The notes under the pieces: generated by a model
Database searches by the model: none
What the model saw: the letters and a program-made list of their open reading frames with translations, nothing else
What the model was told of the DNA's origin: nothing
Assembly (NCBI GenBank): GCA_945905295.1
Contig: CAMDPX010000006.1
Coordinates: 22-64,021, forward strand
Source: Planctomyces sp. SH-PL62
GTDB lineage: Bacteria > Planctomycetota > Planctomycetia > Planctomycetales > Planctomycetaceae
Length of the DNA: 64,000 nucleotides
Direction of reading: 5' to 3'
Translations under genes and position numbers: made by a program
Shown: positions 1 through 64,000 of the stretch, in pieces
Layout of the letters: every line of letters starts with the position of its first letter
Position numbering within the stretch: the stretch's first letter is position 1

Positions 1-173
1 CCAACAAAAAAAACTCCCGATCCGTCCTCACCGCAGCTATCCCAGACAAGCTCTCCCAAAACGTTCAAAATCCACCAGTGGAACTCGAAAGACCAAACCC
101 AATGCGACAAAGTAAGTGCCATTGGGCTAACGCCCGCCGGCTCGCCTGTGGTTCCGAAACGGTGCCGATGGTT

Positions 174-1370
174 TCAAGCCTTCTCCGCCACCAGCACCAC
201 AGTGAAGGTGCTGCCGTGACCGACTTCGCTGGAGACGTTCAGCGAGCCGCGGTTCTTTTCGAGAATTGCCTGTGAGAGTGCCAAACCCAATCCGATGCCG
301 CGGGCTTTCGTCGAGCGAAATGGCTCGCGGATACGGGGGAGATCTTCCGCGGCGATTCCGCAACCAGTGTCGGTCACAGACACCTCGATCTGATCTTGCA
401 CGTGCCGTGCCGACAGCGTCAGACATCCGCCGCCGGGCATCGACTCGCAGCCGTTGCGGATCAAGTTGCTGAAGACAATGGCCATTTGCTTGTCGTCGGC
501 GAGGGCCTTGGGGAGGCCATTCGGAACCTGAAAGATCAACTCCACATTGTTCGGCCACGAGTCGAGCGGTGCCGAATTCTTTAAGCAGTTGAGAATTGAA
601 ATTGGTTGCAGGTTCGGCGACGGCAGCTTCGCGAACTCGGACAACGCCGTAATCACCGAGTCGGACACGGCGACTTGCCGTTCGATGCGTTGCAGGTGTT
701 CGGCAATCTTTTCCGGTACGGCGTTTTTGGAATTCCGCAGGAAGTACACCGAAGTGCGCATCACGTTGAGCGGATTCCGCAACTCGTGAGCGACCCCGCC
801 CGCGACTCGTCCGATCGCGGCCAGTCGTTCAGAGCGCATCAATCGATCGTTCGTGGCGGTCTCGTAAGCGTCTTGAATGATCGCCAGATCGAGGTCCAGC
901 AGCGTGGTCAGCGACCGCATCGTGGCCGCGAGTTCGTTGACGTCGCCATCACCTGGCCAGTTCTGCCGGAGGACTCGCAGCAGTCCGTTCCGCAACCGCG
1001 AGATGGCCGCCTCAACATAGATTTGCTTGAGGCCGATGTCGACATGCCGATAGCCGACTCGAAAGCGACGTTCGACAAAGGCCATGTCATAGGGACCGGT
1101 GACGAGCTCCCTGAGCCACGCTCGCAGCGTCCCCTTCAAGCGTTCGACCTGCGCGTCGCCGCCGGTGATGACCTTGCGAGTCCCCTCATGCTCGGCGATC
1201 TCGCGATAGAAGTCGTCAATGAGTTCGATAAACGACGACTCCACAAACGGCGCGGCGGCACGAACCCGCTCTGCGTCGGCCTGCGTCCAGCCGACGTAGC
1301 GTTGGATTTCTTGATACCGCTCAAACAATTCATCGACTCGTACATCGAGCGCCACAATCGGACCTTTCAT
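174..1370 (-). CDS. globin-coupled sensor histidine kinase (protoglobin-type sensor + HisKA + HATPase_c)
   Basis: ORF 174..1652(-) trimmed to the ATG at 1370 (MKGPIVALD...). The upstream part of the ORF runs through a palindromic repeat and looks non-coding. Globin-sensor-like segment with candidate proximal His (FRVGYRHVDIGL). H-box VAHELRNPLN, N-box LIRNGCESM, G-boxes DTGCGI and GIGLGL. Confidence 0.8.
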   Translation of the reverse strand: MKGPIVALDVRVDELFERYQEIQRYVGWTQADAERVRAAAPFVESSFIELIDDFYREIAEHEGTRKVITGGDAQVERLKGTLRAWLRELVTGPYDMAFVERRFRVGYRHVDIGLKQIYVEAAISRLRNGLLRVLRQNWPGDGDVNELAATMRSLTTLLDLDLAIIQDAYETATNDRLMRSERLAAIGRVAGGVAHELRNPLNVMRTSVYFLRNSKNAVPEKIAEHLQRIERQVAVSDSVITALSEFAKLPSPNLQPISILNCLKNSAPLDSWPNNVELIFQVPNGLPKALADDKQMAIVFSNLIRNGCESMPGGGCLTLSARHVQDQIEVSVTDTGCGIAAEDLPRIREPFRSTKARGIGLGLALSQAILEKNRGSLNVSSEVGHGSTFTVVLVAEKA

Positions 1371-1552
1371 TGGCCCAAACAAGTAGGGACGGGCACTCCT
1401 GCCCGTCTCTGGTCGAGGAGCAATCCGCCAAAGGCGAACCGGCCGACGTCGCAGAATAACAAATAGCCGCGCGAAACCAGTCCCCCATCCCCCAGGAACC
1501 TTTGACTGTCCCAGCGGTAACCAGTTTCGCGCGGCAAGGCACTTTTTGTTTT

Positions 1553-1631
1553 GTAGGTTGGGACTCTGTCCCGACCCAGTTGGCCAGGATGCAACCCCAA
1601 CCCGGTTGGTCGGGACGGAGTTCCAACCTAC
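1553..1631. repeat. REP-like palindromic element, family A (GTAGGTTGGGACTC.GTCCCGACC ... GGTCGGGACGGAGT.CCAACCTAC)
   Basis: 24-nt arms at 1553..1576 and 1608..1631 are reverse complements (one mismatch). Same arms recur at 57363..57418, and as a half-site at 7135..7158. Lies between the csrA stop and the kinase start. Confidence 0.9.
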
Positions 1632-1636
1632 CAACA

Positions 1637-1849
1637 CTAACAGTGAGCACACTTCAAGACCCGCGTTCGAGGGCCGGGCTCACGCGAGACGGACGGAACT
1701 TTCGTCAGGAGTTCTTCTCGCAAGACCGGAACCTCGGCCGGTGCCACAATCCCCAATCGGACTTGGTTTCCCTTGATGCCGATCACTCGCACAACGATGT
1801 TTTCGGCGATGCGGATTTCCTCGTTCAGCTTACGGGAGAGAACTAACAT
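1637..1849 (-). CDS. csrA: carbon storage regulator CsrA
   Basis: ORF 1637..2041(-) trimmed to the ATG at 1849. MLVLSRKLNEEIRIAENIVVRVIGIKGNQVRLGIVAPAEVPVLREEL is the canonical CsrA fold signature. AAGGAG precedes the ATG. Confidence 0.9.
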   Translation of the reverse strand: MLVLSRKLNEEIRIAENIVVRVIGIKGNQVRLGIVAPAEVPVLREELLTKVPSVSREPGPRTRVLKCAHC

Positions 1850-2089
1850 GGCCGTGCTCCTTGCTGGCGGCGGATCGGCGAAGGCACTGGCTTCTTCCTT
1901 GTAAGCCTCGCACCTTCTCTGTCGGGATACCGAACCGTTCGTGGCCTGGCAGAATCTGCCGGTCGCGAAGGACGTGCCGAACTTGAGAACTCTTTGAAGA
2001 ACACGCTCCGGTGTCCGACAATGGTCGTTCTTTCGAGGCAATTCACGGGATTCTCAGCCGAAATCGTAGGACGCCGATCTTGGCTGTCA

Positions 2090-2109
2090 CCGAAGTCTCA
2101 CGACTTCGG
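2090..2109. repeat. short hairpin CCGAAGTC-TCAC-GACTTCGG followed by CTAC (family F)
   Basis: Perfect 8-bp stem. The identical hairpin in opposite orientation sits at 32571..32590, preceded by GTAG. Confidence 0.8.
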
Positions 2110-2376
2110 CTACGGGGATCTGTGCCATTCGCGCTCATGACGTGCGGCCTTGCACACGTCTCGCTCAACATCACGGCGCTGGCACGCTCTTCGCAATCTC
2201 ACAACCCCCCCCTGTAAACTGCCAAATCCGGCAGACCTGCCTGGCTCCGATTTTCACCCGCCTGGGTTTCTCCGGCACTCCCATTCCGAAACACATTCCG
2301 CCTCGCGAGTTGTTGGTGCGGCGTCGAGTCTTCAAACTACGCGTGCGCACGGCTCGACTAACCAGACTGTCCTCCT

Positions 2377-3126
2377 ATGAACAACTTACTTGCGACCCCT
2401 CAGCGGCCGACTCGTTTGCTGGTCGTGGATGACGACCTCGACACCTGTGCCAATCTGTCGGACATCCTGTCGGACATCGGCTACGACGTGCAAACCGCTT
2501 CCGATGCCACGTCGGCACTGCGTACGATGGATCAGCGCGCCTTCGATGTCGTGCTGTTGGATTTGAAGATGCCCGGCATGGATGGCCTGCAACTCTACCG
2601 CGAACTGAAATGCCGTTCGGCGTCCACCGTCGCGATCTTGATCACCGGCTACGCAGACGCCGAAACGCGCCAGCGAGCCGAACAACTCGGCGTGTGGCGC
2701 ATCCTGCCAAAACCGGTCGATGTCCCGGCGCTCTTGCCTCTGATTTCCGAAGCGGCGAAGCAACCGCTGCTCTTGATCGTCGATGACGACTCCGACTTCT
2801 GTGCCAGCTTGTTCGACGTGCTGCGCGACCGCTCGTTCCGCGTTGGCATCGCGGGGACGGCTCAAGAGGCCGCACTGCAATTGAGCCGCCAAGAGTTCCC
2901 GATCGTATTGGTCGATTGGCGGCTACCGGACGCTGACGGCTTGCAGTTCTTAGAAGAGATTCACAGCCAACATCCGCAGGCGAGAACCATGCTGTTGACC
3001 GGACATCGTCACGAGCTGACCGAGCAATTGCAGAAGAACTCGCTTCCCGGCGCGGATGTCTTTTTCTACAAGCCGCTCGAAATGGCTGCGTTTCTGGATA
3101 CGCTGCAACGCTGGGCGATTCGTTAG
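2377..3126 (+). CDS. response regulator with two tandem receiver (REC) domains, no output domain
   Basis: REC1: LLVVDDDLDTC...VVLLDLKMPGMDG. REC2: LLLIVDDDSDFC...IVLVDWRLPDADG. Both keep the acceptor Asp context. Confidence 0.85.
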   Translation: MNNLLATPQRPTRLLVVDDDLDTCANLSDILSDIGYDVQTASDATSALRTMDQRAFDVVLLDLKMPGMDGLQLYRELKCRSASTVAILITGYADAETRQRAEQLGVWRILPKPVDVPALLPLISEAAKQPLLLIVDDDSDFCASLFDVLRDRSFRVGIAGTAQEAALQLSRQEFPIVLVDWRLPDADGLQFLEEIHSQHPQARTMLLTGHRHELTEQLQKNSLPGADVFFYKPLEMAAFLDTLQRWAIR

Positions 3127-3141
3127 ACGCCGTTTCAAAAC

Positions 3142-3203
3142 GTAGCCTGACTCTCCGAGTCGGGATTTTTCCGAACGATTCCCGACTCGGAGAGTCAGGC
3201 TAC
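3142..3203. repeat. REP-like palindromic element, family B (GTAGCCTGACTCTCCGAGTCGGG ... CCCGACTCGGAGAGTCAGGCTAC)
   Basis: Near-perfect inverted repeat directly after the stop of the REC-REC gene. A composite relative lies at 59582..59698. Confidence 0.9.
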
Positions 3204-3241
3204 GGAGTCTTGCCCCCAATTCCTCACCACGGATTCATCTT

Positions 3242-4363
3242 ATGCCTCAAAACTCGGTCGAGCTTCCCACTCCCGATGCGTTGGGGCCGTTGTCGCTGCT
3301 GGTCGTCGAAGATGATCCCGACACGCGCAGCAACTTGATCGACATCCTCGAAATGGACGGCTACCGCGTGCAGGCCGCCGAGACTTTCGGACAAGCCTTA
3401 CGCGAAGCCCGTTGGGACGAATACTTCGCAATTGTGCTCGATCGCAAACTGCCCGACGGAAACTCCGAGAATTTCTTGCCGCAATTGCGACAGCTCGCGC
3501 CGCAGGCTTCCATCGTGATTGTCACCGGTTACGAGGATTTGACCGGAGCAATCGCCGCGCTCCGCAACGGAGCCTCGGACTACCTCATCAAGCCGGTCGA
3601 TGCCGACACGCTACGCTCGCGGTTGCGGCAACTGGCCGAGAAGCGGCAAGCCGAACTCGCCTTGAAGGTGGCCAACGCGCGCATGTTGCAAGCCGAGCGG
3701 CTCGCCGCCATCGGTCAGATGATGACCGGCCTGGTCCATGAAAGCCGCAACGCGTTGCAACGGGGCGAAGCTTGTTTGGAAATGCTCAGCCTCAATCTGC
3801 AAGGGCAACCGGACTCGCTGGACTTGGTGGCGCGCGTCCAAAAGGCTCAGAAGAAACTGCACGGGCTGTTCGAAGAGGTCCGCAACTACGCGGCCCCGAT
3901 CAAATTGGAACGGACCGATCACGATCTTCGCGATGTGCTCGAAGAAACCTGGGAGAACCTGGTCTGGTCGCGGCAAGGCCGCAATGTGTCGTTCAATCTT
4001 CCCAAGTCAGGCACGTCGCCGCGCTGCTCGGTCGATGCCAATCGACTCGAACAAGTCTTTCGCAACATCTTCGAGAACTCATTAGCGGCGTGTGCCGATC
4101 CCGCGCGAATCGACATCACTTGGAAACCGACGAAACTCAACGGCCGGCCGGCCTGGCAACTCTCCCTCGCCGACAACGGCCCTGGCATGTCCCCCGAACA
4201 ACGCCAAAAAATCTTCGAGCCGTTCTACACGACGAAACCGACCGGCACCGGCCTTGGCATGGCGATCAGCAAACGCATCATCGACGAGCATGACGGCACG
4301 ATCGCGGTCAATGAGATGAAAACGGAAGGGACTGAAATCCTCATCACACTGCCAGCGGCGTGA
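3242..4363 (+). CDS. hybrid response regulator/histidine kinase (REC + HisKA + HATPase_c)
   Basis: N-terminal REC (LLVVEDDPDTRSNL...AIVLDRKLPDGNS). H-box GLVHESRNALQ. G-boxes DNGPGM and GTGLGM. Confidence 0.85.
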   Translation: MPQNSVELPTPDALGPLSLLVVEDDPDTRSNLIDILEMDGYRVQAAETFGQALREARWDEYFAIVLDRKLPDGNSENFLPQLRQLAPQASIVIVTGYEDLTGAIAALRNGASDYLIKPVDADTLRSRLRQLAEKRQAELALKVANARMLQAERLAAIGQMMTGLVHESRNALQRGEACLEMLSLNLQGQPDSLDLVARVQKAQKKLHGLFEEVRNYAAPIKLERTDHDLRDVLEETWENLVWSRQGRNVSFNLPKSGTSPRCSVDANRLEQVFRNIFENSLAACADPARIDITWKPTKLNGRPAWQLSLADNGPGMSPEQRQKIFEPFYTTKPTGTGLGMAISKRIIDEHDGTIAVNEMKTEGTEILITLPAA

Positions 4364-4473
4364 CCGCGCGAGCCGGGGTCGGTGGAGCGCCCTCGCAACT
4401 CTTCGAGCATCGGCGGAATGCGGTTTGCCATTCACTCTGCGAAACAACGTCCCGCCATCGAAAGCCCACCGTC

Positions 4474-5760
4474 ATGTTCCGTTTCGCACTCTTTCTGATC
4501 ATCGCCGCCGCCCCACTGTCCGCTTCCGCACAGTTCGACATCGAACGCGAGCCGGTCAACTATCTCAAGTCGCCGCTATCCGATCCGATCAGCCAGTTGC
4601 AGAAGCGAATCAATGCCGACGAAGTCCGGCTGACGTTCGACGACAAAAGCGGCTACCTGGCCTCGGTGCTCAAAACGCTCAACATTTCTGAGACCTCGCA
4701 AATGCTGGTCTTCTCGAAGACGAGCTTCCAGCGCAGCCGCATCAACCCGCGCACGCCGCGAGCGATCTATTTCAGCGACGACGTTTACGTTGGCTGGTGC
4801 GTACACGGCGATGTTGTGGAAGTCTCGGCCGTCGATCCGCAACTCGGCGGCAACTTCTATTCGCTGAACCAAGAGGAAGTGGACCATCCGAAGTTCTCGC
4901 GGCACACCGACACTTGCACGCTGTGCCATGCCTCGTCGGTCACGCAAGGAGTCCCTGGCCACTTGATTCGATCCGTGTTTCCCGACAGCGTCGGCAATCC
5001 GATTCTCAGCACGACGACGTACCGGACGACGTCGCAAAGCCCGCTCAAGCAGCGGTGGGGCGGCTGGTATGTCAGCGGCACTCACGGCCAGCAGCGGCAC
5101 ATGGGAAACATGATCGCCAAAAGTTCGCGCGAGCCGGAAGCCTTCGACGCCGACGCCGGCGCGAACGTGACCGATCTCTCCAAACTCATCAACGTCGAGC
5201 CGTATCTCACGCCACACAGCGACGTCGTCGCGTTGCTCGTCTTCGAGCATCAGGCTCCGGCGCACAACGCGCTGACGCTGGCCAACTATCAAGCCAAGCT
5301 CGCGCTCCGCGATGAAGAGATCCTGCGGACGATGAGCAAAGAACCGAACCTGCCACGCACGGAAAGTATTCAGCGGCGGCTCGATCATTCCGCCGAACTC
5401 GTGCTGAAACATTTCCTCTTCGTCGAAGAAGCGGCGCTGACGGACCGCATCCAAGGGACATCCGGCTTCGCCGAACAATTCGCCCAACGTGGCCCGCGCG
5501 ACAAACGTGGCCGCTCGCTGCGCGACTTCGATCTGCGAACACGCATCTTTCAGTATTCGTGCAGCTATCTGATTTACTCCGCAGCCTTTGATGGATTGCC
5601 GCCGGAGTTGAAAGCGATCGTCTATCGCAAGTTGCACGACGTGCTCACCGGCATCGACCAATCATCAACGTACCAGCACTTGTCGAAAGAGGATCGCCAG
5701 ACAATCCTCGCCATCCTGCTCGACACGAAGCGGGATTTGCCGGCATCGTGGCGTGAATAG
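4474..5760 (+). CDS. secreted hypothetical protein with a single CXXCH heme-c-type motif
   Basis: ORF 4360..5760 trimmed to the ATG at 4474 (MFRFALFLIIAAAPLSASAQ, signal-peptide-like). Motif HTDTCTLCHASS. No other family recognised. Confidence 0.6.
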   Translation: MFRFALFLIIAAAPLSASAQFDIEREPVNYLKSPLSDPISQLQKRINADEVRLTFDDKSGYLASVLKTLNISETSQMLVFSKTSFQRSRINPRTPRAIYFSDDVYVGWCVHGDVVEVSAVDPQLGGNFYSLNQEEVDHPKFSRHTDTCTLCHASSVTQGVPGHLIRSVFPDSVGNPILSTTTYRTTSQSPLKQRWGGWYVSGTHGQQRHMGNMIAKSSREPEAFDADAGANVTDLSKLINVEPYLTPHSDVVALLVFEHQAPAHNALTLANYQAKLALRDEEILRTMSKEPNLPRTESIQRRLDHSAELVLKHFLFVEEAALTDRIQGTSGFAEQFAQRGPRDKRGRSLRDFDLRTRIFQYSCSYLIYSAAFDGLPPELKAIVYRKLHDVLTGIDQSSTYQHLSKEDRQTILAILLDTKRDLPASWRE

Positions 5761-5806
5761 CCTTCTGCAATTCAGACACGGCCGCGGATGAACGGCAGAG
5801 ACCGGC

Positions 5807-7801
5807 ATGACCAACAACAAGTCTGCATCAACCGCAACGACTCAGCCGGGCGACGAGCATCGCTTTGACAAGTGGATCGCGTTGCTGGCCTTGATCGCGA
5901 TCAGCGGGTATCTGGTCGTGAGATTCGGCGGCCACGCGGATGACTCGCTCGGCCCATTCACGTTGACCGAATGGCCGTTGATCACCGCGCTGGCGGGAGG
6001 CGGTCTGCCGCTGGTGGCCGAGCTGACTTGGAAACTGGTACGTCGCGAGTTCGGCTCGGACCTTTTGGCCGGCATCTCGATCGTTACGTCGATCGTTTTG
6101 GGCGAGTACCTCGCGGGGACGCTCGTCGTGCTGATGCTCTCTGGCGGCGAGGCGCTCGAAGCCTATGCCATGCGGAGCGCGTCGTCGGTCCTCGCCGCGT
6201 TGGCCCGGCGCATGCCGTCGCAAGCTCATCGCAAAACAAACGAGACGATTCACGATGTCGCGGTCGATCAAGTCGTCGTCGGCGACACGCTGCTGGTGTT
6301 TCCGCACGAAGTGTGTCCGGTCGACGGTACGGTGCTCGACGGGCACGGCACGATGGATGAGTCGTTCCTCACCGGCGAACCGTATCTGATGCCGAAGTCC
6401 TCCGGCTCGACGGTCATCTCCGGCGCACTGAATGGCGAAGCGGCGTTGACGATCCGAGCGGACAAGCTCGCGGTCGATTCGCGGTACGCTCAGATCATGC
6501 ACGTCATGCGCGCGGCCGAAGAGCGTCGCCCGCGCCTGCGTCGCTTGGGCGATCAACTCGGCGCGTTCTACACACCGCTGGCGGTCGGACTCGCGTTGCT
6601 GGCATGGGGGCTAAGCGGTGACGTGCATCGGTTCCTCGCCGTGTTGGTCGTCGCGACACCCTGCCCGCTGCTGATCGCGATTCCGGTAGCGATCATCGGT
6701 TCGATTTCGTTGGCGGCTCGACGCGGCATCATCATTCGCGATCCGTCGGTACTCGAACGGATTGAGACCTGTCGCACGGCGATCTTCGACAAGACCGGCA
6801 CACTGACGTACGGGCAACCGGCGCTGACCGAGATCATCGTCGGAGACGGGGTCGGGAGTCTTTTTCAGGTCGGCCCAATGTCAGCAGAATTGCATCGCGA
6901 ACTGGATGGCCGACCTGAGAAAGACTCCCGACCCCTTTCTGCGGACAAAGCGTTGTCGCTGATCGGAAGCGTCGAGCGGTACTCAAAGCATCCGCTCGCG
7001 GCGGCGATCCTGAACGTCGTTCGCGAGCGACACCTCGCGCTGCAAGACGCCACTGAAGTTCACGAACTTCCCGGCCAAGGATTGACCGGTGTTGTCGCTG
7101 GTCGCCGCATTCGCATCACTAGCCGAGGCAAGCTGGTCGGGACGGAGTCCCAACCTACAACCGTCGACCTCCCGCCGCAGGCGGCCGGGATGGAGTGCAT
7201 TGCGATTATCGACGACCTGATCCCGGTGACTTTGCGGTTCCGCGATCAGCCGCGAGCGGATGGGGCGTCGTTCGTGAAACATCTCGCGCCGAACCATCAC
7301 TTCCAGCGGGTGATGATCGTCTCCGGCGACCGCGAGTCGGAGGTCCGTTATCTCGCCGATCTTGTCGGCATCCACGAAGTCCACTTCAGCCAATCGCCCG
7401 AGCAAAAGCTGGCCATCGTGCGGGCCGAAACGCAACGAGCCAACACCGTCTTCGTCGGCGACGGGATCAACGATGCACCGGCACTGACGATCGCGACCGT
7501 GGGCATCGCGTTCGGCGGCAGCAGCGACATCACCTCCGAGGCCGCGCACGCCGTGATCCTCGACAGCTCGCTGAGCAAAGTGGACGAGTTGCTGCACATC
7601 GGCAAACGTCTGCGGCGGATCGCGCTGCAAAGCGCGGTCGGCGGAATGTTGCTGAGCCTCGTCGGAATGCTTCTCGCCGCGTCCGGTCACTTGCCGCCGG
7701 TCGCCGGCGCGATCGCTCAAGAAGTCATCGACTTGCTGGCCGTGTTGAACGCACTGCGCGCGGCGCGGTCGTCTGGAAGTCTGACGGATTTCGGCTCGTA
7801 G
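5807..7801 (+). CDS. heavy-metal P1B-type ATPase, TPCP-motif (P1B-5-like) subtype
   Basis: DKTGTLT phosphorylation motif, [11 protein letters not shown] hinge, TGEP-type actuator (FLTGEPYL), TM motif [11 protein letters not shown]. No N-terminal CxxC metal-binding domain and no C-terminal extension. Confidence 0.85.
6848..6935. repeat. intragenic palindromic element (GGGGTCGGG family) inside the ATPase CDS
   Basis: Arms GGGGTCGGGAGTCTTTTTCAGGTCGGCC (6848..6875) and GGCCGACCTGAGAAAGACTCCCGACCCC (6908..6935) match at 27 of 28 positions. Translated in frame as ...[30 protein letters not shown]... Confidence 0.85.
7135..7158. repeat. half-site of REP family A inside the ATPase CDS
   Basis: GGTCGGGACGGAGTCCCAACCTAC is identical to the right arm at 57395..57418. 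Translated as ...[10 protein letters not shown]... No left arm nearby. Confidence 0.8.
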
Positions 7802-7881
7802 CATCGACACTTTTCACTCTCGGTCAATTAGGCTACGACCACGTCAGTGACAACAACTCACAACGAACTGCCACGCGCCCC

Positions 7882-10800
7882 ATGATGAAACAACTTCTGG
7901 CCATTCTCGCCTGTCTGTTGCTGGCCGCTCCGTTAGCGGCCCAGGAGCGTGTGCGGTTCAGTCGCGATGTGCTGCCGATCCTGACCGAGAACTGTTTTGC
8001 GTGCCACGGCCCGGACGAGTCGCAGCGGAAGGCCGATCTCCGGCTCGATCAGCGCGAGGGAGCCCTGACGGTGCTCTCGCTGGAGAAGCCCGCCGAGAGC
8101 GAATTGCTGGCGCGAGTGCTTTCGACGGATGACGAAGTGGTCATGCCCCCTCCGGCATCGCACAAGAAACGTCTCACCGCGAAGCAAGTGGAGACGCTGC
8201 GCCGCTGGATCGAAGCGGGAGCACCGTGGGGCAAGCATTGGGCGTTCGAGCGACCGGTGCAGGTTGATCCGCCGAAGATCGCCGCTCATCCGATTGATGC
8301 GTTCGTCCGCGCGCGGCTGGCGGAGGAAGGACTCGCACCAGCGGTTCGCGGATTGCGACACACACTCGCGCGGCGCGTGTCGTTCGATCTGACGGGGCTG
8401 CCTCCATCGACGAGTGAACTCGATGAGTTCTTGAAAGACGACTCCAACCTCGCCTACGAACGTTTGGTCGATCGCCTCTTGGCATCGGAGCATTTCGGTG
8501 AGCGGTTGGCGATGTGGTGGCTCGATGCGGCCCGCTATTCCGACACGGACGGGTTTCAAAATGATGCGACGCGGACGAACTGGCCGTGGCGCGATTGGGT
8601 CGTCAGTGCGTTCAATCTCAACCTGCCGTTCGATCAATTCACCATCGAGCAATTCGCGGGGGATCTGTTTCCCAACGCGACTCCGGAGCAACGGCTGGCG
8701 ACTTGTTTTCATCGCAATCACATGACGAACGGCGAAGGGGGCCGCGATCCCGAAGAGTCACGGATCGACTATGTGATCGATCGCGTCAGCACGACCGGCA
8801 CGCTCTGGCTGGGGCTGACGCTCGGCTGCTGCCAGTGTCATTCGCACAAGTACGACCCGATCACGCATCGCGATTTTTACTCGCTGACCGCCTTCTTCAA
8901 TTCCATCGACGAGGACGGTAAAGCGTCCAATGCCGCGAAGCCGTACCTGTCCTATCAATCGCCGTTGGCCGCGCGGGCTGTTCAAGAGGCGCAGGAACTT
9001 GTCGATCAGTGCAAGCCGCGCGAAGCGCAGGCACGCACAGCGGCGGAGGCACCGTTCGCGGACTGGCTCGTCGCTCGCGCGGCGGAAGTGAAAGACGGCT
9101 TCCAAGCCTGGCATCCGCTGGTGAATGCCGAACTCGAATCCATCGAAGGGACGCAGCTCTCGCAAACACCCGACGGAACCGTGCAGGCCAGTGGAGCGAA
9201 TCCGCGTCAGGACGATTATCGACTCGCCGCAACGGTGAAGTTGTCGCGTGTCACGGGGCTGAAGTTGGAAGTGCTGCCGCACGAGTCGCACACCGGCGGT
9301 GGCTTGTCGCGCGGTCGATCGGGCGAGTTCATTCTCACGGATATCAAAGTGCAGGTCCGCCGGCGCGGCAGTTCGCAGATTCGCGATCTCCTGGTCGCCA
9401 ACGCCGTCGCGGATGTTTCGGCCGAGCAGAAGGATGCCCGCAGCTACGGCGATGTCAAAGGCGTACTCGACGACGACCCACGCAACGGCTGGACCACCAA
9501 GAGTCACGATCCCAAGCACCCTCACTTCGCCGTGTTCGCGCTGGCGGAGCCGCTCGAACTGGAGGCGGATGAGGAACTCGTCTTCGAGTTGCGTCACCGT
9601 TCGACGGACGGCGATGCGAACATCGGCCGGTTCCGCGTCTCTGTCACCGATCAGGCCGGAGCGACCGTGCGCAGCATCGACACGCCGCTGCTGGAGCAAC
9701 TCGCCGCGGCGAAGCTCGCTGACCTGAAACAATTGGATGAGAAGCTCCGAGCAAAACTCTTCGACCAGTTCCTCGCGGATCACGAGCCGTATCAAATCGA
9801 GAAGGCCGCGTTGGATCGCGCGACGCGGCAGTTGAGCGAAGTTCAGAACGGAGCGAAGAAGATCGACGTGATGGTGCTCGCCGAACGGGCGGAGCCGCGT
9901 CCGACGCATGTGCTCTTACGCGGTGTGTGGGACAAGAAGGGCGAAGTCGTCCCGCGCGATGTGCCGGCAGCGATCGCGCCCTGGTCGGCCGAAGAACCTC
10001 GCACGCGGGAGCAACTCGCGCATTGGATTGTCTCGCGCGATAACCCGCTGACCGCGCGCGTAATCGTGAATCACTTCTGGCAGATGTTGTTCGGCACGGG
10101 GTTGGTCAAGACCACTGAGGACTTCGGCTTGCAGGGAGAACGGCCGACGCATCCGGAGTTGCTCGATTGGCTGGCGGTCGATTTCATGGAGCACGGCTGG
10201 GACATCAAGCGACTGCTGAAGCTGATCGTCACCAGCGAAACGTACCAGCAAAGTTCGTCGGTCTCGGCCGGGCTGTTGGCACGCGATCCAGAGAATCGCC
10301 TGTTGGCTCGCGGGTCTCGATACCGTCTGCCGAGCTGGATGTTGCGTGACGCGGCGTTGAAGTCGTCCGGGCTGTTGAACTCGGCGCTCGGTGGTCCACC
10401 CGTAAGGCCGTACCAACCAGACGGCGTCTGGGAAGAGATGTTTATGGGCCGCTTCAAATACGAACCGAGCGAAGGCGCGGCACAGCATCGCCGCACCCTC
10501 TATGCCTTTTGGCGGCGAGCGATCGCGCCGACATTTTTGTTTGACTCGGCCCAGCGCCGCGTTTGCGAAGTCCGCCCCTCGCGCACGAATACTCCGTTGC
10601 AGGCGCTGACGCTGCTCAACGATGCCAACTACCTCGCGGCAGCCCGTGCGCTGGCCGCTCACGCGCTGCAAGCGGGGGCTGATCCGGCAACTCGTCTGGC
10701 CGAGATCACACGCCGAGTCGTCTCACGTCCGCCGACGACACGCGAGGCCGTGATCCTGGAGCGAGAACTCGATCGGGCGTTGACCCACTACCGCGCGCAT

Positions 10801-10938
10801 CCCGCCGACGCAAAGAGTTTTTTACGTCAGACCAACTATCAGCATTCTGAGCAGACTCAATCCGATGTCGAGTTAGCCGCCTACACGCTGATTTCCAGTT
10901 TGATTTTGAATTTGGACGAAGCGTTGAATCATGAATGA
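7882..10938 (+). CDS. PSCyt1 / DUF1549 (PSCyt2) / DUF1553 (PSD1) domain protein, secreted
   Basis: ORF 7195..10938 trimmed to the ATG at 7882 ([21 protein letters not shown]). [21 protein letters not shown] (CXXCH), [37 protein letters not shown]. Confidence 0.9.
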   Translation: [1018 protein letters not shown]

Positions 10939-10965
10939 CCTCGTTGCGAATGTCGCAATGGGACA

Positions 10966-11092
10966 GGGGTCAGGTCTTCAAATTTCATTTTTGGCCTCGC
11001 GAATGAGACGTGATGTGATTTGGAATGGTGATGTGGAATCTGAGTCAGGGGCGGATTGTGGGGCCAAAAATGAAATTTGAAGACCTGACCCC
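10966..11092. repeat. REP-like palindromic element, GGGGTCAGG family
   Basis: Arms GGGGTCAGGTCTTCAAATTTCATTTTTGGCC (10966..) and GGCCAAAAATGAAATTTGAAGACCTGACCCC (..11092). This produces mirrored MKFEDLTP pseudo-ORFs on both strands. Confidence 0.9.
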
Positions 11093-11117
11093 GGCTTGCA
11101 CACAGGCCGCGCTCGAC

Positions 11118-12530
11118 ATGACTCGCCGGCACTTTCTCGGTCGCGGCATCGGCGCGGCGGCGCTGACGCAATTGCTCGCGCGTAATGGTCTCGCTGGGGA
11201 TGCTGCGAACGATTCGACGGTGCTCGGCCTGCCTCACTTCGCCGCGCGTGCGAAGCGTGTGATCTTCCTGACTCAATCTGGAGGACCATCGCAGCTTGAG
11301 CTCTACGACGAAAAACCGGAGCTGATGAAATGGGCTGGGAAGGAGCTGCCCGATTCGGTGCGTCAGGGTCAGCGACTGACGACCATGACCGCCAGCCAGA
11401 AGCAGCTCGTAATGCCCTCCCGCGCGAGGTTTCGTCGTTGCGGCGAAAGCGGCGCGACGGTGGGTGAGTGGCTGCCGCACTTGGCGAAGGTCGCCGACGA
11501 GTTGTGCTTCATCAAGTCGATGCACACCGATCAGATCAATCACGCGCCCGCCATGACTCAGTTCCTCACCGGCAATCAGATTCCGGGGAAGCCGAGCATC
11601 GGCACCTGGGTCAGCTATGGACTCGGCAGTGAGAACCGCAACCTGCCGGACTACCTGGTGATGATCTCGAAGATGCAGCGGCCGAGCGATCAGCCGCTCT
11701 ACGATCATTACTGGGGGAGCGGCTTTCTGCCGTCCCGTTATCAGGGAGTGAAGCTGCGCAACGCGCGGGAGCCGGTGCTCTATCTTCGCGACCCCGACGG
11801 TGTGCCGCGCGAACTGCGGCGAGGGATGCTCGATGGACTGGCGGAATTGAATCAGCAGCATCTGGCCGAGACCGGTGATCCGGAAATCGCGACGCGCATC
11901 CGGCAGTACGAGATGTCCTATCGCATGCAAACCAGCGTCCCGGAACTGATCGACCTGAGCGACGAGACCGACGCCACGTTTCAGCTTTACGGTCCCGACT
12001 CGCGACGCCCGGGGAGCTACGCGGCGAACTGTATTCTCGCCCGACGACTGGCCGAGCGTGATGTGCGCTTCATCCAACTGTTCCATCCCGACTGGGATCA
12101 TCACAGCCGGTTGCCGTCATGGTGTACCGCTCGGTGCCGCGATGTGGATCAACCGACGGCGGGTCTCATTACCGATCTCAAACAGCGCGGCCTGTTGAAT
12201 GACACGCTCGTGATCTGGGGCGGCGAATTCGGACGAGGCGTCGCAGGACAAGGCCAATGGGATAGTCCCGAAGCGGGGCGTGATCATCATCCGCGATGCT
12301 TCACGATGTGGCTCGCCGGTGGCGGCGTGAAGCCGGGCCTCACCTACGGATCGACGGATGACTTCAGCTACAACACGGCCGAGAACCCGGTTCACGTTCG
12401 CGACCTGCACGCGACCGTGTTGCATTTGCTCGGCATCGACCACGAGCGACTGACGCACCGTTTTCAAGGACTCGATTTCAAGCTGACCGGCGTCGAGCCA
12501 GCTCGCGTGGTGACGGATCTCTTCGCGTGA
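11118..12530 (+). CDS. DUF1501 domain protein (sulfatase-like fold, Tat-type signal)
   Basis: Start chosen at MTRRHFLGRGIGAAAL (twin-Arg); earlier in-frame starts lie inside the palindrome. KSMHTDQINHAPA, WGGEFGR, GRDHHP. Confidence 0.85.
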   Translation: MTRRHFLGRGIGAAALTQLLARNGLAGDAANDSTVLGLPHFAARAKRVIFLTQSGGPSQLELYDEKPELMKWAGKELPDSVRQGQRLTTMTASQKQLVMPSRARFRRCGESGATVGEWLPHLAKVADELCFIKSMHTDQINHAPAMTQFLTGNQIPGKPSIGTWVSYGLGSENRNLPDYLVMISKMQRPSDQPLYDHYWGSGFLPSRYQGVKLRNAREPVLYLRDPDGVPRELRRGMLDGLAELNQQHLAETGDPEIATRIRQYEMSYRMQTSVPELIDLSDETDATFQLYGPDSRRPGSYAANCILARRLAERDVRFIQLFHPDWDHHSRLPSWCTARCRDVDQPTAGLITDLKQRGLLNDTLVIWGGEFGRGVAGQGQWDSPEAGRDHHPRCFTMWLAGGGVKPGLTYGSTDDFSYNTAENPVHVRDLHATVLHLLGIDHERLTHRFQGLDFKLTGVEPARVVTDLFA

Positions 12531-12540
12531 CCTTGCCTCC

Positions 12541-12604
12541 GTAGCCACGTTCGCCAGAACGTGGGTGATCTCTCAAAAGCCCACGTTCTGGCGAACGTGG
12601 CTAC
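12541..12604. repeat. REP-like palindromic element, family C (GTAGCCACGTTCGCCAGAACGTGGG ... CCCACGTTCTGGCGAACGTGGCTAC)
   Basis: Perfect 25-nt arms. A diverged copy lies at 33298..33349. Confidence 0.9.
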
Positions 12605-12622
12605 GTCTACAAGAACTCGATC

Positions 12623-13492
12623 ATGAAACAACTGCTGTTTGTGGTAGCTCTGCTGGTGAGCCGTCCGTGCTTCGCCGAGGAACGCCTGGATGTCTGGCCG
12701 GACCTCGCTCCCGGTGAGACGACGCGACTGATCGGTGAAGCGCAGCCCCGTCTGGCGAATGAGAATCCTCCGGTCACGCGCGTCATCAACATCACACGGC
12801 CCACATTCACAGTTCACCTGGCTCCAAAACCCAATGGGACCGGAGTGCTGATTCTGCCCGGCGGTGGTTTCGGAAAGGTCGTTCCCGATAAGGAAGGAAC
12901 GGAAGTGGCCGAGTGGCTGAACCGGATCGGTGTGTCCGCGTTTGTGCTGAGCTATCGCACGAAGTCCGGTGCCGACGATCCCGGTTGGTCGCGGCCGTTG
13001 CAGGATGCTCAACGCAGCCTCGCGCTCATTCGCTCGCGAGCGAACGAGTGGGGTTTGAAGCCGGATCGCATTGGACTGCTCGGCCTCTCGGCGGGAGGCA
13101 ACGTCGCCGCGCGACTGCTTAGCGCGTCCGGGCGTCTGACCTACGAGCGCATCGACAAGACCGACGACGTGCCGCATCGACCTGACTTCGCGCTGCTCAT
13201 CTACCCGTGGAACATCTACGACAGCGAGCGGGGCGAACTGATCGCAGGGGCGTCGGTCCCGAAGAATTGCCCGCCCGTGTTTCTGGTCCACACCGACGAC
13301 GATCGCTCATCGTCGCTTGGCTCGGTCCTGTTCTACGCTGGCCTCAAACGGCACGGCATTCCGGCGGAGTTGCACGTTTACGGAAACGGCGGTCACGGCT
13401 ATGGCCTCCGCCCCGTCACGGGTTCCCAAATCTCATCGTGGCCAGATCACGCCGCGCATTGGCTCGACACCAGAAGTCTCCTCAAGAACTGA
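12623..13492 (+). CDS. secreted alpha/beta-hydrolase (esterase/lipase-type)
   Basis: Signal peptide MKQLLFVVALLVSRPCFA, oxyanion-type ILPGGGF, nucleophile elbow GLSAGG, C-terminal GGHGY. Confidence 0.75.
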   Translation: MKQLLFVVALLVSRPCFAEERLDVWPDLAPGETTRLIGEAQPRLANENPPVTRVINITRPTFTVHLAPKPNGTGVLILPGGGFGKVVPDKEGTEVAEWLNRIGVSAFVLSYRTKSGADDPGWSRPLQDAQRSLALIRSRANEWGLKPDRIGLLGLSAGGNVAARLLSASGRLTYERIDKTDDVPHRPDFALLIYPWNIYDSERGELIAGASVPKNCPPVFLVHTDDDRSSSLGSVLFYAGLKRHGIPAELHVYGNGGHGYGLRPVTGSQISSWPDHAAHWLDTRSLLKN

Positions 13493-13520
13493 GAGGCTCC
13501 CCGAGGCTGTGAATAAATGA

Positions 13521-13585
13521 CGTGGGGCACGTTTTCAACGTGCCCAATCAGCCTGTTTTCGAGCACGTTGAAAACGTGCTCCACG
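13521..13585. repeat. nested palindromic element (CGTGGGGCACGTTTTCAACGTGC ... GCACGTTGAAAACGTGCTCCACG)
   Basis: The two arms are reverse complements. Each arm is itself a small hairpin (GGCACGTTTTCAACGTGCC and GAGCACGTTGAAAACGTGCTC). Confidence 0.85.
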
Positions 13586-13845
13586 AAGACGACCTGAATC
13601 ACTGGGTCGGTCATCTCGGCCGGAACACGCTGCCCGCACGAGCGAGCTCGCCAATTGGCTGCCCAAGACCGATGCCGCGAATCTCCCCGGCGCGGATGGC
13701 GGCGGCGCGAAACAGAAAGCGAAGGCGAAACAGCGTTCGCCAACCGACGAAGAATCTCAGGCAGTCGGCTGTGGTGCTGTCGCGACAGGATCTGAATTAC
13801 TCTTCCACCAGAACCATCGCTGGATACCTGCGATCAAAACGCGAT

Positions 13846-13996
13846 TTTTAGACCGATGATCCCCACGGATGGCATGGCGATACCACGGATAATTACGACG
13901 CTTCTCGTTTTTCATCCTTGGTATCGCCATGCCATCCGTGGGGATTTTACGGCTCCATGAAAGTTCAATTGCGATCTGTGGCACTCGCGTCCGGTT
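13846..13996 (+). mobile_element. MITE-like about 150-bp element, copy A
   Basis: Roughly 135 of 150 positions are identical to the reverse complement of 55042..55190. Internal about 30-bp inverted repeat CCCCACGGATGGCATGGCGATACCACGGAT / ATCCTTGGTATCGCCATGCCATCCGTGGGG. Confidence 0.8.
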
Positions 13997-14003
13997 CGAG
14001 CCG

Positions 14004-14153
14004 TTACGAACTGGGGCGAGTGCCCTTCGGCTGATTGAGATTCTTCGGACCTTGCTGTTGCGGCTCGGATTCTGATGGTCGGTGCTCCTGAGCCATCCCG
14101 TGCGACGCGAACGTCCAACAGATGACGGACAACAGAAGAAGTTGCCGATTCAT
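14004..14153 (-). CDS. possible small secreted peptide (49 aa)
   Basis: MNRQLLLLSVICWTFASHGMAQE... is signal-peptide-like. Its ATG overlaps the TGA of the upstream propeller gene (ATGA at 14153..14150), suggesting translational coupling. No homology recognised. Confidence 0.35.
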   Translation of the reverse strand: MNRQLLLLSVICWTFASHGMAQEHRPSESEPQQQGPKNLNQPKGTRPSS

Positions 14154-15541
14154 CGTGTCTTCTCCGATGGTTTGATTGTGGTCGGCGACGTTCCGGCAGA
14201 GACCCCTGCTCCGGATTGGATGCAATACACACGGGCGGACGTGCGAATCAGCAACCGGTCACCAGCGATGGCCGGAGTTGCCATGCACATGTCGTCGGCA
14301 GCGAGTTCGTTCGTGCGCAGCATTTCAAACTGGTCGCCCTCCTTCAACACGAACGTGACGCCGTCTTCGTTCAAACAAAACACCTTGCCATCGTAGGCCC
14401 AGGGCGACGACGTAAACGCTCGGCCGTTCGGCAGTCGTTGTTGGCCGAACAGCTCTTTGCCGTCGTTGGCTTGGAGGCAGCGCAGCATTCCCATGTCGTA
14501 GAGCACATACAGCCGCTCGTTGGAGATCAGGGTCGAAGGGTTGTAGGGAGCGGCTTTCGGTTGGGACCACGCGATGAACTCGTTCGACGTCTCGCCTCCC
14601 TTGAGCGAGATGTCGCCGGTCGCTCCGGGCCGGATCGCGTAGATCGGCTTTGTCAGGTCGAGCACATAGCCCGAGCTGACATAGAGCAGCCCGTTGTATT
14701 CGTAGGGCATCGCGATCGTGATGCTCGACATCCCCTTGAGCGACCAGAGCAGCTTGCCATCGAGATCGTAGGACCGAACTTTGCCAGTTCCCGGCGTCAC
14801 GATCTCGGTGCGTTGACCGTTCTGCCAGACGAACGGCGTCGCCCAGTTGCTCCTCTCGTCGCGTGGCGTGCGCCAGACTTGCTCGCCGGTCTTGGCATCC
14901 AGCGCAAGCAGATAAGAATCCTGATCGTTGTCATTCACAAGATAGAGTCGATCGCGGTGCAGCACCGGTGACGCGGCCGTGCCCCAGCCATTTCGCGTTG
15001 CCTGCGGCTTGAGCTTGTGCTTCCAAACTTCCTGACCGTCGAGGTCGAAGCAGAAGACTCCGACGTTGCCGAAGCAGCAATAGACTCGCTCGCCGTCCGT
15101 GACCGGAGTTTCGGAGGCGTAACTGCTCTTCAAATGAATCGGAGTCTCCGGCTTCGCTTCGTGGACCTGCCGCTCCCAACGGACTTCGCCGGTCTTCACG
15201 TCGAGACAGAAGACTTTCCATTGATGGACCGCGTCCACCGGCTTCGGTCGATCGCCGCCGAAATACAGTCCCTTCTTCGGCTCCTCGGCCTTGCCCGAGT
15301 TGATCACGGTCGTGAGGAACACGCGGTCGCCCCACACAATCGGCGACGACCAGCCGCGCCCTGGAATGTCCCGCTTCCAAGCCACGTTCTCCGTCGCCGA
15401 CCAGCGATCGGGAAGGTTGTTGCCGCTCGCGACGCCACGCGAATCCGCACCGCGAAACTGCGGCCAATTCGTCTGCGCGATCGCCTGCGGGCCACTCGCG
15501 ATGAGAATCAGAAAACAAACAGGAATGCTGGCCAGCTTCAT
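14150..15541 (-). CDS. secreted PQQ-like beta-propeller repeat protein
   Basis: ORF trimmed to the ATG at 15541 (MKLASIPVCFLILIASGPQAIAQ). TNWPQFRGADSRGVA...WKRDIPGRGWSSPIVWGDRVFLTT and repeated blade motifs. Confidence 0.8.
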   Translation of the reverse strand: MKLASIPVCFLILIASGPQAIAQTNWPQFRGADSRGVASGNNLPDRWSATENVAWKRDIPGRGWSSPIVWGDRVFLTTVINSGKAEEPKKGLYFGGDRPKPVDAVHQWKVFCLDVKTGEVRWERQVHEAKPETPIHLKSSYASETPVTDGERVYCCFGNVGVFCFDLDGQEVWKHKLKPQATRNGWGTAASPVLHRDRLYLVNDNDQDSYLLALDAKTGEQVWRTPRDERSNWATPFVWQNGQRTEIVTPGTGKVRSYDLDGKLLWSLKGMSSITIAMPYEYNGLLYVSSGYVLDLTKPIYAIRPGATGDISLKGGETSNEFIAWSQPKAAPYNPSTLISNERLYVLYDMGMLRCLQANDGKELFGQQRLPNGRAFTSSPWAYDGKVFCLNEDGVTFVLKEGDQFEMLRTNELAADDMCMATPAIAGDRLLIRTSARVYCIQSGAGVSAGTSPTTIKPSEKTR

Positions 15542-15581
15542 GGAAGAGTTCTCCTGCACAAGGTCAATCGTTCGGATGCCA

Positions 15582-17030
15582 TTACGCCAAGATTCCTGGG
15601 ACCACTTCGCCATGCACGTCCGTCAGACGGTAGCGGCGACCCTGAAATTTGTACGTCAGACGTTCGTGGTCGATGCCGAGCAACGACAGGATCGTCGCGT
15701 GCAAGTCGTGGATGTGCAGACCGTCACGCGCGATATTGTAGCCAAACTCATCGGTCTCGCCGTAAACCGTGCCGGCCTTGATACCCCCTCCGGCCATCCA
15801 GAGGCTGTAACAGCGCGGATGATGGTCGCGGCCGAAGTTCGGCTGAATCTTCCCTTGGCAATAGTTGGTCCGACCGAACTCGCCTCCCCAAACGACCAGC
15901 GTGTCTTCGAGCAAGCCGCAGCGCTTCAAGTCTTTCACCAGCGCGGCGGCTGGTTGGTCGGTCTCTTGGCAGATTTTGGGCAACGCTCCGGGCAAGCCGC
16001 CGTGATGATCCCAGTCCTGGTGATAGAGCTGGATGAATCTCACGCCCCGTTCGGCCAGTCGCCGAGCTTGCAGGCAATTGGCCGCGAACGTGCCGGGCTT
16101 GGTGACATCCGGCCCGTAGGATTCGAGGACCGCTTTGGGTTCGTGCGAGATGTCGGTCGCCTCCGGCACACTGGTCTGCATCGCGAATGCCATCTCGTAA
16201 TGTTCGATGCGATTTTGAATCTCGGCATCGGGCGTTGCTTCAAGCTGATGCTCGTGCAGCTCGCGCAGGCGATCGAGCATCAACCGGCGACTGCCGCTAC
16301 TCACCCCCGCCGGGTTGCCGAGATACAGCACCGGATCCTGCGCCGCGCGGAACAGGACGCCTTGATGCTTCGTTGGCAAGAAGCCGCTCCCCCAGAGATG
16401 CGCGCCGAGCGGCTGACCCCCTTTGTCCTTCGTGATCAAGACAACGAACGATGGCAGGTTCGCGTTCTCCTGTCCGAGTCCGTAGCTCAGCCAGGCACCC
16501 ATGCTCGGTCGGCCGGCGATCTGAGTCCCCGTTTGCAGAAACGTCACACCAGGACCGTGATTGATCGCCTCGGTATACATCGAGTTGACGACGCACAGTT
16601 CGTTGGCGATGCCGGCCGTGTGCGGCAGCAGTTCGCTGAACCAGGCTCCGCCCGGCCCGTGCTGTTGAAACTTGAACGGCGAACCGACGAGCGGAATCGA
16701 CGATTGATTGCCGGACATCCCCGTCAGCCGTTGCCCGCCGCGAATCGAGTCCGGCAATTGCTCGCCCTGTCGCTGGTTGAGCAGCGGCTTGTAATCCAGC
16801 AGGTCCAATTGCGATGGAGCTCCGGACATAAACAGGTAGATGATCCGCTTGGCTTTCGGAGGAAAGTGCGGCTCACGCAAGACCCCGCGATCGGGCGCGG
16901 CGGCACTCGCGGTATCCTGAGCGAGCAAATCGGCCAGCGCGATCCCGCCGAGTCCGAAGCCAGTGCGAGTCAGAAATTCGCGACGAGGCGACGTCGCTGA
17001 ACTGTGCGATGATTGCTGTGAATGAAACAT
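15582..17030 (-). CDS. DUF1501 domain protein (Tat-type signal)
   Basis: [46 protein letters not shown]. Confidence 0.9.
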   Translation of the reverse strand: MFHSQQSSHSSATSPRREFLTRTGFGLGGIALADLLAQDTASAAAPDRGVLREPHFPPKAKRIIYLFMSGAPSQLDLLDYKPLLNQRQGEQLPDSIRGGQRLTGMSGNQSSIPLVGSPFKFQQHGPGGAWFSELLPHTAGIANELCVVNSMYTEAINHGPGVTFLQTGTQIAGRPSMGAWLSYGLGQENANLPSFVVLITKDKGGQPLGAHLWGSGFLPTKHQGVLFRAAQDPVLYLGNPAGVSSGSRRLMLDRLRELHEHQLEATPDAEIQNRIEHYEMAFAMQTSVPEATDISHEPKAVLESYGPDVTKPGTFAANCLQARRLAERGVRFIQLYHQDWDHHGGLPGALPKICQETDQPAAALVKDLKRCGLLEDTLVVWGGEFGRTNYCQGKIQPNFGRDHHPRCYSLWMAGGGIKAGTVYGETDEFGYNIARDGLHIHDLHATILSLLGIDHERLTYKFQGRRYRLTDVHGEVVPGILA

Positions 17031-17048
17031 GATTCGTGCTCAGAAAAT

Positions 17049-17128
17049 GTAGGGTGGGACCAGCGGAGCGCCGGCCCACCGCATTGATTGAAAAATGGTG
17101 GGCCGGCGCTTCGCTGGTCCCACCCTAC
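17049..17128. repeat. REP-like palindromic element, family D (GTAGGGTGGGACCAGCGGAGCGCCGGCCCACC ... GGTGGGCCGGCGCTTCGCTGGTCCCACCCTAC)
   Basis: Long near-perfect arms in the spacer between the DUF1553 gene and its DUF1501 partner. Confidence 0.9.
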
Positions 17129-17142
17129 GACTACGTTGACGG

Positions 17143-20100
17143 TTATCGCTTCACGACGCACTCGTCGTGATTCAGTAATGCTTGAGCCAGCACCGTGGCG
17201 GCGGCCGCTTGAGGAACTGGAATCGTTGTGTCGCGCGGAGTCTGTCCGATCTTCAGAAGTTGCTCGGCCTCAGTCGCGTGCTGCGTGAAGTGATCGAGTT
17301 GCTCGCGATAGAGCTTCGTCACGATCTCCACTTCGCGAGCATCGGGGCGGCGGCTCAAGCAACGCAGGAAACCGTGTTCGATCATCGCCGGCAGTTCGCC
17401 CTTCGCGTCGCGATGCAGAGCTTCTCCGAGTACGCGGGCGGCTTCGACGTATTGGACTCCGTTGAGCAGGATCAAGGCTTGCAGCGGTGAGTCGGTCCGT
17501 TCGCGTTTGGCGATACAGACCGCTCGGCGCGGCGCGTCGAAGGCGACCATTGCTGGTGGCGGTCCCGTGCGACGCCAGTTCGTGTAGAGGCTGCGTCGGA
17601 AGACGCCGTCACCGGCAGTCGGTGCGGCGGGCTTGAACGATTCGCTCATCTCATAAGGGTTCACCGGCGGGCCGCCGAGTTGCCTCTTGAGCAGTCCAGC
17701 CGCCGCGAGTGCGTTGTCGCGAATCATCTCCGCCGGCAATCGGAATCGCGGCCCGCGCGCGAGCCATTCGTTGTCTGGATCGTCGGCCATCGTCTGTGCG
17801 TCAGCGAGACTCCGCTGCCGATACGTCTGGCTGAGGACGATCGTTTTCACGAGCCGCTTCAGATCCCAACCGCTGTCGATGAAGTCGAGCGCCAGCGCAT
17901 CCAACACCTCCGGATAAAGCGGTCGCGCCCCTTGACTGCCGAAGTCTTCCGACGTCTTCACGAGCCCACGTCCGAAGAGGCTCTGCCAAACGCGATTGAC
18001 CGTCACACGAGCCGTCAGTGGATGCCGTCGATCGGTCAACCACTTCGCGAGGCCGAGCCGATTGCGGGGCGCGTCTTCGGGGAACGGAGACAAAGACGCG
18101 GGAGTGCCGGCCTGCACTTCCTCGCGACGTTGCGCGTACTCGCCACGGAAGAGCACATACGCCTTCTTTGGCTGCGGCAGTTCTCGCATCACCATCAGTT
18201 CTTTGATGCCGTCGCCGAGCTTGTTGAGCTCCGCCCGCGCGGTTTGTAACGCGGCGAGGTACACGGCCCATTCGGCATCGGCGGTCGCGAGGTAATAATC
18301 GAAGAGCTTCTCGCGTGTGGCTTGGCGATTCACGACCTCACGAATCTCGTCATCACGCGACACCGCTTCGGCCTCGAGATCCGTTAGCTCACGGCCAAAG
18401 ACCCGGAAGTCGTCGATCATGCCCCCCTTGAACCCGCGATCCCGGAACCGCTCGCCCAGCGAGATGTTGTCGCCACCGCCGCCGGTGATTTCTTTCGTCA
18501 GTTTGTCCTTCACGATCTCGACACCCGGTTGCCGAGCCAAGCGACGACCGTTGATGAACATCTTCAATCCGTCCGCACGGCTGCTGCCGTCCGAAGAGAC
18601 GACGACGTGCATCCATTCGTTGAGCGGCAGCTTGTCCGTGGCTGCGATCGAGACCGCATTGCCCGGCCAAAAATGGATCAGCGACCACTTCAAGCGTCCC
18701 TCTTCGATCAGCAGTTCGTAGCCTCGGCTCCCAGCATCGGTCCACGCTCGCGAGCGATGAAATACGACGGCACGGTCCTTCACATCGGGCGTCTGCAACC
18801 ACAATGCGACCGAGAACGGCTGATGCCGGCCGAAGTTCCCCAGCGGCAAATCGACAGGATCATCGCCAGTGAATTCGATCGCTTGTCCGTCGTGCCCAGA
18901 CACAAGTTTGTTCTCGCCGCGGAGCGTTGCCGGTTGGCCTGATTTCGTTTCGTTGGCAAGCTTCCCTTGATCGACCACATCGAACCGGAAGCGCGCGAGT
19001 TCCCCGATCACACTGGCATTGTTCGTCTTCGTGAGCGGCACGGCGCTAGCCGCCGGTGTTTGCTGAGGACCGGCGGCTAGCGCCTTGCCGCTCACAGGAC
19101 GGCTTCCGCGATTATCAACCTGACGATCAACAAACCACTTGTCGAATGCCTCGCGCCGCGACTCCCGCAGCTTCGGAGCGTGCCGCTCAAGCTCTGCGAC
19201 CTTTTCTTGCAGCACGACCAGACGCTGCTTGGTCGGGACATCGGACAGCGCCAACGTCGGCGTCGGCGGCGACTGCGTGAAGTATGAATACAGCCCCGCC
19301 TCGTCGATGTTCTGGAACATCGCGAAGAGCTGATAATACTCGCGCTGCGAGATCGGATCGTACTTGTGATCGTGGCAGCGGCAGCATTCAAAGGTCAGGC
19401 CGAGGAACGTCGTCGCGAAAGTCTGCACGCGGTCGGCGACGTACTCGACGCGATACTCCTCTTCGACGCTGCCCCCTTCCGACTCTTGCTGGTGCAGGCG
19501 ATTGAAAGCGGTCGCGAGGATCTGCTCGTCGGTGGCGTCCGGCAGCAAGTCACCGGCCAGTTGCCAGGTGATGAATTGATCGAACGGTTGATTGGCGTTG
19601 AACGCCCGCACGACCCAGTCGCGCCACGGCCACATCTCCCGCTCGCGATCGACCTGAAAGCCGTAGCTGTCCGCATACCGCGCGGCGTCGAGCCAATCGG
19701 TCGCCATCCGTTCGCCGTAATGCTCGGACGCCAGCAGCCGATCGACGAGCCGTTCGTTAGCGCCGGGTGCTTGATCATTCAGAAAGGCTTCGACCTCGGC
19801 CGGAGTCGGGGGCAGCCCGGTCAGATCAAAGGTGAGTCGTCGAATGAGCGTCGTGCGATTCGCTTCCGGTTGCAGCCGCAGCCCACGTTTGGCGAGGCTC
19901 CCCTGAATCAAAGCGTCGATGCCCGTCGCGGGACCGGGCTTGAGCGGAATGAGCGACCAATGGTTCTCGTACTCGGCCCCTTGCTCGATCCAGAGTCGCA
20001 GCGTCCCGATTTCCTGCGCCGTGAGTTTGTCGAGCTTCGATGACGACGGCGGCATGTGCTCATCGGCATCCGTACTGAGAATCCGCCGCACGAGTTCGCT

Positions 20101-20331
20101 CTCGTCCGGCTTTCCGATCACGATCGCTCGCGACTTGACCGCCACGTCACGATCGTCGAGACGCAGATCCGCCTTCCGTTTCTTGGCATCCGGACCATGA
20201 CAGTGAAAGCACTTGTCCGACAAGATCGGCCGCACATCGCGATTGAACTGCACTCGGTCGGCGGCCCAGCCGGTCCCTTCAGCCAGAATGCACAACACGA
20301 CGGAGAGCAATTTGTTACAAGTCGAGTTCAT
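17143..20331 (-). CDS. PSCyt1 / DUF1549 / LamG-like (concanavalin-type) / DUF1553 domain protein, secreted
   Basis: FNRDVRPILSDKCFHCHGPDA, RRLTFDLTGLPPT, CCRCHDHKYDP, SPLQALILLNG. Central segment FSVALWLQT...YELLIEEGRLKWSL...WMHVVVSSDG...MFINGRR resembles Laminin_G_3. Confidence 0.9.
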   Translation of the reverse strand: MNSTCNKLLSVVLCILAEGTGWAADRVQFNRDVRPILSDKCFHCHGPDAKKRKADLRLDDRDVAVKSRAIVIGKPDESELVRRILSTDADEHMPPSSSKLDKLTAQEIGTLRLWIEQGAEYENHWSLIPLKPGPATGIDALIQGSLAKRGLRLQPEANRTTLIRRLTFDLTGLPPTPAEVEAFLNDQAPGANERLVDRLLASEHYGERMATDWLDAARYADSYGFQVDREREMWPWRDWVVRAFNANQPFDQFITWQLAGDLLPDATDEQILATAFNRLHQQESEGGSVEEEYRVEYVADRVQTFATTFLGLTFECCRCHDHKYDPISQREYYQLFAMFQNIDEAGLYSYFTQSPPTPTLALSDVPTKQRLVVLQEKVAELERHAPKLRESRREAFDKWFVDRQVDNRGSRPVSGKALAAGPQQTPAASAVPLTKTNNASVIGELARFRFDVVDQGKLANETKSGQPATLRGENKLVSGHDGQAIEFTGDDPVDLPLGNFGRHQPFSVALWLQTPDVKDRAVVFHRSRAWTDAGSRGYELLIEEGRLKWSLIHFWPGNAVSIAATDKLPLNEWMHVVVSSDGSSRADGLKMFINGRRLARQPGVEIVKDKLTKEITGGGGDNISLGERFRDRGFKGGMIDDFRVFGRELTDLEAEAVSRDDEIREVVNRQATREKLFDYYLATADAEWAVYLAALQTARAELNKLGDGIKELMVMRELPQPKKAYVLFRGEYAQRREEVQAGTPASLSPFPEDAPRNRLGLAKWLTDRRHPLTARVTVNRVWQSLFGRGLVKTSEDFGSQGARPLYPEVLDALALDFIDSGWDLKRLVKTIVLSQTYRQRSLADAQTMADDPDNEWLARGPRFRLPAEMIRDNALAAAGLLKRQLGGPPVNPYEMSESFKPAAPTAGDGVFRRSLYTNWRRTGPPPAMVAFDAPRRAVCIAKRERTDSPLQALILLNGVQYVEAARVLGEALHRDAKGELPAMIEHGFLRCLSRRPDAREVEIVTKLYREQLDHFTQHATEAEQLLKIGQTPRDTTIPVPQAAAATVLAQALLNHDECVVKR
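19042..19084. repeat. intragenic palindrome (GGCGCTAGCCGCCGGT - 11 nt - ACCGGCGGCTAGCGCC)
   Basis: Perfect 16-nt arms inside the CDS, translated as ...GKALAAGPQQTPAASAV... The GCGCTAGC core also occurs at 54986..55057. Confidence 0.85.
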
Positions 20332-20479
20332 GCGAGTCTTCCTGAGGTGGCTCGACTCCGCGCGTCGAACGTGAAAATCGAGTCGGGACGATTAAGCACC
20401 GTTTGGTTGGGGTCTTGGCGATTTCACGCATGTTTTCTTAGATTGGCTGTCGGAACAAGGAACGCCAAGAAATCCGGCA

Positions 20480-20577
20480 GGGGTCAGGCACCGCAAAATT
20501 AAAAATTGGCGGAACCAAGCGTTGGAAGTACTCAGGACGTAGCTCCGCCAATTTTGAATTTTGCGGTGCCTGACCCC
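20480..20577. repeat. REP-like palindromic element, GGGGTCAGG family
   Basis: GGGGTCAGGCACCGCAAAATTAAAAATTGGCGGA ... TCCGCCAATTTTGAATTTTGCGGTGCCTGACCCC, in a divergent intergenic region. Confidence 0.9.
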
Positions 20578-20648
20578 GGACCTCCTGAGGCTTCGATGAC
20601 TCATCGGAGTCGCTGCTGAAAACCGAGAACGATTTGGAAGACAGGGCC

Positions 20649-23600
20649 ATGAAACGATCCTCGCTGGTGGTATTCACTCTGTGGTTTGCGGCCTGTGCGT
20701 CGGCGCGCGCGGAGGAGATTTCGTTCAACCGGGATGTTCGGCCGATCTTGTCGGCGAATTGTTTCGCGTGTCATGGCTTGGATGCCAAGCAACGGAAGGC
20801 GGACTTGCGGCTGGATGTGGCGGACGGCGCATTGGCGGAACGGGACGGCCATGTGGCGATCAAGCCGGGCGACCTTGCCAAGAGCGAAGTCTGGCGGCGA
20901 TTGATCTCAGAGGATGCCGATGTCGTGATGCCTCCGCCGTCCACGAAGAAGAAACTCACGGCCGAGCAAAAGGCGACGATTCGGAAATGGATCGAGCAAG
21001 GTGCTCCGTATCAGAAGCACTGGGCGTTCGAGACACCGACGAAGACCGCCGATCCGCCGGTGCAGAACGGAGCATGGGCGAAGAACAGCATTGATCGCTT
21101 CGTGCTCGCGCGATTGGACAAGGAAGGGCTGGCACCGCGGCCGGAGGCGAGTCGTGCGACGCTGATCCGCCGCGTGGCCTTCGCGGTGACGGGGTTGCCG
21201 CCGACGCCGAAAGAGGTCGCGGAGTTTGAAGGGGACTCGTCGCCGCAGGCTTACGAGAAGATGGTCGATCGGTATCTCCAGTCACCGCGATACGGCGAGG
21301 AGATGGGCCGGCATTGGCTGGACGTCGCGCGGTATGCCGACACGCACGGATTGCATCTCGACAATGAACGCTCCATGTGGGCGTATCGCGATTGGGTCAT
21401 CAAGGCGTTCAATGCCAATCAGCCGTTCGACAAGTTCACCGTCGAACAACTCGCGGGGGACTTGCTGCCGAACCCGACTCAGGACCAGCTCATCGCGACG
21501 GGATTCAATCGCTGCAACGTGACCACCAGCGAAGGGGGAGCGATCGAAGCCGAGTGGCTCTACCGGTACGCCGTGGATCGAACCAGCACGACGGTGCAAA
21601 CCTGGATGGGGCTGACCGGCGGATGTGCCGTCTGTCATGACCACAAGTACGACCCGCTGTCGGCGCGTGAGTTCTATTCGCTGTATGCGTTCTTCTACTC
21701 AGCCGCCGATCCCGGCATGGATCGCAACACCAACACGACCGATCCGTTCTTCAAGCTCTCGACCGCGGAACAAAAAGCCGCGCTGACGAAGTTGCAGGCC
21801 GATGAGACTGTCGCCAAGCAGCAGCTTGAAGCGATCGCCGCGCGCGTCGCTTACGCGGACCCGGCCGATGCTCAACCGCCACCAGCCAAGCAACCGGTCA
21901 GGGATGTCTGGCTTGATGACGTGTTTCCGAATGGCTCAAAGGTGACTTGTTCTTCGCGAAACAATTCCGTGTGGGCCACGGCTCCCGAAGTCGATCCGCC
22001 GCTGGGCCGTCGAGCCCTCAAACAATTCGGAGCCTCGAACTATCACGACAAGTTCGAGAACTCGTTGCAGCCGTTTGTGATTCCGGAGAATCCGAAACTC
22101 TTCGTGTGGGTCCGTCTCGACGAATATGAACCGTCGCAAACCCTGTCGCTGGAATTGATCACCAGCCGAGGTAACCGCCGTTTCCTCTGGGGGAATCCGA
22201 AGAATTACGGAGCGGCCACCACCGACAAGAGTTGGCTCGGAGAAGCACCGCCATCGAATCAGTGGGTTGAACTCGTCGTTGCCGCCGACAAATTGGACCT
22301 GCAACCAGGAGACACCGTCCGCAGCGTGTCTCTCGCACAATTCGGCGGCGTGGCGTGGTGGGACGGCTTAATCATCACGGGTGACACATATCCCGCGACG
22401 GACCTGCGCTCGTCATTCACCGCCTGGTGGAAAGACCGAGCCGGCAAAGAGACACCCGGCATTCCCGGCGAATTGGCCGCGTTTCTCAAAGCCGGCCCGA
22501 CACTAACCCGAAGCGCAAGCGAGGAGAAGCCCGAAGACAAGAAGTCCAACGAGCTCAAAGACAAGTTGCGACAGTTCTATTTGGCGTTCGTCGCTCGCGC
22601 GAGTGACGCGGAACTTCAGCAGCATCAGCAAGCGTGGCTCGCGGCGAACTCGGCCAAGACGTTGCTGGAAGAAGCGATTCCCGGCACGTTCATTTTCAAA
22701 GACCTCGACAAACCGCGCGAAGCGTTCGTGATGCTGCGCGGCCAGTACGACAAGCCGGGCGAGAAGGTGGAGCCGAACGTCCCCGCCGTGTTTCCACCGT
22801 TGAAGAAGCCGACGACAGAGTCTCGATCGACGCGGCTCGATCTCGCGAATTGGCTGCTGGCTCCCGATCACCCGCTGACCGCTCGCGTCACGGTGAATCG
22901 CTTCTGGCAACAACTCTTCGGCACGGGACTGGTGAAGACCAGTTACGATTTCGGCTCGCAAGGGGAACCGCCGAGCCATCCCGAACTGCTCGACTGGCTG
23001 GCGATTTGGTATCGCGAGAACGGTTGGGACACGAAGGCTCTGGTCCGGCTGCTGGTCACCTCTGCGACGTTCCGCCAAGACACGCGAGTCGCTGCTGACC
23101 TGCTGCGGCTTGATCCAGAGAACCGGCTCTACGCACGCGGCCCACGCTTTCGGCTCGATGCGGAGCAGATTCGCGACAACGTGCTTTACGTCAGCGGTCT
23201 CATCAATCTGGAAATGGGGGGCCGCGGCGTGAAGAGTTATCAGCCGCCCAATCTTTGGGAACCGGTCGGATACTCGGACAGCAACACGCGGTTCTATCTG
23301 CAAGATCATGGCCCGGCGATTTACCGGCGCAGCATCTATGCGTTCCTCAAACGAACCGCTCCGCCACCGTTCATGAGCAACTTCGACGGCCCGAACCGCG
23401 AACAGTTTTGCACGCTCCGCGAACGGAGCAACACGCCTCTGCAAGCGCTGCAACTGCTGAACGACACACAACACTTCGAATCGGCCCGCGCGTTCGGCGA
23501 ACGCATTCTCTCAGAAGGTGGCGAGACGGCGGATGAGCGGATCACGTTCGCCTATCGAGCAACGTTGTCCCGCTCACCGAAGCCCGAAGAACTGGCCGTT

Positions 23601-23780
23601 GTGAGACGCGCGTTGGACCAATACCTACAGCGTTATCGAGACGACTCGGCTGCCGCCAAACAAGTTATCTCGGTCGGCGAATCCAAGCGCAAGACAAACC
23701 ATCCCGACACCGAACTGGCGGCCTACACGTTGATCGCGAATCTGATTCTGAACCTCGATGAAACCGTGATGCGAAATTGA
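20649..23780 (+). CDS. PSCyt1 / DUF1549 / DUF1553 domain protein, secreted
   Basis: Start at the ATG at 20649 (MKRSSLVVFTLWFAACASARA). FNRDVRPILSANCFACHGLDA, RRVAFAVTGLPPT, CAVCHDHKYDP, NTPLQALQLLND. Confidence 0.9.
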   Translation: MKRSSLVVFTLWFAACASARAEEISFNRDVRPILSANCFACHGLDAKQRKADLRLDVADGALAERDGHVAIKPGDLAKSEVWRRLISEDADVVMPPPSTKKKLTAEQKATIRKWIEQGAPYQKHWAFETPTKTADPPVQNGAWAKNSIDRFVLARLDKEGLAPRPEASRATLIRRVAFAVTGLPPTPKEVAEFEGDSSPQAYEKMVDRYLQSPRYGEEMGRHWLDVARYADTHGLHLDNERSMWAYRDWVIKAFNANQPFDKFTVEQLAGDLLPNPTQDQLIATGFNRCNVTTSEGGAIEAEWLYRYAVDRTSTTVQTWMGLTGGCAVCHDHKYDPLSAREFYSLYAFFYSAADPGMDRNTNTTDPFFKLSTAEQKAALTKLQADETVAKQQLEAIAARVAYADPADAQPPPAKQPVRDVWLDDVFPNGSKVTCSSRNNSVWATAPEVDPPLGRRALKQFGASNYHDKFENSLQPFVIPENPKLFVWVRLDEYEPSQTLSLELITSRGNRRFLWGNPKNYGAATTDKSWLGEAPPSNQWVELVVAADKLDLQPGDTVRSVSLAQFGGVAWWDGLIITGDTYPATDLRSSFTAWWKDRAGKETPGIPGELAAFLKAGPTLTRSASEEKPEDKKSNELKDKLRQFYLAFVARASDAELQQHQQAWLAANSAKTLLEEAIPGTFIFKDLDKPREAFVMLRGQYDKPGEKVEPNVPAVFPPLKKPTTESRSTRLDLANWLLAPDHPLTARVTVNRFWQQLFGTGLVKTSYDFGSQGEPPSHPELLDWLAIWYRENGWDTKALVRLLVTSATFRQDTRVAADLLRLDPENRLYARGPRFRLDAEQIRDNVLYVSGLINLEMGGRGVKSYQPPNLWEPVGYSDSNTRFYLQDHGPAIYRRSIYAFLKRTAPPPFMSNFDGPNREQFCTLRERSNTPLQALQLLNDTQHFESARAFGERILSEGGETADERITFAYRATLSRSPKPEELAVVRRALDQYLQRYRDDSAAAKQVISVGESKRKTNHPDTELAAYTLIANLILNLDETVMRN

Positions 23781-23794
23781 TTGGAACTTGGACA

Positions 23795-23864
23795 GGCGAG
23801 CCGGAGGGCGTAAGCCCCTGGACGGTCTCTTCGATGTCCGGGGGCTTACGCCCTCCGGCTCGCC
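23795..23864. repeat. REP-like palindromic element, family E (GGCGAGCCGGAGGGCGTAAGCCCC ... GGGGCTTACGCCCTCCGGCTCGCC)
   Basis: Perfect 24-nt arms. Relatives lie at 43315..43392 and 46678..46755. Confidence 0.9.
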
Positions 23865-23882
23865 AAGTATCGGAGCTTAGAC

Positions 23883-25349
23883 ATGCACCCTTTTCTGGAA
23901 TCTCAGCGACATCAAACGCGACGCCAGTTCTTTGGATCGACCGGTCTGCGGCTTGGCGGAACAGCACTCGCCGGGATGCTGGCCAACGCCGCGACTCGCA
24001 CGGCCAACGCGGCTCCGCAGATGCTGCCGCCGTTGCCGGGACTGCCGCACTTCGCTCCGAAGGCGAAGGCGATCATCTATCTCCACATGAATGGTGGTCC
24101 TTCGCAAATCGACTTGTGGGATCATAAGCCGGTCTTGAAGGAGCATTTCGACAAAGACCTGCCCGACAGCATTCGCAAGGGACAGCGGATCACGACGATG
24201 ACCAGCGGGCAGTCGCGTCTGCCAGTCGCTCCGTCGAAGTTCAAGTTTGCTCAGCAGGGCCAGTGCGGGACGTGGGTCAGTGAGCTGTTGCCGTTTACGG
24301 CGAAGCACGTCGATGACATCGCCGTGATCAAGTCCGTGCATACCAATGCGATCAATCACGACCCCGCTTGCACGTTCGTGATGACGGGCAGCGAAGTCCC
24401 CGGCAAAGCGAGCCTCGGTTCGTGGCTGGCCTATGGCTTGGGGAGCGAAAGCAACGATCTGCCCGCCTTCGTGGTGCTGACGCCGATCTGGTCTTCGGGG
24501 GCGGCGGCGCAAGCCCTGTTCACGCGGATGTGGAGCAGCGGCTTTCTGCCATCGAGCTACAACGGTGTCGCGCTGCGGAGTGTCGGCGATCCGGTGCTCT
24601 ATGTGCAGAACCCGCCGGGGGTCGCAGCCCGCGATCGCCGAGTGATGCTCGACGCGCTGTCGCAACTGAATCAACGCCGCTTCGAAGAACTGGGCGATCC
24701 CGAAATCCAAACGCGAATCGCTCAATACGAGATGGCCTTCCGCATGCAATCGAGTGTTCCGGACCTCACCAACCTGGCGACCGAATCGAAAGAGACGCTC
24801 GACATGTACGGCCCCGAAGTCCACAAGCCGGGGACGTTCGCCGCGAGCGCCTTGCTGGCGCGGCGCATGATCGAGCGTGGCGTGCGAGCCGTGCAGATCC
24901 TGCATCGCGGTTGGGATCAGCACGGCAATCTGCCGCGCGACATCACTTCGCAATGCTACGACACCGACCAACCGATCGGTGCGCTGCTGACGGATCTCAA
25001 GCAACGCGGTTTGCTCGACAGCACGCTGGTGGTGTGGGGCGGCGAGTTCGGTCGGACGGTGTACTCACAAGGAACGCTGACCAAAGAGAACTACGGCCGC
25101 GATCATCACCCGCGCAACTTCTGCATGTGGCTGGCCGGCGGCGGCATCAAAGGGGGCATGACTTTCGGTGAGACCGACGACTTCAGCTACAACGTTGTCG
25201 CGAACCCGTGCCACATCAACGACCTCAACGCCACAATGCTGCACTGCCTGGGTATCGACCACGAACGCTTCTCGTTCAAGTTCCAAGGACTCGACCAACG
25301 CCTCACCGGAGTGGAACCGCAACAAGTCATTCAAGACATCCTGGCGTAG
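23883..25349 (+). CDS. DUF1501 domain protein
   Basis: [43 protein letters not shown]. Confidence 0.9.
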
Positions 25350-25516
25350 ACACACTCGCTGGCGGTTCTGAAACAAGAAAAGGCCAAAGCGGCCACATGA
25401 CGACGCTTCACCGGTTTGACGAGCACTTGTCTCCAGCGGCGAGTTGCAATGTGCTGGTGGAATCATAATTGTGCCCCAGCCGATTGACGGCGATAAATCT
25501 GTCGAGGAGACCTTCC

Positions 25517-26752
25517 ATGAATTTGCCGCGGACTTGTTGCCAGGTTTTGGCACTGTTGATTGTTCTCGCCGTGACGGATTGCTTCGCCGAGGACGCCAAC
25601 GTGCGCAGAATTCATGCTCAGCCGAGCTTTGTCGTTTCGACGAAGCAGGTGGAGTTGGCAGTCACCGAATTGGGCGGGCATATGGCTCCGGTGTCGTTCT
25701 TCTGTGATTCCGACAAGCCGGTGCGGCCTTACTACGTCAGCCCGTGGCAGGACGAGAAGCCGTTGGCCATGCCGGCTCCAGTGCTGGTGCCGTTGCGCGG
25801 TGACTTCTTCTGTATGCCGTTCGGAGGAAACTCGGACGAGGTCGCCGGTGAAAAACATCCGCCGCATGGCGAGATCGTCGGCGCGAAATGGAAACACATC
25901 GGTACGAAGAAATCGGGGGACGTGACCACGCTGACGATGTCGATCGACACACAGGTGCGTCGTGGCCGAGTCACCAAGGAACTCTCGTTGATCGAGGCTC
26001 AGAACGTGATCTACTCGCGGCACACGATTGACGGCTTTGCCGGTCGCGTGCCGCTCGGACATCACGCGACACTCGCGATGCCCGACAAAGAGGGAACCGT
26101 GCGGCTCGCGGCCAGTCCGTTTCGATTCGGCATGACATATCCCGGCACGTTCAGCGATCCGAAACAGCGGGAGTATCAATCGCTGCTGCCGGGTGCGAAG
26201 TGGACGACGCTGACCAAAGTTTCGCTCGCTTGGAAAGGGGAGCCGGATGCGGATCTCACCAAGTTGCCGGCTCGGCAGGGGTATGCCGATTTGATTCAGC
26301 TCGTGAATGAACCGTGGGAGAAAACAAACGGCCCCGCTTGGATGACCGCGACGTTTACCGAATCCGGATACCTCTGGTTCTCTCTGAAAGATCCGGCCGT
26401 ATTGAGCAGCACGGTCTTCTGGATCGAGAACCACGGCCGCCACGGACATCCCTGGAACGGCCGCAACAATTGCCTCGGGCTCGAAGATGTCACGGCTCAC
26501 TTTGCCGACGGGTTGGCGGCCTCCACTCGCGAGAACATTCTGAGCAAAGAGGGAATCGCCACGTCGATCGAACTGAAGGGGTCGCAGCCGACGACGGTGA
26601 ATTACATCCAAGGGGCGGTCAAAATTCCCGACGGGTTCGAGATGGTCAAGACGCTCGAATTCGCACCGGGACAAGTCACGTTCGTATCAGCAACCGGCCA
26701 GCGTGTGACCGCGCCCGTACGACACGAGTTTTTGAAAACCGGAAAGCTGTAG
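25517..26752 (+). CDS. secreted hypothetical protein
   Basis: ORF trimmed to the ATG at 25517 (MNLPRTCCQVLALLIVLAVTDCFA). Coding-like composition with no motif I can name confidently. Lies just upstream of the sugar ABC transporter genes. Confidence 0.55.
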   Translation: MNLPRTCCQVLALLIVLAVTDCFAEDANVRRIHAQPSFVVSTKQVELAVTELGGHMAPVSFFCDSDKPVRPYYVSPWQDEKPLAMPAPVLVPLRGDFFCMPFGGNSDEVAGEKHPPHGEIVGAKWKHIGTKKSGDVTTLTMSIDTQVRRGRVTKELSLIEAQNVIYSRHTIDGFAGRVPLGHHATLAMPDKEGTVRLAASPFRFGMTYPGTFSDPKQREYQSLLPGAKWTTLTKVSLAWKGEPDADLTKLPARQGYADLIQLVNEPWEKTNGPAWMTATFTESGYLWFSLKDPAVLSSTVFWIENHGRHGHPWNGRNNCLGLEDVTAHFADGLAASTRENILSKEGIATSIELKGSQPTTVNYIQGAVKIPDGFEMVKTLEFAPGQVTFVSATGQRVTAPVRHEFLKTGKL

Positions 26753-26762
26753 TCCCAAGTCA

Positions 26763-26860
26763 GGGGTCGGGTGTTCGGTTTTTCGGAATTGGCGGGATGA
26801 AGTCTCACTTGCAACCCAAGCGTCGTCCCGCCAATTCCGAAAAACCGAACACCCGACCCC
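26763..26860. repeat. REP-like palindromic element, GGGGTCGGG family
   Basis: GGGGTCGGGTGTTCGGTTTTTCGGAATTGGCGGGA ... TCCCGCCAATTCCGAAAAACCGAACACCCGACCCC. Confidence 0.9.
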
Positions 26861-26888
26861 GGATCCGAAACCTCAAACGAGAACAACC

Positions 26889-27881
26889 ATGAAAAACACG
26901 CTTTGGTTTCTGCTCGCGAGCACATTGCTCTGCTCACTCGGTTGCGGCAAGTCGGATGAAGCTGCGAAACCGTCAGGCGCACAACCGCCCGCGGTCACTC
27001 CCACGACATCCAAGGGAACGATCGGCGTCTCTCTGCTGACGCTCGATAATCCGTTCTTCAAAGTCATCGGCGACAGCATCACCGCCGAGGGAAAAAAGCT
27101 CGGCTACGAAACAATCGTGGTCAGCGGCGATAAGGACGTCGCCAAGCAGAGCAATCAGATCAAGGACTTCATCGTCAAGAAGGTGAGCGCGATCGTGCTC
27201 AGTCCGTGCGATTCGAAGTCGATCATCCCCGTCATTCAAGAGGCGAACGCAGCGGGGATTCCGGTCTTCACCGTCGATATCCCCTGCAACGAACCGGGCG
27301 TGAAGATCGCCACGCAAGTCGCGACCGACAACTACGGCGGCGGCAAAGAGGCGGGACACGCGATGATCGAGGCGCTCGGCGAAGCGGGAGGCAAGGTCGC
27401 CATCTTGCACTTCAAGCAGGCGGAATCCTGTCTGCTCCGCGTGAAGGGTTTTCGCGAGGTCATCGACGAACACAACAAGTCGGCCGCCTCGAAGATTGAT
27501 CTCGTGACCGAACTCGAAAGCGGCGGAGCGAAGGACATGGGCTACAAGGCCGCCGAAGATTCGCTGCAAGCTCACGCCGATCTGCGAGGCATCTTCGCGA
27601 TCAACGATCCCGCCGCGCTGGGCGCGCGAGCCGCGTTGGAGAAGGCCGGCAAAGCGGATCAAGTCTTGATCGTCGGCTTTGACGGTCAGCCGGAAGGGAA
27701 ACAAGCCATCAAGGATGGAAAGATCTACGCGGACCCGATTCAGTTTCCCGACAAGATGGGAGTCGAAATCGTCGCCGCGATCGTGAAGCACTCGAAGGGA
27801 GAGGAACTTCCGCCGCAGATGCTGATCCCGACCAGCCTGTATCGCAAAGCGGACGCCGAGGCTGATCCCGAACTCAAGTAG
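26889..27881 (+). CDS. sugar ABC transporter substrate-binding lipoprotein (ribose/fructose-binding type I PBP)
   Basis: Lipobox LLCSLGCG. IGVSLLTLDNPFFKVIGDSI...VSAIVLSPCDS...GIPVFTVD is typical of RbsB/FrcB-like proteins. Confidence 0.85.
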   Translation: MKNTLWFLLASTLLCSLGCGKSDEAAKPSGAQPPAVTPTTSKGTIGVSLLTLDNPFFKVIGDSITAEGKKLGYETIVVSGDKDVAKQSNQIKDFIVKKVSAIVLSPCDSKSIIPVIQEANAAGIPVFTVDIPCNEPGVKIATQVATDNYGGGKEAGHAMIEALGEAGGKVAILHFKQAESCLLRVKGFREVIDEHNKSAASKIDLVTELESGGAKDMGYKAAEDSLQAHADLRGIFAINDPAALGARAALEKAGKADQVLIVGFDGQPEGKQAIKDGKIYADPIQFPDKMGVEIVAAIVKHSKGEELPPQMLIPTSLYRKADAEADPELK

Positions 27882-27895
27882 TCAGTCGCCTAATA

Positions 27896-28017
27896 AACTT
27901 CAGATTGATATTCGCGCGGCACTTATGTCCTTTTGGTCGCTTTTGTCCCTTGGAATGGACGAAAAGGACCGAAGCGACCAAAGGCATCGCGCGATTATCA
28001 ACCTGAAGAACAATCAG
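27896..28017. repeat. long imperfect palindromic element (TTTTGGTCGCTT / GTCCTTTTCGTCC family)
   Basis: Outer arms CTTCAGATTGATATTCGCGCG / CGCGCGATTATCAACCTGAAG. Inner motifs are shared with 31137..31196. Confidence 0.75.
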
Positions 28018-28036
28018 CGAGTCCCCGATTTCAGAA

Positions 28037-28900
28037 ATGGCCCTCATGAGAGATCCACACAACTTCTTGCATGAATTAGTCGGCTCGATGTCGCAGGGAG
28101 CGGCGGGGAATCCGACGGTGGCGATGATCGAAGCGGCGTTTGCTCATCACGGTTTGCACTGGCGGTATATCAACATGGAGGTGACTCCCGAAGATTTGGG
28201 CGCGGCCGTGCGAGGTGCTCGCGCGCTGGGCTTTCGCGGGTTCAATTGCAGTCTGCCGCACAAGGTAGCGGTCATTTCGCACCTCGACGGACTCGGCGAA
28301 TCGGCCGCGGTGATGGGAGCCGTCAACTGTGTTGTCCGTCGTGGCGACAAACTGATTGGCGAGAACACTGATGGAAAAGGATTTCTGAAATCGCTGACGT
28401 CGGCCACCGACCCTCGCGGCAAATCGGTGGTGATGTTTGGAGCCGGCGGAGCCGCGCGAGCGATTGCTGTCGAGCTGGGACTGGCCGGCATCCGGCAGCT
28501 CACCGTGGTGAACCGATCCGAATCGCGCGGTGCTGAATTGGTCGATCTGCTGCGCAGCAAGCTGAAGCTCAACGCTGAGCTGGTCGTGTGGAGCGGAGAC
28601 TATTCAATTCCCGCTGGGACCGACGTGGTGATCAACGCGACATCGATCGGACTCTACGACGCAGAGGCTCGTCTGAATCTCGATGTCAACACGCTGAAGC
28701 CGGGAATGGTGGTCGCGGACGTGATCGGCAATCCGCCGCGCACGCGGTTGATCCGCGACGCGGCCGAGCGTGGCTGCACGGCGCTCGACGGATTGGGAAT
28801 GCTGGTCAACCAAGGGATCGTCGGCGTGCAGTATTGGACCGGCATCGAACCGGACGCGGCGGTGATGCGGCGAGGTTTGGAACAGGCGCTGGGTATTTGA
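28037..28900 (+). CDS. aroE: shikimate dehydrogenase family protein
   Basis: FNCSLPHKVAV, GENTDGKGF, VMFGAGGAARAIAVEL (Rossmann), and C-terminal GLGMLVNQG. Exact start uncertain. Confidence 0.8.
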   Translation: MALMRDPHNFLHELVGSMSQGAAGNPTVAMIEAAFAHHGLHWRYINMEVTPEDLGAAVRGARALGFRGFNCSLPHKVAVISHLDGLGESAAVMGAVNCVVRRGDKLIGENTDGKGFLKSLTSATDPRGKSVVMFGAGGAARAIAVELGLAGIRQLTVVNRSESRGAELVDLLRSKLKLNAELVVWSGDYSIPAGTDVVINATSIGLYDAEARLNLDVNTLKPGMVVADVIGNPPRTRLIRDAAERGCTALDGLGMLVNQGIVGVQYWTGIEPDAAVMRRGLEQALGI

Positions 28901-28916
28901 GTCGCAGTGGCATCGG

Positions 28917-29240
28917 CTACCGCAAGTCGCGTCGCTTCAGCGGTGCCTGACCGGGGCCACGGATCGCCAGAACTCGGACGTCTGACTCGACGATCGTAAA
29001 CACCATCCGGTACATGCGGCCGCGTGGAGTCTTGAAGAGCGTTTGTCGAATCTCGCGCTTCACGAGCGAATTCTCCGGTGCCAGTGCGCAGCCGTCTGCA
29101 TTTCGTTCCAACTGGTCGAGAGCCTTGTCGAACGCATCCAACCAACGATCCGCTCCCGAAGGAGACCGGTCGTTGAGCCAACGAGCAATCGCTTTGAATT
29201 GCCGATGCGCTCCTGGTTCCAGGATGACTCGAAAACTCAT
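28917..29240 (-). CDS. type II toxin, RelE/ParE superfamily
   Basis: 107 aa. MSFRVILEPGAHRQFKAIARWL...RMYRMVFTIVESDVRVLAIRGPGQ is ParE-like. The upstream gene overlaps it by 4 nt. Confidence 0.75.
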   Translation of the reverse strand: MSFRVILEPGAHRQFKAIARWLNDRSPSGADRWLDAFDKALDQLERNADGCALAPENSLVKREIRQTLFKTPRGRMYRMVFTIVESDVRVLAIRGPGQAPLKRRDLR

Positions 29241-29494
29241 GACTTCGCTCGTGAGCCAAGAGATTGCCGCATTTCAGCGCTCGCGTCGCGGGCCAGAATG
29301 CCCGTCTCCGGACGTATCTCGTCCAGTGTCTGCTGAATTTCCGCGGCACTCGCTTCCAATTCGCCCGGCAGCGGGTGACTCGCACGCCACTGATCCAACA
29401 CCTCTTCGGGAGTCAAATCCTCCGCATCGCCATCCACCTGCTGACTGAGGAATTCCCGGAACTGACGTAGATCGGCTTGAATGGCTGGCTGCAT
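29237..29494 (-). CDS. putative cognate antitoxin
   Basis: 85-aa acidic protein whose stop overlaps the toxin start (29237..29240). The call rests on position and size, not homology. Confidence 0.55.
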   Translation of the reverse strand: MQPAIQADLRQFREFLSQQVDGDAEDLTPEEVLDQWRASHPLPGELEASAAEIQQTLDEIRPETGILARDASAEMRQSLGSRAKS

Positions 29495-29622
29495 GTCATG
29501 TCTCCGTTGGTGTCGCGGCAGGCGAAGTTAATCGGACGTGGGTGAATAATCCACATTTCTCGAATAGCATCGTCCATCGAGATGATTTCCGATGGCCTCT
29601 GTTGGCGAGACGAGAACCAACG

Positions 29623-31113
29623 ATGACAGTTTCCGCACCGCTCTTGAACATGCGCGGCATCGTGAAGTCGTTTCCTGGAGTGCAGGCGCTGCGCGGCGTG
29701 AACTTCTCGCTGAAAGCCGGTGAAGTCCTAGCTTTGTTGGGCGAGAACGGAGCCGGCAAGAGCACGCTGATGAAAGTTCTCGGAGGTGCGTTCCGAGCTG
29801 ACGCGGGTGCGATCGAGATCGACGGAGTCCCCCAACATTTCAACTCGCCGCAGGACTCTCGACGGGCCGGAGTGGCCGTCATCTATCAAGAGTTCAATCT
29901 CGTCCCCGGCCTGACCGCTTGCGAAAACATTTTTCTCGGCCAAGAGCCGACTCACGCGGGTTTCGTCGCACAGACACAGGAACGGCGGCAAGCGGCCGAG
30001 CTGTTTCAGCGGCTCGGAGTCGAAGTCGATCTCGACGCCCCGTGCCGGCGGCTGACGACGGCGCAGCAGCAGCTTGTTGAGATTGCGAAGGCACTCGCGT
30101 TTCAAGTGCGGATCATCGTCATGGACGAACCGAGCGCTGCGCTCACGTCTCACGAGGTCAGCCGGCTGTTCGCGATCATTGAGGAGTTGAAGCGGCAAGG
30201 GATCGGCGTCGTCTACATCAGTCATCGGCTGGATGAAATCTTCACCGTGGCCGACCGAGTCACCGTGCTGCGCGACGGCCTGAACGTCGGCGAGCGGCCG
30301 ATTGCACAAGTCACCCGGCAAGAGCTGATCGAACTGATGGTCGGCCGCGAATTGAGCGATGAGTTTCCGAAACGCTCGACCACGATCGGCCCGCCACGAT
30401 TGGAAGTCACCGGCCTGCGGCGCGGACGTGCCGTGTGCGATGTGTCACTCTCGGTACGGCGCGGTGAGATCTTGGCTCTGACCGGATTGGTCGGAGCCGG
30501 TCGCACGGAAACTGTGCGGCTGATCTTCGGAGCCGATCCGCGCGAAGCGGGCGAGATCCGGCTCGACGGTCGCTTGCTGGCGATTCGGTCGCCGCGCGAT
30601 GCGATTGCCGCCGGAATCGGATTGCTCACCGAGGATCGCAAGTTGCAAGGACTCGTGCTCGGTCATTCGGTGCGAGAGAACTTTGGGCTGCCGAACTTGA
30701 ATTGGCTGACTCGCGGAGGGTTTGTCATGCTTCGCCGCGAGCGAGACGAATTCGCTCGGTATGTCGCGACGCTGCGGATCAAAACCTCCAGTGGCGAGCA
30801 GCGAGCCGGCACTCTGTCGGGAGGGAATCAGCAAAAGGTCGTGCTGGCGAAATGGCTGGCTCGCAATTGCGACGTGCTGATCTTCGACGAGCCGACGCGC
30901 GGCATCGACGTGGGAGCGAAGTACGAGATCTATCTGCTGATGAACGAACTGGCCGCGCAGGGGAAGGCGATCCTCATGATCAGTTCCGAATTGCCGGAGG
31001 TGTTGGGAATGGCCGACCGAATTCTGGTTCTGCACGAAGGCCGCGTGACCGGCGAGATCGCGGACGCTCGCGGTGCGACGCAGGAACAGATTATGAAGCT
31101 CGCGATTGCGTAA
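29623..31113 (+). CDS. sugar ABC transporter ATP-binding protein (duplicated ABC domains, RbsA/FrcA-like)
   Basis: Start at the ATG at 29623 (MTVSAPLLNMRGIVKSFPG). Walker A GENGAGKST. Walker B IIVMDEPSA and VLIFDEPTRGIDV. Signature LSGGNQQKV in the second domain. Confidence 0.9.
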   Translation: MTVSAPLLNMRGIVKSFPGVQALRGVNFSLKAGEVLALLGENGAGKSTLMKVLGGAFRADAGAIEIDGVPQHFNSPQDSRRAGVAVIYQEFNLVPGLTACENIFLGQEPTHAGFVAQTQERRQAAELFQRLGVEVDLDAPCRRLTTAQQQLVEIAKALAFQVRIIVMDEPSAALTSHEVSRLFAIIEELKRQGIGVVYISHRLDEIFTVADRVTVLRDGLNVGERPIAQVTRQELIELMVGRELSDEFPKRSTTIGPPRLEVTGLRRGRAVCDVSLSVRRGEILALTGLVGAGRTETVRLIFGADPREAGEIRLDGRLLAIRSPRDAIAAGIGLLTEDRKLQGLVLGHSVRENFGLPNLNWLTRGGFVMLRRERDEFARYVATLRIKTSSGEQRAGTLSGGNQQKVVLAKWLARNCDVLIFDEPTRGIDVGAKYEIYLLMNELAAQGKAILMISSELPEVLGMADRILVLHEGRVTGEIADARGATQEQIMKLAIA

Positions 31114-31136
31114 ACCTCGATTCTCGATTGGATCAT

Positions 31137-31196
31137 TTTGGTCGCTTGGGTCCTTTTCGTCCCTTCCTAGGGACGGAAGGGACGAAAAGGACCAAA
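31137..31196. repeat. palindromic element (GGTCCTTTTCGTCCCTTCC-TA-GGGACGGAAGGGACGAAAAGGACC)
   Basis: Near-perfect hairpin between the ABC ATPase and permease genes. Same family as 27896..28017. Confidence 0.85.
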
Positions 31197-31235
31197 GTGC
31201 CGCCAGGGTTAAAACGACAGAACATCACATCTCAG

Positions 31236-32570
31236 ATGATGCCCATGACTCGCACGTTGTCCCGATTGCTGACTGACTACGGCATGATCTTCGTGCTGGC
31301 GTTGCTGTGCGCGTTCTTCAGCGTGGCGACTTACAGCGAACAATCTCCGACCGGTGAAGCGGCGGCTCGGCAAGTCGCGAAGACGCTCGATTCACAGTTT
31401 GGCAAGACACCGCGCGTGTTGATCGTGGCTCGCGATCAAGCGGACGAAGCGTTGTTTGCGAGCAAGCTCGATGCAGCCCTGTCGAGCAGCGGAGCGAAGG
31501 TGTTGGCTGTCGTGAAAGGGGAGCCGAAGGACGCTCGCGCGGAGCTCCAGAAAATCGTGGCGTCGGGTGAGTCGCTCGACGCGATCGCCGGTACGCGCGC
31601 GACGGCGGCGTGGCTGGTCTTCGCGGATTTGAAGGCCGACTTCCCGAAGCTCGGCGATCCGCAATTGGTGCAGCCCCGGACCGAGAAATGGCCGAACTTT
31701 TTGAAGTCGGAGAACCTCGTCAACATCGCCAATCAGATTGCGGTGATCGCGATCATCGCGATCGGGATGACGATGGTGATCATCACCGGCGGGATTGATC
31801 TTTCGGTCGGCAGCTTGATCGCGCTGTCGGCGGTGCTGGCCTCGCGGTTCATTCGCGACTACGCGGGGGCCGAGCAAGCGACCGCACTCGGCATGACACT
31901 GGCCGGCATCGCAGCGATTCTGGTCTGTGGGATGATCGGAGCATTCTCCGGCGGGATGATCACGGTGTTCGGCATCCCGCCCTTCATCGTCACGCTGGCC
32001 ATGATGCTGGTGGGGAGCGGATTGGCTTACATCCTCGCGGCGGGTCAGTCGATCTATCAGCTTCCCGATTCGTTCGTGTGGCTCGGTCGAGGCGAAGGGT
32101 TGTGGAAGATCCCGAACGCCGTGTTGCTGATGGCGATTCTGTACGGAGCCGCGCACGTGCTGATGTCGCGAATGCGGCTCGGCCGGCATTTGTATGCGGT
32201 CGGCGGCAATCGCGAGGCGGCGCGGCTGTCCGGCGTGCCGGTGTGGCGCGTGTTGATGTTCGCGTACATCGCGAGTGCTCTGCTGGCGGGACTCGGCGGA
32301 GTGATCATGGCGTCGCAGCTCAAAAGCGGCTCGGCGACCTACGGCAATATGTACGAACTGTATGTCATCGCCGCAGTCGTTGTCGGCGGCACCAGTCTCA
32401 GCGGCGGCGAAGGAAAAATGTTCGGCACGTTGATCGGAGCCTTCACGATTGCCGTCATCCAAAACGGAATGAACCTGACGAACGTCGAAAGCTACACGCA
32501 GAAAGTCGTCCTGGGAGGCGTGATTCTCGGAGCGGTGCTGCTCGACAAGATTCGGCATCGTTCTTCGTAG
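31236..32570 (+). CDS. sugar ABC transporter permease (RbsC/FrcC-type) with an extra about 100-aa N-terminal segment
   Basis: ORF 30702..32570 trimmed to the ATG at 31236 (MMPMTRTLSRLL...). GGIDLSVGS motif and multiple TM segments. The TAG stop at 32568..32570 is part of the GTAG head of the next REP. Confidence 0.85.
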   Translation: MMPMTRTLSRLLTDYGMIFVLALLCAFFSVATYSEQSPTGEAAARQVAKTLDSQFGKTPRVLIVARDQADEALFASKLDAALSSSGAKVLAVVKGEPKDARAELQKIVASGESLDAIAGTRATAAWLVFADLKADFPKLGDPQLVQPRTEKWPNFLKSENLVNIANQIAVIAIIAIGMTMVIITGGIDLSVGSLIALSAVLASRFIRDYAGAEQATALGMTLAGIAAILVCGMIGAFSGGMITVFGIPPFIVTLAMMLVGSGLAYILAAGQSIYQLPDSFVWLGRGEGLWKIPNAVLLMAILYGAAHVLMSRMRLGRHLYAVGGNREAARLSGVPVWRVLMFAYIASALLAGLGGVIMASQLKSGSATYGNMYELYVIAAVVVGGTSLSGGEGKMFGTLIGAFTIAVIQNGMNLTNVESYTQKVVLGGVILGAVLLDKIRHRSS

Positions 32571-32632
32571 CCGAAGTCGTGAGACTTCGGAGGTGTGGTG
32601 AGAAACATCCGAATTCTCACGAATTCGGCTAC
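32567..32632. repeat. REP-like element, family F (GTAGCCGAAGTCGTGAGACTTCGG ... GAATTCGGCTAC)
   Basis: Hairpin identical (reverse orientation) to 2090..2109. GTAG/CTAC termini. Confidence 0.8.
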
Positions 32633-32648
32633 AGCAAATGGGCATCTC

Positions 32649-33293
32649 ATGGCACTCACTGATCCGACGATGCTGACTGAACCAGTCGCCGCCGCCACGA
32701 TTCGCGCGGAGGCCATTCTCGAATCGCTGCGGCAACGCCCCGACGCCTATTTGGTCGCGGTTGCCGGCATCCCCGGTTCCGGCAAAACGACGCTGTGCGA
32801 TGTGCTCAAGAGCCGTCGGCCCGACGCCGTGGTGCTGCCGATGGACGGCTACCATCTGCCTCGGTGCCAGCTTGATGCGGAGGGGATGCGACGTCGCGGT
32901 GCTCAATACACGTTTGATGCCGCGAGCTGTCGAGCGGATTTGGAACGACTGAAACAGACACGATCAGGATTGTTCCCTACCTTCGATCATGCGGAGAAAG
33001 ATCCGAAGCCCGACACGATTCGGGTGACGCCGTCCGTGCCGTTGATCATCGTCGAGGGAATTTACGTCCTGATGCGCGATTGGCAGTTGGAGCGTTTGTT
33101 TGATCTGCGAGTCTTCCTCGACTGCGATCTCGACATCGCGACCGAGCGTCTGACGTTGCGACACCTGGCCTGCGGCATCTCGCACTCCGAGGCAGAAGCC
33201 CGCCACCGCGCGCTGACGAACGACCGGATCAACTCACTTGAGATCCTGGCCGATGGCTGTCGCGAACGTGCGGACTTGGTGCTTCCCGGATAG
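32649..33293 (+). CDS. P-loop kinase of the uridine kinase/phosphoribulokinase family (FrcK-like position)
   Basis: Walker A GIPGSGKTT and PMDGYH. Last gene of the sugar ABC operon, as for the fructose-transport kinase FrcK in rhizobia. Start set at the ATG at 32649 because the GTG at 32595 lies inside the REP. Confidence 0.7.
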   Translation: MALTDPTMLTEPVAAATIRAEAILESLRQRPDAYLVAVAGIPGSGKTTLCDVLKSRRPDAVVLPMDGYHLPRCQLDAEGMRRRGAQYTFDAASCRADLERLKQTRSGLFPTFDHAEKDPKPDTIRVTPSVPLIIVEGIYVLMRDWQLERLFDLRVFLDCDLDIATERLTLRHLACGISHSEAEARHRALTNDRINSLEILADGCRERADLVLPG

Positions 33294-33297
33294 TTAC

Positions 33298-33349
33298 GTA
33301 GCCACGTTCGCCAGAACTTGGGAACCCACACTCTGGCGAGTGTGGCTAC
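33298..33349. repeat. REP-like element, family C (diverged copy)
   Basis: GTAGCCACGTTCGCCAGAACTTGGGAACCCACACTCTGGCGAGTGTGGCTAC. Its CTAC tail provides the TAG stop (33346..33348, minus strand) of the convergent gene. Confidence 0.85.
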
Positions 33350-35679
33350 GGGACTTTCGCCGCGCCTGCTTGTTGAAATCGAAACGGTGGCTGGCCGGTC
33401 AGAGTTTCGCTGGTCATGGTGGGGCACCAGTATTTTTCGACATGCGAAACGATCTGGTCCAGACCCTCGAAATGGTGACCGGGATCGCGATGAAATGAGT
33501 CGGTCAGGTCGCGACACAGAACGACGTTCTTCTTCAGAGAGACCATCTGCCGAATCCCAAACGGTCGGCCGAGGACGCAGCGATTGGTGTGGACGCCGAT
33601 GAGGATCACGTTGTCGATGCCTCGCTCTTGAAGCAGGTTGAAGACCTCCTGTCCGTTGGCGGTGATCGCGTCCGAGTCGTGAATCTTGATCGTGTCGATC
33701 TGCCGGTGCCAAACAATCCGCGACGGACCGCAAGGTTCGGGGGTGTCGCAAGAGCAGCCTCCCTTTTCCAGCTTGTCAGCCAACGGACCTTCGCGATCCG
33801 GATTGAAGTAGTTCCACTGAAACTTGACCGACGCCTCGGCCAGCGGCGCGTCGAGTGCTCGGCGACGCTGGGGAGCGTCCTTGTAGAACTCCATGCAATC
33901 GCTGGGAGCGTGAATGATGAGCGCCCCCTTGTCGCGCGCCGCGCTGATCGTGCGATTGGCGTGCGGTGCCATTTCGACAACGCGTTGCGCAGCGCTGCGA
34001 CAACTGTGCGTGTCCCACATGTCGATGATGATGACGGCGGTCTTTGCGAGATTCCAAGACTCCTGTTTCTCAACGACCCGGAACTGATCCGGCTGACCTT
34101 CGACTTTGATTTGTTGCCGAGTCGTGACGTTTAAGCTCGCCGTTGACCGGTCGGCGGCGCGGCCGACGAACTGCATGGCGTAGAGGTCTGCATCGCGAAG
34201 CACGAATCTCAGGCGGACGGTTTTTCCGGCGAGGCGGCTGACATCGCTACCGGTCTTCCAGGTGACGGTGCGGTTGAGCGTGTCACCGAAAAGGGGTGAG
34301 CAGTCTTCGAGCGTGAAGCCGGGATGCGGCGTGCCGGCCGCGTCTTGAAGCTCGACGCGGATGTCGCCGGCGGCGCTCGTCGCGAAGTTCAGCGTCAACT
34401 TGTCGCCGGTGAAGGTCAGCGGTTTGGTGATGACTTCTCCGCCGCTCAGCGGGGCATTGATCGAAACGAAACCGTCCAGACGCAGCGTGTAGCGACGCAG
34501 CGAATTCCCTTTGCCGTGCCACGAGCCTTCGGCCGCATACAGTGACATCTCGCGCGGAGCTCCTGGCAATGAAGACGCTGTTTCCACGCCCTGCGACGCG
34601 ATGAACTGATGCCCGTAAAGCCAAGTCGCCGGTCGCTCCGGACCGGGCCGCAGAAAGGCTTCGTTCCAGCGCTCGAAATGAACTCCGTTGCGACTGGCCA
34701 TGAGCAAGCCTTCGGTCAACGCGGTGCCGTATCTCTGGTTCGCTGTTGCGCGTTGCTCGCGACGTTCCAGCTCCGGCAAGGCTCGCATCGAGTCGGACCA
34801 GCCGCGATCGACATATCGCGTCGGGAAGCCGATCAGCAGGTGCGGAGCTCGGAAGTACGGTGCGACCTGATTCGTGTAGAGGTGCTCGGCAGGCGAGTCT
34901 TTGTAAGTGAGATCGGCTTCGTGCTCCCACTTCAAGAAGTCGCGCGAGGTCGCGGTGCGGATCGCTCGAAAGCCTTCGGGCTTCCAAACCTTTCCGGTCG
35001 TGATACCGCCGGTGAAGGTGCGGAAGTAAGCCCGATAGACACCAGCCGTCGCGTCCCAGAAGGCGAGGTTCTGCGAATCAAACGCTCCCTCGGTGACAAC
35101 CGGCGGCTCGCGCATCAGCGACCAATGAATGCCGTCGGCGGAGTGAAACGCGAACAGCCCGCCTTGATCCGCGGTTCCGCCCAACGCTTTGTAACGCGAC
35201 TCCTTGGGGCAGTCGGCTCGCGAATCGAGGAACGGAGCGAAGTTGTGCGTACCGACTCCGGTCCAGATGACGTTGTTCTGCTTCGAGCCGTCGATGTCAT
35301 GCAGCCCGAGTTCCGGTTTGGTGAAGGTGACGCCGTCGCGACTCTCGGCGTAGCAGTAGACCTCGCGGCCAGTCTTGAGCCGCCCGTTTTCAACTCCCAG
35401 CGCCGAGCCTCGGTAATACAACCGGTAACGATCGCCGTCGTGAATGATCGAGTGATACCCACTTCCGGCCCCTTCCCACGGAGCATCATGGACGATGGCC
35501 ACGTCGCGCGGTGTCGGATGCTGCAACTGCCGCCGCGCGTCCTTGAGCGACTCGATCAAGTGGCCGTCGACGAACAGCTCGCGCCGCGAGCCAATGTCGA
35601 TCGGTCCATCCGCTGTGAGAGGCGACTCGGTCCAAACCATCAACAGGAGCGTCGTGAGACCGATCAATAAGCGTTGCAT
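33346..35679 (-). CDS. secreted fusion protein: glycoside-hydrolase-like beta-propeller N-terminal region + isochorismatase-family (cysteine hydrolase) C-terminal domain
   Basis: Start at the ATG at 35679 (MQRLLIGLTTLLLMVW). N-terminal region has DAPWEGAGSGYHSIIHDGDRYRLYYRG...YCYAESRDGVTF...FHSADGIHW. C-terminal region has AVIIIDMWDTHSC...VILIGVHTNRCVLGRPFGIRQ. Confidence 0.7.
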   Translation of the reverse strand: MQRLLIGLTTLLLMVWTESPLTADGPIDIGSRRELFVDGHLIESLKDARRQLQHPTPRDVAIVHDAPWEGAGSGYHSIIHDGDRYRLYYRGSALGVENGRLKTGREVYCYAESRDGVTFTKPELGLHDIDGSKQNNVIWTGVGTHNFAPFLDSRADCPKESRYKALGGTADQGGLFAFHSADGIHWSLMREPPVVTEGAFDSQNLAFWDATAGVYRAYFRTFTGGITTGKVWKPEGFRAIRTATSRDFLKWEHEADLTYKDSPAEHLYTNQVAPYFRAPHLLIGFPTRYVDRGWSDSMRALPELERREQRATANQRYGTALTEGLLMASRNGVHFERWNEAFLRPGPERPATWLYGHQFIASQGVETASSLPGAPREMSLYAAEGSWHGKGNSLRRYTLRLDGFVSINAPLSGGEVITKPLTFTGDKLTLNFATSAAGDIRVELQDAAGTPHPGFTLEDCSPLFGDTLNRTVTWKTGSDVSRLAGKTVRLRFVLRDADLYAMQFVGRAADRSTASLNVTTRQQIKVEGQPDQFRVVEKQESWNLAKTAVIIIDMWDTHSCRSAAQRVVEMAPHANRTISAARDKGALIIHAPSDCMEFYKDAPQRRRALDAPLAEASVKFQWNYFNPDREGPLADKLEKGGCSCDTPEPCGPSRIVWHRQIDTIKIHDSDAITANGQEVFNLLQERGIDNVILIGVHTNRCVLGRPFGIRQMVSLKKNVVLCRDLTDSFHRDPGHHFEGLDQIVSHVEKYWCPTMTSETLTGQPPFRFQQAGAAKVP

Positions 35680-35999
35680 GGCGTTTCCCTTCCGTCGGAG
35701 TGGAGTAATGACTGGCGTGGCGATTGTTGCCTTTCGTTCTGCGAAAGGACACCGGAGGAGCAAACTGTAACGCCCGACAGCGGTTCTGATTTCGCAGGTC
35801 ATGCAGGTCGTGCGCGATGCGCGGTCCGACCTGGTCCAGGCTACGCATTCCTTCCCATAAACATGCTGCGGCGAAGCGTCTGCGCGGTTAGGTAGAAGAA
35901 CTTCCCTGCGAGCAATACGAACAGTTCGGAGTCACGCGTGACTGCGTTCGAACACCGGATCAAATGCGATGCCGCAGCCGGATATCCAAGAGGCGAAAC

Positions 36000-38900
36000 A
36001 TGGCGAAGAGACGAACTGCGAACAGAAAGCCGAAACCCATTCCAGTGGCCGCGATCGAGCAAGCCGATCCGGCACCACTGAAGGTCAAACCTTGGACCTT
36101 CCTGCTGTATTTCTGCGGAGATACCAGCGCGTTGAGGGAGGAAGTTCGAAAAGATGTCCTGGAAGTGGCGAAGGCGTGCAAAGCGGGTCTCGATCAAGTG
36201 CATGTGGTTTTGCAGCACGATTCACCCGATGGAGGAGCACGGCGCTACATTGGCTCGGACGGTCAATGGGTCAAGATCAACGAAGCTGATCCGGTGCGAG
36301 TCAACACCGGCGACCCCCAGGAAGCGATCGACTTTTTGACGTGGGGCTTGAAACTCGCTCCATCGCGGCACGTGGCCGTAATCTTTTCCGGGCAGGGGAT
36401 TCGCTTGAAATACGCGTTCGAGATACTTCAGCAACGCGACCTCTTTGTGAGAGGCCGATCCGCAACCAGCAAAAATCAAGACAGTCCCTTCGAAATCTCG
36501 GACTCATTCTCAATCTGTCACGATGAAGTGCATCGGGATGCACTCGACGTCACTCAGTTGAAGAGCATCCTGCAAGCCGTCACCACGTTGCTCGACCGTC
36601 CGGTTGATTTGGTCGTGTTCGATGCGGGCTGCACGGCATTCATCGAAATTGCTTATCAGCTCCGAAGCGTCGCGCTAGCTATGGTGGCTCCGCGCGGATT
36701 GATGCCGGATTCCGGTCTGCCCTATCTCGACGTGTTGCGGAGCTGCAACAAGCTCATCCAAAAGATCGAACGGCTCGAACGGACGCGTATCGCGAAGGTC
36801 GGCCAAGAGGCAAAGGTGCCTTCCGAATGGAGTCCGGAGCGTGTCGCCATCATCATTTCACGAGTCATCGGGCGGGTCGCCGCAAAGGCGAAGTATCCCG
36901 CAAAGGAAATCGCTCCGGAGCTCGTCGTCGTCGACTTGCAGCATACAGCCGCAGCGGTGCAACTCGTAGATTACGTCGCGGCGACGCTACTGAATCAACT
37001 CGGTGATTGGCACGTTCTCAATGCCGTGCGCCGCACACAGAGCTTTATTCGGCTAACAGCAGAACTGGGCGTGTGGCATTCATCACCTAACGGCGCTAGC
37101 GGGGATCTTCCCTCAGCGGACTTGTTCCGATGGCTATGCACTCTTGAAGCCCATCTCGAAAGCGAAGAGGCCCAAACTCCAGCAAGATTCGGTCAATTGA
37201 TGCGACTGCGGCATGTGCGACAAGTGGTTCGAAACGCACGCCTAGAATTGGTTCCGCAACGCTACCTGAACCTAGTCAAGCGGCGGTTGACTGATTTCAT
37301 GGGATCCATCAGTCACAAGGTTCTCAAAGAATTCTCGATCGCGATGGATGCTCGTTGGACCGACGCCGAAATCACGCAGGTGCTGAACAAAGTCAAGACC
37401 ATCGAGAGTTGGTTCGGCGGCTGCAAAGGGAATGACAAGGACGTCATTCCGTTGTGGGTCAAAACGTACTCGCTCTTACCCAGCTTTGGTTTATTGATCG
37501 TCCTTCCGCTGTCACAGAATTTAGACGCAGAACGCGAGACGTCTTCCAGCATCATTCGCGGGTCCAACTACAACTCGCTCGACTTCTGCCGCGATGCCGG
37601 TTGGACGAATTTCCTGGGAGCACTGCAACTCATCCTCGAAAAGCCGCATGCGCTGTGGCGGATGATTAACTCGTTCCTCATCAGTCAGAACGAGCAGACT
37701 CGCAGTTCGACGCTGCGACGCTTTCTCGAATCCAGCAATGTTTTGTCGGGCATCTCCGAGCAGTTTCGAGGATTTCGGTCGGAGTTAGCCATTACATTGA
37801 GCTTGGATGCGAGTTCGGTTGAATCAAGCTCGCAATCCGACGCTGACGAAGGCGGTATCTTTCGCGGAACTGCGGACCGCGAAGAGTTCATCGTGCGATT
37901 GCAGAGTTTTGACGGCTCGCCCCGCATTCAGGAGAACCTCTGTCCGATTTATCGCTCAACGACGCAGAGTGCGCTGCGAAGTTTCGAACGACTACTCAAC
38001 AGCGGCGAATCCGTGGATGACGCGATGGCCGTACTCAGACAGCTCGGCCGGTCGTTGGGAGAAGACATCATCCAAGACCTCGGAGAGCCGCTGTCGGAAG
38101 AACGCAGACGGCTGGAGAATGATACCTCGGTCGCACCGCATCTGCGGTTTCAGATTCCGATGCACCTCATGCGCTATCCGTGGGAGCTGATGAGCGACCA
38201 AGAAGGTTTGTTATTCGAGCGGTTTGCCATGGGCCGGCAGTTCTTCACTCGCTCGCGATTGCCCCGTCAGCAGCCTCGATCGGAAACGGCCCTGCGGGTG
38301 TTGATCCTAGGTGATCCGCAGTTCGATTCCGGCTTCTGGAATAAGAATCGTCCCCATCAACTCTCCGGGGCAGTCCGTGAGGCCCATCACATTGTCGATC
38401 TGTTTCGCGAGTTTCGCGATGACCTCGAAGGTGTCGTCGAGGTGTGGATCGAGGCGCATATCGAGTGCGTCATCACCGTCAGTCAAGTACGTGATCTGAT
38501 CAGGAGCGGACAGTACGACATCATTCATTTCGCAGGGCATGCTTGCTTCAACGAAGATGACCCAGAAGGGAGTGCTTGGCTGCTGAGTGATGGACTGCTG
38601 CACGCCCGCGAGATTCGCAACACTTTGCATTGGACCCCGACGCCTCCGTGGCTGGTCTATGCCAATGCCTGCGAGGCTGGCATGGAAGGGGGCGACTCGG
38701 CACGCAGCGACGGATTGCTGCGTTATCAAGGCGATGTCTGCGGGCTCGGCTCGGCTTTCACCAATCACGGAGTTCGCGGTTATCTAGCTCCGCTTTGGCC
38801 GATCAACGATGACGTCGCATTGCAGATTGCCTCGGACTTTTATCGCGGTTTGCTCATTAAGCGATTCAGTCTGGGCGAGGCACTCTTCAAGGCCAAACAA

Positions 38901-40673
38901 GACGCGAAGACCCGCCTGCTGGGCATCGACGGTCGGGCGCAAGGTTCGCTGTTGCCGGCGCAGGTCGCACTGAGTTGGGCAAGTCTGGTGCTTTACGGCG
39001 AACCGACGCAGCGGCTGTTTCAATCGCTCTGGAGTGGTTCGACTTCCGCTGAGGAAATCGAGCCAGACCTTCACGCCATGCACCAAGACGATCCATCGAA
39101 TGATCATTTCGAACGTTGGACTCCGACAAGCTGGAAGCCACAGCAACGTCGTCGCCGATTCATGCCGCGCATTCAGCAAGCGTCCGCTCGCTCGATTGTG
39201 GATGAAATGAATGGAATGGGCCTCACGGCTGGCGATGCACCGGTCGTTCGCGGTGGCGATGGCAAGTGGATCCAACCTCATAAGGCGCTTGAACTCGTCG
39301 AAGTCAACGGCATCCGATTTTGGCAAATTGTCGATCCGGCCACCGGACTAAAATCCCCTCTGCCGGGGTCCAACTTGCAAGCTCAGGTTGAAAGTCCGGT
39401 GGTCCGGGACCGGCTCGGCTGTAATCGCGGCTTCACCGACTATGTCCGAGTGATCGGCAAGTGGGCGGTGAATCTGGTGGTAGGTACCGCGCAAGACCCG
39501 CTCGAACTGCAACTCGCGCGGCAGTTCGATAAGGGAATCGTCCCGGAAGAACGGCTGGTCGAGGTCCGCGAAGATAGCGCGCTCACGACGCTGAGGCCCG
39601 GACAATGGAAGAAACTCGGACCTCAGGATCGAGTGATCCTCATCATTCACGGCACTTTCAGTCAGGCGAAATCTCCCGTGAATGGCTTTGACTTTGACGC
39701 AGAGAAGCGACCGTCCAAATTCTTTCGCGACCTCACCACTGCCTGGGCGAAGCAAAACAAGACCGAGGTTCAGCCCACATTGCGCGTCCTTGCTTTCGAC
39801 CATTGGACGCTCTCGAAGTCGCCGCTCGATAATGCCGCGGACATGGCGAAAGCCCTATACGATCTCGACCCGCATTTACTCGATGCAGGTCGACTCGACT
39901 TGATCGTGCATAGTCGCGGCGGGCTTGTGGCTCGGTCGTTTGTTGAACTTACTTTTGAAACGGCTCAAGAACGGACATTTCCTGTCAATCAACGTTGCGC
40001 GGCCGTCCGCCGAGTGATTTTCATGGGCACACCCAACGCCGGCACTCAGTTGGCCAACCCCGTGAATGCCGGTCGGCTCGCCGACTTCTTGGTGAACTTA
40101 GCCCACCTGGACGAATTCGGTTTCTTCGCGCGGATGAGTGGTTTGCTGGCTCAAGTGGTAGTCCATGAGGAGCTCAGCAAGATCCCCGGATTGCGGGCAC
40201 AGAATCCCATTAACCGAGATAAGGAGGGGGAGCTGTTACATCGGTTGCACCACAAACCCACGACGGTTTTTGACGACGGCGACAAACTCAAAGTAGGACA
40301 AGAGAAGAAGTATTGGTGCGTGGCCGCGAACTACGAACCCTTCGACGACAAAGGCGTGACGGACCTCACTGGCATCGGCGAACACTTAAAAGCTGTCGGC
40401 TTAGATGAAGCCTTCGATGCGTTCTACAACGTCACGAACGACCTCGTCGTCGATACGCACGGCGTCTGGGCGTTCCGCAAAGAGTCGCAACAGATGCTGG
40501 AGACAACCGGCCCGCTGCCGGGCACGCAGGTGCTGCTCTACAACCCGACGCCCGCTTCGACCAAAGAACCGTCCAACGCGCAACGAGTCCGCGCCGTGCG
40601 AGTGCATCACTGCAACCTCTTCATGAAGCGTGAGGTCCGACAATTCGTGCAAGACATCGTGCTCGAGAAGTAG
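36000..40673 (+). CDS. 1557-aa multidomain protein: clostripain (C11)-like module with His->Gln, helical linker, CHAT caspase-like protease domain, C-terminal alpha/beta-hydrolase (lipase/esterase-like)
   Basis: - C11-like: WTFLLYFCGDTS, VHVVLQHDSP, NTGDPQEAIDFLTWG, AVIFSGQG (Gln codon 36393..36395 where family members carry the catalytic His), VVFDAGCTAFIEIAYQL.
- CHAT: YDIIHFAGHACF (His 38538..38540) and LVYANACEAG (Cys 38670..38672), plus LAPLWPINDDVA.
- Hydrolase: VILIIHGTF and LIVHSRGGLVA (Ser 39912..39914).
- GC is about 52-56% in spot counts versus about 62-68% in neighbours. Confidence 0.75.
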   Translation: MAKRRTANRKPKPIPVAAIEQADPAPLKVKPWTFLLYFCGDTSALREEVRKDVLEVAKACKAGLDQVHVVLQHDSPDGGARRYIGSDGQWVKINEADPVRVNTGDPQEAIDFLTWGLKLAPSRHVAVIFSGQGIRLKYAFEILQQRDLFVRGRSATSKNQDSPFEISDSFSICHDEVHRDALDVTQLKSILQAVTTLLDRPVDLVVFDAGCTAFIEIAYQLRSVALAMVAPRGLMPDSGLPYLDVLRSCNKLIQKIERLERTRIAKVGQEAKVPSEWSPERVAIIISRVIGRVAAKAKYPAKEIAPELVVVDLQHTAAAVQLVDYVAATLLNQLGDWHVLNAVRRTQSFIRLTAELGVWHSSPNGASGDLPSADLFRWLCTLEAHLESEEAQTPARFGQLMRLRHVRQVVRNARLELVPQRYLNLVKRRLTDFMGSISHKVLKEFSIAMDARWTDAEITQVLNKVKTIESWFGGCKGNDKDVIPLWVKTYSLLPSFGLLIVLPLSQNLDAERETSSSIIRGSNYNSLDFCRDAGWTNFLGALQLILEKPHALWRMINSFLISQNEQTRSSTLRRFLESSNVLSGISEQFRGFRSELAITLSLDASSVESSSQSDADEGGIFRGTADREEFIVRLQSFDGSPRIQENLCPIYRSTTQSALRSFERLLNSGESVDDAMAVLRQLGRSLGEDIIQDLGEPLSEERRRLENDTSVAPHLRFQIPMHLMRYPWELMSDQEGLLFERFAMGRQFFTRSRLPRQQPRSETALRVLILGDPQFDSGFWNKNRPHQLSGAVREAHHIVDLFREFRDDLEGVVEVWIEAHIECVITVSQVRDLIRSGQYDIIHFAGHACFNEDDPEGSAWLLSDGLLHAREIRNTLHWTPTPPWLVYANACEAGMEGGDSARSDGLLRYQGDVCGLGSAFTNHGVRGYLAPLWPINDDVALQIASDFYRGLLIKRFSLGEALFKAKQDAKTRLLGIDGRAQGSLLPAQVALSWASLVLYGEPTQRLFQSLWSGSTSAEEIEPDLHAMHQDDPSNDHFERWTPTSWKPQQRRRRFMPRIQQASARSIVDEMNGMGLTAGDAPVVRGGDGKWIQPHKALELVEVNGIRFWQIVDPATGLKSPLPGSNLQAQVESPVVRDRLGCNRGFTDYVRVIGKWAVNLVVGTAQDPLELQLARQFDKGIVPEERLVEVREDSALTTLRPGQWKKLGPQDRVILIIHGTFSQAKSPVNGFDFDAEKRPSKFFRDLTTAWAKQNKTEVQPTLRVLAFDHWTLSKSPLDNAADMAKALYDLDPHLLDAGRLDLIVHSRGGLVARSFVELTFETAQERTFPVNQRCAAVRRVIFMGTPNAGTQLANPVNAGRLADFLVNLAHLDEFGFFARMSGLLAQVVVHEELSKIPGLRAQNPINRDKEGELLHRLHHKPTTVFDDGDKLKVGQEKKYWCVAANYEPFDDKGVTDLTGIGEHLKAVGLDEAFDAFYNVTNDLVVDTHGVWAFRKESQQMLETTGPLPGTQVLLYNPTPASTKEPSNAQRVRAVRVHHCNLFMKREVRQFVQDIVLEK

Positions 40674-40737
40674 CGCGCGAGCCTGCGTCAGTGGTGCTAT
40701 GTCTCGCTTCTGACCGACGCGAGACGCGTCGGCCACG

Positions 40738-43176
40738 CTAAGCTAGCGCCGTCGCCTCACCGTCGGATGGCATCGACCACGGAACCCAGACGAGGGCGAC
40801 TTGGCTGATCGTGATGTCAGACTTCTTGGGTTGCAGCGTGACCTCTTCCAATTCGATCGCGGTGGGATCGACGTGAGCGGAGAGCTTCTCGGTTTCGGCT
40901 TTGAATTCCGCCTCGAGCGCGGCCAACCGTTGTTGCACCGCTTCGAGATTTTCTTCGGCGTAACCGATGTCAGTGCGTTCTTTGGCCAGCTTGCCGGCCG
41001 AGCGTGCTGCTGTGGCCGCTTTGCTGACATTGGTCACGCTCAGTGTCCTCTTGCCGAGGAACGCTCCCAGCAGTGACGATCCCACGGTGAGCATCGTCCC
41101 CCAGGTTTGTGACTTGGCTTGTTCTTCTTCTTTGGCTTTACGTTGCTCGGCTTTGCGAAGTTGTTCGTGCAGAGCGGTGACTTTCGGAGCGTATTTCTGA
41201 CGCAGCTTCTCGACGGCGAGGTCGCGCTCCTCGCGCAGCACTTGGCTGAGTCGCGAACGAAAGTCCCCTTCGTTTTCGTCGGCGCGAGAGACCGCCTTCG
41301 GCGATTTGCATTTCCAGACGGTCAAGCGGTGGACTCGATAGAGATGGTCTTTCAACGCTGTAGTCAGAGTCGCGTACTTCTTGGGCTTCGCGAGATCGGC
41401 GGGAAGCGGCGCGAATGCGGCTCCGCCGGCGGGCGTCTTTTCCAAATCAGGCGGGCCATCGTGCGAGAGTTCGCCGTCGTCCCAGGGATCGAGCGAAACT
41501 TCATCGGCGACGGGAGCGAGAATCGAAACCGCGTCCCAGACATCGACGTCGGCTGTCGTCTTTACGAAGTGAGCCTTCGCGATGCCGAGCAGCGCCGGCC
41601 GATAGACGAACTTGTCTCCGGAGTCCGGATCGCGGCGCGCGGGGATGAAGAACTCGACGATGTCTGGTGACAGCACCGGACGATGTTCGCTGACTCCGTC
41701 GGCTGACGCTGAGGCCGTGTCGGCAGTCGTGGTTGAGGAGGTCGGCTGCGACGACTCCCGGCGTGTTCGCATCAGCGAGTCGATCTGGTCTCGCGACAGC
41801 GGGCCGCGCAGATACGACAGCGACCAGCGCGTTTGAAAAATGCTCGGTGCGTCGTCGTGGACGTTGTTCATCACGAAGACTCGCTTGCCGAGTCCTGACA
41901 GGATCGAGTCCATCGCGGATCGGTCGAAGCTGTGTCCCGTTGAAGCGGATGCCCCTTCCAGTCCATCGAGCACGCGGGCTTTGTCCCGCTCGGTCTGCAA
42001 GCGGCCGAGAAACCAGGTGCCGCAGTTCGACAGCCCCTTGTAGTCGAGATCCACCGGGTTCTGCGTTGCGAGCACGATGCCGAGTCCGAACGCGCGAGCT
42101 TGCTTCAGCAGCGTTAGCATCGGGGTCTTCGAGGGCGGGTTCGCGGTTGGTGGGAAATAGCCGAAGACTTCGTCCATGTAGAGCAGACATCGCAAGCTGG
42201 ACGTCCCCGACTGTGACCGCATCCAGGCGAGCACTTCGTTGAGGAAGATCGTCACGAAAAACATCCGCTCGGAATCGGACAGGTGTGAGATCGACATGAT
42301 CGAAAGCCGAGGTTTACCGTCCGCCGTCCAGAGCAGGCGTTGAATGTCGAGCGCTTCCCCTTCCATCCAAGCCGAGAAGCCGGGCGACGCCAGCAAGTTG
42401 TTGAGCGTCATCGCCAGCGTGAAGCGTTCCGTCGCCGGGTAAAACGTGTCGAGGTCCAAAACGCCGACCTTCTTGAACGAAGGCGATTGAATCTCCCGAA
42501 TAAGCTGACCGAGATCGAGGTCTTTCTTCTCGCGCCAGGCACGGTCGAAGATGTTGGTCAGCAAGATCTGCTCGCGGCTGCGGATCGGGTCCGCGTCGAT
42601 GCCGAGCAACGCCAACAAACCGGCCGCCGCGCCGTTGACTCGCTCACGCATCGCGTCGCTGTTGTCGAGCACCGCTTGCGGCGGAGCTCCAAACGACCGC
42701 ACGACCGTCAGCGGCAAACCCGCCTGACTGCCGGGTGTGTAGATCGCGACGTCGCACGCCTCGCGAAACTTCTGGATGCGTGAGCCGTCTTGATCCCACG
42801 CGGCGAGTCCGTCTTTCCAACTCTGCGCCGACTCAGCCGCAAATTGATCGGGCGTTAGGCCGCGCCGTGTCGCCTCAGACGCATCGACCCACGGCCGGAA
42901 GTCGTCAGCCTTCAACTGCGGAAATGTCAGCAGCAGATTTCCGAGGTCTCCTTTCGGATCGATGATGAGCGCGGGGACGCCGTCGATCGCGGCCTCTTCC
43001 AGCAGGCTCAAACACAACCCAGTCTTACCGCTGCCGGTCATACCGACGACGACCGCGTGAGTCGTCAAATCCTTCGCGTCATACAGCAGGTAATCTGGCT
43101 TTGGCTGCTGAGCCGCGAGGTCGAAGTGTTTTCCGAGATAAAAGACTCCGAGTTTTTCATAGTCCTGACTGGGCAT
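40738..43176 (-). CDS. HerA/FtsK-superfamily P-loop ATPase (DUF87-like) with coiled-coil/TM C-terminal region
   Basis: Start at the ATG at 43176 (MPSQDYEKLGVFYLGK). Walker A VVGMTGSGKTG. Walker B LLYMDEVFGYFP. VLATQNPVDLDYKGLSNCGTWFLGRLQTERD. C-terminal EQRKAKEEEQ coiled coil and the hydrophobic stretch TWGTMLTVGSSLLGAFLG. Confidence 0.8.
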   Translation of the reverse strand: MPSQDYEKLGVFYLGKHFDLAAQQPKPDYLLYDAKDLTTHAVVVGMTGSGKTGLCLSLLEEAAIDGVPALIIDPKGDLGNLLLTFPQLKADDFRPWVDASEATRRGLTPDQFAAESAQSWKDGLAAWDQDGSRIQKFREACDVAIYTPGSQAGLPLTVVRSFGAPPQAVLDNSDAMRERVNGAAAGLLALLGIDADPIRSREQILLTNIFDRAWREKKDLDLGQLIREIQSPSFKKVGVLDLDTFYPATERFTLAMTLNNLLASPGFSAWMEGEALDIQRLLWTADGKPRLSIMSISHLSDSERMFFVTIFLNEVLAWMRSQSGTSSLRCLLYMDEVFGYFPPTANPPSKTPMLTLLKQARAFGLGIVLATQNPVDLDYKGLSNCGTWFLGRLQTERDKARVLDGLEGASASTGHSFDRSAMDSILSGLGKRVFVMNNVHDDAPSIFQTRWSLSYLRGPLSRDQIDSLMRTRRESSQPTSSTTTADTASASADGVSEHRPVLSPDIVEFFIPARRDPDSGDKFVYRPALLGIAKAHFVKTTADVDVWDAVSILAPVADEVSLDPWDDGELSHDGPPDLEKTPAGGAAFAPLPADLAKPKKYATLTTALKDHLYRVHRLTVWKCKSPKAVSRADENEGDFRSRLSQVLREERDLAVEKLRQKYAPKVTALHEQLRKAEQRKAKEEEQAKSQTWGTMLTVGSSLLGAFLGKRTLSVTNVSKAATAARSAGKLAKERTDIGYAEENLEAVQQRLAALEAEFKAETEKLSAHVDPTAIELEEVTLQPKKSDITISQVALVWVPWSMPSDGEATALA

Positions 43177-43314
43177 GACGACATCCGATCGGGTGCGAAA
43201 CAAAAAAGTGCGACGGCGATTCTACTGATCGGCGATGTTCGGCCAAGCAGCGAGGCGTTGGCTTGGTGGATGTGTCCGAGTTCAGACTTTAGTCTGTCGG
43301 CTCGCCGTCGAATC

Positions 43315-43392
43315 GGCGAGCCGTCGGGCGTCAGCCCCCGGACGCATTCCGAAACCGCGACTTGTCCGGGAGCTAACGCTGCCCGGCTCGCC
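43315..43392. repeat. REP-like element, family E (GGCGAGCCGTCGGGCGTCAGCCCCCGG ... CCGGGAGCTAACGCTGCCCGGCTCGCC)
   Basis: Imperfect inverted repeat in the divergent spacer. Shares GGCGAGC...GCGTCAGCCCCC with 46678..46755. Confidence 0.8.
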
Positions 43393-43397
43393 GGAGA

Positions 43398-44180
43398 ATG
43401 ACTGAGATGCCCGAATACACTCGCATGGAATTGATGATCTGTTCGGCCGCGCGGTGGCTGGAGGACGGCGCGATGGTCGTCGTCGGCACCGGTGCTCCGT
43501 GTGCGGCGGCGATGTTGGCTCAAAAGACCACCGCGCCGAATCTCACGCTGCTGTTCGAGGCGGGTGGCATCGGACCTCTGTTGCCGAGGATGCCGATCAG
43601 CGTGGGGGACTCGCGGACGTTCTATCGCGGCCTGATGGCGACCAGCATGGCCGACATCATGGAGACGTGTCAGCGCGGCATGGTCGAGTACACGTTTCTT
43701 GGCGGAGCACAAATCGATCGCTTCGGCAATTTGAACTCGACGCAGATTGGTGACGACTATCAGCATCCGAAGGTGCGGTTGCCCGGCAGCGGCGGCGCGA
43801 ACGATCTCGCATCGTTCTGCTGGCGCGTTCTCGTTCTGACTCCGCATGACAAGCGGCGGTTTGTCGAGCGCTGCGATTTCGTCACGACTCCGGGATACCT
43901 GACCGGTCCCGGCGCTCGTGAGGACGCGGGCCTGCCGCCGGGAACTGGGCCGTATAAGGTCATCACCGATTTGGCGGTGCTCGGCTTTGATGACGCGACC
44001 AAGCGGATGCAGGTCGAGTCGCTGCATCCGGGAGTCACTCTGCAAGAGGTCCGCGACCGCACCGGCTTTGAGTTGCTGGTGCGCGACCCGCTCGAAGCGA
44101 CACCGGCTCCGGATCCAACCGCTCTGGAGATTCTGCGGAATGAAGTCGATCCGCAGCGCTACATCATCGGCCGTGGGTGA
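43398..44180 (+). CDS. CoA-transferase beta subunit (glutaconate/3-oxoacid CoA-transferase family B)
   Basis: MELMICSAARWLEDGAMVVVGTGAP, LLFEAGGIG, LPGSGGANDL. No alpha-subunit gene is adjacent. Confidence 0.75.
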   Translation: MTEMPEYTRMELMICSAARWLEDGAMVVVGTGAPCAAAMLAQKTTAPNLTLLFEAGGIGPLLPRMPISVGDSRTFYRGLMATSMADIMETCQRGMVEYTFLGGAQIDRFGNLNSTQIGDDYQHPKVRLPGSGGANDLASFCWRVLVLTPHDKRRFVERCDFVTTPGYLTGPGAREDAGLPPGTGPYKVITDLAVLGFDDATKRMQVESLHPGVTLQEVRDRTGFELLVRDPLEATPAPDPTALEILRNEVDPQRYIIGRG

Positions 44181-44188
44181 GAGCGCTC

Positions 44189-44241
44189 GTAGTGACCCCA
44201 TTCATGGGGGCGAGAGCCGGACCCGATGAATCGGGTCACTA
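44189..44241. repeat. REP-like element (GTAGTGACCCCATTCATGGGG ... CCCGATGAATCGGGTCACTAC)
   Basis: GTAG/CTAC-terminated inverted repeat between convergent genes. Confidence 0.85.
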
Positions 44242-44248
44242 CGAACGC

Positions 44249-45691
44249 TTACGCGAGCAACGCCTCGACCACATTCCCATGCACGTCGGTCAAACGGAAA
44301 TCGCGGCCGGCGTGGTGGAAGGTCAGGCGTTCGTGATCCAGGCCGAGCAGATGCAGGATCGTGGCTTGCAGGTCGTGGACGTGGACTGGGTTCTCGGTGA
44401 TGTGGAAGCCGAGTTCGTCGGTGGTTCCATAGGTCTGGCCGGGCTTGATGCCTCCGCCGGCGAGCCACATCGTGTAAGCCTGCGGGTGATGGTCTCGGCC
44501 GAGACTGCGGCCGAGCGCGGGGTTGGTTTCGACCATCGGCGTGCGACCGAACTCGCCGCCCCAAATCACCAGCGTCTCGTTGAGCAACCCGCGCTGCTTG
44601 AGATCGGTGATGAGCGCGGCACTCGCTTGATCGGTCTTGCCGCAGTTGTTCTTCAAGTTGCCGGCAACGTCCGAATGCGCGTCCCATCCTTCGTTGTAGA
44701 TATTCACGAACCGCACGCCCCGCTCGATCATCCGCCGTGCCAGCAAGCACGCGCGAGCGAACGACGGCTGAGCCGGATCGCAGCCGTACATTTTGAGCGT
44801 CGCTTCCGACTCCGACTTGAGATCCATCAGTTCCGGAGCAGACGTTTGCAGGCGGAACGCCATCTCATACGACGCGATGCGCGTCGCGATTTCGGGATCG
44901 CCTTCTTTCTCCAACCGCGTGCGATTCAACGAGCCGATCAGGTCGAGCGAATCGCGCTGCAACTTGGCATCGATGCCCGGAGGACTCGACACGTTCAGAA
45001 TCGGATCGCCTTGATTGCGGAGGCGGACACCGGTGTAGACGGTCGGCAGGAAGCCGCTCGACCAATTCGCCGCGCCGCCGCTGATGCCGGCTCCGGTGGA
45101 CATCACGACGAATGCGGGCAAGTCGCTGGTCTCGGCACCGAGGCCGTACAAGACCCACGAACCGAGGCTCGGCCGGCCGGGCTGCGAGAAGCCGGTGTTG
45201 AAAAAGATTTGAGCCGGAGCGTGATTGAACTGATCGGTGCGCACCGACTTCACCAGGCAGAGGTCATCCACGATCTTCGCGAGGTGCGGCAGCACTTCAG
45301 AGAGTTCGGTTCCGCATTCTCCATGCTTCGCGAATTTGAATCGCGGTCCCAGGCAATTCGAGTCCGGGCGGATGAAGGCGTATCGCTGGCTGCCGACGAC
45401 TTCGGGAGGGATCGGCTTTCCTTCGTACTCGGCCAGCTTCGGTTTATTGTCAAAGAGGTCGAGCTGGCTTGGAGCTCCAGCCATGAAGAGATGGATGACC
45501 GCCTTGGCCTTACCGTTGAAGTGCGCCTGTCGCGGCGCGAATGAATTCGTATCGCCAGCAACAGCACCACGAGCCATCGCATCGGCCAGCAGGCCACCGA
45601 GCGCGACTTTGCCCACGCCGATTCCGCAGTCGCGAAAGAAATGCCGGCGCGCCACGAGAGGCGAGGAATCAGGTCTCAGCGAAGGGTTCAT
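44249..45691 (-). CDS. DUF1501 domain protein
   Basis: [47 protein letters not shown]. Lies 6 nt downstream of its DUF1553 partner. Confidence 0.9.
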   Translation of the reverse strand: MNPSLRPDSSPLVARRHFFRDCGIGVGKVALGGLLADAMARGAVAGDTNSFAPRQAHFNGKAKAVIHLFMAGAPSQLDLFDNKPKLAEYEGKPIPPEVVGSQRYAFIRPDSNCLGPRFKFAKHGECGTELSEVLPHLAKIVDDLCLVKSVRTDQFNHAPAQIFFNTGFSQPGRPSLGSWVLYGLGAETSDLPAFVVMSTGAGISGGAANWSSGFLPTVYTGVRLRNQGDPILNVSSPPGIDAKLQRDSLDLIGSLNRTRLEKEGDPEIATRIASYEMAFRLQTSAPELMDLKSESEATLKMYGCDPAQPSFARACLLARRMIERGVRFVNIYNEGWDAHSDVAGNLKNNCGKTDQASAALITDLKQRGLLNETLVIWGGEFGRTPMVETNPALGRSLGRDHHPQAYTMWLAGGGIKPGQTYGTTDELGFHITENPVHVHDLQATILHLLGLDHERLTFHHAGRDFRLTDVHGNVVEALLA

Positions 45692-45697
45692 GACAAC

Positions 45698-48412
45698 TCA
45701 TTCCACATACAAGAAGCGATTTGAACTGAGCAGTGATTGGCACAACAGGGCGAACGCCTGCCGAGCTGGATCGGGGGGAGGCGCGGTGTTGGGCGGTATC
45801 GTTGGCGGCGGAGTCTTCGGCCGGAAGACCTCGGTCTGCGCTGTGACGAAGGCGACCGCTTCGGCGGATTCGGCTTCGGTCGGATCGGTTCCGAAGACCA
45901 GTCGCCACGCCAGCACGATTTGCGATTTCACATCCGGTCCGGCGGCGGTGGCGATTCGCTCGGCCAAGGCGTGCGAGTGGTCTTGCACGAACTCGCTGTT
46001 CATCAGGAAGAGCGATTGCGGCGAGACGGTCGAAGAGTTTCGCTGCGGGCAATTCGGGTCGAGCACCGGCGGGTCGAACGGGTCCATCACGCTGAGCGGC
46101 CGGCTGCGACGGACTTGCACGTAGAGACTGCGGCGGAATTCCTCGCCGTTGAGCGGCACGAGTTTGTCGGGGACGCCGTTGCCGTTGATGTTGTCGATGC
46201 CGAGCACGAATTGACCGATCTCGTCCTGCATCACCGGCACTGGTTTGCCGCCGAGTTTGGCGTTCAGCTTGCCGCTGATCGCGAGTGTCGCGTCGCGAAC
46301 TTCCTCGGCCTGCAATCGACGCAACGGAAAGTGACTGAGCAAGCGATTGTCGGGATCAACGGTGTCTGAGGCAGCCGTGCGCGACGACGATTGACGATAG
46401 GCGGTCGACAACAGCATCTGGCGATGAAGCGACTTCAGCCGCCAACCGCTCGCGACGAAATCGTTGGCCAGCCAATCGAGCAGTTCGGGATGCGAAGGCC
46501 GCTCACCTTGCACGCCGAAGTCGGCGGGAGTGCCGACCAAGCCCCGGCCGAAGTGCTGCATCCACACGCGATTCACGAGCACTCGCGCCAGCATCGGGTG
46601 TTGGCCGGTAGTGAGCCAGCGGGCATAGGCGAGACGTCGGCCGCTGGTTGGGAGCGCTGGGTCGTCCACCGGTATCTGGCGAGCGGGGGGCGTCAGCCCC
46701 CCGGTGCTTTGATCGCTGTCTGAAACCACCGGGGTGCTGACGCCCCCCGCTCGCCTGTGAGAAATGCTTTCGGCCAAGATCGTCAACTCGCCAGGCTCGA
46801 GTTGCTGCTTGGGCGCGAAGTGCTCGCCGCGCGAGAACAGAAACGTCGGCGGGATCACGTTCGGCGTTTCGTTGAGGACCATCAGAAACTCTTCCGGAGG
46901 CTTCGTGCCGCGCAGTTCGGTGGCTTGCTTGCTGAAGGCGTTGACCTCTTCCGCCGCCTTTCCGTCGTACAGCGGCAACGTGCCGCCGTTGACGTTGATG
47001 CTGGGGTGATCCTTCAACAACGCTTTTTGTTCGGGCGTCCGTTTGGCCTCTGGCGTGTTGTGAGCCGTTCGCAACGAGTCGCGCAGCTCTTCCGGCTTCT
47101 TGAGGAGTTCACGTTCCAGGATGCGCTGAATGTGTTCGTCGAGTTTCTTCTGGCGATCGGCGTCGATCTTCGCGGCGCTGGCTTCAATCTCGGCCGCCTT
47201 CGTGCGATCGGCGTCGGTGTAGAGCGTCACCAATCTCCCGTTCGGCACACGCCAGTGTTTCCAATCGTAGGCTGGCTCGAAGATCGCGCGGAAGCGGTAG
47301 TAGTCCGCTTGTGTGATTGGGTCGTACCGGTGGTCGTGGCACTGAGAACATCCCAGGCTCAGCCCCAGCAGTGAGGTCGCGACTGTCTTGATCGTTTCCG
47401 CCATCACCGCATTTCGCGCGATGTTTTGATCGACCGCACCGGAAGCGGTGCCGTCGGGAGCCATCCGCAGGAAGCCGGTGGCGGCGAGCTTGTCGAGGTT
47501 CTCCGCCGAGAGGTTCGCGTGCGGCAGCGGCACCAGTTCGTCGCCGGCCAGTTGTTCGAGCAAGAACTCATCGAAGGGCTTGTCGTTGTTGAACGCGCGA
47601 ATCACGTAGTCGCGATACTTGAAGGACCACGCTCGCACCGGGTCTTCGTCGGTATAGCCATCCGAGTCGGCATAGCCGGCGACGTCGAGCCAATGCCGTC
47701 CCCAGCGCTCTCCGTAGCGCGGCGACGCAAGCAGTCGGTCGATCAATCGCTCGAAGGCATCCGGCTCTGAGTCATTGGCGAACTCTTCCACCTCATCGGG
47801 CGTGGGGGGCAGACCGAGCAGGTCCAAGGTCGCTCGGCGAATCAGCGTGCGGCGGTCGGCTTCGGAGGTGAACGAGAGTTGTTTGGCTTCGAACTGCGAC
47901 AGCAAAAACGAATCGATCGGTCTCTCGGCAGGCCGTCGCCCACCGTCTCGCGATGCGAGCGGGATCTGCGGTCGAACAACCGGTTGGAACGCCCAGTGGT
48001 TTCGTTCCTCCGCGGTGAAGAGGCTCTCTTCGGGCCGCTCCGGTTCCGGAGCGGCGATCTTCGCGCCGCCAGCGATCCAGCGACGTAAGAGATCTCGCTC
48101 GGCGGGAGTCAGCTTGCGTTCGACAGGCGGCATCTCGCCAGATTCGATTCGCTTCAGCAATAAACTTTGATCGGGCTGACCGGGGCTGATGGCCGGTCCT
48201 GTCTCGCCACCTTTTTCGAGCAGCCTCTTCAGTCGGACATCGAGCTTTGCTTCGGTCTTGCCCGCTTCACCGTGACATTGAAAACAGTGAGCTTTCAAAA
48301 TCGGACGGACGTGCTTTTCAAACGTCAACTCCGGGGTGTCGGCCGCGAACGCCGACAGCGACGTTGCCATCCAGCACAGCCCCAACAAACTACGAATCGC
48401 AATACGAGTCAT
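45698..48412 (-). CDS. PSCyt1 / DUF1549 / DUF1553 domain protein, secreted
   Basis: Start at the ATG at 48412 (MTRIAIRSLLGLCWMATSLSAFA). FEKHVRPILKAHCFQCHG, RRATLDLLGLPPT, CSQCHDHRYDP. Confidence 0.9.
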   Translation of the reverse strand: MTRIAIRSLLGLCWMATSLSAFAADTPELTFEKHVRPILKAHCFQCHGEAGKTEAKLDVRLKRLLEKGGETGPAISPGQPDQSLLLKRIESGEMPPVERKLTPAERDLLRRWIAGGAKIAAPEPERPEESLFTAEERNHWAFQPVVRPQIPLASRDGGRRPAERPIDSFLLSQFEAKQLSFTSEADRRTLIRRATLDLLGLPPTPDEVEEFANDSEPDAFERLIDRLLASPRYGERWGRHWLDVAGYADSDGYTDEDPVRAWSFKYRDYVIRAFNNDKPFDEFLLEQLAGDELVPLPHANLSAENLDKLAATGFLRMAPDGTASGAVDQNIARNAVMAETIKTVATSLLGLSLGCSQCHDHRYDPITQADYYRFRAIFEPAYDWKHWRVPNGRLVTLYTDADRTKAAEIEASAAKIDADRQKKLDEHIQRILERELLKKPEELRDSLRTAHNTPEAKRTPEQKALLKDHPSINVNGGTLPLYDGKAAEEVNAFSKQATELRGTKPPEEFLMVLNETPNVIPPTFLFSRGEHFAPKQQLEPGELTILAESISHRRAGGVSTPVVSDSDQSTGGLTPPARQIPVDDPALPTSGRRLAYARWLTTGQHPMLARVLVNRVWMQHFGRGLVGTPADFGVQGERPSHPELLDWLANDFVASGWRLKSLHRQMLLSTAYRQSSSRTAASDTVDPDNRLLSHFPLRRLQAEEVRDATLAISGKLNAKLGGKPVPVMQDEIGQFVLGIDNINGNGVPDKLVPLNGEEFRRSLYVQVRRSRPLSVMDPFDPPVLDPNCPQRNSSTVSPQSLFLMNSEFVQDHSHALAERIATAAGPDVKSQIVLAWRLVFGTDPTEAESAEAVAFVTAQTEVFRPKTPPPTIPPNTAPPPDPARQAFALLCQSLLSSNRFLYVE
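46678..46755. repeat. intragenic REP family E element (78 bp) inside the DUF1553 CDS
   Basis: Arms GGCGAGCGGGGGGCGTCAGCCCCCCGGTG and CACCGGGGTGCTGACGCCCCCCGCTCGCC match at 28 of 29 positions. Translated in frame as ...RRAGGVSTPVVSDSDQSTGGLTPPAR... Confidence 0.85.
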
Positions 48413-48511
48413 CTGCAAGTGCTCCCACAAAGGCCATGGGACACTGTAAATGCCGTCGACGGGGCATGACAGTCCTCGACTTGTCTGCCTGCTGACCCGC
48501 CCCGGTACGCC

Positions 48512-49057
48512 TTAGCGTTGCATCTCGGCCAGGATCGCTTGCTCAAGATCCGCATCGCGGCCGAGCGCAATCCAACCGGACGGGCTGCTTTGCCCAACGA
48601 CGACATTGAGATCGCGTTCCAGCGGCGTGTTCTTGCGGAACGTCGCGGCCCCGGCGGTATTCTCGGCCACGCCCAGCAGGTCTTCCTGCTCTTTGAACGC
48701 TTCGACTCCGACCAGGTAGCCACCTTCCACCGGCGTGAGATCCACGCGGACTTTGCGACGGATGGATTGCAGCGTGCTTTCCATGCGGTTGTACGCGCCG
48801 ACCGAATCGCCATGCCACGGTTCCAACACGTTTGAGCCGACGCGATAGCCCGTCTCGATCACGCCATCCAACCGGTTCTCGCGAGCGATCGGGAAATGAA
48901 AGTCATGCAGCGCATCGACCGTCCGCTCCCAGGCCGAGTGCTGCGAGTTCGCCGGCACGAACACCGGGTTCGACACGATCATCGGACGCGACGATGCGCA
49001 GCCCGACAACAATGTCAGCAGCAGCAAACACCAACTGGAAAATCGGGCAATCGACAT
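48512..49057 (-). CDS. lipoprotein, function unknown
   Basis: Start at the ATG at 49057. MSIARFSSWCLLLLTLLSGCASS has a lipobox. Confidence 0.65.
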   Translation of the reverse strand: MSIARFSSWCLLLLTLLSGCASSRPMIVSNPVFVPANSQHSAWERTVDALHDFHFPIARENRLDGVIETGYRVGSNVLEPWHGDSVGAYNRMESTLQSIRRKVRVDLTPVEGGYLVGVEAFKEQEDLLGVAENTAGAATFRKNTPLERDLNVVVGQSSPSGWIALGRDADLEQAILAEMQR

Positions 49058-49217
49058 GGAAAGACTCGCGCGGAAGAAGTGCTCGCGCCAGAGGGACGGA
49101 ATGGGGGGCGGAATGTCGCAGCACTTCCCAAACCGGTAAAGACGAGTTTCGCCGTCGCGAAGAGGCAAAACAGAATCCTGTTTCACAGAACGATGAAAGC
49201 CGACGGCAGGATTCCAA

Positions 49218-50564
49218 CTACACCAACTCGCGCATTGGCTCGCGGTGCTCGACCAGGTATTGCGGCCGCCCGGTGGGATCAATCAGCGTCGTCGAGCGGG
49301 GGTCAATTCCCAGGTTGTGGTAGATCGTGGCGATGATCTCCTGCATGTGCGTCGGGCGGTCTTTGGCGACTTCGCCCAGACGGTTCGTGCAACCAATCGC
49401 CTGACCGGTGCGCATTCCGCCGCCGGCGAGCAACGCACAACTGACTTGCGGCCAATGATCGCGGCCCGCACCCGGATTGATGCGCGGCGTGCGGCCGAAC
49501 TCACCCCAGACGACGACCGTCACATCGTCAAGCATTCCGCGTTCTTCAAGATCTTGCACCAGCGCGGTGACGGCTTGATCGAGCTTGCCACCATGATCGC
49601 GGACCAATTGGAAATTCTGCCCGTGGCTGTCCCAGCGGCCGAACGTCAGAGTCACGCAACGGACCCCCGCCTCAACCAATCGGCGAGCCATCAGCAAGTG
49701 ATCGTTGCAGGTCGGAGCACCGTCGTACTGAAATTGGTAGGGCTTGCCGTCGCCGTACTTGGCTCGAACCAGCGGGTCTTCCTTCGAGACATCGAGCGCG
49801 TCGGCCAGCTTGCTGGAAGTCAGCACGCCGAACGCCGCTTGATTGAACGCATCGAGTCCTCGCAACATGCCGCTCGCGTCCGCTTCGCGCTTGAGCAGAT
49901 CGAGTCCGCCGAGCAATGACTTGCGGTCTTGCAGACGGTCGAGCGTCACGCCGTTGAGCGTCAAATCGGCCATGCCCTGCCCGTCCGGCTTGAAGGACTG
50001 ACAGGTCGCACCGAGAAAACCAGGACCACCCGGTTCGGACCACGGCACATGTTGAGTCTTGGCCGCGAGAGCCACGAATGGCGGCATGGAGCGAGTGACC
50101 GGGCCTTGCAGTTTCGTCACCACGGCACCGATGCTTGGCCGGCCGCCGATGGAACGATCTTGGTTCCGATTCCAACCGCTCAGACATTGATAGCCGTCGT
50201 GGTTATCGACGCAGCCGACCACGGCGCGAACGGCCACGAACTTGTCGAACGCCGCCGCGATGCGAGGGAACGCCTCGCCGATTTGGATGCCGGGAACCTT
50301 GGTGTTGATCGGCTCGAACTCGCCTCGAATCTCTTTCGGAGCGTCGGTTTTTATTTCCCACATGTCCTGGTGCGGAGGACCGCCACCAAGAAAGACATTG
50401 ATGACCGACTTGTGCTGATTCGTGGTCTCGCTGCCGGTCGCTCGCATCACGTCGGCCAAGCTGAAGCCGCCGGCGGCTCCCAACGAAAAACCGCCGATCT
50501 TCAAAAAGCTGCGGCGGTTGACTCCATCACAGTATTTCTGGCGGCGTCCGAAGAGTGTGAGCAT
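49218..50564 (-). CDS. DUF1501 domain protein (no adjacent DUF1553 partner)
   Basis: Start at the ATG at 50564 (MLTLFGRRQKYCDGVNRRSFLKIGG). WGEFGRTPR, GRDHWP. Confidence 0.85.
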   Translation of the reverse strand: MLTLFGRRQKYCDGVNRRSFLKIGGFSLGAAGGFSLADVMRATGSETTNQHKSVINVFLGGGPPHQDMWEIKTDAPKEIRGEFEPINTKVPGIQIGEAFPRIAAAFDKFVAVRAVVGCVDNHDGYQCLSGWNRNQDRSIGGRPSIGAVVTKLQGPVTRSMPPFVALAAKTQHVPWSEPGGPGFLGATCQSFKPDGQGMADLTLNGVTLDRLQDRKSLLGGLDLLKREADASGMLRGLDAFNQAAFGVLTSSKLADALDVSKEDPLVRAKYGDGKPYQFQYDGAPTCNDHLLMARRLVEAGVRCVTLTFGRWDSHGQNFQLVRDHGGKLDQAVTALVQDLEERGMLDDVTVVVWGEFGRTPRINPGAGRDHWPQVSCALLAGGGMRTGQAIGCTNRLGEVAKDRPTHMQEIIATIYHNLGIDPRSTTLIDPTGRPQYLVEHREPMRELV

Positions 50565-50689
50565 GATGACTTCGTTCGGGAAAAGGCGGGAAATCTCGGT
50601 TGGTGGGTGAAGGACGGTATCGGTCATATCAGCAGCCGTCAATTGATGAAAACCGTCGACGACGGCCACAAATCCTGTTCGGCGCGAAC

Positions 50690-50783
50690 TAACCCGAAGC
50701 GTCAGCGAGGGCGAACGCTTAATACGGCCAGGATTCGGAGATTGAACCAGTGAAGCATTCGCCCTCGCTGGCGCGGCGGGTTA
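50690..50783. repeat. palindromic element (TAACCCGAAGCGTCAGCGAGGGCGAA ... TTCGCCCTCGCTGGCGCGGCGGGTTA)
   Basis: Imperfect about 26-nt arms in a divergent intergenic region. Confidence 0.8.
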
Positions 50784-50804
50784 GTTTACGAGGGATTTTG
50801 CAAA

Positions 50805-51293
50805 ATGCTTGGACAACCATTTGACCGGAAAGGAATCGCCATGAGTCAGCCACAACCGGAACCGATTGATCCCGTGAAGCTGCCGGTCCTCGCCCGTGCC
50901 GTCATCGCGGCCGATCACTTTCCGTACTTGGCCACCATCGACGGCAATCAACCGCGGGTGCGACCGGTTTCCCCTGTGCGAACGGACGGCTTCACCGTCT
51001 ACGTCGCGAACCTCCGCATGTACCACAAGACGGCCGAGATCGCCGCGAACCCGAACGTCGAGCTGTGCTATCTCGATGACAAGCATGACCAAGTCCGCAT
51101 CACCGGCGTTGCGGAGATCGTCACCGAACGGCCCCTCCTGAAAGAAATCTGGGACGCGAATCCGCTGCTCCGTCAGTACCTCGGCAGCTTGGAGAACCCG
51201 GCTCTGATCGTGTACCGCATCCGACCACAGCAAGTCCGCTTCATGCGCGAGTGGGCGTTGAATTACCACGACGTGCCACGACCTCATTGGTGA
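50805..51293 (+). CDS. pyridoxamine 5'-phosphate oxidase-family (general stress protein 26-like) protein
   Basis: FPYLATIDGNQPRVRPVSP...VYVANLRMYHKTAEIAANPNVELCY is typical of the split-barrel FMN-binding family. The start could instead be 50841. Confidence 0.7.
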   Translation: MLGQPFDRKGIAMSQPQPEPIDPVKLPVLARAVIAADHFPYLATIDGNQPRVRPVSPVRTDGFTVYVANLRMYHKTAEIAANPNVELCYLDDKHDQVRITGVAEIVTERPLLKEIWDANPLLRQYLGSLENPALIVYRIRPQQVRFMREWALNYHDVPRPHW

Positions 51294-51372
51294 CTTGAAG
51301 GAACTCAGATGACTTCAGAAGGTCGCTGATCTTTGCCTGGTTAAGTGCTCGCATTGTCGGATCTTCGCGGTT

Positions 51373-53553
51373 TCACTGTTGCAGGTTGCACCAACGTTGC
51401 AGCAGTTCGCGTTTGCCGCCGGAGAGGTCGCGGGTGATCGGCATGTAGATCGTCGAACCCCAGTTGCTGGCGTCGGTGAAGTTCAGGATGTTCGAGGCGA
51501 ACGCTTTGACTTCTGCGGGATTATTTGGCGCGTTGTCCGGGCCCCAGGGGATGACCTTCGACATGATCGGGTACATCACCGAAAACAAGCTGAAGACGTT
51601 CGCATAGATGAAGTCCCAGTTGTTGATTTGCTGGTCGGTGAATTGGCGGAAGTCGTCGAACGGCAGAATCCGGATGTTGGTGTAATCGACGTTGTCCCAG
51701 CCGAAGTTGGGAAGCGGTGGTGGCTGAATCAGCGGATTGACGAAACGAATCATGCTGACGCCGGGGCGCAGCGCGGTGATGTTCAACGTCAGACGCCCGC
51801 CCGGCGGCACGGTGATTTGATCGGTGAGGACATAAGTCGGACCGGGAGGTCCATTCATGAACGGCGACGGATATTCGGTCGGCGTGATCGGCATGGCTCC
51901 CTCGACCATGAAGTAGCGATCGACGACGGGCACCTGTGGCTTGTCGGGATTGATGAGATTCTTCTGGCACATCCAGTACTCCAGATTGAGGGTCGTGGAC
52001 ATCGTCGGTGCCACTCCTTTTTCGAAGACTTGGATCGTGACCTGCGAGGTTCCCGGTTGCGAAGATTTCGGAGTCGGGACTCGCGCGTCGAAGTAGACGG
52101 CGCGGTTGTCGGTTTGGACGTCGATGCTGGGGACTTCCAACAGCAGATTGTTATTCGTGGGGGAGCCCACCTGTTGGATGGCCAACCGGCCGGTCGCGAT
52201 GTTGGCGTTGATGGTCGCTCGGTTCGCGTTGTTGGCGTAGGGAATATCGAGCACTCCTCCGCCATTCTGGTAAAGCGTGGCATCCAGGTAGGGAATCGTG
52301 CCGACCGTCACCGATTGCTCCGCGCCCGTGTTATCGGTGTAGAACAAAGCGAGATTCATCGTCCCCAGGAAGTACTTCGTCCCTGACTTCGGAGCGGACT
52401 CCGGGAACGTGCTGATGCAATCGAGCGACACGACGTTGTTGGCCGTATCGACCTGAGCCAGCGAGACCCCCAAGACGGCCTTTTGTTGAGTGTCGTCGGC
52501 CTTCAACGGCGCGGTCCGTTTGGCTTTGTAGGTGGCGAGCGTGGCGGTCGCCTTCTTCTTGGCCGAGTGCTGAGCAACCGTTAAGAGATTGGAAGGAGGC
52601 GTGTACGAGTACGGCAACTGAATTTGCAATTTGCGGCCCGGAGGAGCCGACGCCAATTCGTTCTTCCCCCAGACCCCAATCGAGCCGAGGACGTTGCCGA
52701 CATACGGATTGGCGACGTATTGCCCTTCGGAAAACTGCTTGTGCAAATCGGTCGCGGGGACGTTGAAGATCGCGTCGTAAAAACAGTAGCGGACCATCAG
52801 CCCCTGCCCGGCCGCCGCCTTCTGTTTCAACTCATCCAAAGCGGGAGAATTGAAACCTGCCGGCGCGAAAAACTGAATCGAGCTGTTGAGGCACGAGAAC
52901 TGAAAGATGGCGGAAACCCCCTCGAAGCCTTTGCAGGCCGGGTTGAGGTTCTTGTGCGGATTGATGTAGTAGGCATAGGCGGGCGACGGATCATTGAGCG
53001 CCAGCACCGGCACCTTCTTGCCGTTCTGCATCACCGAGACCAGCAACTGCCCCGAGAAGATCTGACTGGTGACAAGGGCATACGGATCAACGTCGACCAG
53101 CACCGCGCCGCGCCGTCGCTGATAGAAGACGTCACCCAGCAGCTCAACCGTCGCCTTGAGCAGCGGGTCGGTTCCCGGTGTCGATTGGTAATTGGAGAGG
53201 ACGGCTCCGCTGATCGTCGTTTGCTCGAACGTCGTGTTGTGATCGCCGTAGTAATTCCAGTGAGCTTGCTGGCCGAAGCAAGCGCCTCCTTCGCAGTCCT
53301 CGTTGACGCCGGGCGTGGTGATCAAGCCCATCAGCCAGTTGCGCAGATTCGGGTTGTCTTGCGGACTGCTCCAGGAAAACGTGTCTTGCCCCGCCGGAGC
53401 CACCGCTTTGCCCTGGGGAATCAGCGTCATTTGCGGCTTGAGCTTGACGTTGTCCACGTCAAACACGTCCGCCAGATCATTGTTGGTGGTGGTGGCGGCG
53501 TTGGCTTTCACGGTTCCAAAAAATGACAGGCGTGGGGGCGCGATGTAGCTCAT
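51373..53553 (-). CDS. 726-aa hypothetical protein, no signal peptide, N/Q/T/Y/P-rich
   Basis: Start at the ATG at 53553 (MSYIAPPRLSFFGTVKANAATTTNND...). Long uninterrupted ORF with coding-like periodicity and no motif I recognise. GC is about 52-59% in spot counts. Confidence 0.65.
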   Translation of the reverse strand: MSYIAPPRLSFFGTVKANAATTTNNDLADVFDVDNVKLKPQMTLIPQGKAVAPAGQDTFSWSSPQDNPNLRNWLMGLITTPGVNEDCEGGACFGQQAHWNYYGDHNTTFEQTTISGAVLSNYQSTPGTDPLLKATVELLGDVFYQRRRGAVLVDVDPYALVTSQIFSGQLLVSVMQNGKKVPVLALNDPSPAYAYYINPHKNLNPACKGFEGVSAIFQFSCLNSSIQFFAPAGFNSPALDELKQKAAAGQGLMVRYCFYDAIFNVPATDLHKQFSEGQYVANPYVGNVLGSIGVWGKNELASAPPGRKLQIQLPYSYTPPSNLLTVAQHSAKKKATATLATYKAKRTAPLKADDTQQKAVLGVSLAQVDTANNVVSLDCISTFPESAPKSGTKYFLGTMNLALFYTDNTGAEQSVTVGTIPYLDATLYQNGGGVLDIPYANNANRATINANIATGRLAIQQVGSPTNNNLLLEVPSIDVQTDNRAVYFDARVPTPKSSQPGTSQVTIQVFEKGVAPTMSTTLNLEYWMCQKNLINPDKPQVPVVDRYFMVEGAMPITPTEYPSPFMNGPPGPTYVLTDQITVPPGGRLTLNITALRPGVSMIRFVNPLIQPPPLPNFGWDNVDYTNIRILPFDDFRQFTDQQINNWDFIYANVFSLFSVMYPIMSKVIPWGPDNAPNNPAEVKAFASNILNFTDASNWGSTIYMPITRDLSGGKRELLQRWCNLQQ

Positions 53554-53565
53554 GAGAGATTCCTT

Positions 53566-53644
53566 GTGGCGCACGCGGCTCGCGTGCGAGAGAGTGAATT
53601 GTGAGAGTGAAGCGAATCAGACGCACGCGAGCCGCGTGCGCCAC
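53566..53644. repeat. palindromic element (GTGGCGCACGCGGCTCGCGTGCG ... CGCACGCGAGCCGCGTGCGCCAC)
   Basis: Perfect 23-nt arms. Fills most of the 105-bp spacer between the two co-directional unknown genes. Confidence 0.9.
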
Positions 53645-53658
53645 AAGCGGTGCCGCGA

Positions 53659-54951
53659 TTACTTCTTGAGTGGGCCTTGGCCCTTCTTCAACGCGCTCGC
53701 CTTCGGCTGAGCTTCTCGCAGCGACCAGACGTGGTCCATCTGCTTGAAGGTCATGTTCGGCGCGAGCTGCTTCGCAATCGCCGGAAAATCCACGTTGCCG
53801 ACGCGGCCCCAGATGCCGTCCGTTTGCGTCTCCCAAAAATTCAGCCGGTGCATTTTGCGAGGGCCAATGTTGGCCATCTCGTGACAACTGATGCAGGACG
53901 ACGTCTGCGGGAAATACGTTTCGATATTCATGTTGGCCAGCAACGTCGGCTGGTTGTTGGAGTCCGTGAACTGGTACTGCCAGCCGATGATTTGATAGTT
54001 CGCCCACTTGGTGCCGGCCAGCAACTGTTGCATCTTTTGGTTGTACGGCCCAACGATCGGATTCATCGTCGGGTTCGGCCCGACCGGCTCTTTCGATTTC
54101 TGTTGCAGGAAGTAACGGGATGTGTCCTTGGCGATATCGACTTGCTCGTAGGTCATCCAGAACCAATCGGGAAGCGCCTTGCTGATGACGTGAATCGCCG
54201 TCAATCCAATCCGAGCGTAGGTGAGTTGCTGGTTGTCGTCGTAGAACGCGCCGTAGGCCGTCCAGAATTTCGAGGTGTCGTCATCTGCGTCGAGAATTCG
54301 CCAAGACGCTTTGACCTCCATCGCTTCAACCGGGAAATTGAAATTGAACTTCGGGTCTGCCAGCGCCAGCTCCTGGCCATCAATGTTGAACAGCTCGTAC
54401 CCAGCGGGGTTCTTGGCCACATAGTTGAAATGTTCGAGGTTGTTGCGGACGTCGTAGCGGATGACTCGCGACTCGGGATCGACGACTTGTTGGCCGTCGA
54501 TCATGCGACTCTCGGAGAGGAAATGAATCCAAGTCGAATCGACGGGGCCCAGCAACTGCTTGAGCTGCGCGAGCGTCGGCTGCTTCGAGGGATCACCGGG
54601 GATTTCGCAGACGGTGTTCCAATCGCACGGCGTGCTGCCGTCGGGCCGATAAATCTCCGACACGTTCTTCCACGATTCCCAAACCGTCGCGACCGGAGCA
54701 CCAATCTGGTTTTTGCCGTCGGGCAGTCCACGCTCACCCGGCGTGGCGGGCCAATTGACGATCAGGAACGCGTCCATCGTCGCCTCGGCCAAGTCGGCGG
54801 GAGGGATGTTGTCCTTCCCCTTCAGCTTCAACCGAAAGTCCTTCGGCCGTTGCAGCTTCTTTTGCGCCTCCTGTGCCGTCACGGTCATCGGCATCGGCGT
54901 CAGCACCAAGCAACCCAGTAGCAACCAACCCAGACGGTTTCGGCCCTTCAT
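53659..54951 (-). CDS. 430-aa secreted hypothetical protein with a C-terminal CXXCH motif
   Basis: Start at the ATG at 54951 (MKGRNRLGWLLLGCLVLTPMPMTVTAQEA). Motif QTSSCISCHEMANIG. No other family recognised. Confidence 0.65.
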   Translation of the reverse strand: MKGRNRLGWLLLGCLVLTPMPMTVTAQEAQKKLQRPKDFRLKLKGKDNIPPADLAEATMDAFLIVNWPATPGERGLPDGKNQIGAPVATVWESWKNVSEIYRPDGSTPCDWNTVCEIPGDPSKQPTLAQLKQLLGPVDSTWIHFLSESRMIDGQQVVDPESRVIRYDVRNNLEHFNYVAKNPAGYELFNIDGQELALADPKFNFNFPVEAMEVKASWRILDADDDTSKFWTAYGAFYDDNQQLTYARIGLTAIHVISKALPDWFWMTYEQVDIAKDTSRYFLQQKSKEPVGPNPTMNPIVGPYNQKMQQLLAGTKWANYQIIGWQYQFTDSNNQPTLLANMNIETYFPQTSSCISCHEMANIGPRKMHRLNFWETQTDGIWGRVGNVDFPAIAKQLAPNMTFKQMDHVWSLREAQPKASALKKGQGPLKK

Positions 54952-54985
54952 GAAGTGACTCCTTGATGAATTTTTCAGCCGGAAC

Positions 54986-55057
54986 GCGCTAGCGTCCGGT
55001 TCGGAGACAAAAACCAACATCGAACACATCAACCAACGACTAACCGGACGCTAGCGC
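54986..55057. repeat. inverted repeat GCGCTAGCGTCCGGTT ... AACCGGACGCTAGCGC
   Basis: Perfect 16-nt arms. The right arm is the terminal segment of MITE-like copy B. Confidence 0.85.
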
Positions 55058-55190
55058 CACAGATCGCAATTGAATTGTCATGGAGCCCTAAAGTCCCCAC
55101 GGATGGCATGGCAATACCACGGATGAAAAACGAGAAGCCCTGTTTTATCCGTGGTATCGCCATGCCATCCGCGGGGATCATCGGTCTAAA
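55042..55190 (-). mobile_element. MITE-like about 150-bp element, copy B (inverted relative to copy A)
   Basis: The reverse complement aligns with 13846..13996 over its whole length. Differences cluster in the about 7-nt centre of the hairpin loop. Confidence 0.8.
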
Positions 55191-55280
55191 CAAAATTTTT
55201 ACATTTTGATCAGTAGGCCACCAGCGATGGCTCTGGTGGAAGGTCAATTCTGACCTGTGGCACTAGCGCGTTGAGGCTGA

Positions 55281-58200
55281 TCAGCGTTCGCCGCTGACAA
55301 ATTTCGCATACGCAGCGGCTCCCCATTGGCGGAACAGTTCCGCCGCTCGATTCCGGTACGAGACGGCTTGCGCACTTGATCCTGTCGGATCGCTCGCCGC
55401 AGCGGCCAAGTCGTTGGCCATCGCTTCGATCTGTAAGTAGCCGAATTGCGAGGCCGCTTTCATCGCCGCTTCGTACCCGGCCAGAGCGGCGTCGCGCGAG
55501 CCGCTCAGCCTCGCGAGTTCCGCGGCGAGCAACCGCTCTTTGTGCGCGAAGTTGTGCGGACAGCGGGACGCCCACTTCGCCAATTTCTTCTGAGTCGATC
55601 GGACCGCCGCGACGTGACCGCGGCGTGCGAAGCCGGTCGCACGAGTGGTCAGTGCCGCCCGAATCAATCCCGTGAGAAAATGATGCTCAGCCGAATGCAA
55701 CATGCCGGGCGATTCCTTGAGGTACTTCGCCGACGCCTGCGACGTCACCCAGGCCGCGTCGTATTCGCGCCACAGATACTGCGTCAGCATCTTGTTGACG
55801 AAATAATAGTGCGTGAAATGCCGCGATCCGAACTGCGACAGCTTCGCGACGTAGGCGGCTTCATCAAACGTGCCGTCGCTGAACGTGTCGCGGCCGCGTG
55901 TCTCGCCGCGCAGATTGCGAATCGTCTGTCGCACCGATTCGATCGCGGCAATCGGCTCGCGCAAGCTGAGTGGTTTCAGAAACGCGAGGAACTCATCGGA
56001 CTTCGCGAGGATCTCTGGAAACGGCACGCCGCGCATCAGCAGGCTTTGCGTCGTCCCCGCGCACGAGCAGCCGGTGTGAAACAAGTCGCCGGTGGCTCGG
56101 CCCGATTCATACGTCGTGCGCCACAACGACTCGGCTTCGGTCGCTGGACGCATCCAACTGGTGCCGAAGTAGCCGACGACGAAACTGACTTCAGGCCGTT
56201 GCCGTTCCTGCTGGTACTGATCCACCAACGACAGCGCGAACCGGCCATAGTCATCGCCGAGCGGATGATTGCCCATCACGCCCCCTTGGAAGATCGCTCC
56301 GAAAACCATCCAGGCGATTGCGCAGTCAGGCGTGTTGCCGTGCTTCAGACATTCGTTGACGATCTTCGTCGAGACGGCAACGCAGAGTTCGGGACGGACC
56401 TGATACGCGGCCTTCGCGCACGCATTCGTCAATCGCACGGCGGTTGCCAGCCGAGCGTCTTTCATCAACGGCAAATTGAGCAGTTCGGCAGCCGGACGTT
56501 TGCCGATGCGGAACTTGGCCTTGATGAAGTCGATGATGAACAGCGGCGGAATAAAACCCTTCGGCAGCGACAAGCCGAAGAGCGCCACCGCCTCGCGGCC
56601 GACGGCATACGCATCCGCGAAGCGAGCCATATCGGTCAGGAAGTGAATCAGCTTCTCGTAAGCATCGGCCTTGTCGTTGTCCGACTGAGCCAACCGGACC
56701 GCGCTGCGATAAAAGTCTTCGGCCCGATCGAAGGCGAGCACCTGCACTGCCTGCTCGCCCGCCTTCACGTAGTAGCGACCGGCCTTCACGAATTGATCGG
56801 AGCCTTCCAAATGCAGCGCGATGTCTTCGGGCTTCGCTTCGTCGGTCGATTCCAGCGACGCCGCGAGTCCGGCGTGATGCGTCTTCCGCGTCTCCTTCGC
56901 CAAATGATTGACGACCGATTCGCGAATGCGATCGTGAAACGCTTCGACCTCGGCCTGCATTCCGGGACCGCTGGATCGAATCAGGTGATCGACTCGTAGC
57001 ATCGTCGTCAGTCGCGGCGAGACCTGCTGCAACTGAGCCGCTTCGAGAATGTTCTTCAATCGGGTCGGATGCCCGGCCACCGCAACGACGTGCAAGAATC
57101 GCTGAGCCTCTTCCGACAACCGACCGACTCGCGCCCACAGCACATCATCGAGTCCCGTGCCGCCAATCGCGGACAGATCGAGTCCCGCGTTCAAGTGCCG
57201 AGCCAACTCGTAAACGAAATACGCGCTGCCGCCCGATTGCTCGACGATGCGATCGGCGTTGGCTTCGACGTTCGGGAGGTCGTCGCGTAGCAATCGCCGC
57301 GCGAGCGTGCGTGTCTCGGCGGACGTGAGCGCTTCGACTTTCAATTCGCGCCACGAAGCGGAGTAGGTTGGGACTCCGTCCCGACCCTGCGACTGGTCGG
57401 GACGGAGTCCCAACCTACTTTCGCTGCTTTCCGCCGCCGTCAGCGCTTTCAGGCAGTCGCTGACGCCGATGTACTCACTGCGATACGCCAACAGCAGCAG
57501 CAATCGCGGAGGCTCGGCCGAGGTCAACAAGTCGGTCAGCAGCGCCGCGCTGTCGGTGTCTCCCCACTGCAAGTCATCCAGATAGACCACCAGCCGCTTC
57601 CGCTTTCCGATGCGTGACAACAGCTCGCGAAAGGCTTGGAACGCATCGCGCCGTAGTTCTCGCAAGTCGCTCGAAACCGCCTGCTCGCGGCAGAGCTTTT
57701 CGATCAGCTTCACTCGCTTGAGCACCGGAAAAATCCGCGCGAGCGCCGCGACGTTCTTCGGCAAGAGATCTGCCGCCGGAGTCGTAGGCTGACGCAGATA
57801 CTGAGTCACCGCGTCGATCAGCGAGTCGATCCCTTTGTACGGCACCGATTCTTGTTCGTAACAGCGGCCGGTCAGGACGACGGTGTTTTGACGATGCGAC
57901 AGATCATCCAGAAAGTGTTGAATCAACGTGCTCTTGCCGGCCCCCGACCGGCCATGCACGCGACAGACGATGGTGCGGCTGGCAACCGTTTCCTCGAACG
58001 TTTGATTCAATTCTTCGAGATGCCGTTCGCGTCCGATGAAGGGCATCGACGTCGGAGCGAACGAGTCTTCCTCACCCGCGCTCGTCTCGTCCGAAGCAAA
58101 CGCCGCGACAATTTCGGAACCGTGCGGCCGCTTGGCTGGATCACGCTGCAGCAACTTCACGCACAGAGCGTTCAAGTCGTCGGGCACTCCAATCACAATG

Positions 58201-59522
58201 TCGGCGGGCGGGGGCGCGTCTTGAGTCTGCTTACGTTGCAGAATCTGCGAAGCCTTGCCGAGGATCGGCAGGCGTCCGGTGATCGCCTGGAAGAGCATTA
58301 CTCCGACGGCATACCAGTCACTGGCTTCGGTCAATTCGCGGCCGGCGGCTTGTTCCGGAGCCATGAAGCCGATCGTGCCGGCGATCTCATGAGTCCCCGC
58401 GGAACGAGAAGACGCTCCGTCCGTCGCCGACACCTTCGGTCGCGACAATTCCGCGACGAGTCCGAAATCGAGCAACACGACCGTCCCCGTTTTTCGCGAG
58501 ACCAAGGCGTTGGCTGGCTTCAGATCGCGATGCAGCTTGCCGCTTTGATGCAACGCTCGCACCCCCGCGCACAACTGTCGAAAGACAGACCTCAGCCGCG
58601 TGAAGTCTGCCACCTTCGCGGCCGTTCGTTCCGGAGGAGCCGCCGCGGATTCCACCTCACCGCCACCTGACGAAGCAAACGGGCCGATGATCGTCTGCTC
58701 GCTCGTGTGGTCGACTCCAATGATCGTGCGCTCGTTCGCCGCCGTCGCCGAGCCCGGCTCAACGCTCGGCTCCATCACCGTGGGTTCGCTCAACCCGGCA
58801 TCCGCCTCAGAAACGGAGTTGATGATGGTTGGCTCGATATCCGGCTGCGTCAATTCGTCGGCGTCGATTGGATTCGATTCAACGGAGAATCGCGAATTTT
58901 TATTCGCGAGAACTTGCGTGGGCGCATCGGCCGCGCTGCCGTCAATCGGATCCATCTGCGTTTCGAGAACGGCCTGTTCCCGCACGACCTCGCTGACTTT
59001 CGCGGCGGGAACATTCACCGTTTCGTGTTCGACGGCGGCTTTCGTAACCATCTGCAATTGAGCGTTCGGCCGATCAACCGTCTCGCCAAAATCCGCGTCG
59101 GACGGCGCGATCTGCCGAGCCATCGTCTCGGCCAGCGCTGGATCGGAGGTGATCGTCGGCTCAACCAAGGCGACGGTTGGCGCTTCGCGCGCGTACTCCA
59201 AGAAATCGGCTGCGTCCTCGATCAACTCCATCACGAAGAACCACTGCTCGCCGTCCGAGATCAATTCGTAAAGCGGCACGAGATTCGGATGCGACAGTTC
59301 GGTGAGCGCCCGGAACTCTTGCTTGAACAGGAAGACGGCTGAGGGATCGATATTCTTGAGCGTCTTCAGCGCCAGCCGATTGCCGCTCTCGCGATCAATC
59401 GCCTCATAAACAACGCCCATGCCTCCCGCGCCGAGCTTGCGGACGATTTGGAAACGTTCGGTCCCCGTGAAGAGTTCATCCGCGATCGGAGGCGTTGCTG
59501 GCATGCTGCGACTCGTTGACAT
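55281..59522 (-). CDS. Ser/Thr protein kinase fused to an AAA/STAND-type ATPase and a long helical-repeat C-terminal region
   Basis: - Kinase: LGAGGMGVVYEA, ALK, HRDLKPAN, DFGL, and APE-like FMAPE.
- P-loop: VHGRSGAGKSTL. Walker B: LVVYLDDLQWGD.
- An about 190-aa acidic insert lies between kinase subdomains V and VI. Confidence 0.85.
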   Translation of the reverse strand: MSTSRSMPATPPIADELFTGTERFQIVRKLGAGGMGVVYEAIDRESGNRLALKTLKNIDPSAVFLFKQEFRALTELSHPNLVPLYELISDGEQWFFVMELIEDAADFLEYAREAPTVALVEPTITSDPALAETMARQIAPSDADFGETVDRPNAQLQMVTKAAVEHETVNVPAAKVSEVVREQAVLETQMDPIDGSAADAPTQVLANKNSRFSVESNPIDADELTQPDIEPTIINSVSEADAGLSEPTVMEPSVEPGSATAANERTIIGVDHTSEQTIIGPFASSGGGEVESAAAPPERTAAKVADFTRLRSVFRQLCAGVRALHQSGKLHRDLKPANALVSRKTGTVVLLDFGLVAELSRPKVSATDGASSRSAGTHEIAGTIGFMAPEQAAGRELTEASDWYAVGVMLFQAITGRLPILGKASQILQRKQTQDAPPPADIVIGVPDDLNALCVKLLQRDPAKRPHGSEIVAAFASDETSAGEEDSFAPTSMPFIGRERHLEELNQTFEETVASRTIVCRVHGRSGAGKSTLIQHFLDDLSHRQNTVVLTGRCYEQESVPYKGIDSLIDAVTQYLRQPTTPAADLLPKNVAALARIFPVLKRVKLIEKLCREQAVSSDLRELRRDAFQAFRELLSRIGKRKRLVVYLDDLQWGDTDSAALLTDLLTSAEPPRLLLLLAYRSEYIGVSDCLKALTAAESSESRLGLRPDQSQGRDGVPTYSASWRELKVEALTSAETRTLARRLLRDDLPNVEANADRIVEQSGGSAYFVYELARHLNAGLDLSAIGGTGLDDVLWARVGRLSEEAQRFLHVVAVAGHPTRLKNILEAAQLQQVSPRLTTMLRVDHLIRSSGPGMQAEVEAFHDRIRESVVNHLAKETRKTHHAGLAASLESTDEAKPEDIALHLEGSDQFVKAGRYYVKAGEQAVQVLAFDRAEDFYRSAVRLAQSDNDKADAYEKLIHFLTDMARFADAYAVGREAVALFGLSLPKGFIPPLFIIDFIKAKFRIGKRPAAELLNLPLMKDARLATAVRLTNACAKAAYQVRPELCVAVSTKIVNECLKHGNTPDCAIAWMVFGAIFQGGVMGNHPLGDDYGRFALSLVDQYQQERQRPEVSFVVGYFGTSWMRPATEAESLWRTTYESGRATGDLFHTGCSCAGTTQSLLMRGVPFPEILAKSDEFLAFLKPLSLREPIAAIESVRQTIRNLRGETRGRDTFSDGTFDEAAYVAKLSQFGSRHFTHYYFVNKMLTQYLWREYDAAWVTSQASAKYLKESPGMLHSAEHHFLTGLIRAALTTRATGFARRGHVAAVRSTQKKLAKWASRCPHNFAHKERLLAAELARLSGSRDAALAGYEAAMKAASQFGYLQIEAMANDLAAAASDPTGSSAQAVSYRNRAAELFRQWGAAAYAKFVSGER
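57363..57418. repeat. intragenic REP family A element inside the kinase/ATPase CDS
   Basis: Perfect 24-nt arms GTAGGTTGGGACTCCGTCCCGACC / GGTCGGGACGGAGTCCCAACCTAC. Translated in frame as ...[20 protein letters not shown]... Confidence 0.9.
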
Positions 59523-59581
59523 GATGATCGATGTGGATGCCGGACATCGTAATCGTCACGTCCGCAGAAGCCAGCAAAGCC

Positions 59582-59698
59582 GTAGCTTGACTCTCCGAGT
59601 CGATCATTCTCCGAGTCGAGCACTCTCCGAAAAGTCCCGACTCTCCGAGTCGGGCCGCTGCCGTGAATCGCTCGACCCGACTCAGAGAGTCGGGCTAC
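59582..59698. repeat. composite REP family B element
   Basis: GTAGCTTGACTCTCCGAGTCG ... several CTCTCCGAGTCG(G) units ... CCCGACTCAGAGAGTCGGGCTAC, in the divergent spacer between the kinase and thioredoxin genes. Confidence 0.8.
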
Positions 59699-59917
59699 GG
59701 CCATCGCGCTGCCAAGTTTGCCCACTCTCACCAACTGGCCGCGCACGCCGAGCGGCGTGGGCATCTTCGGCAGAACCGGCAGAGCCGTTTTGATTTTCTC
59801 GACGCTCAACGTCGATAGAACCAGAAGTGGGGTACCCGCGTAGGACAAGCTGTTCAGGACGAACGGCCAGAGATGCCGGACGACGCTCGTCGGACGGTTT
59901 CTGGGTGAGGTGAGAAG

Positions 59918-60850
59918 ATGCGACGCAATCAAATTCTATGGTGCTCGGCCGCTGTGGCCGGCGTGATGATGTTGGTCAGCTTGACGGCGATCGGCGCGAA
60001 CAAGCCGGATGTCTGGAAGCACGACTTCACAGACGCCGCCAAGGAAGCCAAGCAAGCGGCTCGACCGCTGCTGATCCACTTTGGTGCCACCTGGTGCCCA
60101 CCTTGCCGCCAAATGGAAAAGGATGTCTTGCACCATGCCGATGTGCGTGACGTTCTGTCTCGACAGTTCGTGGCGGTGATGATCGACAGCGACCAGCATC
60201 CGGATCTGATCAGTCAGTTCGAGATCAAGAGCTTGCCGACCGATGTGATCGTCGCACCCGATGGAGTGGTCGTGTTGAAGGCGGAAGGTGGACGCGATCG
60301 GAAGACGTACCTCGCACAGCTACGACACGTCCTCGAACAATTCGCTCCGCAACCAGAGACTCCCTCGGAACGTGTCCAGGACGAGCGGATTGCTCAAGAC
60401 AGCGCTGCCGGAACTGCTCGCGTCAGCGAACCAAGCCGCGAACCGGTTCGTGAAGACAAGCCTGCCACAGAAGTCAAACTGCTCGTCGGTCTCGACCGTT
60501 ACAGCCCCGTATCACTGGCGAAGAATCGCCAATGGCGCAAGGGCAAAACGGACCTCGCGCTCGTCTATCAGGGAGTCGTTTACCTTCTGTGCGATGCCGA
60601 GGAATATCGCGAGTTTCAAGCGGACCCGGCCAAATACGCGCCGCGCCTGCTCGGCTGCGATCCGGTCGTTCTCTGGAATTCCGACCGCGCCATTCCCGGC
60701 AGCACGCAGTTCGGAGCGTACTTCGACGGTGAACTGTTCTTGTTCGCCTCGCCCGAAAACCGCGACCGCTTCAAATCCAGCCCGACGCTTTACACGAGAC
60801 CGCAACATGTGCTGAGGGTCGATCAAGTCGATGGGCCGCGATGGCGATGA
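59918..60850 (+). CDS. secreted thioredoxin-fold protein with two C-terminal YHS-like repeats
   Basis: Signal or anchor segment ILWCSAAVAGVMMLVSLTAIG. LLIHFGATWCPPCRQMEKD (WCPPC active site). C-terminal VVYLLCDAEEYREFQADPAKYAP and ELFLFASPENRDRFKSSP. Confidence 0.75.
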   Translation: MRRNQILWCSAAVAGVMMLVSLTAIGANKPDVWKHDFTDAAKEAKQAARPLLIHFGATWCPPCRQMEKDVLHHADVRDVLSRQFVAVMIDSDQHPDLISQFEIKSLPTDVIVAPDGVVVLKAEGGRDRKTYLAQLRHVLEQFAPQPETPSERVQDERIAQDSAAGTARVSEPSREPVREDKPATEVKLLVGLDRYSPVSLAKNRQWRKGKTDLALVYQGVVYLLCDAEEYREFQADPAKYAPRLLGCDPVVLWNSDRAIPGSTQFGAYFDGELFLFASPENRDRFKSSPTLYTRPQHVLRVDQVDGPRWR

Positions 60851-61020
60851 ACGTTCCCCAGAAACCTCTGCATCCCACCTCAGTGGTTCCGCAAACTGAT
60901 TGCTGAACGGTGAATTGCCCATCGCGCCGCGAGAAACACCTCGCTTGGCGTTTCCTCAAAACGCCCGCTATTATCCGCCCCCTTCGCCAGCCGTCACGAA
61001 TGCTGGCTCATCTTGACTTC

Positions 61021-61107
61021 GGAGAGGTGACAGAGCGGCCGATCGTGCTGGTCTCGAAAACCAGTGTACCCGCAAGGGTACCGAGGGTTCGAATCCCTCC
61101 CTCTCCG
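61021..61107 (+). tRNA. tRNA-Ser (anticodon CGA)
   Basis: Acceptor stem GGAGAGG/CCTCTCC plus discriminator G. Anticodon stem CTGGT/ACCAG with loop CTCGAAA. Long variable arm GTACCCGCAAGGGTAC. T-arm GAGGGTTCGAATCCCTC. Confidence 0.9.
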
Positions 61108-61125
61108 CTTAAAAGTTTTGCTGCT

Positions 61126-61165
61126 CGCCGCACTTGATTGAGGGTCAATCAGTTGCGGCGTTTTT
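61126..61165 (+). terminator. rho-independent terminator after the tRNA
   Basis: Hairpin CGCCGCACTTGATTGA-GGG-TCAATCAGTTGCGGCG followed by TTTTT. Confidence 0.7.
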
Positions 61166-61228
61166 CTTGCTCTGAAAGACCGGCCTTGGTGCACGATTGG
61201 TGCACATCATGTGCGCTGGAGGTCTTTC

Positions 61229-62581
61229 ATGCGACAGCGAAAATCGCGTCGCGATCGTGCCCGGTTTCGTGTGGGGCGCGTGTCGGTTTATCTGCACCAC
61301 GGGGCGTGGTGGTTGTACTTTCGCGAGAGTGATCGGCCGGTGCGGCGGCGAGTGGCAGAGACTCGTGAAGCGGCGGAGCGGATTGCGGCCGAGGTGAATG
61401 CTCAGTTTTCGGCGGCGACTTCGACGATGTTCGCCTTCACGCCGTTGACCATCGGTGCTTTGCGTGAGGAATTCTTGCGATATCACGAGCAGGTCCGCAG
61501 GTCGTCGGTGGCGACAATTCGGCGATACCGAACCGCGACCGAGCATTTGGTGGACTACGTCGCGACTCTGAAGAGCGAAGTCCAGGTCCACCAACTCCCG
61601 GTCGCGGGGTTCGTCGGATTTTTGCGTACGCGTGAAGTTGCTCCAAACGGCCATGCCAATTCAAAGCGGCGACGGCTGCGAGACAAGGGAGTCCAGTTCG
61701 TCTTGGAGACATGCCGGTCGCTTTATGCCTATGCGGCGAGGTCACGGCACCTGCCGCCCTACTTTGGGAATCCTTTCGGCGATCTGCAACTGGACCGGAT
61801 GCGGATCGAGGATTCGAAGGCCATCTTCCTCTTTGATGCCGACTCGGAGTTGAAATTCCTTCGTGCCGCACAAGGGACAGAGCGGTGGTTGCACTTCATC
61901 CTGGCCAAGTCGGGAATGCGATCCGGCGAGTTGTGCCATTCGCTGATCGAAGATCTCGACTTGGCAGGCGGCTGGCTACATGTACGGAACAAGGTCGATT
62001 TGGGCTGGCAGATCAAGACTCGCAGCGAGTGATCCATCCCGTTGATTCCGGAAGTCGTCGCGGTCTTACGTCGTGTCATTGGTGACCGTACCGCCGGTCC
62101 TGTTTTTCCACGTCTGAAGTTCGAAGTTGCGAAGTCAGCACTGGCGAACCGGAATCTCCAGCAGATGGCGAAGGCGGTGGAGCACCGAGTGACGCAGGCC
62201 ACAGCGGCATCGTCACAGGAGTTGTCTCGCCAAGAACGATTGAGGATCACGAAAACGGTCTGGCGCGACGCTGGGGCACTTGATCCCGATCACGTCCGCA
62301 AGTCGTTCATCAAGGTGGCGGCCCATGCCGAATTGCTCGGTGCGACTTGCCCGAAGAGTTGGCGGCACTCGTTCGCGACGCTGCTTCAAGATTGCAACAT
62401 CGACCCGTTGATCAGGCAGATCACGCTGGGGCACCAACCGGCCGGAGGCAAAGGGGCGTTGGGCATGACCTCGATCTATTCGCATTCGCGTCCCGAGACC
62501 CAGGCTCGGGAGATTAACCGCGCGTTACGGACCTGGCCCGCGTCATTGGACTTCGTGACTCAGCAATTACAAGGAAGTTAG
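61229..62581 (+). pseudogene. tyrosine recombinase/integrase interrupted by a single in-frame TGA (62030..62032)
   Basis: ORFs 61211..62032 and 62042..62581 are in the same frame: ...WQIKTRSE*SIPLIPEVV... Arg (GMRSGEL), WRHSFAT, LGH and the Tyr region (TSIYSHS) are all present across the two halves. Lies 3' of a tRNA gene. Confidence 0.8.
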
Positions 62582-62604
62582 CCATATTCAACTCCAAGAA
62601 GAAA

Positions 62605-63240
62605 ATGATTCCCAAGAATCCTGACGGCGTTTTGTATGTGTTGCTGATTGGGAGAATTTCAACTCCGCACCAGAACATTGAGAATATCGATGCGTCGTTC
62701 GTGCCGCTCAGGAAAATGATCGCAGATCTGTACGACGGCGAGATTCAGATCAAGCAACTCGGCGAGCGTGGCAGCGGGATGGATCCCATGCGTCAATCGA
62801 TCCGTGAGGCCGAGGATGAGATCGACGAAGGGATCGTCGATCTCGTCATCATGGAAGATTTGTCGCGAGCACACCGCAATTTGGCGTACTTGACCGGCTT
62901 CGTGTTCAACGCGGTCGATCACGAGACGCGAGTCATCGCGCCAGGTGATAGCTTCGACACCGAGGACGAAAACTGGGAAGCGATGTTGTCCGTCGCCGCC
63001 TCGCGTCATGGGATGACCGTTCCGGAAGCTCGTCGGAGGGTTAATCGGACGTCGGATTTTGCGTTCTTCCAGGGTGGCATGGTTCAAAAAATCCTTCCTG
63101 GCTACATCAAACTCACAAAGGATCAAGCCAACAGCGGACAGTTTGGCCCCAAAGGTCTTCGGATCGCCAAGGTCTCCGAATACACGCCGATCATCATGGA
63201 GATGAAACGTCGCACGGAGCGTGGCGACTCGTATCCGATG
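62605..63240 (+). pseudogene. serine recombinase (resolvase-type catalytic domain), C-terminally truncated
   Basis: VLLIGRISTPHQ (catalytic Ser context) and VIMEDLSRAHRNL. Protein-like sequence stops around 63240, after which the frame reads as junk overlapping the PIN fragment. Confidence 0.65.
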
Positions 63241-63242
63241 AC

Positions 63243-63584
63243 GTGTTGTTTTCGGAAAAGTTCACCTTCTTGTCGTCTCAGCACACGCTCTTTGAAGTCG
63301 AGAAGTATTTGCCACACGTCGCGAAAAGGATTCGACGTGACGAGACAGACTTGTGGCGCGAATTCCAACTTCTGCCAATCATCGCCGTTCAGCCGCGCGA
63401 GTACGATTCCGAGCTAACGCGAGCCACGGAATTGATTGGGCAACGCGATCCGAAAGACGTGCATGTGCTGGCGATGGCTCTGCACTTCAGCATTCCAATC
63501 TGGACCGAAGATCGAGATTTTGAAGGATTGCCAGACGTTACCGTCCACAAGACCGCAGACCTCATAACGCTGATGACTTCGTGA
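63243..63584 (+). pseudogene. PIN-domain toxin fragment lacking the N-terminal acidic motif
   Basis: ...QRDPKDVHVLAMALHFSIPIWTEDRDFEGL... matches the C-terminal two-thirds of PIN nucleases. No upstream (V)xDTN-type start. Confidence 0.55.
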
Positions 63585-63867
63585 CCTGCCGCTCGCCAGC
63601 CTGAAAGAAGCGGTCACCGCCGGCTACGACAACTTCGAGCACATCGAGCAGGACACGGAACTCACACCACTCCGCAAGTTGCCAGAGTTCCAAACGCTGC
63701 TCAAACAACACCCTGAGGTGCTCGGTGATTCACTGCGAATTGTGCTCGATGAGTTTCCGCCGATTGCATACGCCCCGTCGGCCAACATCTTGGTCAATCT
63801 GGTACGACGCTTCGCTTCATCACCAGAGAGCCGTCGCAGTTTGCTGACGTTGGGGAATCCTCGATAA
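63577..63867 (+). pseudogene. possible C-terminal remnant of a TPR-type protein
   Basis: The open frame reads ...LKEAVTAGYDNFEHIEQDTELTPLRKLPEFQTLLKQ..., a motif common at TPR protein C-termini. No N-terminal part and no ATG. Confidence 0.3.
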
Positions 63868-64000
63868 CGGTTGCAGCCCGGCATCGCCAAGTCGAAGGCA
63901 GAGACGACTTCAGAGACATCTCTCACTGTAGGGACCGCGGTCGTCTCCGCAGACCGAAGTGGTGAGCTGACGCGCGACAGGATGTATGGCCTTCATAGCT

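Follow-up and report, generated by a model that had tools for sequence, protein, structure and literature searches.

A GTAG-tagged REP dimer inserted in frame within a kinase-STAND NTPase gene of a planctomycete

How does a bacterial gene come to hold a perfect palindrome and still read through it? By definition REPs and REPINs are extragenic, and most work on them has been in Proteobacteria; such elements are barely described in Planctomycetota. In the 64-kb stretch of planctomycete DNA analysed here (the window), one of them lies within the gene for a Ser/Thr kinase fused to a STAND NTPase (Table 1). We propose that a non-autonomous GTAG-REP dimer would have inserted recently and in frame into this PknK/MalT-like kinase-STAND-NTPase gene and that it may persist there as a near-neutral passenger loop; taken as a whole, we consider this account probable.

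Table 1. Coordinates, in window positions, of the REP elements, their parts, the host gene and the deletion allele.
Feature	Position	Strand	Remark
Extragenic REP dimer, 31-nt spacer, 1 mismatch per arm	1553..1631		Upstream of protoglobin histidine-kinase gene
Exact REP singlet	7135..7158	-	In frame within P-type ATPase ORF 5792-7798 (+)
Host gene: 1413-aa Ser/Thr kinase + STAND NTPase + helical C-terminal region, intact	55281..59522	-	
GTAG-REP head-to-head dimer (REPIN-like), 24+8+24 nt	57363..57418		Encodes residues 702-720 of the 1413-aa ORF on the (-) sense strand
Left REP arm	57363..57386	+	GTA + 9-bp stem (one G.T) + TCC loop; same as family master sequence
8-nt spacer CTGCGACT	57387..57394		
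Right REP arm	57395..57418	-	Exact reverse complement of left arm
4 further nt, sense GAAA	57419..57422	-	With the 56-nt element gives the 60-nt (20-codon) excess over L001 and L003
44-nt deletion in contigs L006 and L007	57359..57402, equivalently 57365-57408		Bounded by 6-nt direct repeat ACTCCG

The sequence of the element is GTAGGTTGGGACTCCGTCCCGACC-CTGCGACT-GGTCGGGACGGAGTCCCAACCTAC. The first-pass annotation had described a perfect 24+24-nt palindrome, and the arms are indeed fully complementary and 8 nt apart. Once the flanking A/T is counted the palindrome extends to 25+8+25 nt, and a repeat search returned the inverted arms as 57362-57386 and 57395-57419 (25 nt each, 100% complementary, gap of 8 nt). 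The predicted hairpin has a free energy of -67.7 kcal/mol as RNA (z -10.9) and -37.1 kcal/mol as DNA (z -11.8), and its stability is therefore well beyond chance. Each 24-nt arm also folds by itself into a 9-bp stem with one G.T pair and a 3-nt loop (-7.1 kcal/mol, z -3.2). Folding is more stable for the GTAG-bearing strand than for its complement (-7.1 versus -4.8 kcal/mol), and GTAG begins each arm on its own strand. The length of the stem-loop, its stem within the usual 6-9 bp and the terminal GTAG on both arms are those of GTAG REPs, whilst an inverted REP pair with a short spacer, able to form one hairpin with a 25-bp stem and an 8-nt loop, is the arrangement of a REPIN. The element is two GTAG-tagged REPs joined head-to-head, and is REPIN-like.

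It belongs to a dispersed repeat, as had been claimed. With up to 3 mismatches allowed, the 24-mer has 5 matches in the window against 0.00 expected (100 shuffles): those at 57363, 57395 and 7135-7158 are exact and those at 1553 and 1608 carry one mismatch each, giving three loci of the family where none is expected. L107 has kept the dimer of 1553..1631 at its orthologous locus, but the spacer there is 5 nt, 26 nt shorter, a change that a coding frame would not tolerate; the intergenic status assigned to this copy thus stands. The singlet at 7135-7158, overlooked in the first-pass annotation, lies where the nucleotide-binding domain of the P-type ATPase has a variable loop, and encodes (L)VGTESQPT there. 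What this ATPase loop contains differs between orthologues: in some it is empty, in others it carries a REP singlet or dimer, or palindromes of other families. In the window, five or more palindromes from several families lie in frame in genes. A search of the window against Rfam matched a tRNA as its sole hit, leaving the palindrome without an Rfam family.

The exact 24-mer recurs in more than 106 stretches from 27 planctomycete species-representative MAGs, a dispersed multi-copy family in which, as in GTAG REPs generally, dimers are frequent and the head-to-head arrangement predominates (84 head-to-head dimers versus 36 singlets among 120 elements). Spacers range from 0 to 98 nt, with 1 nt the commonest. 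Copies were taken as in-gene when 100 codons or more of open frame preceded and followed the element; 31 of the 91 classifiable copies qualify, compared with 58% of random positions. The same event has occurred in many other genes. In-gene copies encode recurring peptides (singlets read as VGTESQPT in 9 of 13) and many of their hosts are backed by Pfam, with domains that flank or enclose the element: Pkinase/nSTAND1/FGE-sulfatase, PKS KS/AT, PSD1, dihydrolipoamide dehydrogenase, FAD-oxidase_C and P-type ATPase. In-gene dimers favour one length class modulo 3 (16/19 versus 22/44, Fisher p=0.013), a bias that survives removal of the 49-nt class (8/11 versus 7/29, p=0.009) and points to a frame filter. 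When the REP-carrying Lpd and ATPase were aligned to solved structures the loop positions were confirmed, with homologues too distant to give insertion boundaries. About a third of family copies lie in frames that are read through, and the same loops have been colonised repeatedly by several families. A second STAND kinase, in L046, was considered as a case of the equivalent loop and set aside, as its first REP dimer lies later, in the helical domain.

Conservation ends at GTAG; the flanks show a weak base preference alone and no conserved flanks were found around dimers. Of 81 dimers, 20 have complementary bases at -1 and +1, as many as chance would give, with no sign of a target-site duplication or extended palindrome. 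Direct repeats of 2 nt flank 12 of 79 dimers, slightly above expectation, and establish no target-site duplication.

Comparison with orthologues identifies the element in the kinase gene as an insertion. The closest orthologues of the host protein (P0002, 79% identical; P0003, 78%; P0004, 65%) all align on both flanks, in keeping with the claim that recognisable protein continues in the same frame on either side. P0002 and P0004 have exactly 20 residues (60 nt) fewer at this site and P0003 an unrelated 8-residue difference. The palindrome was found in none of the orthologous genes of L001, L002 and L003 (3/3), so the REP dimer has the presence-absence pattern of a mobile element. This is the alignment that the first-pass annotation had called for. 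Because orthologues are without these 60 nt, the element is an insertion, and by sequence comparison it would postdate the split from the nearest sampled relatives. The earlier suggestion of a recent event agrees with both arms being perfect and identical to the master sequence. One detail weakens the best explanation: the element is 56 nt long, not a multiple of 3, and the net insertion is 60 nt, which leaves 4 frame-restoring nt unaccounted for; the linker alignment around 57419..57422 is ambiguous. At the position of the insert, the alignment shows homologues with anything from 0 to 70 extra residues. Neither the extra 23 residues of P0002 nor the 60-70-residue linkers of P0005-P0017 contain an inverted repeat or REP-like peptide, and both were rejected as REP-derived.

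The host ORF matches Pkinase (E 1e-39) and AAA_16 (E 3e-24), with a weak match to nSTAND1; the database form of the protein has 1407 aa and starts 6 codons later. The AAA_16 NTPase is MalT/Apaf-1-like and its Walker A motif GRSGAGKS is at residue 524; the protein belongs with the STAND class, in which a P-loop NTPase with helical and winged-helix domains is fused to an effector domain. As had been noted, translation of the 1413-aa ORF crosses the palindrome without a stop; a further 690 codons follow with neither stop nor frameshift. The insert is read in one of the two frames that avoid TAG within GTAG and, since the net gain is 60 nt, the gene stays open. The insert would be translated as a 20-residue stretch rich in Gly/Pro/Ser/Arg/Asp. 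Downstream of it dN/dS is 0.07-0.17, the same as upstream, these being pairwise values too coarse for the short time since insertion.

Structural modelling places this stretch in a loop. An AlphaFold (AF2) model of the fragment has a mean pLDDT of 92.9, with the insert in a coil (220-238) of the lowest internal pLDDT (67, versus 92-98 around it), between helix 689-703 and strand 723-728 of the host protein. Foldseek matched the model to CED-4, Apaf-1 and MalT (E 1e-10 to 1e-9), and the best TM-score was to MalT 8bob (0.62), followed by Apaf-1. On this model the fold around the insert is a STAND NTPase and the insert is a predicted surface loop before strand beta5, inside the alpha/beta core. 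The expected surface loop was therefore recovered in the model. The position given in the first-pass annotation, between the P-loop module and the helical-repeat region, needs refining: the insert is within the NTPase core fold and not in a linker strictly between modules. Within the protein family this loop is a hot spot for indels.

These data suggest how the insertion may have been accommodated. A net gain of 60 nt in a frame avoiding TAG would leave the gene open and the 20-residue insert would be translated, presumably in a protein that retains function. Near-neutral passage in a permissive loop is the most likely fate, because this loop is where indels concentrate in the family. The perfect 25-bp stem could at the same time be a liability, as a mediator of slipped-strand deletion in DNA and as a potential target of double-strand RNases in mRNA.

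A deletion allele is seen. In L006 and L007, two same-strain assemblies otherwise 100% identical to the window, loss of 44 nt frameshifts the host gene into ORFs of 771 aa (P0122) and 637 aa (P0121). It was considered as an assembly artefact and judged unlikely to be one, as its junction needs read support at k=141, two assemblies agree and a third, made with MEGAHIT, holds the element whole. The frameshifted allele suggests that gene loss is tolerated in part of the population, which weakens the claim of a functional protein, and REP-mediated deletion could be a route of gene inactivation. Assemblies made independently also hold the sequence of the window here (MAG GCA_947498715.1 at NCBI and one contig each from MEGAHIT and SPAdes), so the palindrome is not an artefact of the window assembly. 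Assemblers do stumble on palindromes and one allele is a length variant, but the full identical element in at least four independent contigs from different assemblers, and the same 24-mer in 27 other genomes, make an assembly or chimera artefact vanishingly improbable. Two anchored pattern scans of JGI metagenomes for the empty and full alleles gave 0 matches, the species being evidently absent from that collection.

The deletion allele is also one reason to ask whether the insertion has inactivated, or is inactivating, its host, with the ORF intact through recency and the locus becoming a pseudogene. Inactivation could come about if the 25-bp hairpin (very stable as RNA) blocks or destabilises the mRNA, or if 20 residues inside the NTPase alpha/beta core break the NTPase switch; the perfect arms fit the recent event that it supposes, and the split gene in L006 and L007 shows gene loss to be compatible with persistence in the population. 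Homologues nevertheless take up to about 70 extra residues in this loop, the downstream codons are undisturbed, and many genes of housekeeping type hold members of the REP family in frame. In at least one case three species share an in-gene REP at orthologous positions, so genes with such an insert are long-lived. The time since insertion is too short for pairwise dN/dS to resolve. We regard inactivation as unlikely. Another proposal, that the palindrome is maintained for its use to the host or to the repeat family, as a regulatory RNA or DNA structure (an RNase site or pause site in the ORF, for example), a landing pad for REPs or a useful loop peptide, draws on that three-species site, where 24/24 REP positions are invariant versus 75% of flanking columns (P about 1e-3). 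It also draws on the ATPase loop with its alternative occupants, on L099, in which one dimer arm has been replaced by a different palindrome, and on the dominance of one frame among in-gene singlets. Conservation of the master sequence would be expected from continued family replication or repeated insertion too, survival in permissive loops accounts for hot spots without function, the host proteins are unrelated, close orthologues of the kinase do without the element and no Rfam family matches; maintenance for use thus seems highly unlikely. The better-conserved REP nucleotides at the three-species site could reflect targeting of, or re-insertion at, in-gene hairpins, or a host-level role. 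That REP palindromes systematically supply protein loops across the clade, beyond occasional intragenic accidents, is at present a tentative idea, and we would sooner expect it to fail than to hold.

The near-neutral passenger reading assigns movement of the REP to a RAYT, an HUH tyrosine transposase that would act, as in other GTAG REPs, on a single-stranded hairpin; mobilisation in this way is suggested by analogy. Neither phmmer with E. coli RayT (E<=10) nor an HUH...YxxNP regular expression found such a protein among 5249 ORFs of the window and 116 loci (0.86 Mb), and no candidate ORF was seen between paired REPs in the same set; since the sampled loci cover a small fraction of each genome, this is weak evidence. 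It leaves some room for a hairpin MITE moved by a non-RAYT transposase, or for spread by replication or repair, such as template switching at hairpins. That no Y1 transposase lies in the REP-containing sequence would fit such an origin, as would an intragenic share (34%) atypical for classical REPINs and the imprecision of the insertion (56 versus 60 nt, no defined target). The GTAG tag, the 9-bp stem with its G.T on the tagged strand and the head-to-head dimers are nonetheless hallmarks of GTAG REPs (PMC3733652), and in R. baltica, the only planctomycete in that study, tyrosine-transposase genes are numerous and flanked by matching repeats. Given also how little of each genome was sampled, a non-RAYT origin appears improbable.

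What the locus provides is a cleanly dated in-frame insertion of a perfectly preserved palindrome in the gene of a large signalling protein, with empty-site orthologues, structural context and a derived deletion allele, and the census of 27 MAG species indicates many REP-encoded loop peptides in planctomycete proteomes. In annotation such inserts resemble lineage-specific low-complexity inserts. The data bear on models of REPIN population persistence and on hairpin repeats as a source of indel hot spots and pseudogenes. In-frame REP insertion is an event known in kind, of which this is a clean example; intragenic GTAG REPs and Rickettsia palindromic elements (RPEs) set the principle earlier, and the known picture is unchanged.

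The host gene resembles PknK/MalT-type STAND kinases in its Pkinase domain, AAA_16 NTPase and helical C-terminal region, and homologues are named PknK; it differs from them in the loop of 20 residues that the REP adds ahead of strand beta5 in the NTPase core. GTAG-tagged REPs are known inside genes, where dimers encode 20-30 aa (Di Nocera, De Gregorio & Rocco 2013, PMC3733652). The PVC bacterium Opitutus terrae (GTAG-17/18/19) has the largest number of in-gene copies, with about 70 entries that include a Ser/Thr kinase, and the planctomycete entries are those of R. baltica, GTAG-20/21, in short hypothetical ORFs (PMC3733652). The present family shares with GTAG REPs the tagged stem-loop, the prevalence of head-to-head dimers, of which some have spacers of 1-2 nt, the presence of several families per genome, copies fully inside known genes and hosts in the PVC superphylum. 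Its stem and loop sequence differs from those described, and the supplement text of PMC3733652 contains neither the 20-residue peptide nor RLGLRPD. About a third of its sampled copies are in-gene, in a family that spans 27 MAG species. Like REPIN-RAYT systems it has two inverted REPs with a short spacer able to form a long hairpin (PMC3116915), a master sequence that dominates and is retained in related genomes, and singlets that look like decayed dimers; it is unlike them in that no cognate RAYT was found in the window and 116 loci. REPINs are described as extragenic (Bertels & Rainey 2011, PMC3116915), whereas these copies, the one in the kinase gene among them, are often intragenic and in frame within long ORFs. 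The likeness to RPEs drawn in the first-pass annotation holds as a way of working: in both, palindromes insert in frame and genes remain open, at sites that should be surface loops and in the present case are modelled as such, here with an intact ORF, a low-pLDDT loop and a family indel hot spot. As far as the summarised descriptions go, the two have unrelated sequences, the intragenic R. conorii elements RPE-4 and RPE-6 being CGTC-tagged rather than GTAG-tagged, and RPE-1 is a longer palindromic insertion (Ogata et al. 2000 via PMC3733652). The RPE way of working is seen here not in a reduced intracellular genome but in the large genome of a free-living environmental planctomycete.

The kinase gene that carries the palindrome at 57363-57418 reads through it with neither stop nor frameshift. 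Among 5.8 billion proteins searched there are full-length homologues, of which the 40 best were aligned. Exactly 20 residues are absent at the insert site in orthologues P0002 (79% identity) and P0004 (65%), and P0003 (78%) has a short unrelated difference there. In the alignment of the orthologous DNA a 60-nt gap faces the palindrome plus four neighbouring bases, and none of the three genes has an inverted repeat at this position. The presence/absence comparison thus supports the first-pass annotation, and, judged from these alignments, the palindrome is an insertion. By itself the 56-nt palindrome would put the frame out of register; 60 nt are gained in all, and the four extra bases lack an explanation. 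Against the three orthologues dN/dS is 0.07-0.17 over the 688 codons that follow the insert and 0.11-0.13 over the NTPase part upstream of it. The insert aside, the kinase gene is well kept.

The palindrome is real DNA and not an artefact of a single assembly, since the identical sequence occurs in the NCBI MAG GCA_947498715.1, in one MEGAHIT contig and in one SPAdes contig. Its perfection had been claimed from reading alone and is borne out by a repeat finder, which reports arms of 25 nt, 100% complementary, with 8 nt between them. Single-stranded, it folds as one 25-bp stem (-67.7 kcal/mol, z -10.9 as RNA; -37.1 kcal/mol, z -11.8 as DNA). When as many as 3 mismatches are allowed, the 24-mer has five matches in the window against 0.00 expected, among them both arms of the extragenic copy already recognised at 1553-1631. 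That copy is common to a sister species (syntenic locus L107, 87% nucleotide identity) and has one mismatch per arm, whereas both arms in the kinase gene are perfect and identical to the commonest sequence of the REP family. This contrast is consistent with a comparatively recent insertion, as had been suggested. Two scans of JGI metagenomes gave 0 matches to the empty or the full kinase allele; the species is evidently not in that collection.

The 90%-identity cluster of the kinase protein holds two fragments, P0122 (771 aa) and P0121 (637 aa). Their source contigs, from MEGAHIT (L006, L007), are 100% identical to the window but for a 44-nt deletion within the palindrome; a third MEGAHIT assembly has the full element (L009). 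The deletion is bounded by copies of ACTCCG, one in the left arm and the other across the right junction; what remains is GTAGGTTGGGACTCCG, and the frame is shifted. Slipped-strand mispairing, which classically produces microhomology-bounded deletions across hairpins, would account for the event. The deletion allele is probably real. If so, the palindrome has already inactivated or split the kinase gene in part of the population, and any claim of a need for the decorated gene is therefore tempered. Near window position 54370 L006 further lacks 6 nt; this in-frame loss, within the ORF that lies downstream of the kinase gene, shows strain-level variation among otherwise identical assemblies.

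A model of residues 485-905 (alignment of 90 homologues; mean pLDDT 92.9, pTM 0.89) places the REP-encoded residues (fragment 218-236) in coil between helix 205-219 and strand 239-244. The loop that had been expected is therefore what is predicted, with a block pLDDT of 67, the lowest within the domain. Foldseek identifies a STAND NTPase fold, with the highest TM-score (0.62) to MalT 8bob and the next to Apaf-1 and CED-4. Strand order in the model puts the loop before beta5 of the P-loop core, so the insert lies within the NTPase domain; the first-pass annotation had set it between the P-loop module and the helical region, which does not strictly hold. The position is a permissive site, since homologues in the family alignment hold 0 to ~70 extra residues there.

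Features of the window and REP-bearing genes at loci from other planctomycete MAGs
Feature	Location	Strand	Description
Host kinase ORF	55281-59522	-	1413 aa, reads through palindrome; Pkinase and AAA_16 domains
REP palindrome	57363-57418		arm GTAGGTTGGGACTCCGTCCCGACC / spacer CTGCGACT / arm GGTCGGGACGGAGTCCCAACCTAC, read from window sequence
Extragenic REP dimer	1553-1576 and 1608-1631		one mismatch per arm; 31-nt spacer
Exact single REP arm (singlet)	7135-7158		in heavy-metal P-type ATPase ORF, in frame, encodes (L)VGTESQPT; missing from first-pass list
P-type ATPase ORF (REP host)	5792-7798	+	
Other-family palindrome	6848-6935		in ORF 5792-7798 (+), same ATPase gene, in frame; 28-nt arms GGGGTCGGGAGTC...
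Other-family palindrome	19031-19095		in ORF 17143-20331 (-), in frame, linker of PSCyt1/PSCyt2/PSD1 protein
Other-family palindrome	46678-46755		in ORF 45698-48430 (-), in frame, linker of PSCyt1/PSCyt2/PSD1 protein
tRNA gene	61021-61107	+	Rfam, 48.6 bits
Resolvase-family ORF	62605-63417	+	PF00239 on matching contig L006; near tRNA gene
REP host	L046:843-5744		Pkinase-nSTAND1-FGE-sulfatase gene, other MAG; two dimers in frame, residues 635-662 and 1251-1271
REP host	L057		polyketide synthase; element between KS and AT domains
REP hosts	L099, L013		PSCyt/PSD1 proteins; PSD1 domain split
REP host	L101		dihydrolipoamide dehydrogenase
REP host	L090		FAD-linked oxidase
REP host	L060		U32 peptidase

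Each arm alone consists of GTA, a 9-bp stem with one G.T pair and a TCC loop. The GTAG strand folds at -7.1 kcal/mol against -4.8 for its complement, in which G.T becomes a C.A mismatch. The GTAG-tagged REPs in the catalogue of Di Nocera et al. (PMC3733652) have just this anatomy; a pair with outward GTAG ends is there a 'head-to-head (HH) dimer', which Bertels and Rainey (PMC3116915) term a 'REPIN'. A scan of one genome per species in GTDB r232 shows the exact 24-mer to be present in over 106 stretches of 27 assemblies among the matches listed, and nearly all the assemblies listed are labelled Planctomycetota (Pirellulaceae, Planctomycetaceae, 'Planctomyces sp.'). The window and listed loci contain 204 arms, counted as 84 HH dimers and 36 singlets, several of the latter with a decayed partner arm; dimer spacers there range from 0 to 98 nt, 1 nt (49 nt overall) being commonest. 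Sequence conservation stops at GTAG. Neither an extended palindrome beyond the arms nor a convincing target-site duplication was found among the family copies, and Rfam has no family for this REP.

The kinase palindrome is one case of the regular behaviour of its family, because these REPs are often intragenic. The best stop-free frame across each element was taken for the 91 copies that are not too close to a locus end; in 31 of them it stays open for 100 codons or more in both directions, against 58% of random positions in the same loci. The hosts are real genes, since Pfam domains flank the element on either side or are split by it. Forward arms recurrently encode RLGLRPD or VGWDSVPT and reverse arms, among others, SGRSPNL; no in-gene use was seen of the third forward frame, which holds the TAG of GTAG. 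Dimers with a length of 1 mod 3 make up 16/19 in genes against 22/44 elsewhere (p = 0.013), and 8/11 against 7/29 when the 49-nt class is removed (p = 0.009). Such a bias is what a reading-frame filter leaves behind.

The ATPase singlet peptide sits in a loop of the nucleotide-binding domain. In orthologues of 73-87% identity the same loop is empty or holds the same singlet, the dimer of this REP (P0130, P0148) or peptides typical of other palindrome families, and the syntenic L107 carries another GTAG element at this point. The PSD1 proteins L099:36-3956 and L013:3-3644 are orthologous. L013 carries a REP dimer; in L099 an other-family palindrome (AACCCGAAGCGTCAGCGAGGGC..., also at window 50687-50786) stands in frame in place of the left arm and spacer, which makes it a nested or replacement insertion. 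Three species share one orthologous in-gene site; all 24 of its REP positions are the same in them, compared with 75% of the columns that flank it (P ~1e-3). Such loop re-use and invariance could reflect survivorship in permissive loops or insertion that favours hairpins already present; ongoing replacement by the master sequence, the commonest 24-mer of the family, could also produce them, as could selection on structure. That REPs are actively targeted to or maintained inside genes, or have a host role, we consider rather unlikely.

Palindromic repeat families are dense in the window, where the repeat finder reports 36 inverted-repeat pairs. GTAG or CGTAG heads occur on several of them (among others 17049-17128, 12540-12605, 3141-3204 and 32567-32632), which fits the coexistence of many REP families. 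The alignment of the ATPase to CopA (3rfu) breaks exactly at its other-family palindrome; CopA 447-448 adjoin each other there, with query residues 355-383 left unaligned, which implies a putative insertion of ~29 residues after the DKTGT motif. The family at 46678-46755 has extragenic relatives at 23795-23864 and 43314-43393. Just upstream of the extragenic REP dimer, positions 1450-1545 are ~97% identical to L107 against 85-87% around them and contain a 12-bp stem (GCCGCGCGAAAC...GTTTCGCGCGGC). This stretch has no Rfam match and may be a conserved RNA or regulatory element beside the protoglobin histidine-kinase gene. The tRNA gene and resolvase-family ORF may lie at the border of an integrated element.

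Judging from other GTAG REPs, an HUH tyrosine transposase (RAYT) probably mobilises the element in the form of a single-stranded hairpin. An E. coli RayT query, motifs and inspection of ORFs between paired REPs revealed no RAYT in 0.86 Mb (the window and 116 loci, a small sample of each genome). Rhodopirellula baltica is reported to have many HUH tyrosine transposase genes with matching repeats (PMC3733652).

The observation is real and the earlier reading of the palindrome correct; the phenomenon is already known, because intragenic GTAG REPs and the Rickettsia RPEs precede it. The RPEs gave the earlier proof of the in-frame intragenic principle (cited in PMC3733652), and the same catalogue describes in-frame GTAG singlets as well as dimers encoding 20-30 residues. 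Of its intragenic entries ~70, one a Ser/Thr kinase, are from Opitutus terrae, a PVC bacterium; its planctomycete entries are limited to a few copies from R. baltica, in short hypothetical ORFs. The kinase element resembles the catalogued REPs in its GTAG-tagged stem-loop, HH dimer and in-frame intragenic position, but differs in sequence, and neither that sequence nor its peptides appear in the tables of PMC3733652. Our data indicate that in-frame REP insertion is common across an entire planctomycete clade. To the known systems the kinase case adds a clean empty-site comparison, a structural placement and a deletion allele.
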